A DNA stretch of 58,818 nucleotides, counting the filler, from Dugesia japonica (Eukaryota), in NCBI GenBank assembly GCA_001938525.1. It is 6 parts of 6 records of this genome, joined end to end, with 100 filler letters (N's around TTAATTAATTAA, not from the genome) between each part and the next. Parts side by side here need not be neighbours in the genome. Positions count along the whole stretch, not along the records: positions 8,479 to 18,806 come from MQRL01610118.1; 5 more parts are not named here. One strand, written 5' to 3'. Of this stretch, positions 1-58,818 are shown piece after piece. Made by a program: the position numbers and the translations under genes. The notes under the pieces were generated by a model. The model ran no database searches and had not been told where the DNA came from. It saw only the letters and a list, made by a program, of their open reading frames with translations. Within the stretch, counting starts at the first letter, position 1; each line of letters opens with the position of its first letter.

Positions 1-1
1 T

Positions 2-286
2 ACCTTTAAAATCACTATCTTTAGTTATATGTAAAGTTATATCTACGGTATTTATATTTAATTTATCGTCTTGGAAACTAACATTAAAACAAAAGATTGG
101 GTACAAATTCCTAAATTCTTGAAGAGATAATTGTGGTTCTGTTAAAAAGTCTTTACAACAATTTACATAATTTAAATATGGAAAAATCATTTCCTTATTT
201 TTAATATTAAATTTACATTCATTTATAGGATAATATGTATTGTTTAATTGTACTTGAATATTTTTAATGTAATGATTTGTTGTAAC
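2..286 (-). pseudogene. Polinton/Maverick major capsid protein (double jelly-roll), C-terminal part; runs off the window start and appears degraded upstream to about 740
   Basis: Open 95-codon frame, translated by hand and absent from the ORF track: IKNIQVQLNNTYYPINECKFNIKNKEMIFPYLNY...LSLQEFRNLYPIFCFNVSFQDDKLNINTVDITLHI. Matches the Maverick MCP C-terminal pattern (V.LN...YP...F...YP.F.FD.S.Q...L....VDI). Confidence 0.75.
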
Positions 287-1829
287 TTATTTATATATAT
301 ATATATATATTATATTATTACGCATAAATATTAATTTTTAAAATTTAAAAGCGAATATTTTTAGGGATATAAATACACTTTATAATTTTGTTAACAAATT
401 TCATGGTTTTGCTTTCTTCGTACGATTTAAAAATTGAATTTTACATATTGTTTGATAATTAAAAGGCATATTTACCACTTAAAAGAAATTACTGAGATTG
501 AATTTTTTGTTTGGTTTCATTTATTCAGAACATTCAGTTGAGATAGTTTCAAATGTATTTTAAATTAAATATAATTTTTTTATATATTTTAAATGTGTTA
601 ACTGTTACTTCTAAATAATCAAAGGATTAAGAAGAAAGTATTTCTAAAGCATTTCTGTGCTTTTAATATTGTGTTTCTTTGTTTACTATTTTAAATTAGT
701 AGATTGCTAGTGACAGTAAACTGATCAAATTAATCAAGAATTGNNNNNNNNNNNNNNNNNNNNNNNNNNNNNNNNNNNNNNNNNNNNNNNNNNNNNNNNN
801 NNNNNNNNNNNNNNNNNNNACAGTATAAATTCCTAATCAAAAAGCCTAAAAAATATTGCTGCTTAAAAAGCCTGAAAGATTTTCCCAACTAAAAGCCAAA
901 ATTTAAAAATAATTTGCCAAACCTTTCAAAACACTATTAAAAATTACATAATTTGAGTGCAAAAATTTTTTTTCAGCTAAAGTCATTAGAAAAAATAGCC
1001 TGTCTTAATCCTATTACATAATATTTCATCTATTAAAATACTCTCATGACATAATTTGTGAGCAAAAAATTTCCCCAACTAAATATACAGGAAAAAAGCA
1101 ACCTCTCTGACATAATATTACCTAATATGATGTCATTTTTAATTTCCAAACTAAATGCATTAGGATTAAGTTTCATTACACCACTAAACCGACCGGGATT
1201 ACCGATTGGGTGCAAATGTTTACTGCCACTATCTATCAACTTAAATTGGCGGGAGTTATTTTTAAGTTTTGCTCATAATCCTGTATCTCATTGGGAAAGC
1301 TTAAAATAGAATAAATTTTTTAACTTCATATAAATTTAATATACAAATTAAGATCTATATATATAAATTTAATTATTCATTTACTAAACTGGCATTAAAT
1401 ATTTATTTTAATATTACAGACAAACGATCAAATTCCAAGATATCAATTCTAAGTACGTCGTTATTATCTAATTATTTCTTAAATCAATATATGATATTGT
1501 TAGCGTATTCATATTTATTACCAAAATATTAATTCATAATTATAATTCGAAATAACAAGTCTAAAATTGCTTCAATACTAAAATTTATTATTATAAGAAA
1601 ATCTACAAAACCGAATTACAAAAATCTACAAATTTACGATAAAAAAATGAATAAATACAGTTATGCGTAGTATATATTTCTAAAATTTAAATGCTGATTT
1701 AACCCGTATGTATACAATGGTTGATTTTGAATGAATTATGCAATATCTTTCTGGATGAATTCATCACTTATGTTCCCTAAATTTAATGCGGCAGTTGGTG
1801 TGTAATAGGCACTTTTTATTATAACACAA

Positions 1830-3885
1830 TTTTATTGAATAAGGTTTAGTTCTGAATACTAATAACAATCAATAATTGATGTTCTATATATAATATATCA
1901 AGATTTCTCAATCGTAAACTGTGCATAGAAGATCTTATGTAACTATTAATTAATTGTAATTTTGAAAAACCTCTTTCACAGCTAGCAACACTTACTGCAA
2001 TTTTCAAAAGAATTCGTAATAAAATGATAATATTTGGAACGGAATTTCCTAGATTGTATTTTTGAATAAACTGTAAAAGTTCAAAGGGGGCCTTACTTAA
2101 ATGTGTCTGTTTTGTCTCGCATTGCTGAAGTAGCGACGAAACTTATCAATATTTTTCTTTCAACAAAGAACTCTTTTTTAGTAATGCCGTCATGGTCATC
2201 ATTTATCTGAAAATTGTAATCTTCGTTAACAAATTAAATGTAACAAGAAATTAATATTTTTCAGCAGGAACATAAAGCTTTTGAAATCTCGTATTTATAC
2301 TTTGAATCATCCTTTTTAATGAGGAAAAATTTCTCTTCCTAATGTAGTTTCATATGATAATTCAGTATCCAGTGATACTTTAGTGATAGCTTCTGATCTG
2401 GTGCATGTAATTTCATTTTGCCAGTTAAATCTTCCAAAGAATTTAAAGTGTTTGAAAAATTTATTTTTGGACACTCAGAGTTTCAATTACTCCTTTGAGG
2501 TTTTGTAAAGTTGCTGTAAGAATGTTCCGTCGATGAGTAGAAGACGAAATGAAGGCGTAAAGGTGCTTCAAATCCTCAAAAAAAGTAACAGAATTGATAC
2601 ACACTGAAGCTGAGCGTGATTAGTACATGCAGCCAACTCTGCTTTTCTATTAATTTCTTTTATACATTTTTGTACACCAGTACATTTTCCAGCCATCACA
2701 ACAGCATTATCATAGGCTTGTCCTGTAAAACTTTGAATCTTAAGTCCGTGATTTTTTAATTTCTCCAAAATCATAGTCGACATTTACTCGGCAGTTTTAC
2801 CTTTCGTTTCGATAAAGTCGAAAAATGATTCTATTATCATTACTTTATTTCCACTAATCATTACATAACGCAAAACTTGGCTTGTCTGATCTTTATAAGA
2901 AATGTCAGGAGTGCTGTCAAATATTATAAAATAGTATTTTGCTTGTTTAACTTGTTCAATTATATGGTTTCTTACCCAAATTTCGTAAGTCACATATAAG
3001 ATAAGGTGAATTTATTTCCCAACTTGATTCTGAGAATATGTTCGCTTAGCACTGGGTCATATTTTGCTAACAAATCTACTAAATCTAAAGAATTTCTTCT
3101 ATTATTTACCGTGATTTCAGTATCATCGTTATTTCTTTTTCTATGACATCATAACGCTAAATTCTGTTTTGATAAGAATTTAATTATATAAATGGATTTA
3201 TCTCATTTTCTAACTTAATTTTAAGAGCTTTCTGGACCATTTTATCAATAATAGCTCCGCAACTAATTATAATTTCCAGCTCTTTCCATCGCATGAATTT
3301 TTTAACGTGAGCTACACTGGATTCATGTTTGAGCAGCCTAGGATTAAGTTTCCACCTAGTATTAAATTCATGTAATGAATTAAAATACGTACAATTTTTA
3401 GCTGGAAATTTTCTGCAGCAAAAGTACAATTGTAAGGCGAGTATATTAACCAAGACCGTAACATTCTTTCCCATTCAGCAAAGTTTTATAAAACCAATCA
3501 CGAGTGAGTTTTCTGTTCCATCCTTTAATTGATGAACCTTCACGAAAGGTATCACCAAAATTTGAATCTAGATGTTGGATCACAGAAGCACCATGTTGTA
3601 CCAGTAAGATTCTTGTGTGGCCACTAATTTGGCTTGGCTATAGACTAGCGTCTTTTAAGTTAGCGGTCGTAAATTCAGACACTTCATCGCTCGTAATTAA
3701 AAAACCTGATCTTGGCACAGTAACTATAATTTCTTCAGGTGCAGCAATATTAGTTTCATCACGTGCATTATTACTGGTTTGTTCACGATTGAAATAATTA
3801 ATCAGTGCTCCTTTACTATTTTTGGATTTTCTTTCGCTTTTCTCTTTTTTCTAAAAACAGCATCGCTATCTCTCGTTCTTTTCAT
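1830..3885 (-). mobile_element. Decayed hAT transposase, ZMYM1/DUF4371-like
   Basis: IIFDSTPDISYKDQTSQVLRYV, GQAYDNAVVMAGKCTGVQ, ACTNH and the C-terminal dimerisation motif VSVASCERGFSKL; many stops and frameshifts. Confidence 0.9.
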
Positions 3886-6455
3886 CTTGGGATTGATTGA
3901 AAAAATAGTAAAATTTAAATAACAAATTAAAAAATGTCTATTTATTATAGTTAGACATAATCAACTTACCACTTTGTAATGTAAAAAATGGAAAATTAAA
4001 AATTTGCAAATTGAAAAATTGCACATTTATTTAAAATATATAAACCAACAATAAATTTAGGCAGTAAAACATGACATTTTCAGCTATATATAATACATAT
4101 TATAATATATTTTCTATTTTTAATTTTCCTAATAAATTATTAGGAAAATTACAAAATGAAAATAAATAATAATTGCACAAATTTTGTAAAATATTAATAC
4201 TAATGTTAATAATAATGACAAAATTATTTTATTTAGTGAGAAGTATGTTGTTTATTAGAGGATAATTTTTCCATGTGTCATCTTTTTTAAAAAAGGAAAA
4301 TATTAAATATTTAATTTTATATATTTTTATATTTTATTGTATTTAAATTATATTTTGATTTAAAAAATATACAATAAAATAGATATATTTTATTCTTTTA
4401 AAATATACTTGATTTTTAAAAAAATACCCTAAAATAAACATCTTTGTTTTTACTTAATTTTATATTTTAAAAATCCTTAAATTTTAGTAATTTCTTTATA
4501 AATTATTTTCTTGATNCAATTTTAAATATACTTTTGATTTTAATAAATTCCGTTCTCAAAAATTTAAATTTATCTTTTAACAAACTATCTTATAAATACA
4601 GAAAAAAAGAAAATCCATGAAACGAGTAATGAATAATCAAGTAGGTGGCTTTATAGCAGCATTACTACCAATTGCTTTAATCGCATTATGCCTAACTCAT
4701 TTCAAATAAACAATGGTTGACTTTATAGTAGAATTATTAATAATTGCAATAGTCGTAACACAAATAAAATAATTGGTTAATTACAATCATTATCTAATTT
4801 GTCCTGAAATTTGCATCGAATTGCTATCATGGAGACCAAAATGGACGGATCCAATTGACCAAGCAGGTTTTTGAAATTTTGAAAAATTGATAAAAGCACC
4901 TCAAAAATCGAAAAGAAAGATGACAAAACAGTTATCGAGTCAACAAGCGTACAGTCTGAACAAACCAATGTTCAAAAGATAGTAGGTAGTAGGGACGGCT
5001 CGATGACAGATTAGGATTGTGCTTGTATTTTTGTGTCAGTTGTTTTTTCTAAGATTTTTGGGATAAAAATAATTTTGATGGGAAATTTTTTTTGATCGGG
5101 ATCAGAAATATTTGATCTTGGAGATGTTTGTGTGTAAATTTAATTTTTAAAATTTTGTCTTTGGAAAGTTGAGGTGGTTAATTTGAAATTTGTTAGGTGG
5201 AGGTAGTGTGTGTATGAGTGTATGTGTGTGTTAGGGTAAAATTGGACTCGATGGAGGTTTGGAAATCTGGATTTTATTTTTTTGTTGGTTTTATGATGTG
5301 TTTGTTTAAACTAAAATACTGTCTATACATCGCCTAAAGAACTTATGTGGTGGGATGGATGGTTTGGTTTAAAAGAGATAGTGGCGCATTGGCATAATCG
5401 TAAGAGTTATCACGCGTTAATTTTTGAACCTTAATAGGTTTGTTGATAGTTAATAGATTTTAGTGGGTGATGGTTTGTTAGAAATGGTAATACGGTAATA
5501 AACCTTATTAGTTTACTAATTATAAAAAATAAAAAAATGAAAGAAAACAATTATCCAATAAAACATTTATTAAAATAACATTTAATTCACAAAGTCTTCA
5601 GTCATCTTCAAATTTCTTTCCTTCAAGATGCATAATTGATCTTGTTTACATTGTACGGAAATCTGATTGAAGTTCCAAGATGAAATCATTTATAATTATA
5701 TTCATGTCTTTTGATGTTGCTTGCAAGATATGATCAAAATATTCATCCAATGTCAACAGTTCACAGTCAGGATAGTATTCTGGAAACCTTTCATTTAATA
5801 TCTCCAACGCTTATTCTAAAAAAAGGAAATTAAATAACATAATAATATATTAAACTTTTAATATAATAATGTTCATATTTTTTGTCTATATTTTCAAAAT
5901 AACCACCACCACCATTATCATCATCATTGTCATGGCATGTATCTTTCATCTGTTCTTTTTAAAAACACCGATTATCTATGACTTCAAAGTGATTACTTTT
6001 TTATTTCATTATAAATTAATATTTTATTTTAGAAACAAGTTTCAATAAAAAGATCCAAATTTAGTTTGCTTCTATCGGGAATTTATGAGAAGGATAGAAA
6101 CATACTGGAAGCTATGTTCGCTAGATTAAGCCGTCAAATAAAAGTCATTGAGGCTATTTATAAAGCCTTTAAAACCAATATGAAGAGGACAGTCCATGGA
6201 TGAATCAAGTGAAGAATAAAGGTTTTAAGAAGTCAAATAATTCGGTAGGAGTTATATGAAAAATCAAAAACATCGCAAAGAATTAAATTTGCTATCAAAT
6301 TTAATGTTTACTTTGTGTTATTTTTTAATGTAATAAATCTTTATGAAATAAATCTTCTTAGTTTTATTTAAATTATAATTTTTATATACAATATTTTAAA
6401 AAAATAAATAAAATAAATACTAAATAATATTACATTTATTTGTTTTTACATATAA

Positions 6456-6754
6456 TCAATAATAACAAAAATAATTATTATATTGTTCCATTTCGATCGC
6501 GTGCTTCTCCATTGATACCATCAAATTGAACCTTATGTCTGGTGTGCAAATATCAGCTGCCATAAACTGATTATTAACCACGTCCGGGAGCATCTGTTGT
6601 CGTTCTTTATCAAGCATTCCGCATTTTTCCAGTAAATCTGTAAGCATTCCTAAATGAAATTTCTTAAAAAAATTACAAATTTTTAAATTTCCAATCTGTT
6701 TAATTAAACTGTTCTTCCATTTTTACCATATTTTCCATAGTTGTTGAATTCATT
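6456..6754 (-). pseudogene. Small unknown ORF (about 100 aa with one frameshift), probably a gene of the Polinton-like element
   Basis: 63-aa ORF extendable to an ATG near 6754 across a frameshift; intronless and co-oriented just downstream of the TBP-like ORF. Confidence 0.3.
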
Positions 6755-6840
6755 TTTAATTAAAAGAAATAATATTGAAATGTAATATATTATACATGTA
6801 TAATACAAAACCACAACGTGATATATTAATTATTCGAAAA

Positions 6841-7365
6841 TTAAATATCTAAATATAAATTGATATTTTTTGCACTTGAATTGTACTTGTTTTGCATCTT
6901 TGTTGCGAATTTTCTAAATTTTTCAATCAAATTGAATAAATCTGAAAAAATGGTATTCATACATCCTTGAAAATACAAATGTTTAAGACCTAGTATCACT
7001 GATTTGCCTGTTGAAAACACATTTACAAATAATGGGTCATATTTTACAAGTCTTAGAGCAGAAAATAACTCTGGTTTGAACCAACAGTTGACTATTCTTG
7101 CTAATTTATACAGAATAATTGAAACTCCCATATTTACGACAATAGTTAATGATTGTAATTGTAAATTGTTTATATCATTGAAGTTTAAATCATGCGGGTC
7201 CAGTGGTTTCTTACAACCTATTGTTCTACATTTTCTTGATCTGAAGAAAATAATTGTATATTTGTCACTTTTGACTTTGAATTGACATAGTTTGGCTATA
7301 TAAAAGCTCATTTTCTTTGTTACTTCTTGCGACACTTCAATTCTGTAATTAATATTGGTAATCAT
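6841..7365 (-). CDS. Divergent TATA-binding-protein (TBP)-like protein, 174 aa, intronless
   Basis: Both TBP repeats align by eye: ITNINYR~LQNIVST; TIIFFRSRKCRTIGCK~TALIFSSGKMVCTGAK; FKPELFSALRLVKYDPLFVNVFSTGKSVILGLK~[41 protein letters not shown]~ILKGFRK. Confidence 0.85.
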   Translation of the reverse strand: MITNINYRIEVSQEVTKKMSFYIAKLCQFKVKSDKYTIIFFRSRKCRTIGCKKPLDPHDLNFNDINNLQLQSLTIVVNMGVSIILYKLARIVNCWFKPELFSALRLVKYDPLFVNVFSTGKSVILGLKHLYFQGCMNTIFSDLFNLIEKFRKFATKMQNKYNSSAKNINLYLDI

Positions 7366-7394
7366 AATTAATGAATTAAAGAGAAAAAAATAAG

Positions 7395-7900
7395 ATGGAG
7401 AAATTAAGAAATTATGCAGTCTATCAAATTTTTGGACCTAGTGGTAGCGGGATAACCTTGTTCGCATGTCAATTATTGAAATCAAATTTATTGAAATCTA
7501 AATTTAAAAAAATATTCTGGCATAGAGGTGCAGATGAGTAGCACGGATTGACTAAAGCTGAATTTTGTAATATTAAAATGAAAATCAGAAAAGACTTTGA
7601 TAAAGATTGGAACAAAAGATTAAGACAGTTGATGTTATTGTTCTTGATGATTTGTATCAGGAGGCAAATAAAAAAAAAGAATTTAATAATTTATTCACAA
7701 GGCTATTGAGATATCGCAATGTTACTGTGATATTTATTTCTCAAAATCTATTTCATCAAAGAGATAGTCATAGAACCCGTAATTTGGTTCTATTCAAAAA
7801 TCCTAGAGAAGAGACTATTGTTGATTTTCTAGCAAAACAAACATATATAAATAACAGACAAAATCTGATTGAATTATTTCAAGATGTATATACTATTTAA
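7395..7900 (+). pseudogene. A32/FtsK-like DNA packaging ATPase of Polinton/adintovirus type
   Basis: ATG at 7395; Walker A GPSGSGIT (K to I), Walker B VIVLDD, RYRNVTVIFISQNLF and LFKNPRE motifs; one in-frame stop and one frameshift near 7625. Confidence 0.88.
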
Positions 7901-7981
7901 AAAATCTCTGACATTTGAAATCCATGAATCGACCTCACATGATCAATGTAAAATGGATATCATTATGAACAATTAACTGGT

Positions 7982-8327
7982 ATGTCTTTGTTATTGAAAT
8001 ATAAAGTAAAATTAGAAAGAAGTATTCCATTTTTTACCAATTTGAATAAATCATCAAAATGCTCTAGAATGATAATTTTGCAATAATTTTCATCATATTT
8101 TATAGACAACGTACTTAAAACTATTGTAAATATTGTTCGAGGTAATGTAAATTTGACCAAAGTTAAAAAAGGAAACATTGAACAAACATAAAACATTACT
8201 ATTGCATGTAAATACAAATAATAAGAGATTGATGAGAACAGAAATAAGGGATTACCAAGGCGGTGGATTTATAGGAGCATTACTTCCAATTGCACTAGCG
8301 GCATTAAACTTAACTCATTTTAGATAA
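7982..8327 (+). pseudogene. Small basic Polinton virion core protein with an adenovirus pX-like C-terminus
   Basis: Reconstructed across one stop and one frameshift: ...IVNIVRGNVNLTKVKKETLNKHKTLLL...DYQGGGFIGALLPIALAAL. The GG motif followed by a hydrophobic helix resembles adenovirus pX (MRGGILPLLIPLIAAAI). Confidence 0.72.
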
Positions 8328-8378
8328 ACCATAAACATGATTATTAATAATTACAATATAATTAACTCAAATGAACAA

Positions 8379-8478
8379 NNNNNNNNNNNNNNNNNNNNNN
8401 NNNNNNNNNNNNNNNNNNNNNNTTAATTAATTAANNNNNNNNNNNNNNNNNNNNNNNNNNNNNNNNNNNNNNNNNNNN
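8379..8478. other. Artificial scaffold-joining linker (also at 18807-18906, 29026-29125, 37963-38062, 47689-47788)
   Basis: Exactly 44 N + TTAATTAATTAA (stops in all six frames) + 44 N, five times. Confidence 0.97.
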
Positions 8479-9862
8479 TTCGTTTCCTTCTTCAGGTGGT
8501 GGATCTTCTGTTATTCTGGTGATTTCTACACTTGGGTATCTTCTCTCTTCATTTCTTATACTAATTTTGGGAGATTCTGGTTGTTTTTGTGGATCCATAG
8601 CTGGTTCTTCAATTGTATCACAAGTGTCTATTTCTTCATGTTCGGTCATTTGAAGTGACACGTTCGGTGCTTGACCTAATTCGTCTTCATTGCGAATATT
8701 TGAAGATAATGGGATTAGTTTCAAAAGTGGTTCTTTCCTACTTGTTTCGGATGATTTGAGGGTAAAAGTTTGGTTGTCGGTGGTTATATGATCCACCCAT
8801 TAATCTCGAATTTTCATATAAATCCTTCGAACCAAACAAGCATTTTTTCAGAACTGAGATCGTTAGTTGCCATTGCATTTTCTTTACGGAGAATTCGATT
8901 TTTTAGGTATGCAATCCTATGCGCACTTTTACATTTCTGAAATCCGAGTTTTCAAAATATTTTGCTTCTCCTAGATGTGTAATTTCTAGGACTCTTGAGT
9001 AAGAGCATCCGATGGCCTCAAGAAATTCAGAAATCACAATACCTACAATGAACCTTCCATCGAGGAATTTCCTTATTTTAACCTTGGCATCCTCTCCATC
9101 TCAATTTCCTCGAACCTGCTCCTCTTGTAGCCCATAAGTGTGGGATTGGTAATGTTTAACTGGTTGCTTTAGAGTAATTATCGAATTGAGGAGTAACTCC
9201 CTTCCAAAATTTAACACTGTCACAGCTACTAAAGCTGGTGACAAGATTTCTCTTAATTCACAATAATGTGCAGCCACAAAGCAAGTAAGCTTCTCGTCTT
9301 GAAGCTGCGTTAGAGGTAATTGGACGAATGATTTTAACGTTTTCATATCGTTCATGTTCCCGTTATAAGTTAACAACGGCTCGTTGGCTGAAAAAGTAAC
9401 ACGTGAACTAACTATGGTTAGTATCTCTTCTACTATCATAGTACAGTCTTTTTGCTGTGGAATGACATGCGTTTCTCTCTTTCGTCACCATGTCTAAATA
9501 TATAGGACCTGAGGTACCTGCAATATAAACCACATATGGCTTATTTATGCAATGAATTCCCATATAAGACGTTTTGTTTTCCTTTTTCACATCTGAAAAC
9601 ATATCAAACAGATTGGCAATTTTTCTGGCAGATATGTCTGACATGTACATGGTTCACTTAGATGCTTGATGACATTTGTAATTATTGGGGATGTAGTCTG
9701 TTTTATAGATCACATAATTATGATATTCGCGTTTTTCTGTGTAGAAATGACTTTATATTTGGTGATAGATATACTTCTCCTTGTAAATAGTCTGGACTAT
9801 TATGTTAGTCCTCTGGTTTTTGTATTGATTTATGAGATCGTAGGAATGTACGATATGAATAT
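8479..9862 (-). pseudogene. Long degraded ORF of unknown function (about 460 codons) downstream of the Gypsy integrase
   Basis: Track ORFs 9408-9650, 9101-9439 and 8479-8796 join with one frameshift and a few stops; frame opens right after TTTTAG at 9863; acidic, Pro-rich C-terminal part. Confidence 0.5.
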
Positions 9863-10045
9863 CTAAAAGTAAAAAATTAATAAACTTATCACATCAAATG
9901 ATATGCCAAAACTGGCTATATTTAATAAGCACAGTTCCACTGACGTGAATATTTATGCAAAAAATGCTTTTATTTTAGTTTGTATAAATAAAGATATGAT
10001 AAATCTAAATATAATACATATGACTTTACTTTCAGGGTAGCCTAG

Positions 10046-11114
10046 TCAGCTGATGAACTCATAGAGATTATCTGGTATGTATATTTTCCTAATTTTCGCT
10101 ACTTTATAGTAAGCTCATATCCCTATTGTTACAATTGATATTATTCTTAACACAATTACAACTAATGGTATTATTGTCAATACTTTTACAAGCGTGACTA
10201 AGTAGATTTTCTCTAAATGTTTAATCGTGAAATTACATTTTTCAGGAGTCAGCTGCATAGCTAAGAGTTTTCTTGTCTCGTTGATGGCCATTCTGCAGAA
10301 TGATTGCAGTTTATTCCAAATTTGGAATTCAATTGTTTGCTGGCTGTTGTTTTCATTATACTTCTAGAAGCAGTATTTGCTGACATTGTCTTACTAGCGC
10401 TTGAGATTTTGCTGGTGATTATCTCTTTACTAGTGCTTTTAAACAATTTGATCTTTTCAGAATGGAGTATGTGCTATTCGTTGCTGTCTTTTTTCTTTTG
10501 ATAATAAACTGTATTAACTACCTTCATTGGGTTTGTACATCATGTTTGAGATTTAACTCCTGGAGCTAATCNTATCGGTGTACTTTTAAATTTGATAACA
10601 ATACAATGCTCGAATTTTTTCGTTCTCGAGAAGGTTGTGCGTAGCTTAGTTTGGTTCCATTTGACGCTTTAAACTTGTAACATGGTTAGATAACATTCTG
10701 CTAAAGAGAGTGTCTTCTATATATCGGATCTGGATTCATAATGAGCAGTTGCAACATTTAGTTGTTGAGTGAATTTTATAAGATATATTTTATTGGCTTC
10801 TAGATCAGTGAGGTTAAAAACTAGGCGTTGCTTGTCAATTAGTAATTCGCGACATACAACCTTTGTACAAAATGAAAGTCCAAAACNNNNNNNNNNNNNN
10901 NNNNNNNNNNNNNNNNNNNNNNNNNNNNNNNNNNNNAAAATGAAAGTCCAAAACGCCACTCTGCTGTAAGTAGTGATTTGATTAAAATAGTATGGTTCCA
11001 CCTTTGAAATGTAAGTTGACTCACTGGCATTGCATCAGGCTTGAAATATTCTTGTCTGTCTATTTTCATGATACAGCTACATAGTATTATTAGCATAACT
11101 GATTTCGTCAACAT
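10046..11114 (-). pseudogene. Type I membrane-protein-like ORF fused in frame to the integrase C-terminus
   Basis: Signal-like MLTKSVMLIILCSC, ectodomain, S/T-rich stalk (STSKEIITSKISSASKTMSANTAS), hydrophobic VLTIIPLVVIVLRIISIVTIGI and basic YYKVAKIRK; several stops and a frameshift. Confidence 0.55.
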
Positions 11115-12566
11115 TTTACTCCGAATAGGATATCTGTTTCCTTGGGATTCTGGTTTGATTTCATCTTTCTTCTTCTCTGAATTTTTCAGCTCATTTTTTT
11201 CTTTATCATCCGGATAATATATTTTACATCTATTAGCATAAACTAATATAGGTTCTGCCATTTTATTTGAATANAGTTTTAACACTAAATTTGTTTCTGT
11301 TGCTTTAATGACCTCATAAGGTCCTTTGAAATTTCTTTTGAGTTTTGTTGATAGATAATGTCTCTCTAACATAACAAAATCTTAAAATTTAAATTATACA
11401 GGCTTTGTCTTTTTATCATAGTTCTCTTTCATATTCTCTTGAGCATATTTAATGCTGAGATTTGTAAAAAGAAGTTATACAGTCTCATTGAGCCATCTTT
11501 GTTTGCCGCTATAATGAGTAGTGATTGATATGGGGGTTAACTGTTAATGATGATTTTATATTTTTGAATTAATTTTATCTGTTTATTTACACTGGCTTCC
11601 AATTTCTCTAGAATTGGGTATGGTTTCTGCTTGATGGGTTGATCTGTAGTTAACTCAACCTCCTGTTCTAATACGTTATTAATTTCCAGATCATAATCGT
11701 GCTTGGTGAATATGTGATCATATTTTCTTAGTAACATATTCACAAGAATATTTTCTTGATATTTTGCTGTCACAGCATGGTGCATCGTAACATTCAATAT
11801 CTGGATCTCATTCTTCATTTATTGACAAAAACGATGTTTCAATTGTTATTTCATCATCTTGAATGTATATAGTTCCGATAATTGTATACGGAAATAATAT
11901 TAATGCTTTCATATTTAAATTTCTAATTTTTACTAAAAACATGCCATCATGATATTGCTGACACTGCAAATCCTTGGAATGCAATATTTTTCCGCCAATA
12001 ACGGATTAGATTCAAACATTATTTCTCCTTGATATTCTTTTGTGGTGTTTACTATACACACCGCTTCTGTTAATGGTAGAATAGTAATTGTTTGATCTAT
12101 GTAGGCTATATGTTTGTTATAAACCTTTCTACTGGTACTTGATTTCATCACCAATTTTCCAGTTACGCACTCAAAAACAACATTTTTTAGTTTACTATCA
12201 CATCCATCCTGAATGCGCATTTGAATGGGCATCTCCGCATGACTTTGACATTGTGGATTAGTTCTTGATCACATAATTTAATATTACATTCCAAATAACC
12301 AATTATATCTAATTATGTCTCATTTACTCCGGAGGTTTGCTGCTAATGTTTACTATCGATTCTGCTTCTGATTTATTTAAAANACTGGCTTCTATGATAG
12401 TGACATCTGATCCTGAGTCTATCATAAAATAGACTACATGTTTATTGATCCTTATTTTGATAGTTGGTTTATGAGCATATCTGCTTACGTTTACCATAAA
12501 AACAGTTGATTGCAAAGTTATAATTCCCAATATGTTTTCTCTTTGTGTATCTTGGTTTGAATCCAT
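11115..12566 (-). mobile_element. Ty3/Gypsy pol remnant: protease, RT N-terminus, internal deletion, integrase GPY/F domain
   Basis: FMIDSGSDVTII (aspartic protease); RKYDHIF...TTDQPIKQKPY (pre-RT region); KLKRNFKGPYEVI...VYANRCKIY (GPY/F). Confidence 0.88.
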
Positions 12567-13145
12567 TTGATTATTATTTACCTATTGATGTGGAGTTGTT
12601 AAATCATGCATACTGAGTTCTGGATTTGATATAAGCAAACTCCTTCTCCAAGCCCTCTCTTTTCCACAATTTTGGAATTCTTCCACAAAATCTGCTTGAG
12701 TCAAATTTGTAAGGGATTGTTAGCCTGTGTGTTTCTCAAATAGCACACGTACCAGACTTTGTGATCCTGGTTTTCTCTCTACATATTCTTAATTTCTTTC
12801 CATATCTCAATTATCGATATGCTCTCTTAATTCATCCAATTTTCAAGTTGGGTACATTGGTGGTGGTAGAATAAAACTTTCAATTAATGTACTTGCTTGA
12901 AATAGTGGATTTTGTATAGTTTTAATTGGTGAAATATCTGGTCCAGGACCTGCGTATCTCATCCATCCATCCCGTGTCGTAGGAATACCATATTCTTTCC
13001 TTTTCTTATCAATAAGAATAGCCAAATTTGCTTTCTTAGTTTTACTCCATGCCCTCGGGAATGCATCATCAACAAAACCTCCTCAAGCTGATAATTCATT
13101 ATTTTCATCACCATTTTTGTTCTCATCACTATCTGAGTGTTCAAG

Positions 13146-13451
13146 TCACACCACTGTATGCTTCATAGTTCCGTGTTTCATTTTTAATTTTTTAATCTCA
13201 TGATGATTCTTAAATAATATAAATTTAGCACAAAATGGCAAGAAACCAACTATTAAATGGCATGTGCATCCACCAACTTTGAGTTTACTATAGGTTGAGA
13301 ATAATTGTGTAAATATCAATTTGGTCAAAACGTAAATAGCATATATACCAGCTAAACATGAAATAAATACTCCAAATGCACTAAAGTTTCCCTTTCTCTT
13401 TCTCTTTGCTACATTCCTTGCAGTTTCTTTACAGTGCTCTGGCCCAAACAA
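13146..13451 (-). pseudogene. C-terminal membrane region of a chuvirus-like (class III fusogen) envelope glycoprotein
   Basis: FSAFGVFISCLAGIYAIYVLTKLIFTQLFSTYSKLKVGGCTCHLIVGFL resembles the two-hydrophobic-segment end of chuviral glycoproteins (G...G.Y...L.KLI......Y.....G.S.HL.G). Recognised from memory of the family. Confidence 0.6.
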
Positions 13452-13468
13452 TAAATGATAGTTACTAT

Positions 13469-16400
13469 TATGTTAAATTATAAAATTATAAAAATTATTT
13501 TATAAAATTAGGTTTAAAAATAAATAAAGATAGAAGTAAATTAAAAGTATTTTGGAATTTAAAAAATCAATATTTTTGAAAAATATTTTATTAAGATTTC
13601 ATAGATTATTTGTTTGAATATTGTAAATTGTTCTTTATCATTTTTCATTTTAATAAAAGACTTGTAATAACCAATAAAAAATTTGCGAGACTTTGAATCT
13701 AACTAATATGGCGATCAACGCATCATTGGATTTGTAAAAAGAAGCCATGAGCTCTGGAATTTTCAAATTGGGCGATGATGTCAAAAAATTTATTTTGAAG
13801 TCAACGAAATATTTTGAAATAACCGGAACAAAGAAAGTCCAAAGGAGTTTGTTTGTAGTTGCTTTCATAGATAAAGAACTGCTTGAAATCTATGAAAATG
13901 AAAACGAATCATTGGGATTTGAAGAAAGATTCAGAAAAGCTTCCTTTAGATCATCAACAATGATTAAAGATATAGAGGAAGCTCAAAATTATCGAAGGAA
14001 TGGAGAACATATAAATATCTATAAGAAAAAGATTGAAGTATTAGTAGAATAGTTAATGGCTCCAAAATGTTACAAAGAGGACTTAACAAAAGAGCTAATA
14101 ATGAATAGTTGCAACGAAAGAAAAATTAAACATAAAATCAAATCAGGAAAAATAGAAAAAGTAGACGATGTATTTAAAGCAAAAAAAGAGTGGAAAGACA
14201 TACAAGACGAAGTAAAAACTGAAGAAATAAATGTAGTTCGTATCTACAGAGATGCCGTTTGCAGAAGCCCAGAAGAAACAAATTTCAAGACAAATCGTAA
14301 ATGAAGGTATGCAACAGAAAATCAANAACGAAAGACAAAAAATCACGTGCTAGATCTGTAGCAAAATAGGTCATGTAAGCAGAAATTGTCAAGAAAGAAA
14401 AAAATAGTGATATGATGTGGATCTGAACAACATTTGAGAAGAGACTGTACCAAAGTTAGTTGCTCAAGATGTAACAAGAAAGGCTATTACTCAAAGGACT
14501 ATTACACAAATATGAACACGCAGTTTAGTTATAAAAACAAAAGTGAACAGGCCAGAAAAGAATTTGGAAATGGGAAACAAGGATATTATTCAAATAATAC
14601 AAATAATTACACAAAGACAAATGGAAGTCACGTTTATTCAATTGAGGAAAATGTGAAAGATTATGCATGTAGAGAAGACAAAGGTCATTATTGTAATGAC
14701 GGGTCAAATAGTTATCAAGATAAATACTCAAATGGCCAAACTCCGACCAAAGTCGAGATTGTCGAAGCGTTGAATTAAGTATCCTAAAAAATCGCAGTAT
14801 TGTTAATTATAGTAAAAGTAGTATAATTAATTAAAAATATTAAAGAAACGAAGATAAACGAGTATATGATTACAATGATGTAAAATAAAAGGTTTACAAG
14901 TTTGCAAAGAAAGAATTGATTAGAAGCAAACCGCAGATTATCAATGGTATAAATGAAGAAGATGATTGTGAAATTCTCAAGATAGAAGAAATAAAGCGAC
15001 AAGAGATAAGTTATGACAAGATGTAAGGTAGACCAAGTATAACAGTTGAAATACAAAATGTTAAAGTTGATTGCTTGTTAGACACTAGAGCATGAGTTAA
15101 TGTGATGAGTTTGAGAATTTTGGAAATATTGAGAGAAGTCAATATATTAAAAAGTGAAGACAATCTAAGATGTGCCAATAATAGACTGCTTGAAATCCTC
15201 GGTAAGATAAAGGTAGAAGTAAAATTAGAGAATAAACGCAAAACTGTTAAATTCATTGTTAGGAAACAGATACACCCAAATCTAATTGGATGAATAGAAT
15301 TACAGAAACAGTTTGGATTCCAACTGCCGAGAGAGACTAAATGTGAAGTCAATGAAATTTATCTTTGTAATATAGAAGCAAAGTATTGACGTAATACAAC
15401 GGATGAAGAGAGAGTACAGAGCGCATAAACAATTCTGATTAACAAGCTATATGAGAATTTAGAGAAATTTATAATGATTCATAATTGAATTTTCATGGCA
15501 GACAACTGGGATATTGGCAGAACAACAATGGCAGACCATCAAATTATAACAAATGGAGAACCAATAAATACAAAACTATAGAGACAATAAAGCATTTAGA
15601 GAATAAGATTAATGAAGCTATCAAGAATTTGTTTGACAGTGGCAATTTTAGAAAGTGTAATTTGCAGTGGAATACTCTGTTAATATGTGTTTGGTAAAAA
15701 GAAAGAAAAACGTTAGATTATGTCTTGATTTTAGAAAACTGAGCGTAATCACAGAAAGACATGCATTTCTGATGCCCAATATAGAGGAAATACTAGACAA
15801 TTTGAGTGGTGCAAGATATATATGTGCCATAATAGATACATTAAGCAGATACATATGCTTAACAGCTCTAGTTAAACAATTTGAGGAATNNNNNNNNNNN
15901 NNNNNNNNNNNNNNNNNNNNNNNNNNNNNNNNNNNNNNNNNNNNNNNNNNNNNNNNNNNNNNNNNNNNNNNNNAAAGATCTTCAAATCGAAAGCCTTCAA
16001 AGAGATGACAGAACCAATGAATTTAAAAATTTGCTTTTCAAGTCCATATCATCACAATACAAACGGAATAGTAGAACGTCAATTCAGAACGATCAGAGAT
16101 TACATCAATGCAAAATTAAAAAATAAAAAGAATAAAAATTGGGCAGACTTAATACCAGAAATGGAATATACTCTATATGCAACAAGCCAGAAAACTTTGG
16201 GCATAAGTCCAGCAGAAAAGATATTCGGTAAGAAGATACATAGAGAGCGACGAAAAGAAGGAAGAATCTGAAGAGTTTCTACCAATAAAGAGACATTTTC
16301 AAGTTGAAGACGAGGTGCTAATCAAGGCAGAAAACAGATCAAAAAAGAAAGATAGATACACAGGTCCGTACGGGGTCATAAAACCGATTCATGAAAGACG

Positions 16401-16880
16401 ATACCTGCTGTAGTGTTCAGAAGGCAAGATAATTGAAAGAAATGTGGAAAAATTAACAAAAAATTTAAAGAGGATATGTGAGGTCAATTCATGAATTTCA
16501 AGTATCTGAGATTTTTTAATTTTTATATATAGTATTAAAATTGGTTTTATGAAACTTTTAAAATATAAAACAGGTTTTTTAAAATACAAATTAATTGAAT
16601 AAATTCTATATTTTATATTATTCAAATTTGTGAAATTATAAAAATTATTTTCTAAACCTATGTTTAAAAATAATTGGAAAATAAAAGTATTTCAAAATTA
16701 AAATTATTTTATATTATGCAAAATTATAAAACTATAAAAATTATTTTGTAAATTAATGTTTAAAAATAATTAAATATACATGTAAATAAAGGTATTTTAA
16801 AATTAAAGTCGATATTTTATATTATGTTTAATTATAAAATTATAAATATTATTTTGTAAAATTAGGTTTCAAAATAATCT
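13469..16880 (+). mobile_element. Internally deleted Ty3/Gypsy LTR retrotransposon (gag with zinc knuckles, PR, RT start, IN end)
   Basis: Knuckles such as CSRCNKKGYYSKDY; CLLDTRA protease; RLCLDFRKL; SPYHHNTNGIVERQFRT; GPY. TGGCG PBS-like site at 13709, purine run then TGTG at 16478; related AT-rich sequence at both ends. Confidence 0.88.
16630..16878 (+). repeat. About 105-bp tandem units in the 3' LTR, with a related copy at 13469-13578
   Basis: Variants of TATG..AATTATAAAA.TATAAAAATTATTTT.TAAA.TA.GTTTAAAAATAA recur near 16630, 16715, 16823 and 13469. Confidence 0.7.
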
Positions 16881-16889
16881 CAAACGGTT

Positions 16890-18806
16890 GAAACTTTGTC
16901 GACTCTTGAACATTAGCGTTTATACTGAACTTATTTCTTGAAAATAATGCATCCANGTTTTCCTCATTACAATTTCCTTTAAGTGAAGTGGTATACATAT
17001 CTCTTATCGTAAGAATCATTCTTTTTTTACCATCCCATTCGATTGGTGTTGGTACGGAGAGCTGAACTCTTGTTTAATATTAAACTTTGCTAACTTCTCT
17101 GACATGTATTTACCCTCAAACAATTTTCCTCTGTCGATTAATTTGCTTTCTGGTTTGCCGAAACGACATATTTATTTGTTCAAAATTATTCCGAAAATTG
17201 TATCTTCATTTATCTTTGATACCGATGATATACTTACCAGTTTGCTAAACCGATCAAAAATCACCACCATTTGCTTTTTTCCTGATGCCACTGTTTCTAT
17301 ATGAGCAATATCTACCACAATTTGTTCTAAAATATCTTGACACTTTCTAGATAACAACAGCTCTTTCGTTCTTCCTTGACCAATTTTCCTTTTTGCACAA
17401 ATCACACATTTATGCAAGTTATTTTTACTTGTTTCTATCATTGCAGGCCAGTAATAATTATTCTCTAAATTAGAAAATATCTTCTTTATCCATAAACGAC
17501 ATAATTCTTCATGAATATGTCTGATCATTTCGTTGGTTACACTCATTGGTATTATAATCAAATTTTTTTTTCTCTTTCTACGATTAATAAGCCATCATCA
17601 ATTTTCGATTCGCGATCAAGTTTATCTAAATAGTTTCCATGAATGATACTTTCTGCCAGTTGTACTCCGTTTTGCATTATTTCAATTCTTTTTTGTATTA
17701 TTGGATCATCTTTCTGTGCATTCCGAATTTTTTCTATGATGTTTTTATTCTGTTGTAAGCTCTTAATATATTTTACTATTGATTTTTCTTTCTTGGGATA
17801 AAAATGTACTGTTTGGCATTGTGAGCATAAACTCTCATTTATCCGCGATAATCCATCAGCATTGTTGTATTCTTCCCCTTTTCAATATTTTAACTCAAAA
17901 TCATATTCCCCGAGATTTGCCATTCACGTTTGAAATTGTGGGCTTATCGGTTTTTTTGTGTTATTCATAAATATCAGTGCTTTGTAATCTGTTCTTGCTA
18001 AAAATTTCTTTCCACAGAGATATTGCTTGAAATGTACTACATATTCACGTAATGTCAGCAATTCTTTTCTTGTAACGCAGTACCCATTTTCATGAGTAGT
18101 GAGGTGCCTGGATCCATATTCCATCTTTACTTCTTCATTATCTTCTGTTCTTTGCCTCAACACTGCACCGATAGCTCCGAAACTGGCATCAGTATATAAG
18201 ATAAACATTCTAATTTGTCTTGGAAAATCTAGAATTGGTGATTTACATAACTTGTCTTATAAGTTTTCAAAACGTTTTCTACATTCTTCTGTCCACATTA
18301 AGGCTTCATCACATCCTGAAATAGCTTCATATAAAAGTGTAGCGACTCTGGCGTAATCCTGGATAAAACATCTGTAATAATTCGTTAAGCCAAGGAAAGA
18401 CCTGAGTTTAGATGAACATTTAGTTCTGCAGCATTTCTCATTTCCTAAATTTTAGTATCATTTGTTTTTACTTCTTCTGCACTTATTGTGTGTCTCAAAA
18501 AGACCAATTCTTTTTTACAAAATTTACATTTTTCTGGATTAATTTTCAATCCCAATTCTCTTATTCTGTTGAAAACTTCTTTCCAAATTTCATTATTATC
18601 TTCGACCTTCCTTTCATACACTAATATATCATCTAGATAAACGATAACACCTTTAAAATTTACCCCTGCCAACATATCATGCATCAACTTTTAAAACATT
18701 GCCTGTGTCGTTGCTAACTCGAATGGGATCCAATTGAACCTAAATTGACCCTCTTTTGTACTAAATGCCGTAACATCTCTCGAGCTTTCTGATAGTTCTA
18801 CTTGAT
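16890..18806 (-). mobile_element. Decayed Ty3/Gypsy pol (RT, RNase H, integrase)
   Basis: VIVYLDDILV, FILYTDASFGAIGAVL, YCVTRKELL, integrase zinc finger IHEELCR...CVIC. Confidence 0.93.
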
Positions 18807-18987
18807 NNNNNNNNNNNNNNNNNNNNNNNNNNNNNNNNNNNNNNNNNNNNTTAATTAATTAANNNNNNNNNNNNNNNNNNNNNNNNNNNNNNNNNNNNNN
18901 NNNNNNTAATAATATATAATTCAAATTTATTTTACAATTACAATTATTGCGAGTATAATTGTTTGACGTGTAACCATTGATAATTTT

Positions 18988-19181
18988 TCAGAATTCATAA
19001 AAATATACAAAAACCTCGATCAAAATTAGTTTTGTTTTTGATAATAATTTTAATTTTCGACTTTGTTTTAGGAATTGACGAATTCAATTGAAAAGTCAAT
19101 TTCTGACAAAGTCGAAAATTGGAATTATTATCAAAAACAAAAAAAAATTTGATAGAAGCTTTTATTTATTTTAATGAATTC
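18988..19181. repeat. Imperfect palindrome of the hammerhead-bearing repeat family
   Basis: Arms of about 90 bp (GAATTCAT...TCGACTTTGT...AATTGAC / GTCAATT...ACAAAGTCGA...ATGAATTC). Confidence 0.75.
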
Positions 19182-20274
19182 AAATTTATGTTAAATATAT
19201 ATTTTAAAAATTTGAAATATTAATGATAAAAAAAATAAAATAATACATCACTTTCTCTAAGCCAGGCCTGGCATAATAAAAATCTACATAAGAGACAATC
19301 TGAAAATTATCCTGATTTATAAGAGCCTCATTGAAAAAAATAGTAAACCGAAAACTAGAAATTTTATGTCAAGATTATACCAAATGCATTATTAAATTCC
19401 CCTTTATTTGTAAAAATTTTTATATTAATTTTCATCAGAAGTTTGCTTTACAATTATTCTGCGTAAATCTTCAAAATCTACGTCAGATTTCGCGGTTGAA
19501 ATTCTTTAATTGGTTTTCGAGGTTAAAATGATCGATTAAGTTTAGGAAAAAAGTATTCAAACAATCAAGTTCTTTCAAACGCATTTACTATATATTTAAA
19601 TGTAATTTACGTTATTTTTTTCTATGGAATTTCTATTTTACTAAAGCCTGTTAATCCGGATTTACACGTTTGTAAAGCCTAGTTTAAAAAGTTATTGAAA
19701 GAGTTTTCATTAAAATAAGAAAAGGTTTCGATCAAAATAAAATTTATTTGTAAAAAGGTTCAAATTTTAGACAATAGTCTTCTTCAGGAACATGTTACCT
19801 TCTTGAGATATTCAATATAATAGATCTTTGTTACTCAATTCTTCAAATTTTATCGAAATTTTATTGGTTAATTTTTTTATACTTTTAATTTTAAATTTTT
19901 AAAAGAGTGTTTAAATTATTAAAAGAGTGTATGCGGTATTGATGATTAGATCTCATAATTCAAGCATTATTGTACAGACAACTCTTTCGACTAAATTAAA
20001 AGTTTTTAAATTTAAATTTGGTTTTTATAATATATTTTTGTAATTTCAAAAAATTTTTATTATTATATTTTTATAAGCATTTTGAAATTTTATTAGACAC
20101 TTAATATTCAGTTTAATTGGTTAAATCTGTGTTTAAATAATACAGAGTGAATAATCTCTGTTTTTCAATCGAAATATATCACAATAAAGTTTTATTTTAA
20201 ATAGAGTTATTTATTTTTTAATGTAGATTTATTCAAAAAACATTTCAAGTAATAACTAATATGTATTTGACAGA

Positions 20275-23200
20275 GTAGTCAATATCCAATGACATAAATG
20301 ATCAAATTAAAATCGAAGATATTTGAAAAGTACATATTTCAATAAAAGAGAGTATTTAAACAAATATGTTAGAATATTTATTATATTTTATTAACCATTT
20401 TCTGAGTGTAATACTAAATCACTCCTCCGTCAGTTGGAGGAGCGTTTAATATGAAGGGTGAAATAATTTTGTCAATCGAATTTCGCTATGTTCGTCCTCA
20501 TTGCATCACTTCAATAACCTTACCATCTTCATTTCTCCAAATTAACAGATATGGACCTTCATAAACTGACTGTAGTGGTCTTCTTAATTAGCGTTTGAAC
20601 CATACAAATTTGCATTTATCAATTCTTGTGGCATGAATGTTCTCGTCACTCCATGAGATCTAGGCTAACTGTTTTGAAATTATGTTGGAACCTATGCTTG
20701 TCCATCAGAGCACGATGTTAAAACAATACCACCTGGTAAACGGATAATAGTACCAAAAACTGTTTGAGATGGTTATAACTTTGAATATTCCCCGACTGCG
20801 TTACGGATTCCTAACATTCTTAACGGAAGACATTCTAACTGCGTGCAGCATTAGTTCCTTGTGTCCGTAGAACAGTGTCTCTCAAACTGTGTGAAATAAA
20901 CAATAAATCAATATCGAGAGGAAAGATGGTTGGTGGGCGAATGAAATCGGACGAACAACTAAAATCAGTTGGCATAAAAAACAGATGCAGAAGGAGAAGA
21001 GAACAGACTATATCGAGAATTTTAGAAGACTTTTAAGACAATTTTTTGGTAATTATGAAGAACAGCGAGAAAATAATTGTATTTTTGTAGACATAAAAAA
21101 ATGTATTAATTCAAGTGACCAGCCTAANNNNNNNNNNNNNNNNNNNNNNNNNNNNNNNNNNNNNNNNNNNNNNNNNNNNNNNNNNNNNNNNNNNNNNAAA
21201 GTTTAATGAGAAATAATATGGAGATGACAAAGAAAATGTTTAAAAAGTTTAATAATTAATGCAATTGAAAGAGAAAATATTTAGGTAAGCTTTTAAAGAA
21301 AAACGAATTACGCTGAACGGAAAGAGAAAATAACTATGGCAGTTTACTAGAGAAAAGGTGTTGTGCAGTTTAAAGGAGAAAGTGTTATAAAGTTTTAAAC
21401 AGGAATGCCTAGGCAGATTAAAAGTGAAGATTGGTACAAGGTGATCGAGAGTGACCAAGAACATCGTTATGAAAGCTTACAAGAGAATGATTGTTGAAAA
21501 GTGAAAGAATATTTAAGTAAAAGTGCTGTAAAATGTCAACAGAGTAAATTCGCTATTAATGAAAGAGATTTAACAGTGTCAAAGAGAGTATTGGCATACA
21601 AAGTGAGGGAAGTTTGACGATCAGTTAAAAGACCCACTTGATAATTTCACGGTGTAATATTATTTTTTTATTCGAGTTTTAGTTGTGAGATTCATGGGTT
21701 ATCAGACAAATATAATTATTTCATTTAGTTGCTTTAAAATTGTTGAATTTTATTTGATTTAATAATATAAATTTAATTACAATGTTAATAATTTATTTTA
21801 ACAAACTAAAGTACTACCGTCGATAGTAGTACAAATAAAATTATGTTTGCCTGGATAAAAACGATGAGGAATTTTATCGCATGATTAGGGACATCGTGGC
21901 AGACCTACGAAGGGGTGTGAACGAGAGAAGATGGCAAGGTATTCTCACGTTTTAACTCCAGGAGTGCGGAACCTGACATATGAGGCTGCAGGGCAAAAAA
22001 CTCGTTCTACGATTTTCATTATTGTTTTATGATTACAGTTGCATTTTATATTTATCTCTTATTAATTCAAAATTTTAATAGACGAACACATTAAAGCGAA
22101 AGTATGGTGGAAGTGAAATGAGGAATTAGTACTTAGCAAAATATTGGTTGTTACTAACACCTATACAAATAAAAGACGTGATACCACAAAGTCGCGTTGA
22201 ACTCGGAAATAAGGGGCATGAAATACTGAAGGTGTCATACGTGAGGATTCTAGGTATGCCCCTAGACCAACGATGGAAGTGAGATATCAATTGTGAGAAT
22301 GAGAGTCGACTATGAGAAGCAAGTTAAAGGACTTTAAACAACAAAAGCCTAGAATCCCAACATTTCTATAATTTCATTGCATTTTGGGTGGTATGTTGTA
22401 TGCTTAAGTTCAATTCCAAAAAATTCAGAGAAATCATTAAATACTTCCGCTATAAATTATCTATCATTGTCACCATATCCATTCTTCAGTTAAGTCTTTT
22501 ATAACGGTTTCACATGTAATTTCATTCAGAGCCACTCCTTCTGTCCATGAAGTATCACGACCAATCATTGTTATTATAAACTTTTTGTCTTTATGATTGG
22601 TAAAGGACCAACCAAATCTATAAGCAACAATTTAAATTTTCCTAGATTCGGAATCGATCCTAAAAGCACTTTCATGTGTCCTGTTATTTTATTGGCTTGA
22701 CATATTTGACAAAATCTGCACCATCTATGAATTTCGGATTTTATACCTGGCCAAACAGAGAATTTTCAGTAACCTAATTGTTGCAATTTGATACTTAATG
22801 ACACAAATTATGAAGTCTTTCAAATTAATTGAAGCGAAAACATTCCAGTACAAAAATTCTCGTGTTGGCTTTCGAAGTGTTAATAAAAACACCATCATTT
22901 GATATTTTCAGTTTCAGAGTGCCTTTGTATATCTTTGAGAGATTGATTAGATCTGAAAGTGAAATATGTTCCATTTCATTTAATATTTCATAGTGACTTT
23001 TCTGGATAGAAAGTCAGCTACTATATTGTCAGAGACTTTGATATACTGAATTGGTATCGATGACCTGTGTCATTGACGTCTAAGCTAATACGAATTGTTT
23101 TTAAAAAGTCATATGGTTCATTGGCATGTGGATTTAAGTCCTAGAATTGCGAATGTTTGAAAGCTGCATCAACTTGAGTGAACAAATTGACCACATTTAG

Positions 23201-23358
23201 AAAATAATTTAGTATTTCAACCTAAACATGATTTTCTTCTGTACTTCTGACACCATTGTAGTAATTATCCAATAACACAATTGATTAAATTAAAATCAAA
23301 TATATTTAAAAAGTATATATTTCAATAAAATAGAGTATTTTAACAAATATATTAAAAT
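20275..23358 (-). mobile_element. Decayed Gypsy element with both LTR remnants, interrupted by other fragments (about 20900-22350)
   Basis: Direct repeats 20275-20372 and 23258-23358; PBS next to the LTR-terminal CA; integrase IDLVGPLP and HTTYHPKCN; RPLQSVYEGPY near 20560. Confidence 0.75.
23243..23255 (-). promoter_or_regulatory. Primer-binding site, tRNA-Leu type
   Basis: TGGTGTCAGAAGT one base after the LTR-terminal CA. Confidence 0.7.
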
Positions 23359-23515
23359 GCGATTTCATTAGAATAAAGAAAAAGCTTCGATCAAAATAAA
23401 ATGTATTTGTAAAAAAGTTCAAATTTTCGACTACAGAATTCTTCAGGAACATGTTATATAATTACAATTATTGCGAGAATAATTTTTGGACTTAACCATT
23501 GATTGCATTTGAGAT

Positions 23516-23837
23516 TTCATTTAAATAAAGAAAAAGCTCCAATCAAAATAAAATGCATTTTTATAGAAATTCAGATTTTCGACAATTGACTTCAGGAATA
23601 TTGTCGTATTGCTGAAGAAGTCAATTGTCGAAAACTTGAATTTCTATAGAAATACATTTTATTTTGATTGAAGCTTTTCTTTATTTTAATAAAAGTTTAA
23701 AATATTTTATTAATAATACTACAGATTCATTTAAAATAAAAGCTTCGATCAAATTTTTTGTTTGTTTTAATTGTTATCAAATATCAATAAAATAAACAAA
23801 AAATTTGATCGAAGCTTTTATTTTAAATGAATTCTGT
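23516..23837. repeat. Two adjacent palindromes (about 23516-23695 and 23721-23837) of the same family
   Basis: AAAATAAAAGCTTCGATCAAATTTTT / AAAAATTTGATCGAAGCTTTTATTTT; TTTTCGACAATTGACTTC / GAAGTCAATTGTCGAAAA. Confidence 0.8.
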
Positions 23838-24419
23838 AAAACGATCAATGGTTATGTCCAACAATTATTCTCGCAATAATTGCAATTGTAAAAATACTAG
23901 GGATAATAAAAAACAATATTTAAAAAATGATGTTATTTTTAAAAAAACAATAAATATCATACATTCTGCAAAAGTTTAATTTAATTTTTAATAAGAAGTG
24001 AGAGCTTGAATATTTTAATCTAAATTACGAACTTTCACACCTGAGGTATTGAGATTGAAATAATAAATATGTCCGATGAATACAAAATGTGGACTTTTAT
24101 CCATGTGGTCTTTTAATCATGTGTGACCTTGTTATATGCTTGTAACTTGAGTGTGCGCGTATGTCTGATTACCGTTAATACAATCAAAATTTACTATTCA
24201 CAAGTAATATGAAATCAGAATCACTAAATTATACCTAAACAAACGAGTTTATATCAAACCAAAAAAGACGTTTTATTCTCCTGTAAATGTGTAATAATGT
24301 AATAAGTCTGTCATTTAAAAATCATGTGAGTTTAATTTTTCCGTATAAAATTTGATATCTTATAAACCAATCTCGTGTTTTCTTTAAGGAATTTGTCTGA
24401 CTCTAACATAAATAGTTTA

Positions 24420-25808
24420 TTAGGTTGGTAAGAAAATAATGTCTGTTTTGGATTTTCTATTTTAAACTAAAATAAATCAAAAACAGCAACTAAACCTCGT
24501 TAATTAAAATAGCAACCATTACAATACACATTCTTGCTAACGGGAAACACGTTTTCTCATTCCAGTCGTATAGAAATCCTCACAATAAAGTCNNNNNNNN
24601 NNNNNGCTTGGTTTTTAAAGATTTTCCATCCAAGAAAACAACAAAAATCCTTTAAAAAGTAAGTCAGTAAGTGGAAGTCCGGTGGGTTCCGCGGATAAAG
24701 CCAAATCTTGAAGCATAAATCATCTAACATTGGTATTATTATTTGTGCAGCATGCGGCCTAGTATTGTCACGGAGAACAATTGGACGTTTACTGTTGACC
24801 AAAGCTAGATGAAGAAGTTGCAAATTTTTATGATTCTCGTCGATTTCTGTACAGTATTTGTCCACTGTAATAGTTTCATAGAGAGACGGAAGGTTATAAT
24901 GGATAATGCCTCCAGAATGCAACCAAACGCTTATCCTTAGCTTCTTTGGATGAAGTTAGGGTTTTAAAAATTGTTGTGGAGAATGATCATAGTCAAAACA
25001 CTGCGGAACCCATGCTGTTATACAATTACAATTTTTCATCGTATATCACTATCAGTTCGATGAAAGGGTTGCAGATATTCTGAAAAAGCGACAAACATAC
25101 TTCAAAACGCCGACTTTTTTATTTTTCACTTATACAGCTTTTCCACATTGAACAATTGTTTGAGATACTTCAGAATTGCTACATGATTGAGATTTAACTC
25201 ATGGGGAAACTGTCAAATAGTTTTGTGCGGATCTGTCCTAACCAATTCATTCAATTTTTTATTATCTACGGAAGCTGGAAGTTCAAAACCTTCTACATCT
25301 TTCAGGCTCCTATGCTCATCACTAATATTTTAGAACCAACACCTCATTGAGCGCTCAGTTATTTTCGGAAGATCAATGCGCTATTGATATTTCTACTAGA
25401 CTCTACAGCCTTGTACTCAGTTTGTAATTGTAAAGATAAATGGTAAGCATTCTGTTTTTACGCTATAGATACGTTCCGTGGCAACACGCGTAAAAAAAGA
25501 TAGTGTATCTATATAAACAGATCGGATTGGTTCTATATTTAAAATATCAGCAAAAATAAGGTGAATAAAGTATGATGTAAATTCATGGTTCTTATGTGCT
25601 TTATACAAACATTTTATTTAAACAAAAAGTAAAAGAAACAATTCATTTAATAATTATTTTATAATAAATGCATAATTTTAGATAAAAAAAACATTCATAA
25701 TTTCACAAAATTTACCAGCAAAATCAATAGAAAATCCATTAAAAAAAAACGTTTAAACCACGTAAAAACAGAGTGCAATATTTTATTTGAATCGCGGAAA
25801 ACAGAATT

Positions 25809-25846
<38 letters not shown>

Positions 25847-25945
25847 TTTAAAAAATAATTAAAATAATTTAGAAAAGTTTAGTTCTTTTTGAGTTATTTT
25901 AGTTTTTTTAAAGTAAAAACGGATAATATTTTCTTACCAAGAATT
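24420..25945 (-). mobile_element. Decayed mariner
   Basis: TA + TTAGGTTGGTAAGAAAATA terminal repeat, inverted copy TATTTTCTTACCAA near 25927-25940; GIIHY...IVLRDNTRPHAA. Confidence 0.85.
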
Positions 25946-26003
25946 TTATATTTTATAATAGTAAGTAAAATTTAAAATAATTATAAATTTAAATTGAATC
26001 AAC

Positions 26004-26243
26004 CTGTAAAAATTCCACCTACAATAGCACACAGATTTGTAATAAATTGAACAAAAGATCTATAAATAAAAAGTGAGTAAACATTAAATCTTAAATGGGA
26101 TTTAACTTATCATTTTCTTTTATCCAAACCATAATCGGGTTAATGTCGTAATTAAAAAAAATACCCGGTAGTCCTTCATGACCACCGGACAAAGCAGTTG
26201 GTTTAATATATTTGGTCACAGAGAATTGATTCGTGTGAAGTAC
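26004..26243 (-). CDS. ERGIC3: ER-Golgi intermediate compartment protein 3 (Erv46-like), two internal exons 26243-26107 and 26059-26004
   Basis: Spliced VLHTNQFSVTKY...GLPGIFFNYDINPIMVWIKENDKSFVQFITNLCAIVGGIFT; 47-nt GT-AG intron keeps the frame. Other exons not located. Confidence 0.88.
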
Positions 26244-26601
26244 CTGGATTATAGTAAAAGCAATCAAAAACATAAAAAATGATTGAAGAAAATATTAAAT
26301 GTTCTAAATTTCATTAAATATTTATCTATAATCAAAATAAAATAAAATAGTTCGTTATGATAATTTCGTAAATTAATTGAATTTATAATAATTCGCAATA
26401 AGAAATATAACTAATCGGAACTATTTTTAAAATACATGCTGGGTCGATTAAAACTGTCAATAGTATACTCAGTTAACATTTTACTTTCGAATATTGATGT
26501 TTTGTAATTTATCTCAAATAATAAATGAAATAAATAGCGTCAATGAATAAATAAAACTTTATAAACTCTAAAGTGCATTATTAGGCTGTAAAATAATAGT
26601 A

Positions 26602-26845
26602 CCATGGTGGCCAAGCTGCGGCTCTTCCGTATCTTCAATGCGGCTTAAAATTTTAATTAAAAATTAAAAACCGTTTGCCTACAAGAATTACTGTTTCCAT
26701 ACAACGTATTTTTGTTTATAAAGAAAAACGTGTATATTTTTATACTAAATATTATTAAACAATTACAACATTTTTCTAATTGGAGCTCTCGAATTTCTGT
26801 GTTTAGGATTTTTAGCCCTTATCGGCAAAAAGTCTGGCCACTAGC
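26602..26845. mobile_element. hAT-type MITE
   Basis: Degenerate inverted ends CCATGGTGGCCAAGCTGCGGCTC and AAAAAGTCTGGCCACTAG; no clear target-site duplication. Confidence 0.5.
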
Positions 26846-27082
26846 AAAGGAAACAGTCTATGGGAACTTTTACGTAACTATTACGTATTTGATGTATATT
26901 CATCACGTAGTAGCTGTTACATAACAATTGCACGATTATTATACAATTGTTACGTTATGATTACAAAACAATTTCACAATAGTTAAGTCACAGTTACCAT
27001 GGCAACGGCTACCCCCTGTGCTAAACTTCTTTTCATATGCTCATAATTTTGCGTGATTTTATTTTTTTTATTGTAAATTGTG

Positions 27083-28186
27083 TTGGTTCGTACGGAAAGT
27101 TCGTGCCGATTTTCAGTATGTGGAATTAAAACAGATTTTAATATCTAGGAATGATTGAAAACAAGTCATATCGATTTACATATTCTAAAAATTAAATGAC
27201 ATATGTGATTGACTAAAGATGAAATGATTTGTTTAAATAATCACCGAAAGTATTACGCCAATTTAAATATCGAAGAAAAGAAAATACAATATAGGCATTT
27301 CATGTTGTTCTTTAACAGGAGAGGTAAAATACTACGCAAGCAGCAAACAAAATATACGCTGTTCGTGGTAAAGGTGATTTATATATGAGAGAACTGTTCG
27401 GGAGATTTTTGTTAGATTTGAAGGTGGTCATTTGAAACTTGGCGATAAGGAGCGTCTGGTTCAAGGCAGCACTACTGATGAAGATGATATCAAAAACACT
27501 TGTAGAGAATAATACACACCATGCGACAAGTGAATTAGCAGAAGTGGTAAATATACCAAATACGACAATCTATGAGCATTTATTAAAGCTCGGATACATT
27601 AACCGTTTAGATATATGAATTCCACTCGATTTTAGTGAAAAGAACTAAACATCTGCCACTCATTCTATAAACGCAACGAGGTTACACCATTTCGAAGTAA
27701 GTAGTGACAGGAGATGAGAAATCAATAACTTCAGCGGAAAAGATTCTGGGGAACGCGAATAAAATCACCATTAACCACCCAAAAAGTTGGTCTTCTTTCC
27801 AAAGTTATGCCCTGTGTATGGTTGGACTGGGAAGGAATTTCGTTTTATGAGCTTCAAATTAATACAAACTAATCAGGCGATAAATTCCGAAAAGTATTGT
27901 TTGCATTTAAANNNNNNNNNGTGTTCTGATCTTGTTTATAAATATGAATGTAATGGTGTAATGCCACATACATTGGAGAGACTTCCCATCATCTCTGTAC
28001 AAGAATTCAAGAGCATTTTCGAGTTGGTAGTGGAACAAGTAATATTGCTCAGTTGGAAAGGGCTATCCAATTTTCCTTATTCTATAGATATTGCACCCGC
28101 AGATTTTCACTTATTTAGATCTTTGCAAAATTCCCTTAATGGCAAAAACTTTAGCTCTTTGGTCGTCGATATAACAAAATTATCTA
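27083..28186 (+). mobile_element. Decayed mariner interrupted by a Penelope GIY-YIG fragment (about 27922-28050)
   Basis: VTGDEK and PYSIDIAPADFHLFRSLQNSL; the insert reads VYKYECNG/NATYIGETSHHLCTRIQEH across a frameshift. Confidence 0.85.
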
Positions 28187-29025
28187 GATAATTTTTTCAA
28201 CTGGAAACCTTATAAATTCTGAAAGTATGGAATCTTTAAGTTGGGTGAAAAATTGAGAAAGTTGTGGAACAAAATAGCATGTATATAATTTAAATGTTAC
28301 TTCTGAATTTTCATTATAAATCTGGACAACNNNNNNNNNNNNNNNNNNNNNNNNNNNNNNNNNNNNNNNNNNNNNNNNNNNNNNNNNNNNNNNNNTAATA
28401 AAAACTTTTAAACGCCATTTCAATAAAGATTTAGAAAGACCAGTTTGAACATTAATTTTTGGATCAATCGATCTGATCATCAATGCTTCACACATGACTC
28501 TCTCAATAATCTTTAAANNNNNNNNNNNNNNNNNNNNNNNNNNNNNNNNNNNNNNNNNNNNNNNNNNCTTCGGATACAATAATAATTCTTTTTTTGAAAA
28601 TTCTTTATTTAAACAATATTTATTTCTTTTTTTCTTTTTTTAAAAATTATTATACATAAAAAATTCTGATTATGTAAACAATTATGCAATCTCTCTAATA
28701 AATCAAATTAATTAAAATCATTCAATAAAGATTTAGAAAGACCAGTTTGAATATTAATTTTTGGATCAATCGATCTAATCATCAATGCTTCACAGATGAC
28801 TCTCTCTCAATAATCTTTAAAGTTTTTGCACCAAATTTTAAAATTATTTATACTGATAACTGATTTGCAATTAATGTTATTATGTTCAGCAATATTACTT
28901 CCACTACCAATTCGACAATGCTCTTGAATTCTTGTACAGAGATGACATTGAAGAGACTTCCCGTCATCTATGTACAAGAATTCAAGAGCATCGTCGAGTT
29001 GGTAGTGGAAGTAATATTGCTGAAC
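28187..29025 (-). mobile_element. Penelope-like element remnants: tandemly repeated 3' end and a terminal fold-back
   Basis: CEALMIRSIDPKINVQ (GIY-YIG C-terminus) present twice (28420-28517 and 28722-28820); homologous to 46770-47045. Confidence 0.8.
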
Positions 29026-29354
29026 NNNNNNNNNNNNNNNNNNNNNNNNNNNNNNNNNNNNNNNNNNNNTTAATTAATTAANNNNNNNNNNNNNNNNNNN
29101 NNNNNNNNNNNNNNNNNNNNNNNNNCTGAAATATAACAACTAAAATTTTTATTTTGTACCAATTTACTTAAATGAGTAATATAAGTGTTTATATGTTTAC
29201 TATGCTCAAAATTTGCACTTGAAGATCCCTTGATGTTCCTCATATTCTTCACAATCATCATCTTCCATCTCTTCCTCATCCTCATTTTCATCGTCATAAT
29301 TTATCATTAAAATATATAAACAAATTTGCTTTATAATATTTTCATAAATATTAG

Positions 29355-29662
29355 ATTTGAAACAATCTTTAAATTCAAAAGAAAATTCAATTGAAGAAAA
29401 AGGTTTTCGATTGATTCTTATTTATAATTTTTTTATTTTACATTAGATAAAATTATTGATGATTATAAACTGAAATTGACAGAATTCCAGGAGAAATGTT
29501 GGTTTAATTTATTTAGTTAAAATTAATTTAAAAATATCAGTGAAAGATAAAAGCAAATGGTTTGACGAAGAAATAGGAAAACGAAATATCAAAATGGAAA
29601 AGCTAAACAAAACAATTGAAAATTTAAGAAAAGAAATAAATGATCTTAAAACAGATAAAGAA
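29355..29662 (+). CDS. Three internal exons of an unidentified coiled-coil protein (29355-29402, 29447-29497, 29541-about 29662)
   Basis: 44- and 43-nt GT-AG phase-1 introns splice to an open frame: LKQSLNSKENSIEEKDKIIDDYKLKLTEFQEKLKDKSKWFDEEIGKRNIKMEKLNKTIENLRKEINDLK. Confidence 0.65.
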
Positions 29663-30997
29663 AGTAAATTAAAAGTAAAAAAAGTATATTACTTAATATT
29701 TATTGATTTAATATATTTAATTTATGTTTAATTAATTAATTTCCAGTAGCCATTTCTAAGAGTAATTTAATCAAGTTGAATTTTTTCTTAAATTTATAGT
29801 CGGGATTTAAATTTCTTGTCGAGTGAATTGTGTATTTTCATTAATTTTAATTTTTCCCAATGTTCTAATATTCGACTCATTGCATTTCAAAAAATTGAAA
29901 AAGTATTGAATTTTTTTACTGGACAATTTAATGTAACAGACTGTATAATTGTTCAAAATGGTTTCAATACTTCGAATAATATTTCATCACATCTTTATTA
30001 GTAGCAAACAGTTCAATGTTAAAATATCTGAAAATATAAGATTTTATCACAAATTGTTTTTAAATCTATTTTGAGGGTACATATGTTTTAGACGATGTGT
30101 GAGGATCGGGAGGGAGGTTTTAGAAATGTGAGGTCACATCGAAAATCAAAATTATGTACAACTTCACAACTGTTAAATGTACAGATGTACTATACAATAT
30201 CGCACATATGTACTGTAAGAAAAGTACGGGTTATTTAAAATTTTTAATTTGAAATATTTTTTTTATTTTTTTGGTGGTCATTAGAGGATTGTGTCAAAAT
30301 CTGACTATGAGGAAATAATCATTAATTAATAATTTCAGCCAATAAGAATGGAGATAACTAAATATTATTATTTAGTTAATTGTATCTTATAATCNNNNNN
30401 NNNNNNNNNNNNNNNNNNNNNNNNNNNNNNNNNNNNNNNNNNNNNNNNNNNNNNNNNNNNNNNNNNNNNAACAATTGAAGATTTACCTAACACTGACGAA
30501 ATAGGGGAGGGGGTAATATATGTACACTGTGAAATGGTTTCATATATAATTGAGTAGTTAATAATTCACCAGGTTTTTTTTGGATTAAAGTGTCTAGAAA
30601 AGGAATCTCAAAGTCATTTGATTTCTCTAAAGTGAATTTAATGTTATCTTATATTGATTTTAGAATTATCTTCTTTAATTAGTAATTATTCATGTTTTTT
30701 TCCTGTGGAGTATGGAAATGTATTCTGTTCCTAGTGTTTTCCATTTCAATTAAAGAAGACAATACTAAAAGCATTGTAATTTATTAAGGGTGCAGAAAAG
30801 TAATGAGAAAAAAATTTATTCCTTTTGTTATGTTTTTATTGAAGAACTAAAGTTTTTTTACAAATGTTAATAAATGTTAACATGCTAATAAATATCAGAG
30901 AAAAAATTAAACAAATATTTTGAAAAACAAGTCTCATTATTTAAAATTAAATTTCAACTGCAAAGATCAAAACGATGTTCTTCTATTTTAATAAATG

Positions 30998-31030
30998 GTT
31001 CAATATTTCGGCTATGCTTTCTTCAGGAAC
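30998..31030 (-). ncRNA. Minimal type I hammerhead ribozyme motif
   Basis: GTTC-CTGAAGA-AAGCATAGCC-GAAA-TATT-GAAC: helix I GTTC/GAAC, both core boxes intact, palindromic AATATT in place of helix III, weak helix II. Confidence 0.6.
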
Positions 31031-32719
31031 TATTGCTCAATTCATTTTTGTTATAAACGTTTAAATAGCAACACCATTTACATTAAACTGATTAAAATTA
31101 ATTAACACTGGCTTCTAATTATAACGTTAAATTTTAAATTTATTGAACATATTCTCAGTAAATTGGTGTAGACCATCAAATAAAGAAAATACTGTTTAAA
31201 ATTTGTATTTAAAAATAGCTAACAAAGATTTTGTGAAAAAACATGTAAGACATTGTTTGTTATATGAATTCGATTTGGGCACAAATGCTTCAAATGTAGC
31301 TTATCGTTTAAAATCAATTTATAATAATAATAGTCTAAGTGCTGCCTTATGTTATTGTTGGTATGAAAAATTCTGAAATGGCAACAGAAGTCTTGAAGAC
31401 AATCCAAAGTCGGACAATCAAGTTTTTAGACAATTGGTTGACTGAGATCCGAGGAAAATTTGTGAAGAGGTAGCCCATAAGATGCCAGTCAATAGGGGAA
31501 CTATAGGAGACAATTTACATCAAATTGGAAATTCTTTTCGGACAGGAATTTGGATGCCAAACAAATTAAGTGAAAATTAAAAAATCTTTATAGATTACAC
31601 TTTGAAATTCAACTTTTATTCGTAATGAAAATAATCCATTTCTTAAGCCAATTATAACATCTAATGAAAAGTGCGTTATGTATGACAATTTACATCAAGG
31701 AAACCAATGGTTAAGTTCAGGTGAATCAGTATTTCAGTCTTCAAAACCAGATTTTCATCAAAAACAGCATTACTTTAGTGGGATTTTGAATTTTTTTGTG
31801 TATTTTGTTGGGAGAACCTTTTCAGGCTTTTATGTGTATTTTTTGTAGGAATTCGGGCAAACCGATCATGTTGTTTAAATAATATGAAAATTTAAAATTT
31901 TTTAAATGCAATTTCTCTGGGAATCTGGATGAACAGTCTAAATTTTTGAAAAATATGTTCTATATATTTGATTACAAAGATTTTTATGCCAAACTCTGAG
32001 AATTTTACGGCAATAATTTTTCACAAATAAAAACTTTTCAAAAAACCTTTCCATCTTAAATGCCAACAAAGTGTCTATTCAATAGAGAATGTTTCGCTGA
32101 TTCTAAATATGTTAACCTAAAATCGCCAAAGTTAATACTTGATTAAATAAATGAGGTTTTGTCATGAGAAAATCTCTAAACTCAGATTTTAGCGCTCAGA
32201 TCTCTGTGCGCAGATGATAGCTAAAGACTAAAATTTGGTATTATTTTACTCAGGAGGAAAACGTGACTATGCCAAGTTAAAATATCGTCTCGTTGAATAT
32301 GCTTCAAAACAAATATGTACAGCCTCCCTCCATGATTTTGTAACATTTTTGAAAATATCAAAAGTATCTCAAAATTTATGGGAATGGATACTAATTGACT
32401 TGAAACTTTACGGTGAGTATAAATAACACGGTTAAAAATCAACAAACCTTATACATAAAAGGTTATATAGAGAAATCAAACATTGAATATTATAGTTCAC
32501 CCAGAGAAACATTAGAAATCATAAAAAGACAAGTATAAAACTAAAACTATATAATAAGACAAAGATATTTTTAATACAAAAATTTATTTAATAAAAATCT
32601 GGTTTTTGATTGAAATTGTTGATTGAAAATTGATTATTGAAATTACTAATAAATTAAATTAATTAATTTCAATTAATAAATCAAATCATTACCTGTTACT
32701 AGCTTATCTGAATATATTC

Positions 32720-33600
32720 TTATTTATTGCGGTTCAATAATCTAAAATGTCCATATGGTAAACTTATGTTAATATCAGTTCATTACCGTTTGTCGTCATT
32801 GTTTGATAAAGTAACTTTAGAATCCCTTAAACTAAACAGTTGATGATTTATGCTTCCTATTCTAAACTGATTTACTGAGACCTTTTGATTATTTTCATAA
32901 CAATCTAGATATAATTTATGTGACAAGTTAGTATCTTTTAATGTTACACCCTTAGTCTTTATGCTTTCCTTTTCACTCAGAAGACTGTAACCTTTAAGTC
33001 TCAGAAAAACCCATTCCTTATATTTTTACCCTTATTCCCATCTTTAAATTTTCCAACAACTGAATTTAATTTACTATATAGTAAATGATCTTTACTGTAT
33101 TTAGACGTATCCGATAAATTATCGTTTACTATGATTCCTAATAGTTTCTCTAACTTAATGTATTTTACCTCTTAAAAGAAACTATCAGTATCTCCATCAA
33201 CTATATAAACTGTACAATTCTGATCCTTTTTATATTTTTACCCAATTCAACATATTGTAATTGGTACATTCTCAGTTTAAGAAGATTCAACACTGTTTGT
33301 CCTATATAACTAGGTCTATTCAAGCATATTGTTTCTTTATTAAGCATGACAGCAATTAAACCGTTAGCTATTTTAACAGATTTTTTAAATCCAGGTTTTG
33401 AAGCGTATGTAACTGATTTTTTAGCTGAGTTATATTACCTGAGATTCATTTGTTTCTTTAAACTCTCAAACGGTTTTTCATAAAGACTGTTGCTCAGTTG
33501 TTTATAATATCTCTTATCCTATTCTGAAGTACTCCTTGATCGTAGTTGAGTATTTACATCAACTTATTCCTTAAATATATTATTTTGCGTGAATTTGATT
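32720..33600 (-). pseudogene. Protein-primed DNA polymerase B (Polinton/Maverick), C-terminal part
   Basis: YYKQLSNSLYEK (motif B), LNRPSYIGQTVLNLLKLRMY, DGDTDSF (motif C), VVGKFKD, KTKGV, NDDKR...LPYGH; stops and frameshifts. Confidence 0.9.
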
Positions 33601-34199
33601 TACAATCTGATTCTGTAAACCAATGAATAGATTAAGCAAATGAACACCACACATTATATCACATGTAGTACTTTTTCAGTGTTTGATCGAATCAGCAAAG
33701 TTTTTAACTTATTACAATAAATTAATTTAATTTTAGACTATTAATGTAATCTAATCTAATTATGTTTCGAAAAATTTGTACTATTAAGAAAATTTGTGTA
33801 TGTGAAATTAATAAGTCTTGTAATTTAAATTTGTATGTTTTTATTATTAACAATAAATTTATTTAGTAAATTTTATAAATTTTTGAAAATTTAAGTTTAG
33901 TACAGTAAGCCAATGTAATAGAGTAAGTTCGTGTGTTTCAGTAAAGCCCATGAGTATGTGTTAACAATAGCGATATTTAAATAGTTTTAATATTTTATCA
34001 ATGTAATTTTATTATTATTTTTCAGTTTTTAGTTTTTCAATGGAAATAGTTTGAAAAAATTTTATTACTTATGTTTAAAAGTAAATCAAAATTAATATTA
34101 TAAAAATCGTTTAAATTCAACATTTACTGAAAAAATCTTTAATTTAAAATAAAATGTAAAATTTTGAAATTTACTGACAATAAATTAAAATTAACACAT

Positions 34200-34904
34200 G
34201 ACATAAAATATACAGCAAACCCTTTAAATAAATTTTTCAGTATTTTTTTTGAATTGAATGCTACAATTTTCATAACCATTCACCGAGAAATTCGTAGATA
34301 AAGGTCAACTGTTTCCGTGCGCTAGTACCTTTTCTGAGAGAACCAAACATTTTTGTTCAACAAACGCTATGAAAAATATGTTCAGTTTTTAATTCTAAGT
34401 TCAGCAATACCAAATTTGTTTGATTATCATAAGTATTTTTTGAAAAAAAAATTTTTATCCTCGGGGCGACATGGCTCTTGGCAATTTTCTATCCTTTTAA
34501 CTAAGCATATTTTTACAGCAAACCCTGTAAAAAATGTGTTTGGAATTTTATTCCAAATCGAATAGTACCATTTACAAACCAATCCCATAAGGTTTGGTTG
34601 AGAAATTTAAAAAACAAGGACAACAGTTCCGTGTGATAGTACCTTTTCCCAGAGAACCAAGCATATTCATATAGCAAATCCTTTACAAAAAATGTTCACC
34701 TTTCAATTCTAAGACGATCAATTCCAAATTCGAAACTATACGATGGAATTTGACAAAAAACAAATTTTCAAAATTCGACCTTCCAGAACCAAAATTTGAC
34801 CATTCCAACCCGAATTTTATTTTATATTCGAAACNNNNNNNNNNNNNNNNNNNNNNNNNNNNNNNNNNNNNNNNTTGCCGGTGAGTTGCTAGTATCCATC
34901 TACT
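34200..34904 (-). repeat. Probable Maverick terminal repeat with internal tandem units of about 150 bp (dimer about 303 bp)
   Basis: TACAGCAAACCCT at 34211 and 34514; TAGTACCTTTTC..AGAGAACCAA twice; ends in CTACT (5'-AGTAG) exactly where the mariner resumes. Confidence 0.6.
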
Positions 34905-37900
34905 AAATAGAATCTTTAAAATCAATTTTGGTAAAGAAATGTCCTGAATTGATTAACAGAAAAGGCTTTATTCATCTTCATGATAACGCAAAATCACAAA
35001 ATTCAAAGATGAGTCAATTAAACATCAGAGATTTTGGCTTTGAAGTTTTGCAACATTCCCCATATAGTCCGGACATTGCCCCAGCAGATTATTATCTTTT
35101 CTGTTCTCTCGAACACATTTTAAGAGGTAATATTTAAAAAAGTTTAGAAGACCACTCCAAGTATTTTTTTGAAAAAGAAGTCAATTTTTATTCGGATGGT
35201 ATTCATTTGTTAGTGAATGGATGGCAAAGAGTTATTGAAAATGATGGCAATTATGTAAATGAATAATTGTTTTTTGTTAATGAATAAAATAGTTTTGATT
35301 TTTTTAAAGACTTTTCTCATTACTTTTCTGCACCCATAATATAATAATTAAATAATTAAAAAAATGTAAATTAACCAATTCAAGTTCAATAAAATAAATT
35401 AATTCAAAAAAATATTTATATTGAAAATATAAATATTGAATAATAAAAATTCAGTTTCTGACGAAAATTCAAAATACTTTAAAAAACAAAAAAATATTGA
35501 TCGAAGCTTTCAATTTAATAGAATATTTTCAAGTTGTGTTTTTATTTTTATAATTGTAAATAATTTAAATGTAAGATGATGCAGTTTTTTATTTTATGTG
35601 TTAATAAAAGAAATCTGTAGAACCCAGAAGCGTCTCCTGGATCAATATTGGGACAACTGGGATGTATATAATGCTCAACATTTTTTATATTCATTTATGA
35701 ACTCTTATCAAAATATCAAATAAAAAAATTAAAAAATGACTAACTAACCAACTGAAACTATTTTAACAAATTTGTTAATCACTGATTAAACCAAATAAAA
35801 ATTTACTGTTGATTGGAGTTCACAAGTGCTTCCGATAAATCGTTCAATTTAAGATTTTCGGTAATAATTAATTTATAATTTTCAAAAATAATTTATATCG
35901 TTCAGTATAGGATTCTCTATAATTATTTTGATCGTACGATTTAGGATTCTCTAAAATTTTCTGTTTCTGCTTTCCATTTTATTAAAAAAAATATTCAAAT
36001 GTTTAAATTCTGTCTTGTTCTGTTATTCCTTTTCTTCTTTACAAAGTTTCAATTTTCGGCGGTTACCAAGTTTTAATATTTTTTCAAATTTTAAATTGTG
36101 TCGATAATTTTTATTGATACTTTATATTACATAAAACATTTCTATATTATCAAATAAAAAATACATGTATACATACATGCATTTTGTACATAAAAATACA
36201 TTGAAAAAAAACACTACCATTAAAGATGAGTTTTTAGTACTAACCAAAGAATTAAATTCACAATTTGATCCCATTAAAGATTTATTCCCGAAACAAAACT
36301 ATAAAAATCATTATTTGTTTATTCAAACAAATTAAAAACTCTATGCTTAGTTAGAAATCACAATCTTTTTAATTTATTTAAATTTTAAAATAAAATACTC
36401 ATTTTATCATTGTGAGGATTTACTTTTAAGAANNNNNNNNNNNNNNNNNNNNNNCTTGTTATTTGGTTTTTGTTTAAATATTGGAAAGTTTTGAGTGTAG
36501 ATTTGAAATTAGAAATTGTGTAAATTTGTTAAAAGTGTACTATTTTGTTAATTAACTTAAATATTTCAATTAAATATTTAAACTATTTATATTTGAACTA
36601 TATTATCTTTATTAAAGTTGTAGTATTTTCGTTTTATTTTACGACTTTAAATGTTAGCCATAATCAAATACGAATTTTGTAGTTTAGAAAATTTGTAGGA
36701 GTTACTATTCAGAAGCCAGATAGTTTATAAGAGAAGATACTTTACTGTATCATGAATAAAATTTTAGAAACAAATAATTTTTCATTTAAAACATCGAAAA
36801 TTTTAAAAAAAATATTTTAATTTATGAGTCATTCAAAAATGTCTACAATAAATTATGTACATAAATATTTTAACTAATTCTTAATTTTTGCCTAAAAATT
36901 TAATATTCATTATTTCTTAACAATTCCAAAAATTTTAGCATAAATTTTTTCATTTATAATTTCCACCCTTTTTCTTTTTAATCAAAAAACTTCTAATAAT
37001 CAATAAAAATNNNNNNNNNNNNNNNNNNNNNNNNNNNNNNNNNNNNNNNNNNNNNNNNNNNNNNNNNNNNNNNNNNNNNNNNNNNNNNNNNNNNNNATTA
37101 TTATTATTATTATTATTATGATTATTTTTGCTCTGCTATTTCTTTGTAATTCTTTTGGTGAAGCTATTAATTATAACAAATTAATATTACATTATTTTTT
37201 GTAAAAAAGGACTGAAAAAATTGATTAATTGTTAATTATCATTAATTTTGAAAAATTAAAAACACATTTCGTTAACAAATATTATAGTTTATTTGTATAG
37301 AAGTATTTTTATCTTCAAAATATCTTTGCAATCGTAGAATTAGGGCTTTTCCATAGTTTATTAAATTCTCTGTTTCAGGATTCTACGGAGTGCAGCTCAG
37401 TACACGCGGAAAGTCAATTACAAGTATTAAAATTGAGAATTTAATTATATCAAATTAAAAAAAACAGATTGAAAAATTGAATGAAATTGATCGATTAATT
37501 CCGAAGTTTGCAGATTTTTATTATTTTAATAATATATATCTATTATTCTTAATAATATATAATATATAATTCTTTATATATATAATATATATTTATTTTT
37601 CTTTCTTGATATACAAAATAGTAATAATAATAATAATGTTGGGTTTCAACCTAAGCTAAATGTTTTCTTTTATGACTGGGGGCGTGGTCGCCTTACAGAA
37701 CCCCGCTAATAATTTAATTTAGCGTCCCTATGCTAAATCTTCAGAAAATGACCGGTGACTCACAACCCGTAGTTTGAGTGCATGTCTGTACTCTTTTGGT
37801 TCGAGTTCTTTCTCTCACCCTGATGCATAACTAAGTAGGTGTTAATCCTATGTTGGTCTAGATTTGTTCAATTACTTTCATCCAATAACTACTTTTTATA

Positions 37901-38062
37901 GTAAAACTATGATTCCTCTAATCGTTATGCCCAACATGACACTGTTCCTTTATTTATCTTTANNNNNNNNNNNNNNNNNNNNNNNNNNNNNNNNNNNNNN
38001 NNNNNNTTAATTAATTAANNNNNNNNNNNNNNNNNNNNNNNNNNNNNNNNNNNNNNNNNNNN

Positions 38063-38450
38063 TGCAACGGTACCAGACTTTCAGTGGAAAATATAATGAA
38101 CAATATCATCAAAGCTACAATTTTAAATGAAAAGTTTAAAGAAAATTTACTGCTCCACGAATCCTAATGATTCAGGTAGAATTCCAACTTCTAAAATTTT
38201 CAGTACGACTCGCATATACAATGACCATCAACAAAGCACATGGACAATTGTTATAAGTGTGTACTAAATTTGGAAAATACATGCTTCTCACATAGACAGC
38301 CAACTCACACGTTGGAAAACCTTCTGATTTATTGGTATAGAAAGAAAAACAAAAATATTGTGTATTCAAAAGCGCTTCAATAAACCGAATTAAAAGACAA
38401 ACATTTTCTTTCTTNNNNNNNNATTGTAACGCAAAGCACGTATTAGCTAG
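38063..38450 (+). mobile_element. Helitron 3' end (PIF1-like helicase C-terminus)
   Basis: CNGTRL, VRLAYTMTINKAHGQ, VGKPSDL, NIVYSKALQ; CTAG terminus at 38447-38450 followed by T. Confidence 0.88.
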
Positions 38451-38574
38451 TAGTTAATATGTAACTGATCCTTGTTTAAATGAATAAAAATTCTTTAATT
38501 ATTAAATTTCTAAAAGAAATATATTTAAAAGATTTTTTTAAAATCATTAAATTTTATTTTGACCAGTGTTCAGA

Positions 38575-39905
38575 ATGGCTAAATTTGTAGCTAACAGAGA
38601 ACATATATGGTACTGTATTCGACTCGAATATGATTGTGGCTCTAATGCAACACAAGATGTCAAAAGGATTTGTACAATTTTTGGGAATGTTATCAGCGAC
38701 AGGCAAGCTAGAAATGGTTTAAACAAGTTTTTCTCAACCTTTCTTATGTGCCCCAAAAATCCTCATAAAACCTTCATGCACCCCTATAACTATTTGGAAA
38801 AAAATAAAGATGATGTTTTTGGTAATTAAATAAAAAGTACACCATGTATTATAAGCAATTAATTACATATATATGTATTTATTGTGCACGCAGCGTAAAT
38901 GAGTAGTCTATAAAATGTCTTTTTTAAAAATTTCCCCCGTGAGGCATTGGCTCTAGAAAGAGAAGCTAATTGCTAGCTTGAAGGTCTGGTCTCTAAGATA
39001 TTTTATTTTTTCAAATTGTCCCCTTGAAATTCAAATTGCCTCCCTTTGGGGCATGGGCTCCACGTTGAGAAACACTGGTTTAAACAGTTCCGTGAATGAG
39101 AGCGTCCAAGACCTCGTTAGGTTTTTCTTTTTAAAATGATGCTTTACGGTAGTTAATTGAAGAAGATTCGAAATTGACAATCAAAGAAATGTCAATCTTT
39201 CTTGGAGTTAGTTGGTCAACTGTTCAAAAACATCTCCATCTGATTGGTAAAGTCTGAAGACCTAGTGTTAGCTGCCTCATGAATTTACAACGATTCAGAA
39301 AGAAATGTGTCTCTTAATTTTCAATTTATTACTTCTTTACCATGAACCTTATACGTTTTGGCAGCAAATAGTGACTGGAGATAAGAAATAGGTGTTGTAT
39401 AAAAATTCTTAAAGAAAAAACCAATAGTTATCTCCAGGTTATGTATCAATATCTATCTTCAAATCAGGGTTGCACTATAGAAGGCTCTATTGTGCACATG
39501 ATGGAACAATTCATTTCAAAAACGTTAAAGATAAATGAGACTGTTAATATAGACATTTACTGCGAACAATCGTTCTCAAAGTTGAGCGACCAGCATAACA
39601 AAATAAATAAAGGAATATATTCCACCAAGACAACGTCAAATTATATACAGCAAATAAGACTATAATAAAATTACACGAAAATCATTCTCAAACATCAATG
39701 CTAAGAAATCGGAGCTTGAACAGTTTTTTTGCTGAAAAATCTTCATCGCTTTACAAATGAGGTATTCAAATTTTGGTAAAAAGATGGTGAATGGATGTGC
39801 AATCAGATGGAAGTTACATAATTGATGAACCTTTGTTATCTGTAATGAAAATACATTTTCATTTGTTTAATATTTTTCAAAAGTTTGCAAAAAATACCCC
39901 AATAT
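38575..39905 (+). mobile_element. Decayed mariner containing a MITE
   Basis: N-terminus REHIWYCIRLEY...ICTIFG, IVTGDKK, ETVNIDIYCEQ, DGSYIID. Confidence 0.82.
38725..39077. mobile_element. hAT MITE with a perfect 8-bp target-site duplication
   Basis: GTTTAAAC at 38717-38724 and 39078-39085; ends AAGTTTTTCTCAAC / GTTGAGAAACACTG. Confidence 0.88.
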
Positions 39906-40089
39906 TTAAAAATGTAGAGCTGGGTTTTTCATTAAATTTCACTCTGGTTTTCAAAATATTTAACATAGAAAATCACGAAGCAAAATTTTATTATATACAT
40001 GTATTGTTGTAACATTGTAAAATTGTGTAATATACAAAACACATGGATCATTATCACATACTATAACCATATATTTCAAAAGATTTTCT

Positions 40090-40756
40090 CTTAATTTTAC
40101 CGACAGTTAATTAATGCAAACCAAGAAAAATACTCTGTGTTAGAAGCACCTTCTTTAACTTTGAAGCATAACAATTCTTCTCTTGTTACCGCAGCAACGA
40201 CCGATGTATTTTTACTTCTTATTGAAGTAACATTTTTCTTTGGACTTCCTCCAAAAGAAGCGCGCCATATCTTTTCATCATGCTGCAACAAACACCAATC
40301 TCATCAATAAATATCATCTCACTGATTTCTTTTTCAAGCATATTTCTAGCATAATTACTTCTGACTTCTTTACTATTTGCTAAATTTCGTCGATTTGGTA
40401 TTAACTGTACCTGTTGAAATTTTATTCAAAAGATTGTATAAATGCATATATAGTCGAAATAGAAGGTTCCTTATTATAAGCTGGTTTCATCTTTTATTTG
40501 ATTTCTTTTAAAGAGACAGATACATCAGACTTAATAATTTCTTTAATATTGGACTCATCATTAATAGAATTCAATAATTTTTTTCTTTTCCACTTTTCAG
40601 AAATATTAACTCCCGTTTTTTTAAATTTTCTGATAATATAAACTGTGGTTATAATAATTTAATTCTGGCTCTTCTGATATTTCTCGAGCTGATTTGACGT
40701 TGTCAACCTAAATCACTGTTAACAGTAATGTTTTTTGTTTTTGAAATAATCCACAT
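40090..40756 (-). mobile_element. IS630/Tc1-like transposase fragment
   Basis: MIFIDEIG catalytic motif, then IRSKNTSVVAAV...EGASNTEYF. Confidence 0.7.
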
Positions 40757-40908
40757 TTGAAGTATTGAAGTAAATTGTAAAAACAAGATGTAAACAATTT
40801 AAACAAACTTGTATGTTAAATATTTTGAAAACCAAAATGAAATATAATGAAAACCTTTATAATAAATCAGGAGATAAAAATGAGTTTCTAGCAAAAAAGT
40901 TTCTAGCA

Positions 40909-40971
<63 letters not shown>

Positions 40972-41051
40972 NNNNNNNNNNNNNNNNNNNNNNNNNNNNN
41001 NNNNNNNNNNNNNNNNNNNNNNNNNNNNNNNNNNNNNNNNNNNNNNNNNNN

Positions 41052-41117
<66 letters not shown>
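40909..41117. repeat. (ATT)n microsatellite with an internal gap; others at 37097-37119 and 47190-47238
   Basis: Pure ATT runs. Confidence 0.97.
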
Positions 41118-41119
<2 letters not shown>

Positions 41120-41124
41120 TTTAG

Positions 41125-44100
41125 TGCCAGGATGGGGTGGGTCTCAATTGTTCGCAAAGTATATTAAACTCCCGGAAGGTCCATTATGTAATGCAATGAA
41201 CAAATCCTTTGAAATATGGATAAATCCAATTTATTTCTTACCGGAAACATTAAATTGCCTTGCTAGCTTACTTAAGCTTGAATATAATAAGTCCAATGGA
41301 ACTACACATTCTCCAAATTACCTTAATGTAACAGCACCAGGATTTGGTTCGATAGATACAATAAAATTTTTATCGAAATTTAATTTTTCATTAAGTAAGC
41401 TCTCATCTTTTTGCTTAAATAAGTAAAAATCAATAATTTTTTTTAAAAAATATTATTTCATTTTTACAATTGTTTTGTTTTTAAATCTTTCTAATTCAGC
41501 CAGTTATTTTTATTACATTTCGAATGNTTTAATAAATGTGCACAATTATACTGCCAACGTCAACATTCGAGGTGCTCCATATGATTTCCGTATGGCTCCA
41601 AGTAAGTAATTAATTAAAATTTATGGTAAAATTTCAAATAAATCTTTTAGATGAAATGAAGAAATATTTTTGTGATTTAAAAGTACTTATTGAAAAAATG
41701 TACGCCGATTCAAATGGAACTTCTTTGATTTTAATTGGTCATAGTTTGGGAAATTTATTGATGCAAGAATTTTTATACGGAATTTCACAAAATTGGAAAG
41801 ACAAATATATCCGTTCATTCATTAGTATTAGTGCACCCTATTCTGGATCAGTGATTCCGCTCCAAGGAATTTTAACAGGTTATTTACCGATTAGAATATT
41901 ACTGTTATTATTGTTTTTGGATGTATTCTTGTTTTCATATAAACTTATGTTACCTTATGTCGCTCTGATTATTTTTGAATATAAATTATTCAGTTGTCTT
42001 ATAACCTTTACTCTCGACAGCGTTGATGACTCTTATTAGAATGATGCAAACCTGGACCATTTTAGTTTGCATTCAATAATTAAGTTGTGTGATAAAATCT
42101 CTAGATGAATAGTAAGCTACTCAATTGACTAAAAAAAAACGTTTAGATATTAGATAGTCGTCAATTTATTTCAGAAGAAACAAGAAACCAAAAAATATTT
42201 ATTAAATGTTCTTTATAATTTATGAACAAATGTATTCATGGACTGACAAAGATATTTGTTTAATAAATTTCTTATAAAACACTTCAAAGTGCTTTTTTTG
42301 ATTTAGACAGGGCGTGTGGTAACAATCTATAAATGTTTTGTTGATGCAGATGATTTAAATAGTTAAAGAATTCTTTTATCGTGTGTCACTAGAAGAGACT
42401 TGGCTTGCCAACTACGGTAAGTACGCTTTACATTCACCATAATTTCTCTAGGTTGATCAAAAATGAATAATAAAGAACAATTATTTATGTTGAAATAAAA
42501 ACGAATTCTGTGAGTACCACATTACCAATATGCATATTACATTGACATTGGGTGTACATCAATCAGTCAGAGTTAACCTAAAATGAGAGTAGTCCTTTGA
42601 AAAATTTTCAAAATCATCGGTAATTAAAAGCAAAATTTTGAGTTGAAACTATCTTAGTTTTTTCACATTCCTTTGAGAGTATTTTTATTTCGTCATACAT
42701 TGATGACAAAATTATCTGATAACTGAACATTATTTGATATGGGAACTATTTGTAGCTATTTTAAGAAATTATAACTTAACGCTTCTTGGATTAAACCTAA
42801 GAGGGACTAAATAATTAATAATTGTTGCTGTTTTGGTTTCTCATTTAACTGTAACTTTAACTTTAACAAGCCAATGGGCATCACCATCAAGATCAACCAT
42901 TTTAATATATAATTTTTCGTCGAATGAATTTCATTCTGATATTGTCTTATTTAAATAAAATACCAGCCACTGAGATAGTATAAATTATGGTTCCGTGACA
43001 CCTGTGACTAATTGAAATGTTTATTAAGTTTCTAGTATGGAACATTTGACCGAAATAAATTATAAACAATCCCTTGAATCAGATTCCACCGATTATTCCC
43101 ATATACCTATTTTTCATATAATCAACTATTTGTGTATTTGTGTATTTCCAAGACCTTCTTTTGTATCTCTTTCTCCAGTATCGTTATCTGTTCTTTATCT
43201 CTTTTTATTTCGAGTTTTCTTGTTAAATATTACTTTTTCGATCTACTCTGATCGAATTTAACAATATTGTTTTATCTTTTCTTTCTTGGGTTTTTTGTGA
43301 GTCGTCTAGCATTATGTACAAGTTTAGAATTTAATTCTCAAACCGTGTCTGTATTCTTGTAATCTAACACTCTTCCTGTATTCTACTATTGTGACGATTT
43401 TGGTTTTTTTATTGTTTTCATAAACATATTGCTCTAATAGTATCGAAAGTAACCTCTTTCTTTCTTGTAACAGAAAAACATAGAATCTGTGCCGTCGTGA
43501 GTATTACCTTCAATTCTTCAAATACGTTATTCGTTTTCTCTGTCTATTAAAATCACTTGTTAATCGAATCATTATATAACTGTTCTAACATTCGACTTCT
43601 TTAGCATACTCGCTAGCGAATCTTCTGTAATAATTGCAGATGACTAAAAAGCTTCAAAGGGTTTTTATACAAATTGGATTTCTGAATTTGATATGACCTC
43701 AAATGATCGGTCTGTACTTCTTCTTTGTTCATTATTTATCCAAAAACGTTAATTTCTCATTGTAATAATTGACAGTTTTCTGGGTTAATGTTTAGTCATT
43801 TTTTCCAAATCTATTTTAACACTTCCTTTATTATGTTCTTTACTGCGTAAATAAATCGAAACTTTGTCCAAATACGTTACACCATCTTTTATTTTATTAC
43901 CTTTGTAGTTATTTCCTATTTTTGCTTATAAATTTAATAGATCGGTTCACTTCTTGTCACTATCCTATGCTTTACCAGATACGTTCGTTCTCGTACCACT
44001 TATTCATCATAAACACGTTTTTTCTGTTAATTATTATTTTCTTAATTTAATATCTTCTTTGGTCTTTCCAATTTCTAAAGCTCGCATCAACCGGTCACTA

Positions 44101-47100
44101 TCATTTATATGAATTTTCTGAAAATGCCATTTAGCATCGTAACAGCATCCGGTACATTTCAGGGGATGATGACAAAAGTGGTAGTTGGAATAAATCTAGC
44201 CATGGGATATCAAAATGACATTCAAATATTTGCGAACAATAAAGATCAACACTATAAAGTAATTGATAAAGTTTTGACAGAAATAATGAAGGCTAGTTAA
44301 AGAATTAATCCAGAAAAGTGTCAGCTTCTTCAAGGTAAAATAATATTTCTTGGTCACATAATTACCAAAGCTCACGGTAGAACTGATTCGTCTAAAATAG
44401 AAGCAATAGAAAGATTAAAAATATCTAATTGCGTGAAGAAGATACAAAGTTTCTTAGTAATTTGTAATTACTACAAGATGTTTATAGAAAACTACGTAAG
44501 AAAATCAAGGATCTTAGAACAATTGTGTAGCAAACCAATCAACAAGAAATTCGAATGACAGATTAAATAAACGATACTTTTGAAGATCTTAAGAAATCTC
44601 TAATGACTGCACCAATATTGTGTTTTCCAGACATAAACAGAGAATTTATATTAGATACAGATGCCAGTTTCCGTACAATTGAAGCAATATTATTACAGAG
44701 AGATAAATAAGAAAGAGAAAGAGCTGTTGTCTATGGATAAAACTTAATGAAGAATCATGGAAAGGGGTACTTCATCACACGAAAAGAGATATTGGCTGTT
44801 TATTATTTCTGTATGAATTTCAAGCATTACTTATTCTGTAGAGGATTTACTCTTAGAACAAATCATAGAGCTCTAACATTCATGATGACGACAAAGAAAC
44901 CAATTACATTACAATTCCAGACACATGTTAATTATCCGAGTAGTCCAGATATGATTTTGGAATATAGAAAAGGAATTAAACATAGTAATTTAGACTTGCT
45001 ATCTAGACCAAGATGTGAAGTATATGTACAATGTCAAATGCTACATGAACATGCCAAGAAAGGTAAGATTAAAACAAGAGTACTGAACACAATTGAAAAG
45101 GAAAAAGAAGAACAATTGAACATTTCTGCAGAAACAGATTTAATCAAGAAAATAAAAATTCCGGATGACAAATTACATGAAACAATGGAAGAAATACATA
45201 AATTATTATGTCATGCAAGAGTTGAAAAGTTGTATGAATATATGAGAAACAAATATATTTGGAAGAATTTGTGGAGCCAAATACATAAGATAGTTCCTAG
45301 TTGTTAAATTTGTCAGAAGACCAAAGTAATTACAATATTAACTAAAGAGAAGGCAAAGAGATTAGAAGCTACCAATTTGTTTGAAGTCATATTCACAGAT
45401 ATTTGTGAGCGAAGTTCGGAAGACATTTGGATGGAAATAATGCATTCTTGGAATATTAGACCAGTTCAGTAAATATCTGACTCTTATAGGATTGCGTAGA
45501 CAAGGCAAAAAAGCAATACGAAAAACTATTTTTGAGAATTGGATATTGGGATTTGAATGCCCAAGAGAGATCAGCCTCGATTGTGGATAAGCCTTCGAAT
45601 AAAGATTTATGAAAGAGTATTCACAAAAGCTAACCTTTAACCTTTCGTTTTCAATTCCCTTTCATCACAATGCAAAAGGACAAAATAAAAGAAAGTTTAG
45701 GACAATTCAAGATTTAATTAATGCTACACTTCCGGAGAGAGAGACAACAGATTTGTAAGATCTATTACCGGAAATAGAATTTAGAATAAACGCAACAAAG
45801 CAAAGGACAACTAGATAAAGCCAGGTTGAGATCATATTTGAAAGGAAAATTAGCAGAGAAAAGTGGTAAGAATCAGAAGTTTCAGAAAAAAACTAAAGAA
45901 AACATCTCAGAAGCAACTACTAATAAAGAATTTGGCGGAACATAGAATGTTAAATGTCACAGGTTGTAGAAAACTGTTGGCTTTTACTACTTCTAATATT
46001 TCTTTTCTGTTTAACGATGAATGTTATAAGGTAATTGACGGATTTGCTATGGGTTCACCTCATCCGCCTGCTCTGGTTTCATTATTATGTTCAAATATTG
46101 AAAAAAGGATTGAGTTGCTTCCAGGAATTAAGCCATTGGTACAAAAACGTTATGTGGATGATATTTTCTTGGTGTTTAGTAATGAATTCAATGTAGAATC
46201 TTTTTAAAATTATATGAATTCCTTACAGTCGAATATAAAGTTCACAACTGAAACGGAATGTCATGGTAAACTTCTTTTTCTTTATTTATTAATAGAACAA
46301 AAAGCTGACCATTATGAGACAGTAATTTATCGAAAGCCAACTGATACTGATTTATATACAACACCTTGTAGTTTCTGTGAATCTCGATATAAATTTAATA
46401 TGATTTAAGATTTAATATAAAGATCGTAGACTCTATCTTCTTCTTAATTGAAGTCATGTTTAAATATTCAAACTTTGAGTTCTTTGTGAAATGAAAATAG
46501 ATATTCTAAATCAATTGTAGAAAGATTGATGTATGAAACGATCGATAAAGTTTTTCTAAACATAAATACTAATTTAAAAGATGAAAATTTTATTAAAGAT
46601 CCAGATAAATCTAATAAAATCGATAAAATTTGTTATGTTTTAAATATTCCGTATTCCGAGGGCTTTAGAGATTTTCAAAATAGTTTGCTAAAATATTCAG
46701 TAAATCTTCCAAATTTTTAAATTGTGTCCCGGTCCTATAAAATTATAAGACTCATTATGGATTGGTTTCTAATCTTATTTATAAATTTGAGTGTAATGGG
46801 TGTAATGCCACATACATTTGAGAGACTTCCCTTAATCTCTGTAAAGTATTCAAGAACATAGTCAATTAAGTAGTCGCTGAACACAATATTCAGTGTAAAT
46901 CAGTTATAAATATTAATAATTTCAAAGTTTTGTGCAGATATTTTAAAGATTATTGGGAAAGACAGTCATGTGCAAAGCATTGATGATTAGATCACATGAT
47001 CTAAAAATTAAGGTTCAGACTGGTGTTTCTAAATCTTTATTGAATTTTATTGAGACTTTTATATAATCGATTGCATAATGCAGAATTTTAGTATTCATAG

Positions 47101-47184
47101 TTTCAAACATTTTGCCTGAAGATGACAGATATACTGTCGAAACTTGTAGTAATAAATAAATATTTAACTAAATAGTGTGTTAAG

Positions 47185-47231
<47 letters not shown>

Positions 47232-47451
47232 CATTATTACTCTAGGTTACTCAGGAACACATCAATTTTTAGACCCTCTTAAAATGAGAGAATGGCAAAA
47301 AACTTTCCCAAGTTTTTATTATATGAGTCCAAATTCAAAATTGTGGCCAAATGCACCATTAGTATTACTTAATCGTCAAAACCTTACAGTAAAAGATATG
47401 AATGAAATTTTTAAGTTATCCAAAGTGCAAAATGCAGTCGAACATTTTATG
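41125..47451 (+). CDS. LCAT / group XV phospholipase A2 family, partial; exons 41125-41394, 41500-41601, 41651-41878, 47246-47451
   Basis: PGWGGSQL, PGFG, IRGAPYDFRMAP, catalytic IGHSLG, WKDKYI, ISAPYSGS; GT-AG junctions stay in frame, including a 5367-nt intron. Confidence 0.92.
43200..43820 (-). mobile_element. Highly decayed Gypsy pol fragment
   Basis: LNINPENCQLLQ, homologous to the INPEKC motif in neighbouring RT copies. Confidence 0.5.
44105..45870 (+). mobile_element. Decayed Ty3/Gypsy pol (RT, RNase H, integrase), intronic
   Basis: KMPFSIVTASGTFQ, FILDTDAS, YFITRKEILAV, LEYRKG, IHKLLCH. Confidence 0.92.
45945..47155 (+). mobile_element. 5'-truncated Penelope-like element (RT, GIY-YIG endonuclease, 3' hammerhead)
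   Basis: DGFAMGSP, RYVDDIF, NIKFTTETE, IYRKPT; NLIYKFECNGCNATYI near 46770. Confidence 0.92.
47111..47152 (+). ncRNA. Minimal type I hammerhead ribozyme at the Penelope 3' end
   Basis: TTGC-CTGAAGA-T-GACAG-ATATA-CTGTC-GAAA-C-TT-G-TA-GTAA: intact core, 5-bp helix II, very short helix III, helix I TTGC/GTAA. Confidence 0.8.
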
Positions 47452-47802
47452 GTTAGTTGTAAGGATAATGTCTGTTAATTCGATTGGTCTAGTTTGTTAA
47501 TGACCTATAATTAATATATTGTTTATCGTTAGTTAAATATGGATTATATGGTTACGTAATTTGGATAAGATTATTTCGCGCCAAGTAATATTTCAGTAAA
47601 GATTAGGTGTATGTAAATATTTTGTAAGTAAATAATTTAATGATGTAAATAAAGTGTATGTAAATTATGTTTATATAAATTATATGTANNNNNNNNNNNN
47701 NNNNNNNNNNNNNNNNNNNNNNNNNNNNNNNNTTAATTAATTAANNNNNNNNNNNNNNNNNNNNNNNNNNNNNNNNNNNNNNNNNNNNTTTTTTTATTTA
47801 AG

Positions 47803-50800
47803 GTTGAAATTTGCCGAGATCGACTGACAGAATTGGAATTTAAAGTCGAAAATCCAGATATTGAAAAACGAATAAGAATTCTAGATGGCGAAGATCTAAT
47901 TCCCATAAATCTCCAATATAAATATGAAGAATTACATATAAAATTGACTAATAAAGAAGAATGTTTCTTGGAAAAAGAGTTACTATTGGAAGCTGTTACC
48001 AGACTTGTTAATGAAATACAAAACAAAGTACAATTAACGAAGTAATATATTACTACTATACATATATGAAATAAAGAAATAAGAGCAAAGTAGAATATGT
48101 AATTAAATTTTAAATGAATTAAATAATGATTGATGCACTTATATTCTCTTTATATATTCTGTCGAAGTTTGCTAATGAAAAGAGAAATGTATCTTTTACA
48201 TGTGTTAGCGATTTAACAGGTTCACATTTCTCATATTCAATATCTTTACCAACTTTAATTATCCCTTCACCTCACAAGTAACATATAAATGAGCAAATTA
48301 ATTGCCTCTGGCTACGTGTTTCTAACATTTTTTAATATTAAAGGCATTTTTGAATCTTTTGAATTTATTTTATGCATTTCATTATTTTCTTAGTTAATGC
48401 TTAATTTGCACCACTAAAATATTCAACATTATTTTCAAATAGTTACATGTATTGGCAAGACTGCATCTAATTACATCTCAATTATCGAATATCACTTCTC
48501 AATCATGTTATTATCGGGGTTTGGCTAAAGAAACTAAAACTATGGAATCTTTCTCATTTGGTGTCTTTTAAAAATTTCCTTTCGATTTTGTTGATTGTCT
48601 TCAATGTGATTAATAGCAATTGATTATCACAAATTATAATAATACAAGACTTTAATTGTCACTTAGCTTTAAAATGATAAAATGAACTGCAAAAAACATA
48701 AACTAGATTTGAAAAGTAGAAACAAGTCGTTTAGAGTACTTGTATACTTTTTGACTTCTAAAATATAATGTCTTACTATTTTATTAATGCTCATTTAAAT
48801 ATTTCTGAGTAAATAAACTTTAAATATTAGGTTGATAAAAAAATAATTGTGGTTTTTAAAATACATTTCTACCAACAAGAAATAAGTTTATTTATGCCAA
48901 TAGAATAGATATCCGCTGTCCTGGATTCGACAAACTCGAGGAAGGCATTTTTAACATCGTTGTCGTTATGGAAGACTTTCTCTTGAAGAAAATTGGAAGG
49001 ATGATAAAAAATGATAGTCGGTTGGCGTCAGGTCCGGGTAGTATGGTGGATGAGGCAGACTTTCAAATCCTAAATCATTTAGTTTTTGCAGGGATAGTTT
49101 TGCGACGTGTGGACGGGAATTGTCGTGAAGAATAATGAAATGTTTGATGTTAACTAATGCAGCGCACATAGATTTTAATTTGCGGTGCATTTCGTCAAAG
49201 TTTGGCCGTATTTTTCTGCTGTCATAGTTTCACCTTGATTTAAAAAGTTTCAATGAACCAGACAAGCTGTGGACCATCAAACCCTCACTATTGTCTTCTT
49301 TTGATGCAATTTTGGCTTTGGAAATTGATATGGTGCTTCACCTTTGTCCAATCATTGCGATGCGCGCTTTCTATTGTCGTATACAATCGCAAAATCACAA
49401 AGCAATCAAGAAATGGATTGTTTTTATTTCTAAACAGATTCGCCGAGCAGATCTCGTAACTACGGTTTTTCTAAAAAATGTTCAATTCATGCGGAACCCT
49501 TTATCGAGCTTCCTTACTTTTCCAAGTTGATGGAGGTGATATAAAGCTGTTACATGACTTATACCTAAATTCTTCCCAAGCTCCCGAGTAGTTGTGTGTC
49601 AATCTGCTTCCATCATTACCTTTAAATCATTCTTGCTAACTTCTGATGGACTTACCCGACCATCGCAATCTTCAAGGNNNNNNNNNNNNNNNNNNNNNNN
49701 NNNNNNNNNNNNNNNNNNNGTTTTTTCTTTTGCAGTTTCATTGCCAAATGCGTTGTTGACTTTCCGAGTCGTATCTGATGCTTTAGATCCCAGTTTAAAT
49801 TTATAAAGCAATATTGCTCCTATTTAGTATTTATCCAACATGTCTTCGAAAAATAATATTTCACAATAAAATAGTAAAAAAAATAAAATATTACTTGTAT
49901 AATGTAGAATTTAATATCAGCTTCAAAATNNNNNNNNNATTAATATATTAAAACAAATGGTTCTTTTAAATAATTACTTTTAAAGTAATATTATATAAAA
50001 CCACAATTATTTTCTTATCAACCTAATATATTACAATGATCACTATAATTAAATAAAATATTGAATTTTAATTGAATAATTAGTAATAATTGTTGAGACC
50101 TTATCTGCTAACCGATAAAGGAAATTTGTATCTTTCATGTTAAAAAATGAATTTTAGGTAAGGATTCACTTGTAAAATTTTATCAAAATATTTCTTGATA
50201 ACATATGTTGTAACTATGCATCTGGTTTTCTGTTGCACTATACTCTAGCCTGAAGCCGTCATGTTCGTGTGTACGTATTTGAGATGTTAGATATTGCTGC
50301 ACTTATTTTATATGCTTGTCATTTTAATATCCCTATACAAGCAAATAGTCCTTTATATTTTTTTAAGTGTTTATGACCCTCATTACTCTATACCAGGGGT
50401 GTCAAACTCGTGGCCTTCATCGAACATTTTTGCAACAAGGCCAATATATCGGTACACAATATAATAAAATAACAAACCGACGCAGAATAAAAATAAGGTA
50501 GGTTAAAATGTGTATATTTATTTTACATTTATATACATTTGATCTGCTATTAGGTAACTACGGTAGTTAAGCATGAATAATATCTAAAATATGTCAAATT
50601 TAGATTACTGATTTTTTGAAAAATGAAAAATGTTGAAATAATTTAAAAAGTTGATTAAATGTTCAACTGTTAAATATTTAACAGTAATTTGTTGAACCAA
50701 AAGCTGAAAATACAGATTATTATTAAGATGTTCTGTTAAATAATTTAAAGTCTTAAGTTGGAAAAACAAATGATTTGCGTAAATTTTAGACAGAATGCAA

Positions 50801-53105
50801 CACTATGTAATGATTTATAAAGAATTAAGATTGTACCAGAGATTTATCCCGCCTAAAATATTTATTAAATCTTCCGTAATATGTCTGGTTCTTAATTCTC
50901 CAACTATAGTTTTAACGGATTAATACACATAAAAGAAAATATTTAGCTTTCGGAAAATTAAACGTTTATAATGCATAGGAATATTGCTTAATTCATATTA
51001 CTTTTATTGATTTCTAACTCTAGAGCCAAGAATTGCCGTATTAGTGCGGCCCGCTGACTAACGAATTTGATCTAATGCGGTCCGAGAGATCATTTAAGTT
51101 TCAGTCCCCTGCTCTACACCATTCCAAGTTTTTTATAATCTCAATATACGAATCATCATTGAATATGATTTGAAGAAGTATGTCCCACTCATACATTTGA
51201 AGCTTAACTACACAATATTACTCCTAGATTTGAGTTGATAACAGCAATTGTTTTTAAGATTAATTAATGTCCAATGACGGCAATTATTACGGCTAATAAC
51301 TGTATTTAGCACAAACTCTCTTTTACCTCACTATATAACCTTGTAAACTATGTAACTCTTCTAACAATGTTTTTTGAAAACTCAATTCGTCTATCCAAGT
51401 CATCTGCAATTACTGGTGTCATTCGTGTCCGTTTGAGAGTAATTATTTATTCATATTTGCGAGTGTGTTTTGAAAAGCGGGTTGAAATTTTGGTTTGATT
51501 GCTGATCATTTTTTTATAACATCTTTTATTTAAAAAATATTTAAATTATAGATGAAAATTTTAAATAACTTTTTAAATTTTAATGAAAATTAATTAAAAA
51601 TTAAGATTTTGAATAAAAAAAATTTGGTTTCAAATTTTATAATGACAATTGAAGAATACAGTAAATTTTTTTTAAATAACTTTAAATGAATTTTAAATAA
51701 TTTAAAAAATGATCACCAATTAAAACATGTGATTTTAATTTGTTTGAATAAACAAATAGTGTTGGATATAGTTTTTATTTGAAATAAATTTTATGGGATT
51801 GAATTTTGATATTGATAATCCGATGAGTACTCAAAACTCTTCTAACAATATTCATTTGAGAGTATTCGTTTATTTTATAGAAAACAAATCGTAATCCAAT
51901 ATTATTTAGCTGGCTGAAAATGAACATAATTTCATAACAATTATTATATTGATAACCTATGATAATTTCATAATTTATTCTATTGAGAGCATAGCATAAT
52001 TGCATATCATTTAGCCTGTTNNNNNNNNNNNNNNNNNNNNNNNNNNNNNNNNNNNNNNNNNNNNNNNNNNNNNNNNNNNNNNNNNNNNNNNNNNNNNNNN
52101 NNNNNNNNNNNNNNNNNNNNNNNNNNNNNNNNNNNNNNNNNNNNNNNNNNNNNNNNNNNNNNNNNNNNNNNNNNNNNNNNNNNNNNNNNNNNNNNNNNNN
52201 NNNNNNNNNNNNNNNNNNNNNNNNNNNNNNNNNNNNNNNNNNNNNNNNNNNNNNCTTCATTCTCTTAACTTTTTCTGATAAAAATGAAATTTTATCCTTT
52301 AAATTTTTATTTATGATTCATAAGTGGTTTTTATTAACTATATGGATGATGGTAACCGTGTGGAGCTTTATATTTCAAAAACTGCTGTATTAAATTATGG
52401 CTTGATTTTTACATTATTTTCATCTTTTGCATTGGAATTCAAGATTTGAGAAATTATTCATATGTTCAATTATTTGAAAAATATTGAAAGTTAAAAACTT
52501 ATAAAATAACATTAATGTTAATTTTATTTTAAATAATACATAAAATTAAGGTCATTATTAATAATCTAATTTTAGAAATGATACTATTGAACTTGCAAAA
52601 TGCTTAAATAATTATAAGTTTCAAATGGGACAAATTATTAAAAAGATGAAAGCAAAGACTGCTGAATTAACTATGAATATGTCAGAATCTTTACAATTGC
52701 AACATGAAGTCAAAGTAATCGAATGTAATTTTAAATATAAAATTATTCACTTAGTGTAGGCTAAAGAAGCAATGCTCAAAGAATTATTTTGCCAAATTGA
52801 AAATGATGACGTAGCATTTGATGACTTTAAAGATTTACTGAAAATAAACGAAGTAAAACAACAAAATTATATAAACTATCATAATTTTATTTCAGATAAA
52901 AAATTATGACAACGTTCATCGGTATCAATTGACAAATGGAAAATTGACAACCGCTGAACCTAGGCCAAATGCATATATACCTGAAAACGATACTGATCTA
53001 CCGATTCCCAGACCTTATGGAGCTAATGCGCCCTTTCATCCATCAGAAACTGGCTCTAATATAAGACATATAAGAAAACAAAAGTTGAAACCAATAGAAA
53101 TTTGA
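47803..53105 (+). CDS. CCDC146: Coiled-coil domain-containing protein 146, 3' part; exons 47803-48041, 52576-52714, 52760-52852, 52896-53105
   Basis: [10 protein letters not shown]...[11 protein letters not shown]; diagnostic C-terminus [13 protein letters not shown]...[32 protein letters not shown]-stop; introns of 4534, 45 and 43 nt keep the frame. Confidence 0.93.
48827..50026 (-). mobile_element. Near full-length decayed mariner in the CCDC146 intron
   Basis: Inverted ends TTAGGTTGATAA.AAAATAATTGTGGTTTT, TA on both sides; LHDNSRPH and [14 protein letters not shown]. Confidence 0.93.
50394..51111. mobile_element. Non-autonomous hAT element
   Basis: Ends CAGGGGTGTCAAAC / GTTTCAGTCCCCTG; 8-bp duplication CTCTATAC / CTCTACAC. 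Confidence 0.85.
51170..51470 (-). mobile_element. Tc1/mariner-superfamily transposase fragment
   Basis: DDLDRRIEF...[13 protein letters not shown]. Confidence 0.45.
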
Positions 53106-53479
53106 GAACTGAGTTATAATCATTTATCTTTTAAAATCTTAAAAGCTTATCTTTTTAGTTGGATTTAATGTAATTTAAGTTACGGTTAATTTATAAATGA
53201 TTATTGTAGTTATAATGATTATAATAATAAATAGCAATATTTACCAAATATTTGGTCCATGTTTTGATTTTAAATGTTTTTACAAATTTTCATTTACAGG
53301 TGCTCTATTTACTTTTCGTATGTTTAAAATTATTTTATGGGAATATTTACATTTCAATATTTACGATTCAATAATCTGTTCAATTTCATTATTGCTGTAT
53401 AATAATATTTATCAGCAATTTTTAAAAGTAACAAATAAATTTTTTTACCTCCTACGATTTTTTAAAAATGAATTATATC

Positions 53480-54108
53480 TACGGGTCCAGGTATCCGGTT
53501 TTGCACCGGATAGTCCATTAATTCAACTGCTTGTCCGGTTGTAAAAAATAGAAGGACCTGGTGTACATTTGTCCGGTATTCCTTCCGACGGTTCAAATAT
53601 TTTTTAATTAATTTTTTTTTCACCTCAGTAGGCTATGAAAAATTCTATTTTATAAAAATTATAGTTTAATATGTAAAATATTAAAGTAGTATTTAAATGG
53701 ATACACTTGAAGGAACATCTTTTCTTGAAAAGTGGAACTATTTTTTTCAAAAAGAGCCTGCACCAAATTTATTAAAAAAGCTCAGTTCGTCTTTTTTGAT
53801 TCCAGTTTCGAATGCAAATGTTCAAAGGATTTTTAGCGTAATGTGCAATCTATGAACCAACGAACGTAATCGAATGTCGATAAATTTAGTTAAAAGCGAA
53901 CTTTATATCTTCTTAAATATTTCTTATACATGCCAAAATGTAAGAGAAATATTTTCTTAAATATAAAACTGCTAAAAGCTATTTCCCAAAATGAAAAATA
54001 TAAAAAAAAATAAAAAAGCATAGTTTTATTTTAAAATTTAGTTTTATTTAAAAAAGTTTCGTTTTAAAATTTTGTCCGGTCTTTTTTACGGTTTACCTAG
54101 CAACCGTA
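53480..54108 (+). mobile_element. Internally deleted hAT (Blackjack-like) element
   Basis: Perfect 8-bp duplication ATTATATC; TACGG...CCGTA ends; dimerisation domain IPVSNANVQRIFS...ERNRMS. Confidence 0.88.
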
Positions 54109-54348
54109 ATTATATCAACATTATAATGTTTCATTAATAAATCTTCTTCATCATTTAACTTTTCATCCACTGAAAGGACAAAGACTAAAGTCTAATATTT
54201 TGCTTTTCAAATTTTGGGATATTTGATAATTTCATAGGCATGTCTTTTTCCGCAAACACTAGTTTGGACATGTACTTATCATATTTAGTTGCTCTAAAAC
54301 GATTTTCAATAATCTCATCTTTCTAAAAATTGCGAGGATACTATAAAT

Positions 54349-56662
54349 CATGTGTCAACATTCTTTTCATGTAGGCGTGCCATTTTTTTGTCCTTGAGCG
54401 TTTGTGTGCCACGGCTAAAAATGCTTATACATTCTTTTCAATTATGACCGTACAAGACTAAATTTAGCCTGTGTTTACTTTTAGGATCCCATAATTAAAA
54501 AGTTATAAAAAAGTAAAAAACGAGTAAAAACAGAAAACAAACATTAATTATGTTTAACAGCAGTATTTAATGTGAGCCTTGTCCTTGAATAGACTTGCTT
54601 AATTTTTTGATATCAGGCTTATAACTAGTTAACTTGAGTTTGATACACGAATCAGAATGTTGATCTGTCAAACAACTTCTTTGTATGTTCAATACATACT
54701 TCATATAAGAAAAAATTTGCTCATACAAATATGTCGAATCAAATGCAGAAAGTACAACACAAGCTATTTTTTAGACATAGATTTATCAGGTAATGACAAC
54801 CAACAGTCTGAAATAAATTTCCCCGTTTCGTCTGGTCTATTTCGCAGATTATTTCGTAATTCGCTAAACTTGATTTTCCATAATTTTGATGAAGTCAATT
54901 CAATGAGCTACATTAATTTCTCAATCTTTAACCACTCTAATACAGATTAATCAGACTGAAAGTTTACTGGATTAAGTCTGGTTTAATCAGAAGATTAAAT
55001 AGGTATTGAGTTATCGAAATCTTTACATTTATTATCGGTCTCTTGCTTAAGTAACTTGATATAGCACAGCAATTCTTTGATTACAATATAATTTTCCGCA
55101 AGATTCTTAACATTTGGAAAATATCTATAGTTTTCTGTGTATATATAACGCTTAAAAATATATGTTTAGAGCTAAATCCTTTCCCTTATTTTTACCATAC
55201 TGTCTTACATTTAATTCATTTAAATGCATTGTTAAATCTGTTTGAAACATCAATTTAGACAGCCACTCCACATCCTATAATGCGATACAGGATGGTTTCC
55301 ATTCGCATAAAAAGTTTTTAATCTCATCTATGCATGAGACAAATTTGTTCAATACATTCCCTCTACTAAGGCAACGAACATGACAGAGTAGTGAAGATCC
55401 TCATATTTACAGTGAGTTTCTTCTTAAAAGATTTTACATTATCGTTGCATTAGAAATGAACGAGACACAATCAAAATGAACTAGTTTTATTACCTTATTC
55501 ATTAGCAAATTTAAGCTCTGTGAAGAAATTTTCGCAACCAAAGTTTATTAGTGTATAATACAAAACTTATAACTTTATGCCCAATATAATTTTTAAAATG
55601 CTTAACAAATCCTTTTTCTTTACCAACCCTGTAAGGTGCATTATCTGTAGTAATGCTAAATATCTTATTCATAATGCTTTTTGGGTTATTTACAAATTTT
55701 ATAAATGTATGAAAAATATTCTTTCCTTTAGTTGCCCCATCAAGTGAACAAAGACAACACAACTTCTCATAAATATTATTATTAGCGCCATATCTAACTA
55801 TCATAGCTAGACACGCAACATCATTAATATCTGTATTTTCATTAAGAGTAACAATGAACAAAGTTACTTTTTGCAACGCATTGTTTTGCTTTGACGATGT
55901 ATCCTGCGTCATTTGGAATATTCGTCTTTCTATTGTCCATGAAGATGTGGGTATATCTTGAATCCATGATAAAATTGTCTCTATGTTTCGTAAAACATCA
56001 AAAAACATTTCAGAACATTTGTAAATAGCTTCTTTTACGTGTTCATCATCAGTAAAATGTTTTCCCTTAGTACCAATACAGTGACCTAAAATAAAGCTGC
56101 ACTTCGTTGCTCTACCTTTACTTGTTAGCGTCTGGCGAAAAACTGTGATTTGCCGCTTCACTTCTTCAATTGTCCTTGTGATACATAATCTCTTCATTAT
56201 CAGTCGAGTATTTTTGCCGGTGTTTTGTGCGAAAATGTCTTTGTACACTCTTTCTGCGAAATTCAACACTTTCTCGAAAAACACAAATTTAGCTTTATCT
56301 TTAAACAAAACAAATCAACATTCTTCCTTTCAACTCTTTTTAAGCTCGCACATCGCCTTTTGTCTTTTTTCGAAATGTTTGATCATTTCTGTTGGAATTG
56401 GATTGCATAAAATAGTTATTTCCTTGTATAAAAATATTTTTTATTATTTAAAACACGAAAATCTAACAAATATTGCTATGCAGATAGTTTTCATATATAT
56501 ATATCATATCAAGCACATATCGATTTCAAAATAAAAAATAATACTTTCTACAATTACCAACATATTAAAACGTTTTGCAAAATTTATAAATTTTAATTAA
56601 CTATTTAAAAATTTGCTTCACGTGCCACTTTTGGCATACGTGCATTAGGTTTTCGACCCCTG
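54349..56662 (-). mobile_element. Decayed hAT (SPIN/Buster, GTF2IRD2-like) transposon; longest ORF 55511-56308
   Basis: GKHFTDDEHVKE, LNENTDINDVACL, TKGKNIF, SITTDNAP; terminus CAGGGGTCGAAAAC at 56662. Confidence 0.88.
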
Positions 56663-56989
56663 GTTTAACTTATGGTTTTCTGTTACTATTTGTTACTATT
56701 TTTATTGTTACTCCTCTTTCATTTTAATATAACATTTTTCTTTGAACTTTTCGCTTTAAATTTTTAATAAATTAATTAAGTTAGGTATTGCTCACCATTC
56801 AGATCTCTTGCGATAAAATACTGGCATAGTTACAAACCTTTTTATCTACAATGAACATATATTTAATTAAATTTCACATTTATATTAATTAAATTCGAAT
56901 TACTAACTATATACAATTGTTAATATATTTTAAAATTCAATCAAAAATTTAATTTTACTCAACACCAACAGAAAAATGGAAAAAAGCCA

Positions 56990-57300
56990 ATCATTCCCAG
57001 CTGCCAGAACATGCCATTTGTGAAAAATTCATGTAATCTATTAAGTTCATGATCAAGACCATTTCAGTTGAAAGTATATAGGAGCAGCTTGCAACAAATG
57101 CGATATAAACCGAAGAAATTAAATACAGCCCCCACCATATTTCACAATTAAATAGGATACAATCTATATCACATACTGAAGCATGGACTTAATGAATTTC
57201 CTTATTTGAATATCTTCTGCCTGCCCACAAGTAGCGAGAAATATTTATGTTTAATATTTCATCAAAGCAAAACAACAATAAAATTTAAAGACTCTTATAA
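56990..57300 (-). mobile_element. Tc1-like transposase fragment
   Basis: VKYGGGCI, similar to the Tc1 VKHGGGS motif. Confidence 0.4.
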
Positions 57301-57747
57301 ATTCATCCTTAGGATAAATTTATAAGTCGTTGAAATCAACTCCTTTGACAAAAACGAGCTTAACAACAACCGATTAATTAATAACACAGGTATGGAAAAA
57401 TTGAAAAATTATGATAATATGGAACTAGAAGGGATCCTATTAATAATATTTTTAAAAGGAATTAACAATTGAAAAGAAACAAAATTCACCGAAAGAAGCA
57501 TTTAATTTAATGAAAATAGAAGACAAATCAAAAAATTATTGAAAGGAGAATGGATGAATGAATTTACTTAAGATTTATTTACTTATTGAAAAATGTTTTA
57601 TAATTGTATTCTGGTAATAAAAATTTAATTTTTTATCATATATTTTACCTATTTTCTCACGTTATTTTAATTCTTTTTTTAATCTGTTTATTAATTCTAA
57701 TCACGATAATTAATATCATAATAAATTTAAAATTTTAAAGATTTTTA

Positions 57748-58728
57748 ATGTCCAATAATAATTTGTTAAGAAGGCCAATAAATGAAGAAATTGAAAATAA
57801 AAGAGCAAAATTAAATTTATTAGGTTAAATTAAATTTCATATTTATAAATTAATTTAACTTTTTTGTAGACAGTGATAGAAAAGCTTATTCTCAAAATGT
57901 GCAGGATGCACTTCAAGATTGTAAAAAACGAATTCTAGAATTAAGAAAGGGAAATAGTAGATTAAGAAAACAGTTATTTGAAAAGCTTAAAGTATCTTTA
58001 TTTAATAAATAATTTATGTTGAAAATATTCAATAAGAGTGATGAACATATAATTAATCAAGCCTTTCAAAGAAATACTACGGAGAAATCTATGTTTGCAA
58101 ATAAAACTAGCAATGTTAAAATAAATTTTTATTTTCATTTAATAATTAAATAGAGTGCTTTAGAAATAATGAATTCGAAGGTTTGTGATAAAGCGAAGCA
58201 ATTAAATTTGATGAAATACTTAAGTATTGCAAAGAATATTCGCTTGGAAAAATTGAATGATCAATATGATACATTGAATTTTGAAGTACTTTATGTGAAT
58301 GATACAATAAATGGGATAAGTAAAGATGGTCGAGAAATGCGAAATTTAGAAAATCGCTTAGATAAAGCTAGTCTAAAATGCTCTGAAGCTCAACAAATCA
58401 ATAAAATTTATATACAAATAAAATATAAATTACAAGAAGTATAACTTAGTTTAAATGCAATAATAACGATAAATCTTAGGAATATTTACATTACGGCAAT
58501 AATTTGGATGCTTTAGAAGATGAAATAATCATTTGCAACAAAGACTTGTGTCAAATTAGAGTATTGTATAAAGATTCTATAATTGCACGAGATTTTGCTA
58601 TCAAAGAACTAAAAATCAAGGAAGATCAAGTTTTCATAGAACGTAAGCGAAGAGAAAAAGAAATCCAGTACATGAAAAAGGCTGTGGAAGATAAACAAAG
58701 TACGTCAGAAAAAATGGAAAGAAGATTG
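57748..58728 (+). CDS. CCDC151: Outer dynein arm docking subunit 3, 5' part; exons 57748-57823, 57870-57991, 58037-58114, 58154-58438, 58480-58728
   Basis: KLNLLDSDRKAY, MRNLENRLDKASLKCSEAQQI, ARDFA, ERKRRE; introns of 46, 45, 39 and 41 nt splice in frame. Confidence 0.92.
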
Positions 58729-58818
58729 GTTAGCTGAAATAAATTTTGTTCCGACAAAGTATCTCTAATTGTAGATATTATGTTTAATTATTATATAACA
58801 TAAATGAAAGTCGCCACT

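Follow-up and report, generated by a model that had tools for sequence, protein, structure and literature searches.

A reduced TBP-like protein of Maverick-type elements as a candidate factor for a non-standard TATA box ahead of packaging and virion genes

Why would a virus-like transposon carry a TBP-like gene of its own? The question is raised by an intronless ORF of Dugesia japonica that starts head to head with a packaging ATPase gene, within a window (the whole stretch of DNA analysed here) of 58,818 nt, made of six parts of assembly GCA_001938525.1 joined end to end. A sequence-only reading had proposed that a Polinton-type lineage captured a basal transcription factor, perhaps to recruit RNA polymerase II to its own promoters or to act as a TBP decoy. 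The features on which the argument turns are as follows; the late box (ATAAAC, ATAAACA) is treated further below.

6841..7365, minus strand: TBP-like ORF of 174 codons, a decayed member of the mini-TBP family (Pfam, solved-TBP matches, family alignment, tree)
7366..7394, no strand: 29-bp spacer between the divergent start codons (sequence inspection)
7395..7897, plus strand: A32/FtsK-type packaging ATPase remnant with Walker A and B (Pfam, comparison with relatives)
7965..7971, plus strand: remnant of the late box that precedes the pX-tailed gene, one mismatch away from ATAAACA
8003..8327, plus strand: gene whose C-terminal tail resembles adenovirus pX, broken by a stop and a frame change (length in intact relatives about 104 aa)
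8331..8337, plus strand: exact late box ATAAACA just past the pX-gene stop; a gap follows at 8379
4596..4979, plus strand: second fragment of the same element family (matches to relatives; contig joints in host DNA runs)
4596..4703, plus strand: pX tail of the second fragment (match to relatives)
4706..4712, plus strand: exact late box of the second fragment (sequence inspection)
4821..4979, plus strand: N-terminal part of an integrase in the second fragment (match to relatives)
2..286, minus strand: C-terminal fragment of a double-jelly-roll capsid protein (PF21738, E 1e-5)
32738..33620, minus strand: broken fragments of a protein-primed polymerase B, 41-48% identical to the polymerase of relative L015

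We found that the TBP-like ORF runs through its 174 codons without interruption and that 29 bp separate its ATG from that of the divergent ATPase (7395), as first described. It scores 28.2 bits against Pfam TBP (PF00352; cut-off 22.9, E 1.8e-6) and matches solved TBPs with a best E of 1.5e-5. The Pfam score rests on the second repeat, and sequence searches score that repeat alone; in the first repeat little is left of helices H1 and H2, and the loop that bears the first intercalating Phe is missing. The claim that both TBP repeats are present thus stands for the predicted fold given below and not for the sequence, in which the first repeat is reduced.

The neighbouring genes are present in the order first described, ATPase and then pX-like core gene, and both are broken. 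Identity between the ATPase remnant and the ATPases of TBP-bearing Mavericks is 45-60%. An in-frame stop (7539-7541) and a frame change (near 7607-7628) interrupt the remnant, and comparison with the relatives' ATPases detected no C-terminus in the D. japonica copy. The pX assignment draws on an Adeno_PX match (E 0.005) in the relative L001, and in relatives the late box 3' of the pX gene is followed by a small Met-Gly ORF and by the integrase. The second fragment is 74% identical to the first over 125 nt. The TBP-like ORF is decaying as well: it carries an extra 24-residue tail that is entirely absent in 7/8 of its closest relatives, deviates at 5/29 near-invariant columns (four or fewer in 117/119 relatives), one of which is one of the two TFIIB-contact acidic positions, and ends a terminal branch of 0.27 in the tree, where its sister has 0.06. 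This TBP-bearing copy is probably non-functional, a relic of a real and widespread system.

Two host DNA runs each gave about 10,000 contigs that match positions 4700-8378, with 16-106 contigs at the listed sites of the TBP-like gene. Such numbers mark a family of high copy number, as opposed to a single-copy gene. Both runs include single contigs that connect the 5' part of the TBP-like gene with that of the ATPase gene, so the head-to-head layout is present in some other copies; the matching of two host contigs ends inside the 29-bp spacer. Raw RNA runs yielded 1060 and 88 aligned reads, none at 99% identity or more and most fitting only partly. These reads stem from diverged copies and do not establish expression of the D. 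japonica copy.

The major capsid fragment reported on the same scaffold is real, but searches with the capsids that TBP-bearing elements encode did not hit it, and its alignment to them reaches an hhalign probability of just 3.6 (20 columns). We therefore rejected it as a part of the TBP-bearing element; it most likely belongs to a different Maverick family. The PolB fragments at 32738-33620, 25 kb off along the joined stretch, are candidates for the same family; further weak PolB fragments that match L015 lie at 53360-54283 and 57051-57310, so the window holds several Maverick relics. No protease was seen in the window, a 50-aa Lys/Arg-rich ORF of the relatives was not detected in the D. japonica copy, and neither long terminal inverted repeats nor a target-site duplication was found in positions 1-12000 or in L015, both of which are fragments (with the gap at 8379 in the former).

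The surrounding DNA is AT-rich, eukaryotic and full of transposon relics. By eye, hAT-type transposase remnants lie at 1849-3919, between the capsid fragment and the TBP-bearing fragments, and at 55511-56314. Translations inspected in the same way gave Gypsy-type LTR retrotransposon remnants (10839-18690, 44079-45307) and mariner transposase remnants (24605-24955, 27847-28191, 34907-35134, 48969-49229). Exon-like pieces of a lipase/acyltransferase-type host gene with a GHSLG motif (41052-42039, 47176-47475) and of a coiled-coil protein (47791-48042, 58154-58734) were also seen by eye.

A single-sequence search returned eight relatives of 147-152 aa at 53-72% identity, and a profile search returned 648 proteins at E<=1e-3 (the best 120 of 648 were listed). 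There were 164 representatives at E<=1e-10, a few of which, among those listed, are canonical TBPs. The TBP-like ORFs of the metagenomic loci described below are single domains of 144-165 aa (about 149 aa is typical of the family), and that of L015 scores 63.1 bits against Pfam TBP. The intact relative P0003, modelled with AlphaFold2 on a 119-row alignment, gave a pLDDT of 95.8, and 148 of its 149 residues align to yeast TBP 66-240 (Z 13.0, rmsd 2.9). Across human, yeast, plant and archaeal TBPs, 147-148/149 residues align with Z 12-13 and rmsd 2.7-2.9; the next-best fold reaches Z 6.7. Hence, the TBP fold is recovered in the model, which predicts with high confidence a two-lobed TBP saddle with reduced N-lobe helices for the family. 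dN/dS is 0.13-0.33 in 7/8 locus pairs, the eighth pair being saturated, which places the family under purifying selection.

We built an IQ-TREE phylogeny from 81 of 127 assembled rows (every second family and archaeal row dropped), comprising 45 rows of the family, 12 labelled eukaryotic, 11 viral (a small sample), 10 archaeal and 3 others, with most animal TBPs and TRF2/TBPL1 outside the sample. All 45 family rows fall on one side of a 100/99 branch, so a separate clade is recovered within that sample, and one eukaryotic-labelled row groups with a giant-virus TBP. The family is thus separate from the sampled cellular, archaeal and giant-virus TBPs. More distant members (P0123-P0266, 160-190 aa) retain more of H1 and H2 and have identical DNA-face replacements, a pattern that suggests stepwise shrinking of the protein. 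No family member was found in viral contigs scanned with the D. japonica TBP-like protein or the A1 query, and the A2 query returned four giant-virus loci only, which carry other TBP-type genes; scans of prokaryotic genomes and phages likewise gave no member, and the ESM Atlas gave PF00352 clusters only, with uninformative taxa. One giant-virus protein of 566 aa (L034/L035:9707) has a TBP-like N-terminal part and a long extension.

Next to the fold, the residues of the saddle are informative. We compared the aligned near family, in yeast numbering (offset by 42 from Arabidopsis in the structural alignment), with the 16 TBP DNA-face positions given in Table 1 of PMC12529657. Six of the 16 are retained (N69, F116, F190, P191, F207, V213), L114 is conservatively changed, F99 is lost and eight are replaced (V71, A101, V122, T124, N159, V161, L205, T215). 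The replacement residues at these eight positions are fixed in most members and several are polar, and the concave DNA face is among the most invariant parts of the family. Five of the positions (V122, T124, V161, L205, T215) are also replaced in KSHV ORF24 (PMC12529657). At the three positions mutated in the altered-specificity TBP mutant TBPm3 (I194, V203, L205; PMC1636458), the near family is replaced at 97-100%. Three of the four intercalating Phe are kept (F116, F190, F207; the F99 position is lost). Two C-lobe acidic residues of TBP contact TFIIB (PMC7221094), and in the near family these glutamates are conserved at 97-100%. Little remains of N-lobe helix H2 in the family, and the basic patch with which this helix serves TFIIA, TAF1, Mot1 and Brf (PMC7221094) has gone with it; H1 is shortened. 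The N-lobe of TBP touches the 3' half of the box (PMC1636458).

The family recurs beside Maverick genes. A metagenome scan gave 31 loci of 1-13 kb, with gene content scored by tblastn, and a core Maverick gene is present in 13/31 of them and in 8/11 contigs of at least 3 kb, so the linkage is repeated. ATPase was counted in 10 of the 31 loci, integrase in 6, the pX gene in 6, protease in 4, capsid-like in 3, penton-like in 2 and PolB in 1; SSB occurs in 19/31 and a nuclease-like gene in 9/31. At least one listed neighbour gene is present in 27/31 loci, and the four loci without one are 1.0-2.1 kb long. L015 is a nearly complete element, with TBP-like, SSB, ATPase, pX, integrase, penton-like, capsid-like, protease-like and PolB genes. 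Pox_A32 scores above cut-off in all eight relatives' ATPases scanned, PF00665 (rve integrase) in all four integrase ORFs scanned, and PF00770 (adenovirus-type cysteine protease) was found in L025. The 1089-aa ORF of L015 has what we take to be PolB motifs A, B and C and exonuclease-type motifs, and no polymerase match to it was found in Pfam or the PDB. Capsid-like ORFs of 408-412 aa are present in L015 and L027, with a weak PF21738 match (E 0.039) in L027 only. The direct head-to-head TBP-like/ATPase layout occurs in 0/31 loci.

The gene most often found alongside (L015:1788-2135 and homologues, 19/31 loci) was considered as a partner transcription factor and rejected, as its model (pLDDT 91.8, Z 8.1-8.5) folds as an OB-fold SSB of the T7 gp2.5/Enc34/ASFV CP312R type. 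In several loci the ORF layout suggests that SSB is a second exon, with an acidic first exon upstream. The interval from the ATPase gene to the pX gene holds a 50-aa ORF (L015:4165-4317, L001:4749-4901) with about 50% Lys/Arg and a late box of its own, which is a candidate DNA-condensing core protein. The small ORF that begins with Met-Gly, and that encodes a Cys-Cys pair, overlaps with the beginning of the integrase gene (L015:4691, L001:5299, L018:3021, L027:3410), also has a late box, and may encode a lipid-modified virion protein. A mostly GC-richer subgroup (L021, L022, L023, L025, L028, L029) has the TBP-like gene directly after a nuclease gene and protease; that nuclease, which matched nothing in Pfam, is presumably DEDD/Maelstrom-like.

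Which promoters could such a protein serve? We found that, with gene classes set after the upstream sequences had been inspected, ATAAAC lies 31-41 nt before the ATG in 22/24 packaging and virion genes, whereas of the TBP-like, SSB or PolB genes 1/30 has it in the 60 nt ahead of the start; shuffles gave a mean of 1.3 and a maximum of 6. The TBP-like gene is without the box in 21/21 loci. A canonical TATA box precedes 2/24 packaging and virion genes versus 11/30 TBP-like, SSB or PolB genes. For the box count, nine near-identical sister loci were dropped from the main sets (L010 was kept for SSB only), uncertain starts were excluded (TBP-like and penton-like of L027, SSB of L024), and nuclease-like and uncharacterised genes were placed in neither class. 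The Fisher p (8e-12) overstates independence because the loci are relatives.

A class-free test gave the same placement: 44 of 109 ATAAAC occurrences in 22 loci lie 28-41 nt before an ATG that opens at least 50 codons. This is the highest placement among 30 hexamers of the same composition, and the D. japonica stretch gives 1/78. The box is oriented (40/72 in the sense direction versus 2/72 in reverse) and its spacing to the downstream ATG is 31-36 nt in 40/44. At position 7, C stands out, with 37/57 for TATAAAC versus 3/84 for TATAAAA, and 3/27 and 7/76 for the other variants. In 11/44 cases the TAA of the box also closes an upstream open frame. The box was also seen before small uncharacterised ORFs, 2/3 exonuclease-like genes (uncounted) and the SSB gene of L029. 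Some TBP-like or SSB genes (L004, L007, L014, L019) have host-type promoters, TATATAAG or similar, often with CCAAT upstream and TCAT just before the ATG.

In the D. japonica copy, a late box at its customary place relative to the ATPase start (about -33) would coincide with the TBP-like start codon. The ATPase has only a two-mismatch box there, one of seven in 55 nt, which in such an AT-rich stretch appears no better than chance. A loose-end sequence line of low agreement, drawn from nine contigs of other copies, has the box core at the usual ATPase distance, a lead only. Scans of viral contigs with ATPase, capsid, PolB and the 2-286 capsid fragment found no Maverick control. Since these scans yielded no Mavericks without the TBP-like gene, the box may be general to the Maverick group.

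The split of promoter boxes between the gene classes is plain in these loci. Since the virion and packaging genes share a non-standard TATA box, the TBP-like protein is likely the element's own virus-particle switch: on balance we favour the reading that this TBP-fold protein of about 149 residues is the element's own late-gene factor on TATAAACA, analogous to the herpesvirus vTBP. The suggestion that it recruits RNA polymerase II to the element's own promoters gains support from the non-canonical box found ahead of virion and packaging genes. The TBP-like, SSB and polymerase genes would be 'early' and transcribed from host-type promoters by the host machinery, after which the mini-TBP would bind TATAAACA before the packaging and virion genes. 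The family-fixed polar saddle residues may read C at box position 7, under the remodelled N-lobe; the retained C-lobe glutamates would dock host TFIIB and so bring in RNA polymerase II; and without helix H2 the protein would offer no surface to TFIIA, TAF1, Mot1 and Brf and would so escape control by the host. The wider proposal, that a Maverick lineage reduced TBP to a one-protein late switch with a rewired saddle that uses host TFIIB and Pol II and has shed TFIIA/TAF1/Mot1 control, we hold more tentatively, at a little under even chances. Several points count against the late-factor reading: much of the rewiring is in the C-lobe, which would face the unchanged TATA half, and is unexplained; the box may be general to the Maverick group; the loci are not independent; just 11/30 'early' genes have a canonical TATA box; and host TBP tolerates C at position 7 to some degree.

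That tolerance is the core of the strongest rival, in which host TBP/TFIID reads TATAAACA as a weak, replication-dependent late promoter and the mini-TBP is a sequence-neutral supplement or binds early promoters or termini. Wild-type TBP was crystallised on a C(-25) variant box (PDB 1qn3), a plant assay gave TATAAACG a residual activity of 27% (PMC10005294, Table 4), EBV BcRF1 binds TATA and TATT alike in vitro (PMC4893493), and the viral-contig scans gave no TBP-less Maverick for comparison. We nevertheless consider this rival rather unlikely, given that C is strongly preferred over the canonical A/T at position 7 (37/57 versus 3/84 and 7/76), that the TBP-like gene itself has no box in 21/21 loci, and that the DNA face is fixed to non-canonical residues and is not drifting. 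The fixed DNA face also bears on the decoy role raised at the outset, in which the mini-TBP would hold host TFIIB by its acidic stirrup and dampen host transcription, leaving the element's promoters unserved. In favour of a decoy, the glutamates that contact TFIIB persist despite the loss of N159 and one intercalating Phe, and the ORFs of the loci, scanned without a TFIIB profile, include none recognised as TFIIB or an RNA polymerase. Yet a pure decoy gives no reason for a concave DNA face among the most invariant parts of the protein, the N-lobe surface that would trap TAF1, Mot1 and TFIIA is absent (PMC7221094), and the late box is left unexplained. Because the DNA face is invariant, the decoy fits less well than the late-factor reading, and we regard it as improbable.

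A box read by something else altogether is less probable again. ATAAACA fits the forkhead consensus RYAAAYA, so a forkhead-type factor or another element protein might read it, the elements having several small uncharacterised ORFs; or it might be a poly(A) or stop by-product of tight packing, and 11/44 boxes do overlap an upstream stop. Against this, the commoner forkhead form GTAAACA occupies the box position in 1/22, the reverse orientation accounts for 2/72, an A precedes the box to give AATAAA in 1/44, and the spacing to the ATG is tight (31-36 nt in 40/44). The forkhead and poly(A) readings are thus disfavoured. An origin of the ORF as a paralogue or retrocopy of a host TBP/TRF gene, lying beside Maverick debris, is largely refuted and, to us, barely credible. 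The tree was built without TRF2/TBPL1 and most animal TBPs, and the neighbouring genes are broken, both of which leave it some room; however, about 10,000 contigs per DNA run, with 16-106 at the listed TBP-like sites, the same linkage in independent metagenomic contigs, and the 100/99 split of the family from the sampled eukaryotic TBPs speak against it.

If the late-factor reading is true, the mini-TBP should favour TATAAACA over TATAAAAG more than host TBP does. Under the wider proposal, these 'transposons' would have an early-to-late virus programme of their own, arrived at independently of herpesviruses and with one small protein in place of six, and in the head-to-head arrangement with the ATPase, a late box on the TBP-like start codon would mean negative feedback. 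The open question addressed is how Maverick/Polinton capsid genes are expressed, and whether these elements complete a genuine virus cycle unaided by a helper virus. A TBP-fold factor dedicated to a late box of its own would bring this within reach of experiments on an 8-bp motif and a single small protein, and would predict the late genes. It would be a further independent virus-borne TBP by which host Pol II is directed to late genes, and a natural minimal altered-specificity TBP that helps to separate DNA reading, TFIIB recruitment and cofactor control.

Compared with cellular and archaeal TBP (PF00352), the mini-TBP shares the predicted two-lobed saddle, three of four intercalating Phe, the C-lobe acidic stirrup and an intact C-terminal repeat. 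Unlike them, it is about 30 residues shorter, with H1 shortened, the H2 patch gone and the first Phe lost, has 8/16 DNA-face positions replaced, forms its own branch and is carried by a mobile element. Hence, it departs from canonical TBP in three defining respects, namely the four Phe, the H2 patch and grouping with eukaryotic or archaeal TBP.

Like the vTBPs of beta- and gammaherpesviruses (EBV BcRF1, KSHV ORF24, HCMV UL87), it has a TBP fold and a remodelled DNA face (PMC4893493, PMC12529657); a non-canonical box before structural genes and the use of host Pol II (PMC4893493) would, by analogy, hold for the mini-TBP too. The differences are considerable. ORF24 is a multidomain protein of 752 aa that works in a six-protein complex, binds Pol II directly and is predicted to be incompatible with TFIIB (PMC4893493, PMC12529657), whereas the mini-TBP consists of one domain of 149 aa, on its own, and retains the glutamates for TFIIB. 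The box described here (TATAAACA) differs from the canonical one at position 7, and the herpes TATT at position 4 (PMC4893493). There is no close sequence kinship, as herpes matches in BFVD are at E 4e-3 or worse.

Many of the Nucleocytoviricota, mirusviruses and archaeal viruses with TBP homologues also have their own RNA polymerase. The TBPs of Nucleocytoviricota, mirusviruses and archaeal viruses resemble the mini-TBP as virus-borne TBP folds that lost the eukaryotic N-lobe signature; they often come with a viral TFIIB and have diverged TFIIB-contact positions (PMC7221094), which the mini-TBP keeps. The 11 viral TBP rows of our tree, a small sample, fall outside the mini-TBP family.

The claim that no description of this arrangement was known needs some correction. 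Labels for SSDBP and MAEL appear on adintovirus and MELD-virus maps (Starrett et al. 2021, PMC8502044), and a 'TBP' label is defined in the Fig. 5 legend for at least one MELD-virus map, a label that may refer to the same family. The text portions covered (PMC8502044; bioRxiv 697771) gave no TBP label for adintovirus maps and hold no analysis of a TBP gene, family, residues or promoter box. We found no analysis of a Maverick TBP family or box in the literature covered; subscription papers, Repbase, figures or a supplement of PMC7221094 could hold a mention. The elements themselves are like adintoviruses, Mavericks and MELD viruses in having PolB, rve integrase, FtsK/A32 ATPase, protease and a pX-tailed gene (PMC8502044). 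Through relatives that carry PolB, rve integrase, A32/FtsK ATPase and protease, the D. japonica element can, judged by its gene set, be placed among the Mavericks.

Follow-up and report, generated by a model that had tools for sequence, protein, structure and literature searches.

The minus strand of a 58,818-nt stretch of Dugesia japonica DNA (assembly GCA_001938525.1; hereafter the window, taken at its full length) very probably carries, from about position 13472 to 8960, a decayed copy, truncated at its 5' end and with an internal deletion, of a Ty3/gypsy errantivirus whose Gag, Env and Pol belong to one ORF. The window copy is dead and encodes nothing functional, and its pieces are colinear with an intact single ORF that runs Gag (capsid, CCHC), signal, Env, transmembrane segment (TM), tail, retropepsin(s), RT, RNase H, integrase and, usually, a second signal, repeats predicted to be of the fibronectin type III (FN3) fold and a further TM. 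The features assigned to the copy, and the repeat unit that bounds it, are as follows (P numbers denote proteins and L001 a metagenome locus).

13450..13576 (no strand): AT-rich unit belonging to the repeats of the adjacent Gypsy, marking the upstream break of the element; 75-90% identical to the tandem repeats at 16598-16877, on the far side of that Gypsy
13212..13472 (minus): Env C-terminal end, chuvirus/gB-type, about the final 15% with the membrane-proximal segment, the TM and a second hydrophobic helix, by PF24664 and the Env profile; the remainder is absent upstream
13314..13370 (minus): predicted Env transmembrane helix (Kyte-Doolittle 19-mer mean 2.02)
12471..13211 (minus): Env cytoplasmic tail / protease linker, ~248 codons with stops, not Gag, by the P0011 alignment and a Gag profile score of -2.1 bits
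12846..12866 (minus): PPPMYPT, overlapping PPxY and hydrophobic-Tyr-Pro motifs by motif reading, candidate ESCRT late domain
12196..12470 (minus): retropepsin (DSG, 12411-12419) broken where the frame shifts between 12354 and 12312, by RVP and by tblastn of P0024 and P0026, which align in frames -2 and -1
11435..12196 (minus): post-protease spacer and N-terminal RT with stops and frameshifts, by tblastn with P0024 (1511-1751, E 4e-11)
11120..11459 (minus): integrase C-terminal (GPY/F) region, by tblastn with P0024 and P0012 (E 1e-15 to 1e-18)
11067..11111 (minus): signal-like hydrophobic stretch, in frame past the integrase, aligned by tblastn to the post-integrase signal of P0024
9600..11066 (minus): slot matching the FN3 repeats and TM of the relatives by position only, spanning the N gap at 10887-10936
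8963..9466 (minus): remnant of an ISG20/REXO4-like DEDD exonuclease ORF with one stop, its first acidic motif gone, by tblastn with the downstream ORF of L001

An Env End and a Protease in One Minus-strand Frame

The preliminary description of this DNA, made from the sequence alone, had placed three ORFs (13146-13451, 12843-13025 and 12324-12566) in a single minus-strand frame with seven internal stops, a PPPMY motif and a DSG protease. Our reading of the ORFs gave the same frame, stops and motifs, and shuffling bore the frame out: over 382 codons it contains 7 stops, where shuffled sequence contains 31.3 ± 5.3 and none of 5000 shuffles has 7 or fewer, and the remaining five frames over the same stretch contain 14-37 stops each. 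The linker alone has 6 stops in 188 codons versus 14.8 ± 3.6 after shuffling, a number as low in 0.6% of the shuffles; because another minus frame of the linker likewise has 6 stops, its assignment to the Env-protease frame relies mainly on the relative P0011, which aligns across the tail in this frame (13328-12825, E 4e-6).

The chuvirus-type glycoprotein proposed for the upstream end was recovered with Pfam, since 13146-13472 matched PF24664 (Monjiviricetes_fusion, positions 521-611 of 653) at E 7.7e-8 and 31.2 bits, above the cut-off of 27; RVP was matched by 12324-12581, also above its cut-off (E 2.9e-4). When a profile built from the Env of 18 relatives was run over the whole window, it matched 13472-13212 only, at profile positions 524-609 of 609 (E 1.5e-18), and found no Env ectodomain elsewhere. 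The window Env end is 54% identical to P0022 and 44% to P0024, and a 99-column Env tree joins it with P0022 on a long branch, little else being resolved. This closest Env match (199 aa) stops ~65 residues past the membrane region, without a protease. The second hydrophobic helix of the window Env scores 1.86, close to the 2.02 of the first, so that this copy does not decide whether Env is single-pass; in 21 sequences the first helix of the Env end is the more hydrophobic (medians of 2.19 versus 1.41).

As had also been claimed, no Gag was detected between the glycoprotein and the protease. The profile that gave -2.1 bits on the linker, built from the Gag of 11 relatives, found the Gag of the neighbouring Gypsy, our positive control, at 22-24 bits, and no Pfam Gag domain matched the Env-protease frame.

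Pol and Exonuclease Remnants

The Env end (13466-13173 by tblastn), the protease, the RT start and the integrase end are colinear with P0024, P0007 and P0012, and the order of the three Pol pieces agrees with that of Ty3/gypsy (Metaviridae) Pol. The RT piece, in which ~90 RT residues remain, is 31-37% identical to 14 full-length relatives, and an internal deletion of ~710-725 residues before the integrase end has removed most of RT, RNase H and the integrase core. The integrase end is 53% identical to P0031, whereas the matching piece of the neighbouring Gypsy reaches only E 0.19 against the same set.

Farther downstream, the exonuclease remnant is 25% identical over 169 aa to the downstream ORF of L001 (tblastn, E 2.6e-14) and has no Pfam or PDB match of its own. 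Because Env reaches beyond 13472 and the exonuclease remnant lies at the other end, the element once extended from a point beyond 13472 as far as 8963 or further. Identical 18-base sequences flank the N gap at 10887-10936 (10869-10954), suggesting that the contig ends overlap and that no sequence is missing there.

Upstream Break and Surroundings of the Element

Homology to Env ends at 13472, where the AT-rich unit at 13450-13576 starts, and Gag together with ~85% of Env, upstream of 13472, is missing from the window copy. It had been suggested that the ectodomain was cut off by insertion of the neighbouring Gypsy; the truncation at this neighbour is seen, but no remaining Env was found on its far side within the window. 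The neighbour is a decayed canonical Gypsy on the plus strand (13738-16420) with a Gag containing zinc knuckles, a protease, an RT start, an N gap and an integrase; its terminal repeats may be represented by the ~95-nt AT-rich tandem units at 13450 and 16600-16898. Neither an LTR, a Gag or an ectodomain of the Env-carrying element nor a repeated copy of any part of 8480-13470 was found within the window, and no LTR pair was found within L001. With no Gag, ectodomain or LTR in the window, we infer the upstream part from relatives that are 29-54% identical.

The window as a whole is AT-rich (GC 0.21-0.32), with many N gaps, microsatellites and transposon debris. Further remnants of Gypsy RT/RNase H/integrase lie at 17022-18804 (minus), 22364-22753 (minus) and 44115-45325 (plus), with 26-35% identity to the relatives that carry Env. 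A degraded TBP-like frame is located at 6841-7437 (minus; Pfam TBP, E 2.1e-6), and apparent exons of an LCAT/phospholipase gene are found at 41130-42039 (plus) beside a long (ATT)n microsatellite, the LCAT-like exon being 62% identical to P0042 over 55% of its length. The intervals 24557-24955, 27775-28639 and 55511-56314 hold Mariner-type transposase remnants (Pfam Transposase_1 at E 4.5e-7 for the first interval) and a 267-aa frame that we take, by eye, to resemble a hAT/Charlie transposase. The stretch is contained in 7 of the 24 sequencing runs listed, 6 of them with at least half its words, from 3 studies; no RNA run is among those listed.

Relatives Encode Gag, Env and Pol in One ORF

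A phmmer search over 1.84 billion representative proteins returned 20 matches, 19 with PF24664, 13 with a protease domain and 12 with both, the other 7 being fragments of 96-215 aa, and a search with the C-terminal half of the P0024 Env among proteins of 1651-5256 aa returned 15, all with Env and protease; since both searches favour polyproteins, one by the content of its query and the other by its length window, these numbers indicate that the design is common and do not give its frequency. The presence of both domains in a single ORF in these relatives supports the proposal that Env and protease belong to one ORF, and shows that their junction is not a chance rearrangement. A word search among longer proteins for the read-through frame found nothing in 1177 candidates, no relatives were found in viral contig and genome contig collections, and the Env of one relative had no significant match among PDB sequences.

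On the other hand, the Gag-less Env-Pol design put forward in the preliminary description was not sustained by the intact relatives. L001 contains one ORF of 3703 aa (the same sequence as P0029) in which two CCHC motifs lie upstream of Env and the order is Gag-like start, signal, Env, TM, tail, two proteases, RT, RNase H, integrase, signal, repeats and TM. A CCHC zinc knuckle precedes Env in 14 of the 21 relatives spanning the Env start and is lacking there in 7, although four pairs of these sequences are 80-98% identical in Env and cannot count as independent; between Env and protease, no CCHC occurs in any of 27 tails. Capsid families are matched in P0016, P0030 and P0039, a hydrophobic stretch is seen by eye ahead of the Env start in 16 of 20 relatives, which are those where a pattern located the start, and the protease-RT-RNase H-integrase order is complete in the relatives. 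Given that intact relatives have Gag upstream of Env, the window copy very probably lost its Gag together with the ectodomain.

Several relatives contain additional domains. Retropepsins are multiplied in P0026, P0020, P0012, P0032-P0037 and P0039, with up to 6 motifs (P0026) and some past the integrase, and ankyrin repeats, a ubiquitin-like domain or C2H2 fingers are inserted in P0026, P0030, P0031, P0029, P0035 and P0037. The ubiquitin-like domain, which in P0031 reaches E 4.4e-5, separates Gag from Env, and a weak Bcl-2 match precedes Env in P0030 (E 0.0015). A complete Env-Pol-FN3 polyprotein, P0007 (HBK71150.1), has been deposited under a Flavobacteriaceae MAG and probably represents eukaryotic contamination of that bin.

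Alternative Origins of the Env-Protease Junction

A truly Gag-less Env-Pol element, using the capsid of another element or none, would account for the window copy as it stands and for the 7 of 21 relatives without CCHC upstream of Env in the predicted ORF. We nevertheless consider it highly improbable, because the window copy is broken inside Env at 13472, which makes the missing Gag uninformative, and because the 14 relatives with an upstream CCHC include P0029, whose Env is 80% identical to that of the CCHC-less P0024. The linker might instead conceal a short degenerate Gag, in the ENV-GAG-POL order described in oribatid mites (PMC13524379), but in the window no Gag was detected between Env and protease, where the mite elements have it, and the profile score of the tail, the lack of any Pfam Gag match in the frame and the 27 tails free of CCHC make this explanation very unlikely, even if the window tail (248 aa) exceeds those of most relatives (71-220 aa, with two longer; the full range is 71-314 aa, and one tail has 592) and contains a CGK..W stretch that by eye resembles half a knuckle.

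A glycoprotein remnant could also have come to lie beside an unrelated Gypsy pol by chance, in a region crowded with Gypsy fragments and with a linker whose depletion in stops is not confined to one frame. This is extremely improbable, since the same relatives match in succession the Env end, the tail, the protease, the start of RT, the end of the integrase and the exonuclease, and since the integrase piece of the neighbouring Gypsy fails to match the Env-carrying relatives. The decayed copy of a Gag-Env-Pol errantivirus is the explanation that we prefer.

Motifs in the Env Tail

Short motifs were counted on 25 of 28 tails, that of the window being left out and P0003 and P0015 dropped as near-duplicates. 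The pattern [LIVMH]YP is present in 19 of the 25 (shuffle mean 2.1, maximum 8 in 2000 shuffles), YPx1-3L in 13 (1.8), [ST]AP in 8 (1.3), P[ST]AP in 2 (0.12) and PPxY in 4 (0.64), the motifs having been picked after the sequences were viewed and the counts being inflated by kinship among the relatives. YPxL binds ALIX, PSAP binds TSG101 and PPxY binds NEDD4. The PPxY motif to which attention had been drawn is indeed present in the window, where PPPMYPT holds both PPxY and a Tyr-Pro motif, but it is not the conserved motif of the family, which is rather [LIVMH]YP.

A Predicted Second Membrane Protein after the Integrase and an Exonuclease ORF

Using a 15-mer hydropathy threshold of 2.2, a signal-like segment was called past the integrase in 13 of the 14 relatives that reach it, and 11 of the 14 also have a C-terminal TM. 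From 11 of these relatives we aligned a repeat that has two Cys and an LxPxTxY-like motif, and the resulting profile matches PDB structures of FN3 domains (neogenin, E 3e-4) and finds extra copies outside the alignment. An AlphaFold2 model computed on the repeat alignment (pLDDT 90.3) has irisin as its best Foldseek match (E 4.3e-4, TM 0.65) and aligns to fibronectin with a VIA-align Z of 9.9 (rmsd 2.5, 84 residues), nearly all of the 50 matches listed being FN3. According to this model, the post-integrase repeat is predicted to fold as fibronectin type III. Pfam fn3 was found neither in the 11 repeats nor in the L001 extension, the model had no match in a viral structure library at E <= 0.001, and an Atlas label of fn3 (0.85) was taken as a lead only. 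A fold computed from a single repeat sequence was unusable (pLDDT 39.5). Exceptions at this position are an Ig domain in P0040, a short Cys-rich segment in P0039 and nothing in P0035.

In the window copy, the best 15-mer of the signal-like stretch at 11067-11111 has a hydropathy of 2.11, under the threshold applied to the relatives. An interpretation of this stretch as the start of a second canonical Env was rejected, as the Env profile finds nothing there. A by-eye match of 10400-11060 to FN3 repeats was likewise discarded (pairwise z <= 1.0 for 13 relatives, and 3.8 once in the wrong frame). The FN3 profile gave 1.9 bits on the slot, a score that 103 of 1923 shuffles and 115 of 2050 window chunks equalled or exceeded, with an hhalign probability of 0.3%, and the slot was not among the top window chunks.

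In L001, the polyprotein is followed by two separate ORFs, one of 222 aa and no known family (11375-12043) and one encoding an ISG20-like exonuclease (12085-13473). The latter resembles ISG20L2 (7yw5, E 2.5e-12) and ISG20 (E 1.2e-10), whereas Pfam RNase_T is reached only at E 0.0011.

Proposed Mechanism

By analogy with flavivirus and alphavirus polyproteins, the intact polyprotein may be threaded through the ER membrane in alternating topology, where signal peptidase would separate Gag from Env and the integrase from the FN3 protein. As we infer Env to be single-pass, protease, RT and integrase would hang on the cytoplasmic side until the protease frees them, and the Env tether could bring the enzymes into budding particles with no need for a Gag-Pol frameshift. 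ESCRT might be recruited for budding by the hydrophobic-Tyr-Pro (YPxL-like) motifs of the tail, with an occasional PPxY or PSAP, and the FN3 protein might mediate attachment. Since all three come from one ORF, Gag, Env and Pol would be made in equal amounts, barring splicing or early termination, a stoichiometry that this mechanism does not explain.

We put forward only tentatively, and at somewhat less than even chances, a lineage with two surface proteins made from one Gag-Env-Pol-FN3 polyprotein, in which a class III fusogen would be joined by an FN3-repeat type I membrane protein as candidate receptor-binding partner (the role of gD/gH/gL for herpesvirus gB), the late domain would be part of the Env tail and not of Gag, Pol would be packaged by the Env tether, and an ISG20-like exonuclease would serve as accessory gene. 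A single ORF that crosses the membrane repeatedly would provide a route to Pol packaging and budding other than the retroviral Gag-Pol frameshift and Gag late domains.

Comparison with Known Systems

The errantiviruses of Nematoda, Bryozoa and Platyhelminthes have been reported to contain only gB-type Env, in the order GAG-ENV-POL, the nematode elements having a flipped ENV/POL order, and six Schmidtea families with 1-215 copies are included among nine flatworm rows (Chary & Hayashi, eLife 2026, PMC13524379). The Env-before-protease order, which had been regarded as unusual, is thus not new (PMC13524379), and because the window copy is dead, it adds by itself one fossil. The closest known systems, GAG-ENV-POL errantiviruses with an HSV/gB-type Env such as Smed_errantivirus_1-6, share with the intact relatives a Ty3/gypsy Pol, a gB/chuvirus-type Env before Pol and an upstream Gag (PMC13524379). 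The Env domain I-II of Smed_errantivirus_1 and 2 shares, by eye, many motifs with our relatives (PMC13524379), in each of which (20 sequences) 6-9 of 9 short motifs occur. Consistent with a GAG-ENV-POL element, the window has a chuvirus/gB-type Env directly upstream of Pol, without Gag between.

The nematode NERV elements, reportedly described by Sacco et al. in 2022, are said to have a continuous gag-env-pro-pol ORF, as metaviruses with an RNA-virus glycoprotein, and to carry an accessory helicase and a small ORF.

The text of Chary & Hayashi on gB-type errantiviruses mentions no fibronectin, late domain or polyprotein, nor Env and Pol as one ORF (PMC13524379). Similarly, no published FN3 membrane protein or tail late domain was found in the eLife and bioRxiv texts of these authors, in Rodriguez et al. 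2017 or among the papers listed by literature searches, which exclude subscription journals and Repbase. The parts for which no description was found are seen in the relatives and only partly in the window copy. The entry mechanism of gB-carrying errantiviruses has been called unknown because herpesvirus gB requires partner glycoproteins (PMC13524379), and the predicted FN3-fold membrane protein, encoded by the same ORF in most full-length relatives, would be a concrete candidate for the missing partner of the gB-like Env.

The Anakin elements are also LTR elements that captured the same glycoprotein family, but they are BEL/Pao elements of mosquitoes and not Ty3/gypsy (Dezordi et al. 2020, PMC7642597; PMC10084718). 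Atlas virus of hookworm resembles the relatives in having Gag, Pol and Env as one polyprotein ORF; however, it is a belpaovirus with Env last and a class II phlebovirus-like fusogen, and its FN3 topology is that of domain III of Gc and not a separate protein (PMC9094657). Finally, the bdelloid Juno and Vesta elements have an accessory ORF for a DEDD-family exonuclease downstream of pol, as in L001, but there ORF3 encodes an RNase D-like DEDDy exonuclease that replaces env, whereas here an ISG20-like enzyme stands beside a gB-type Env (Rodriguez et al. 2017, PMC5408684).
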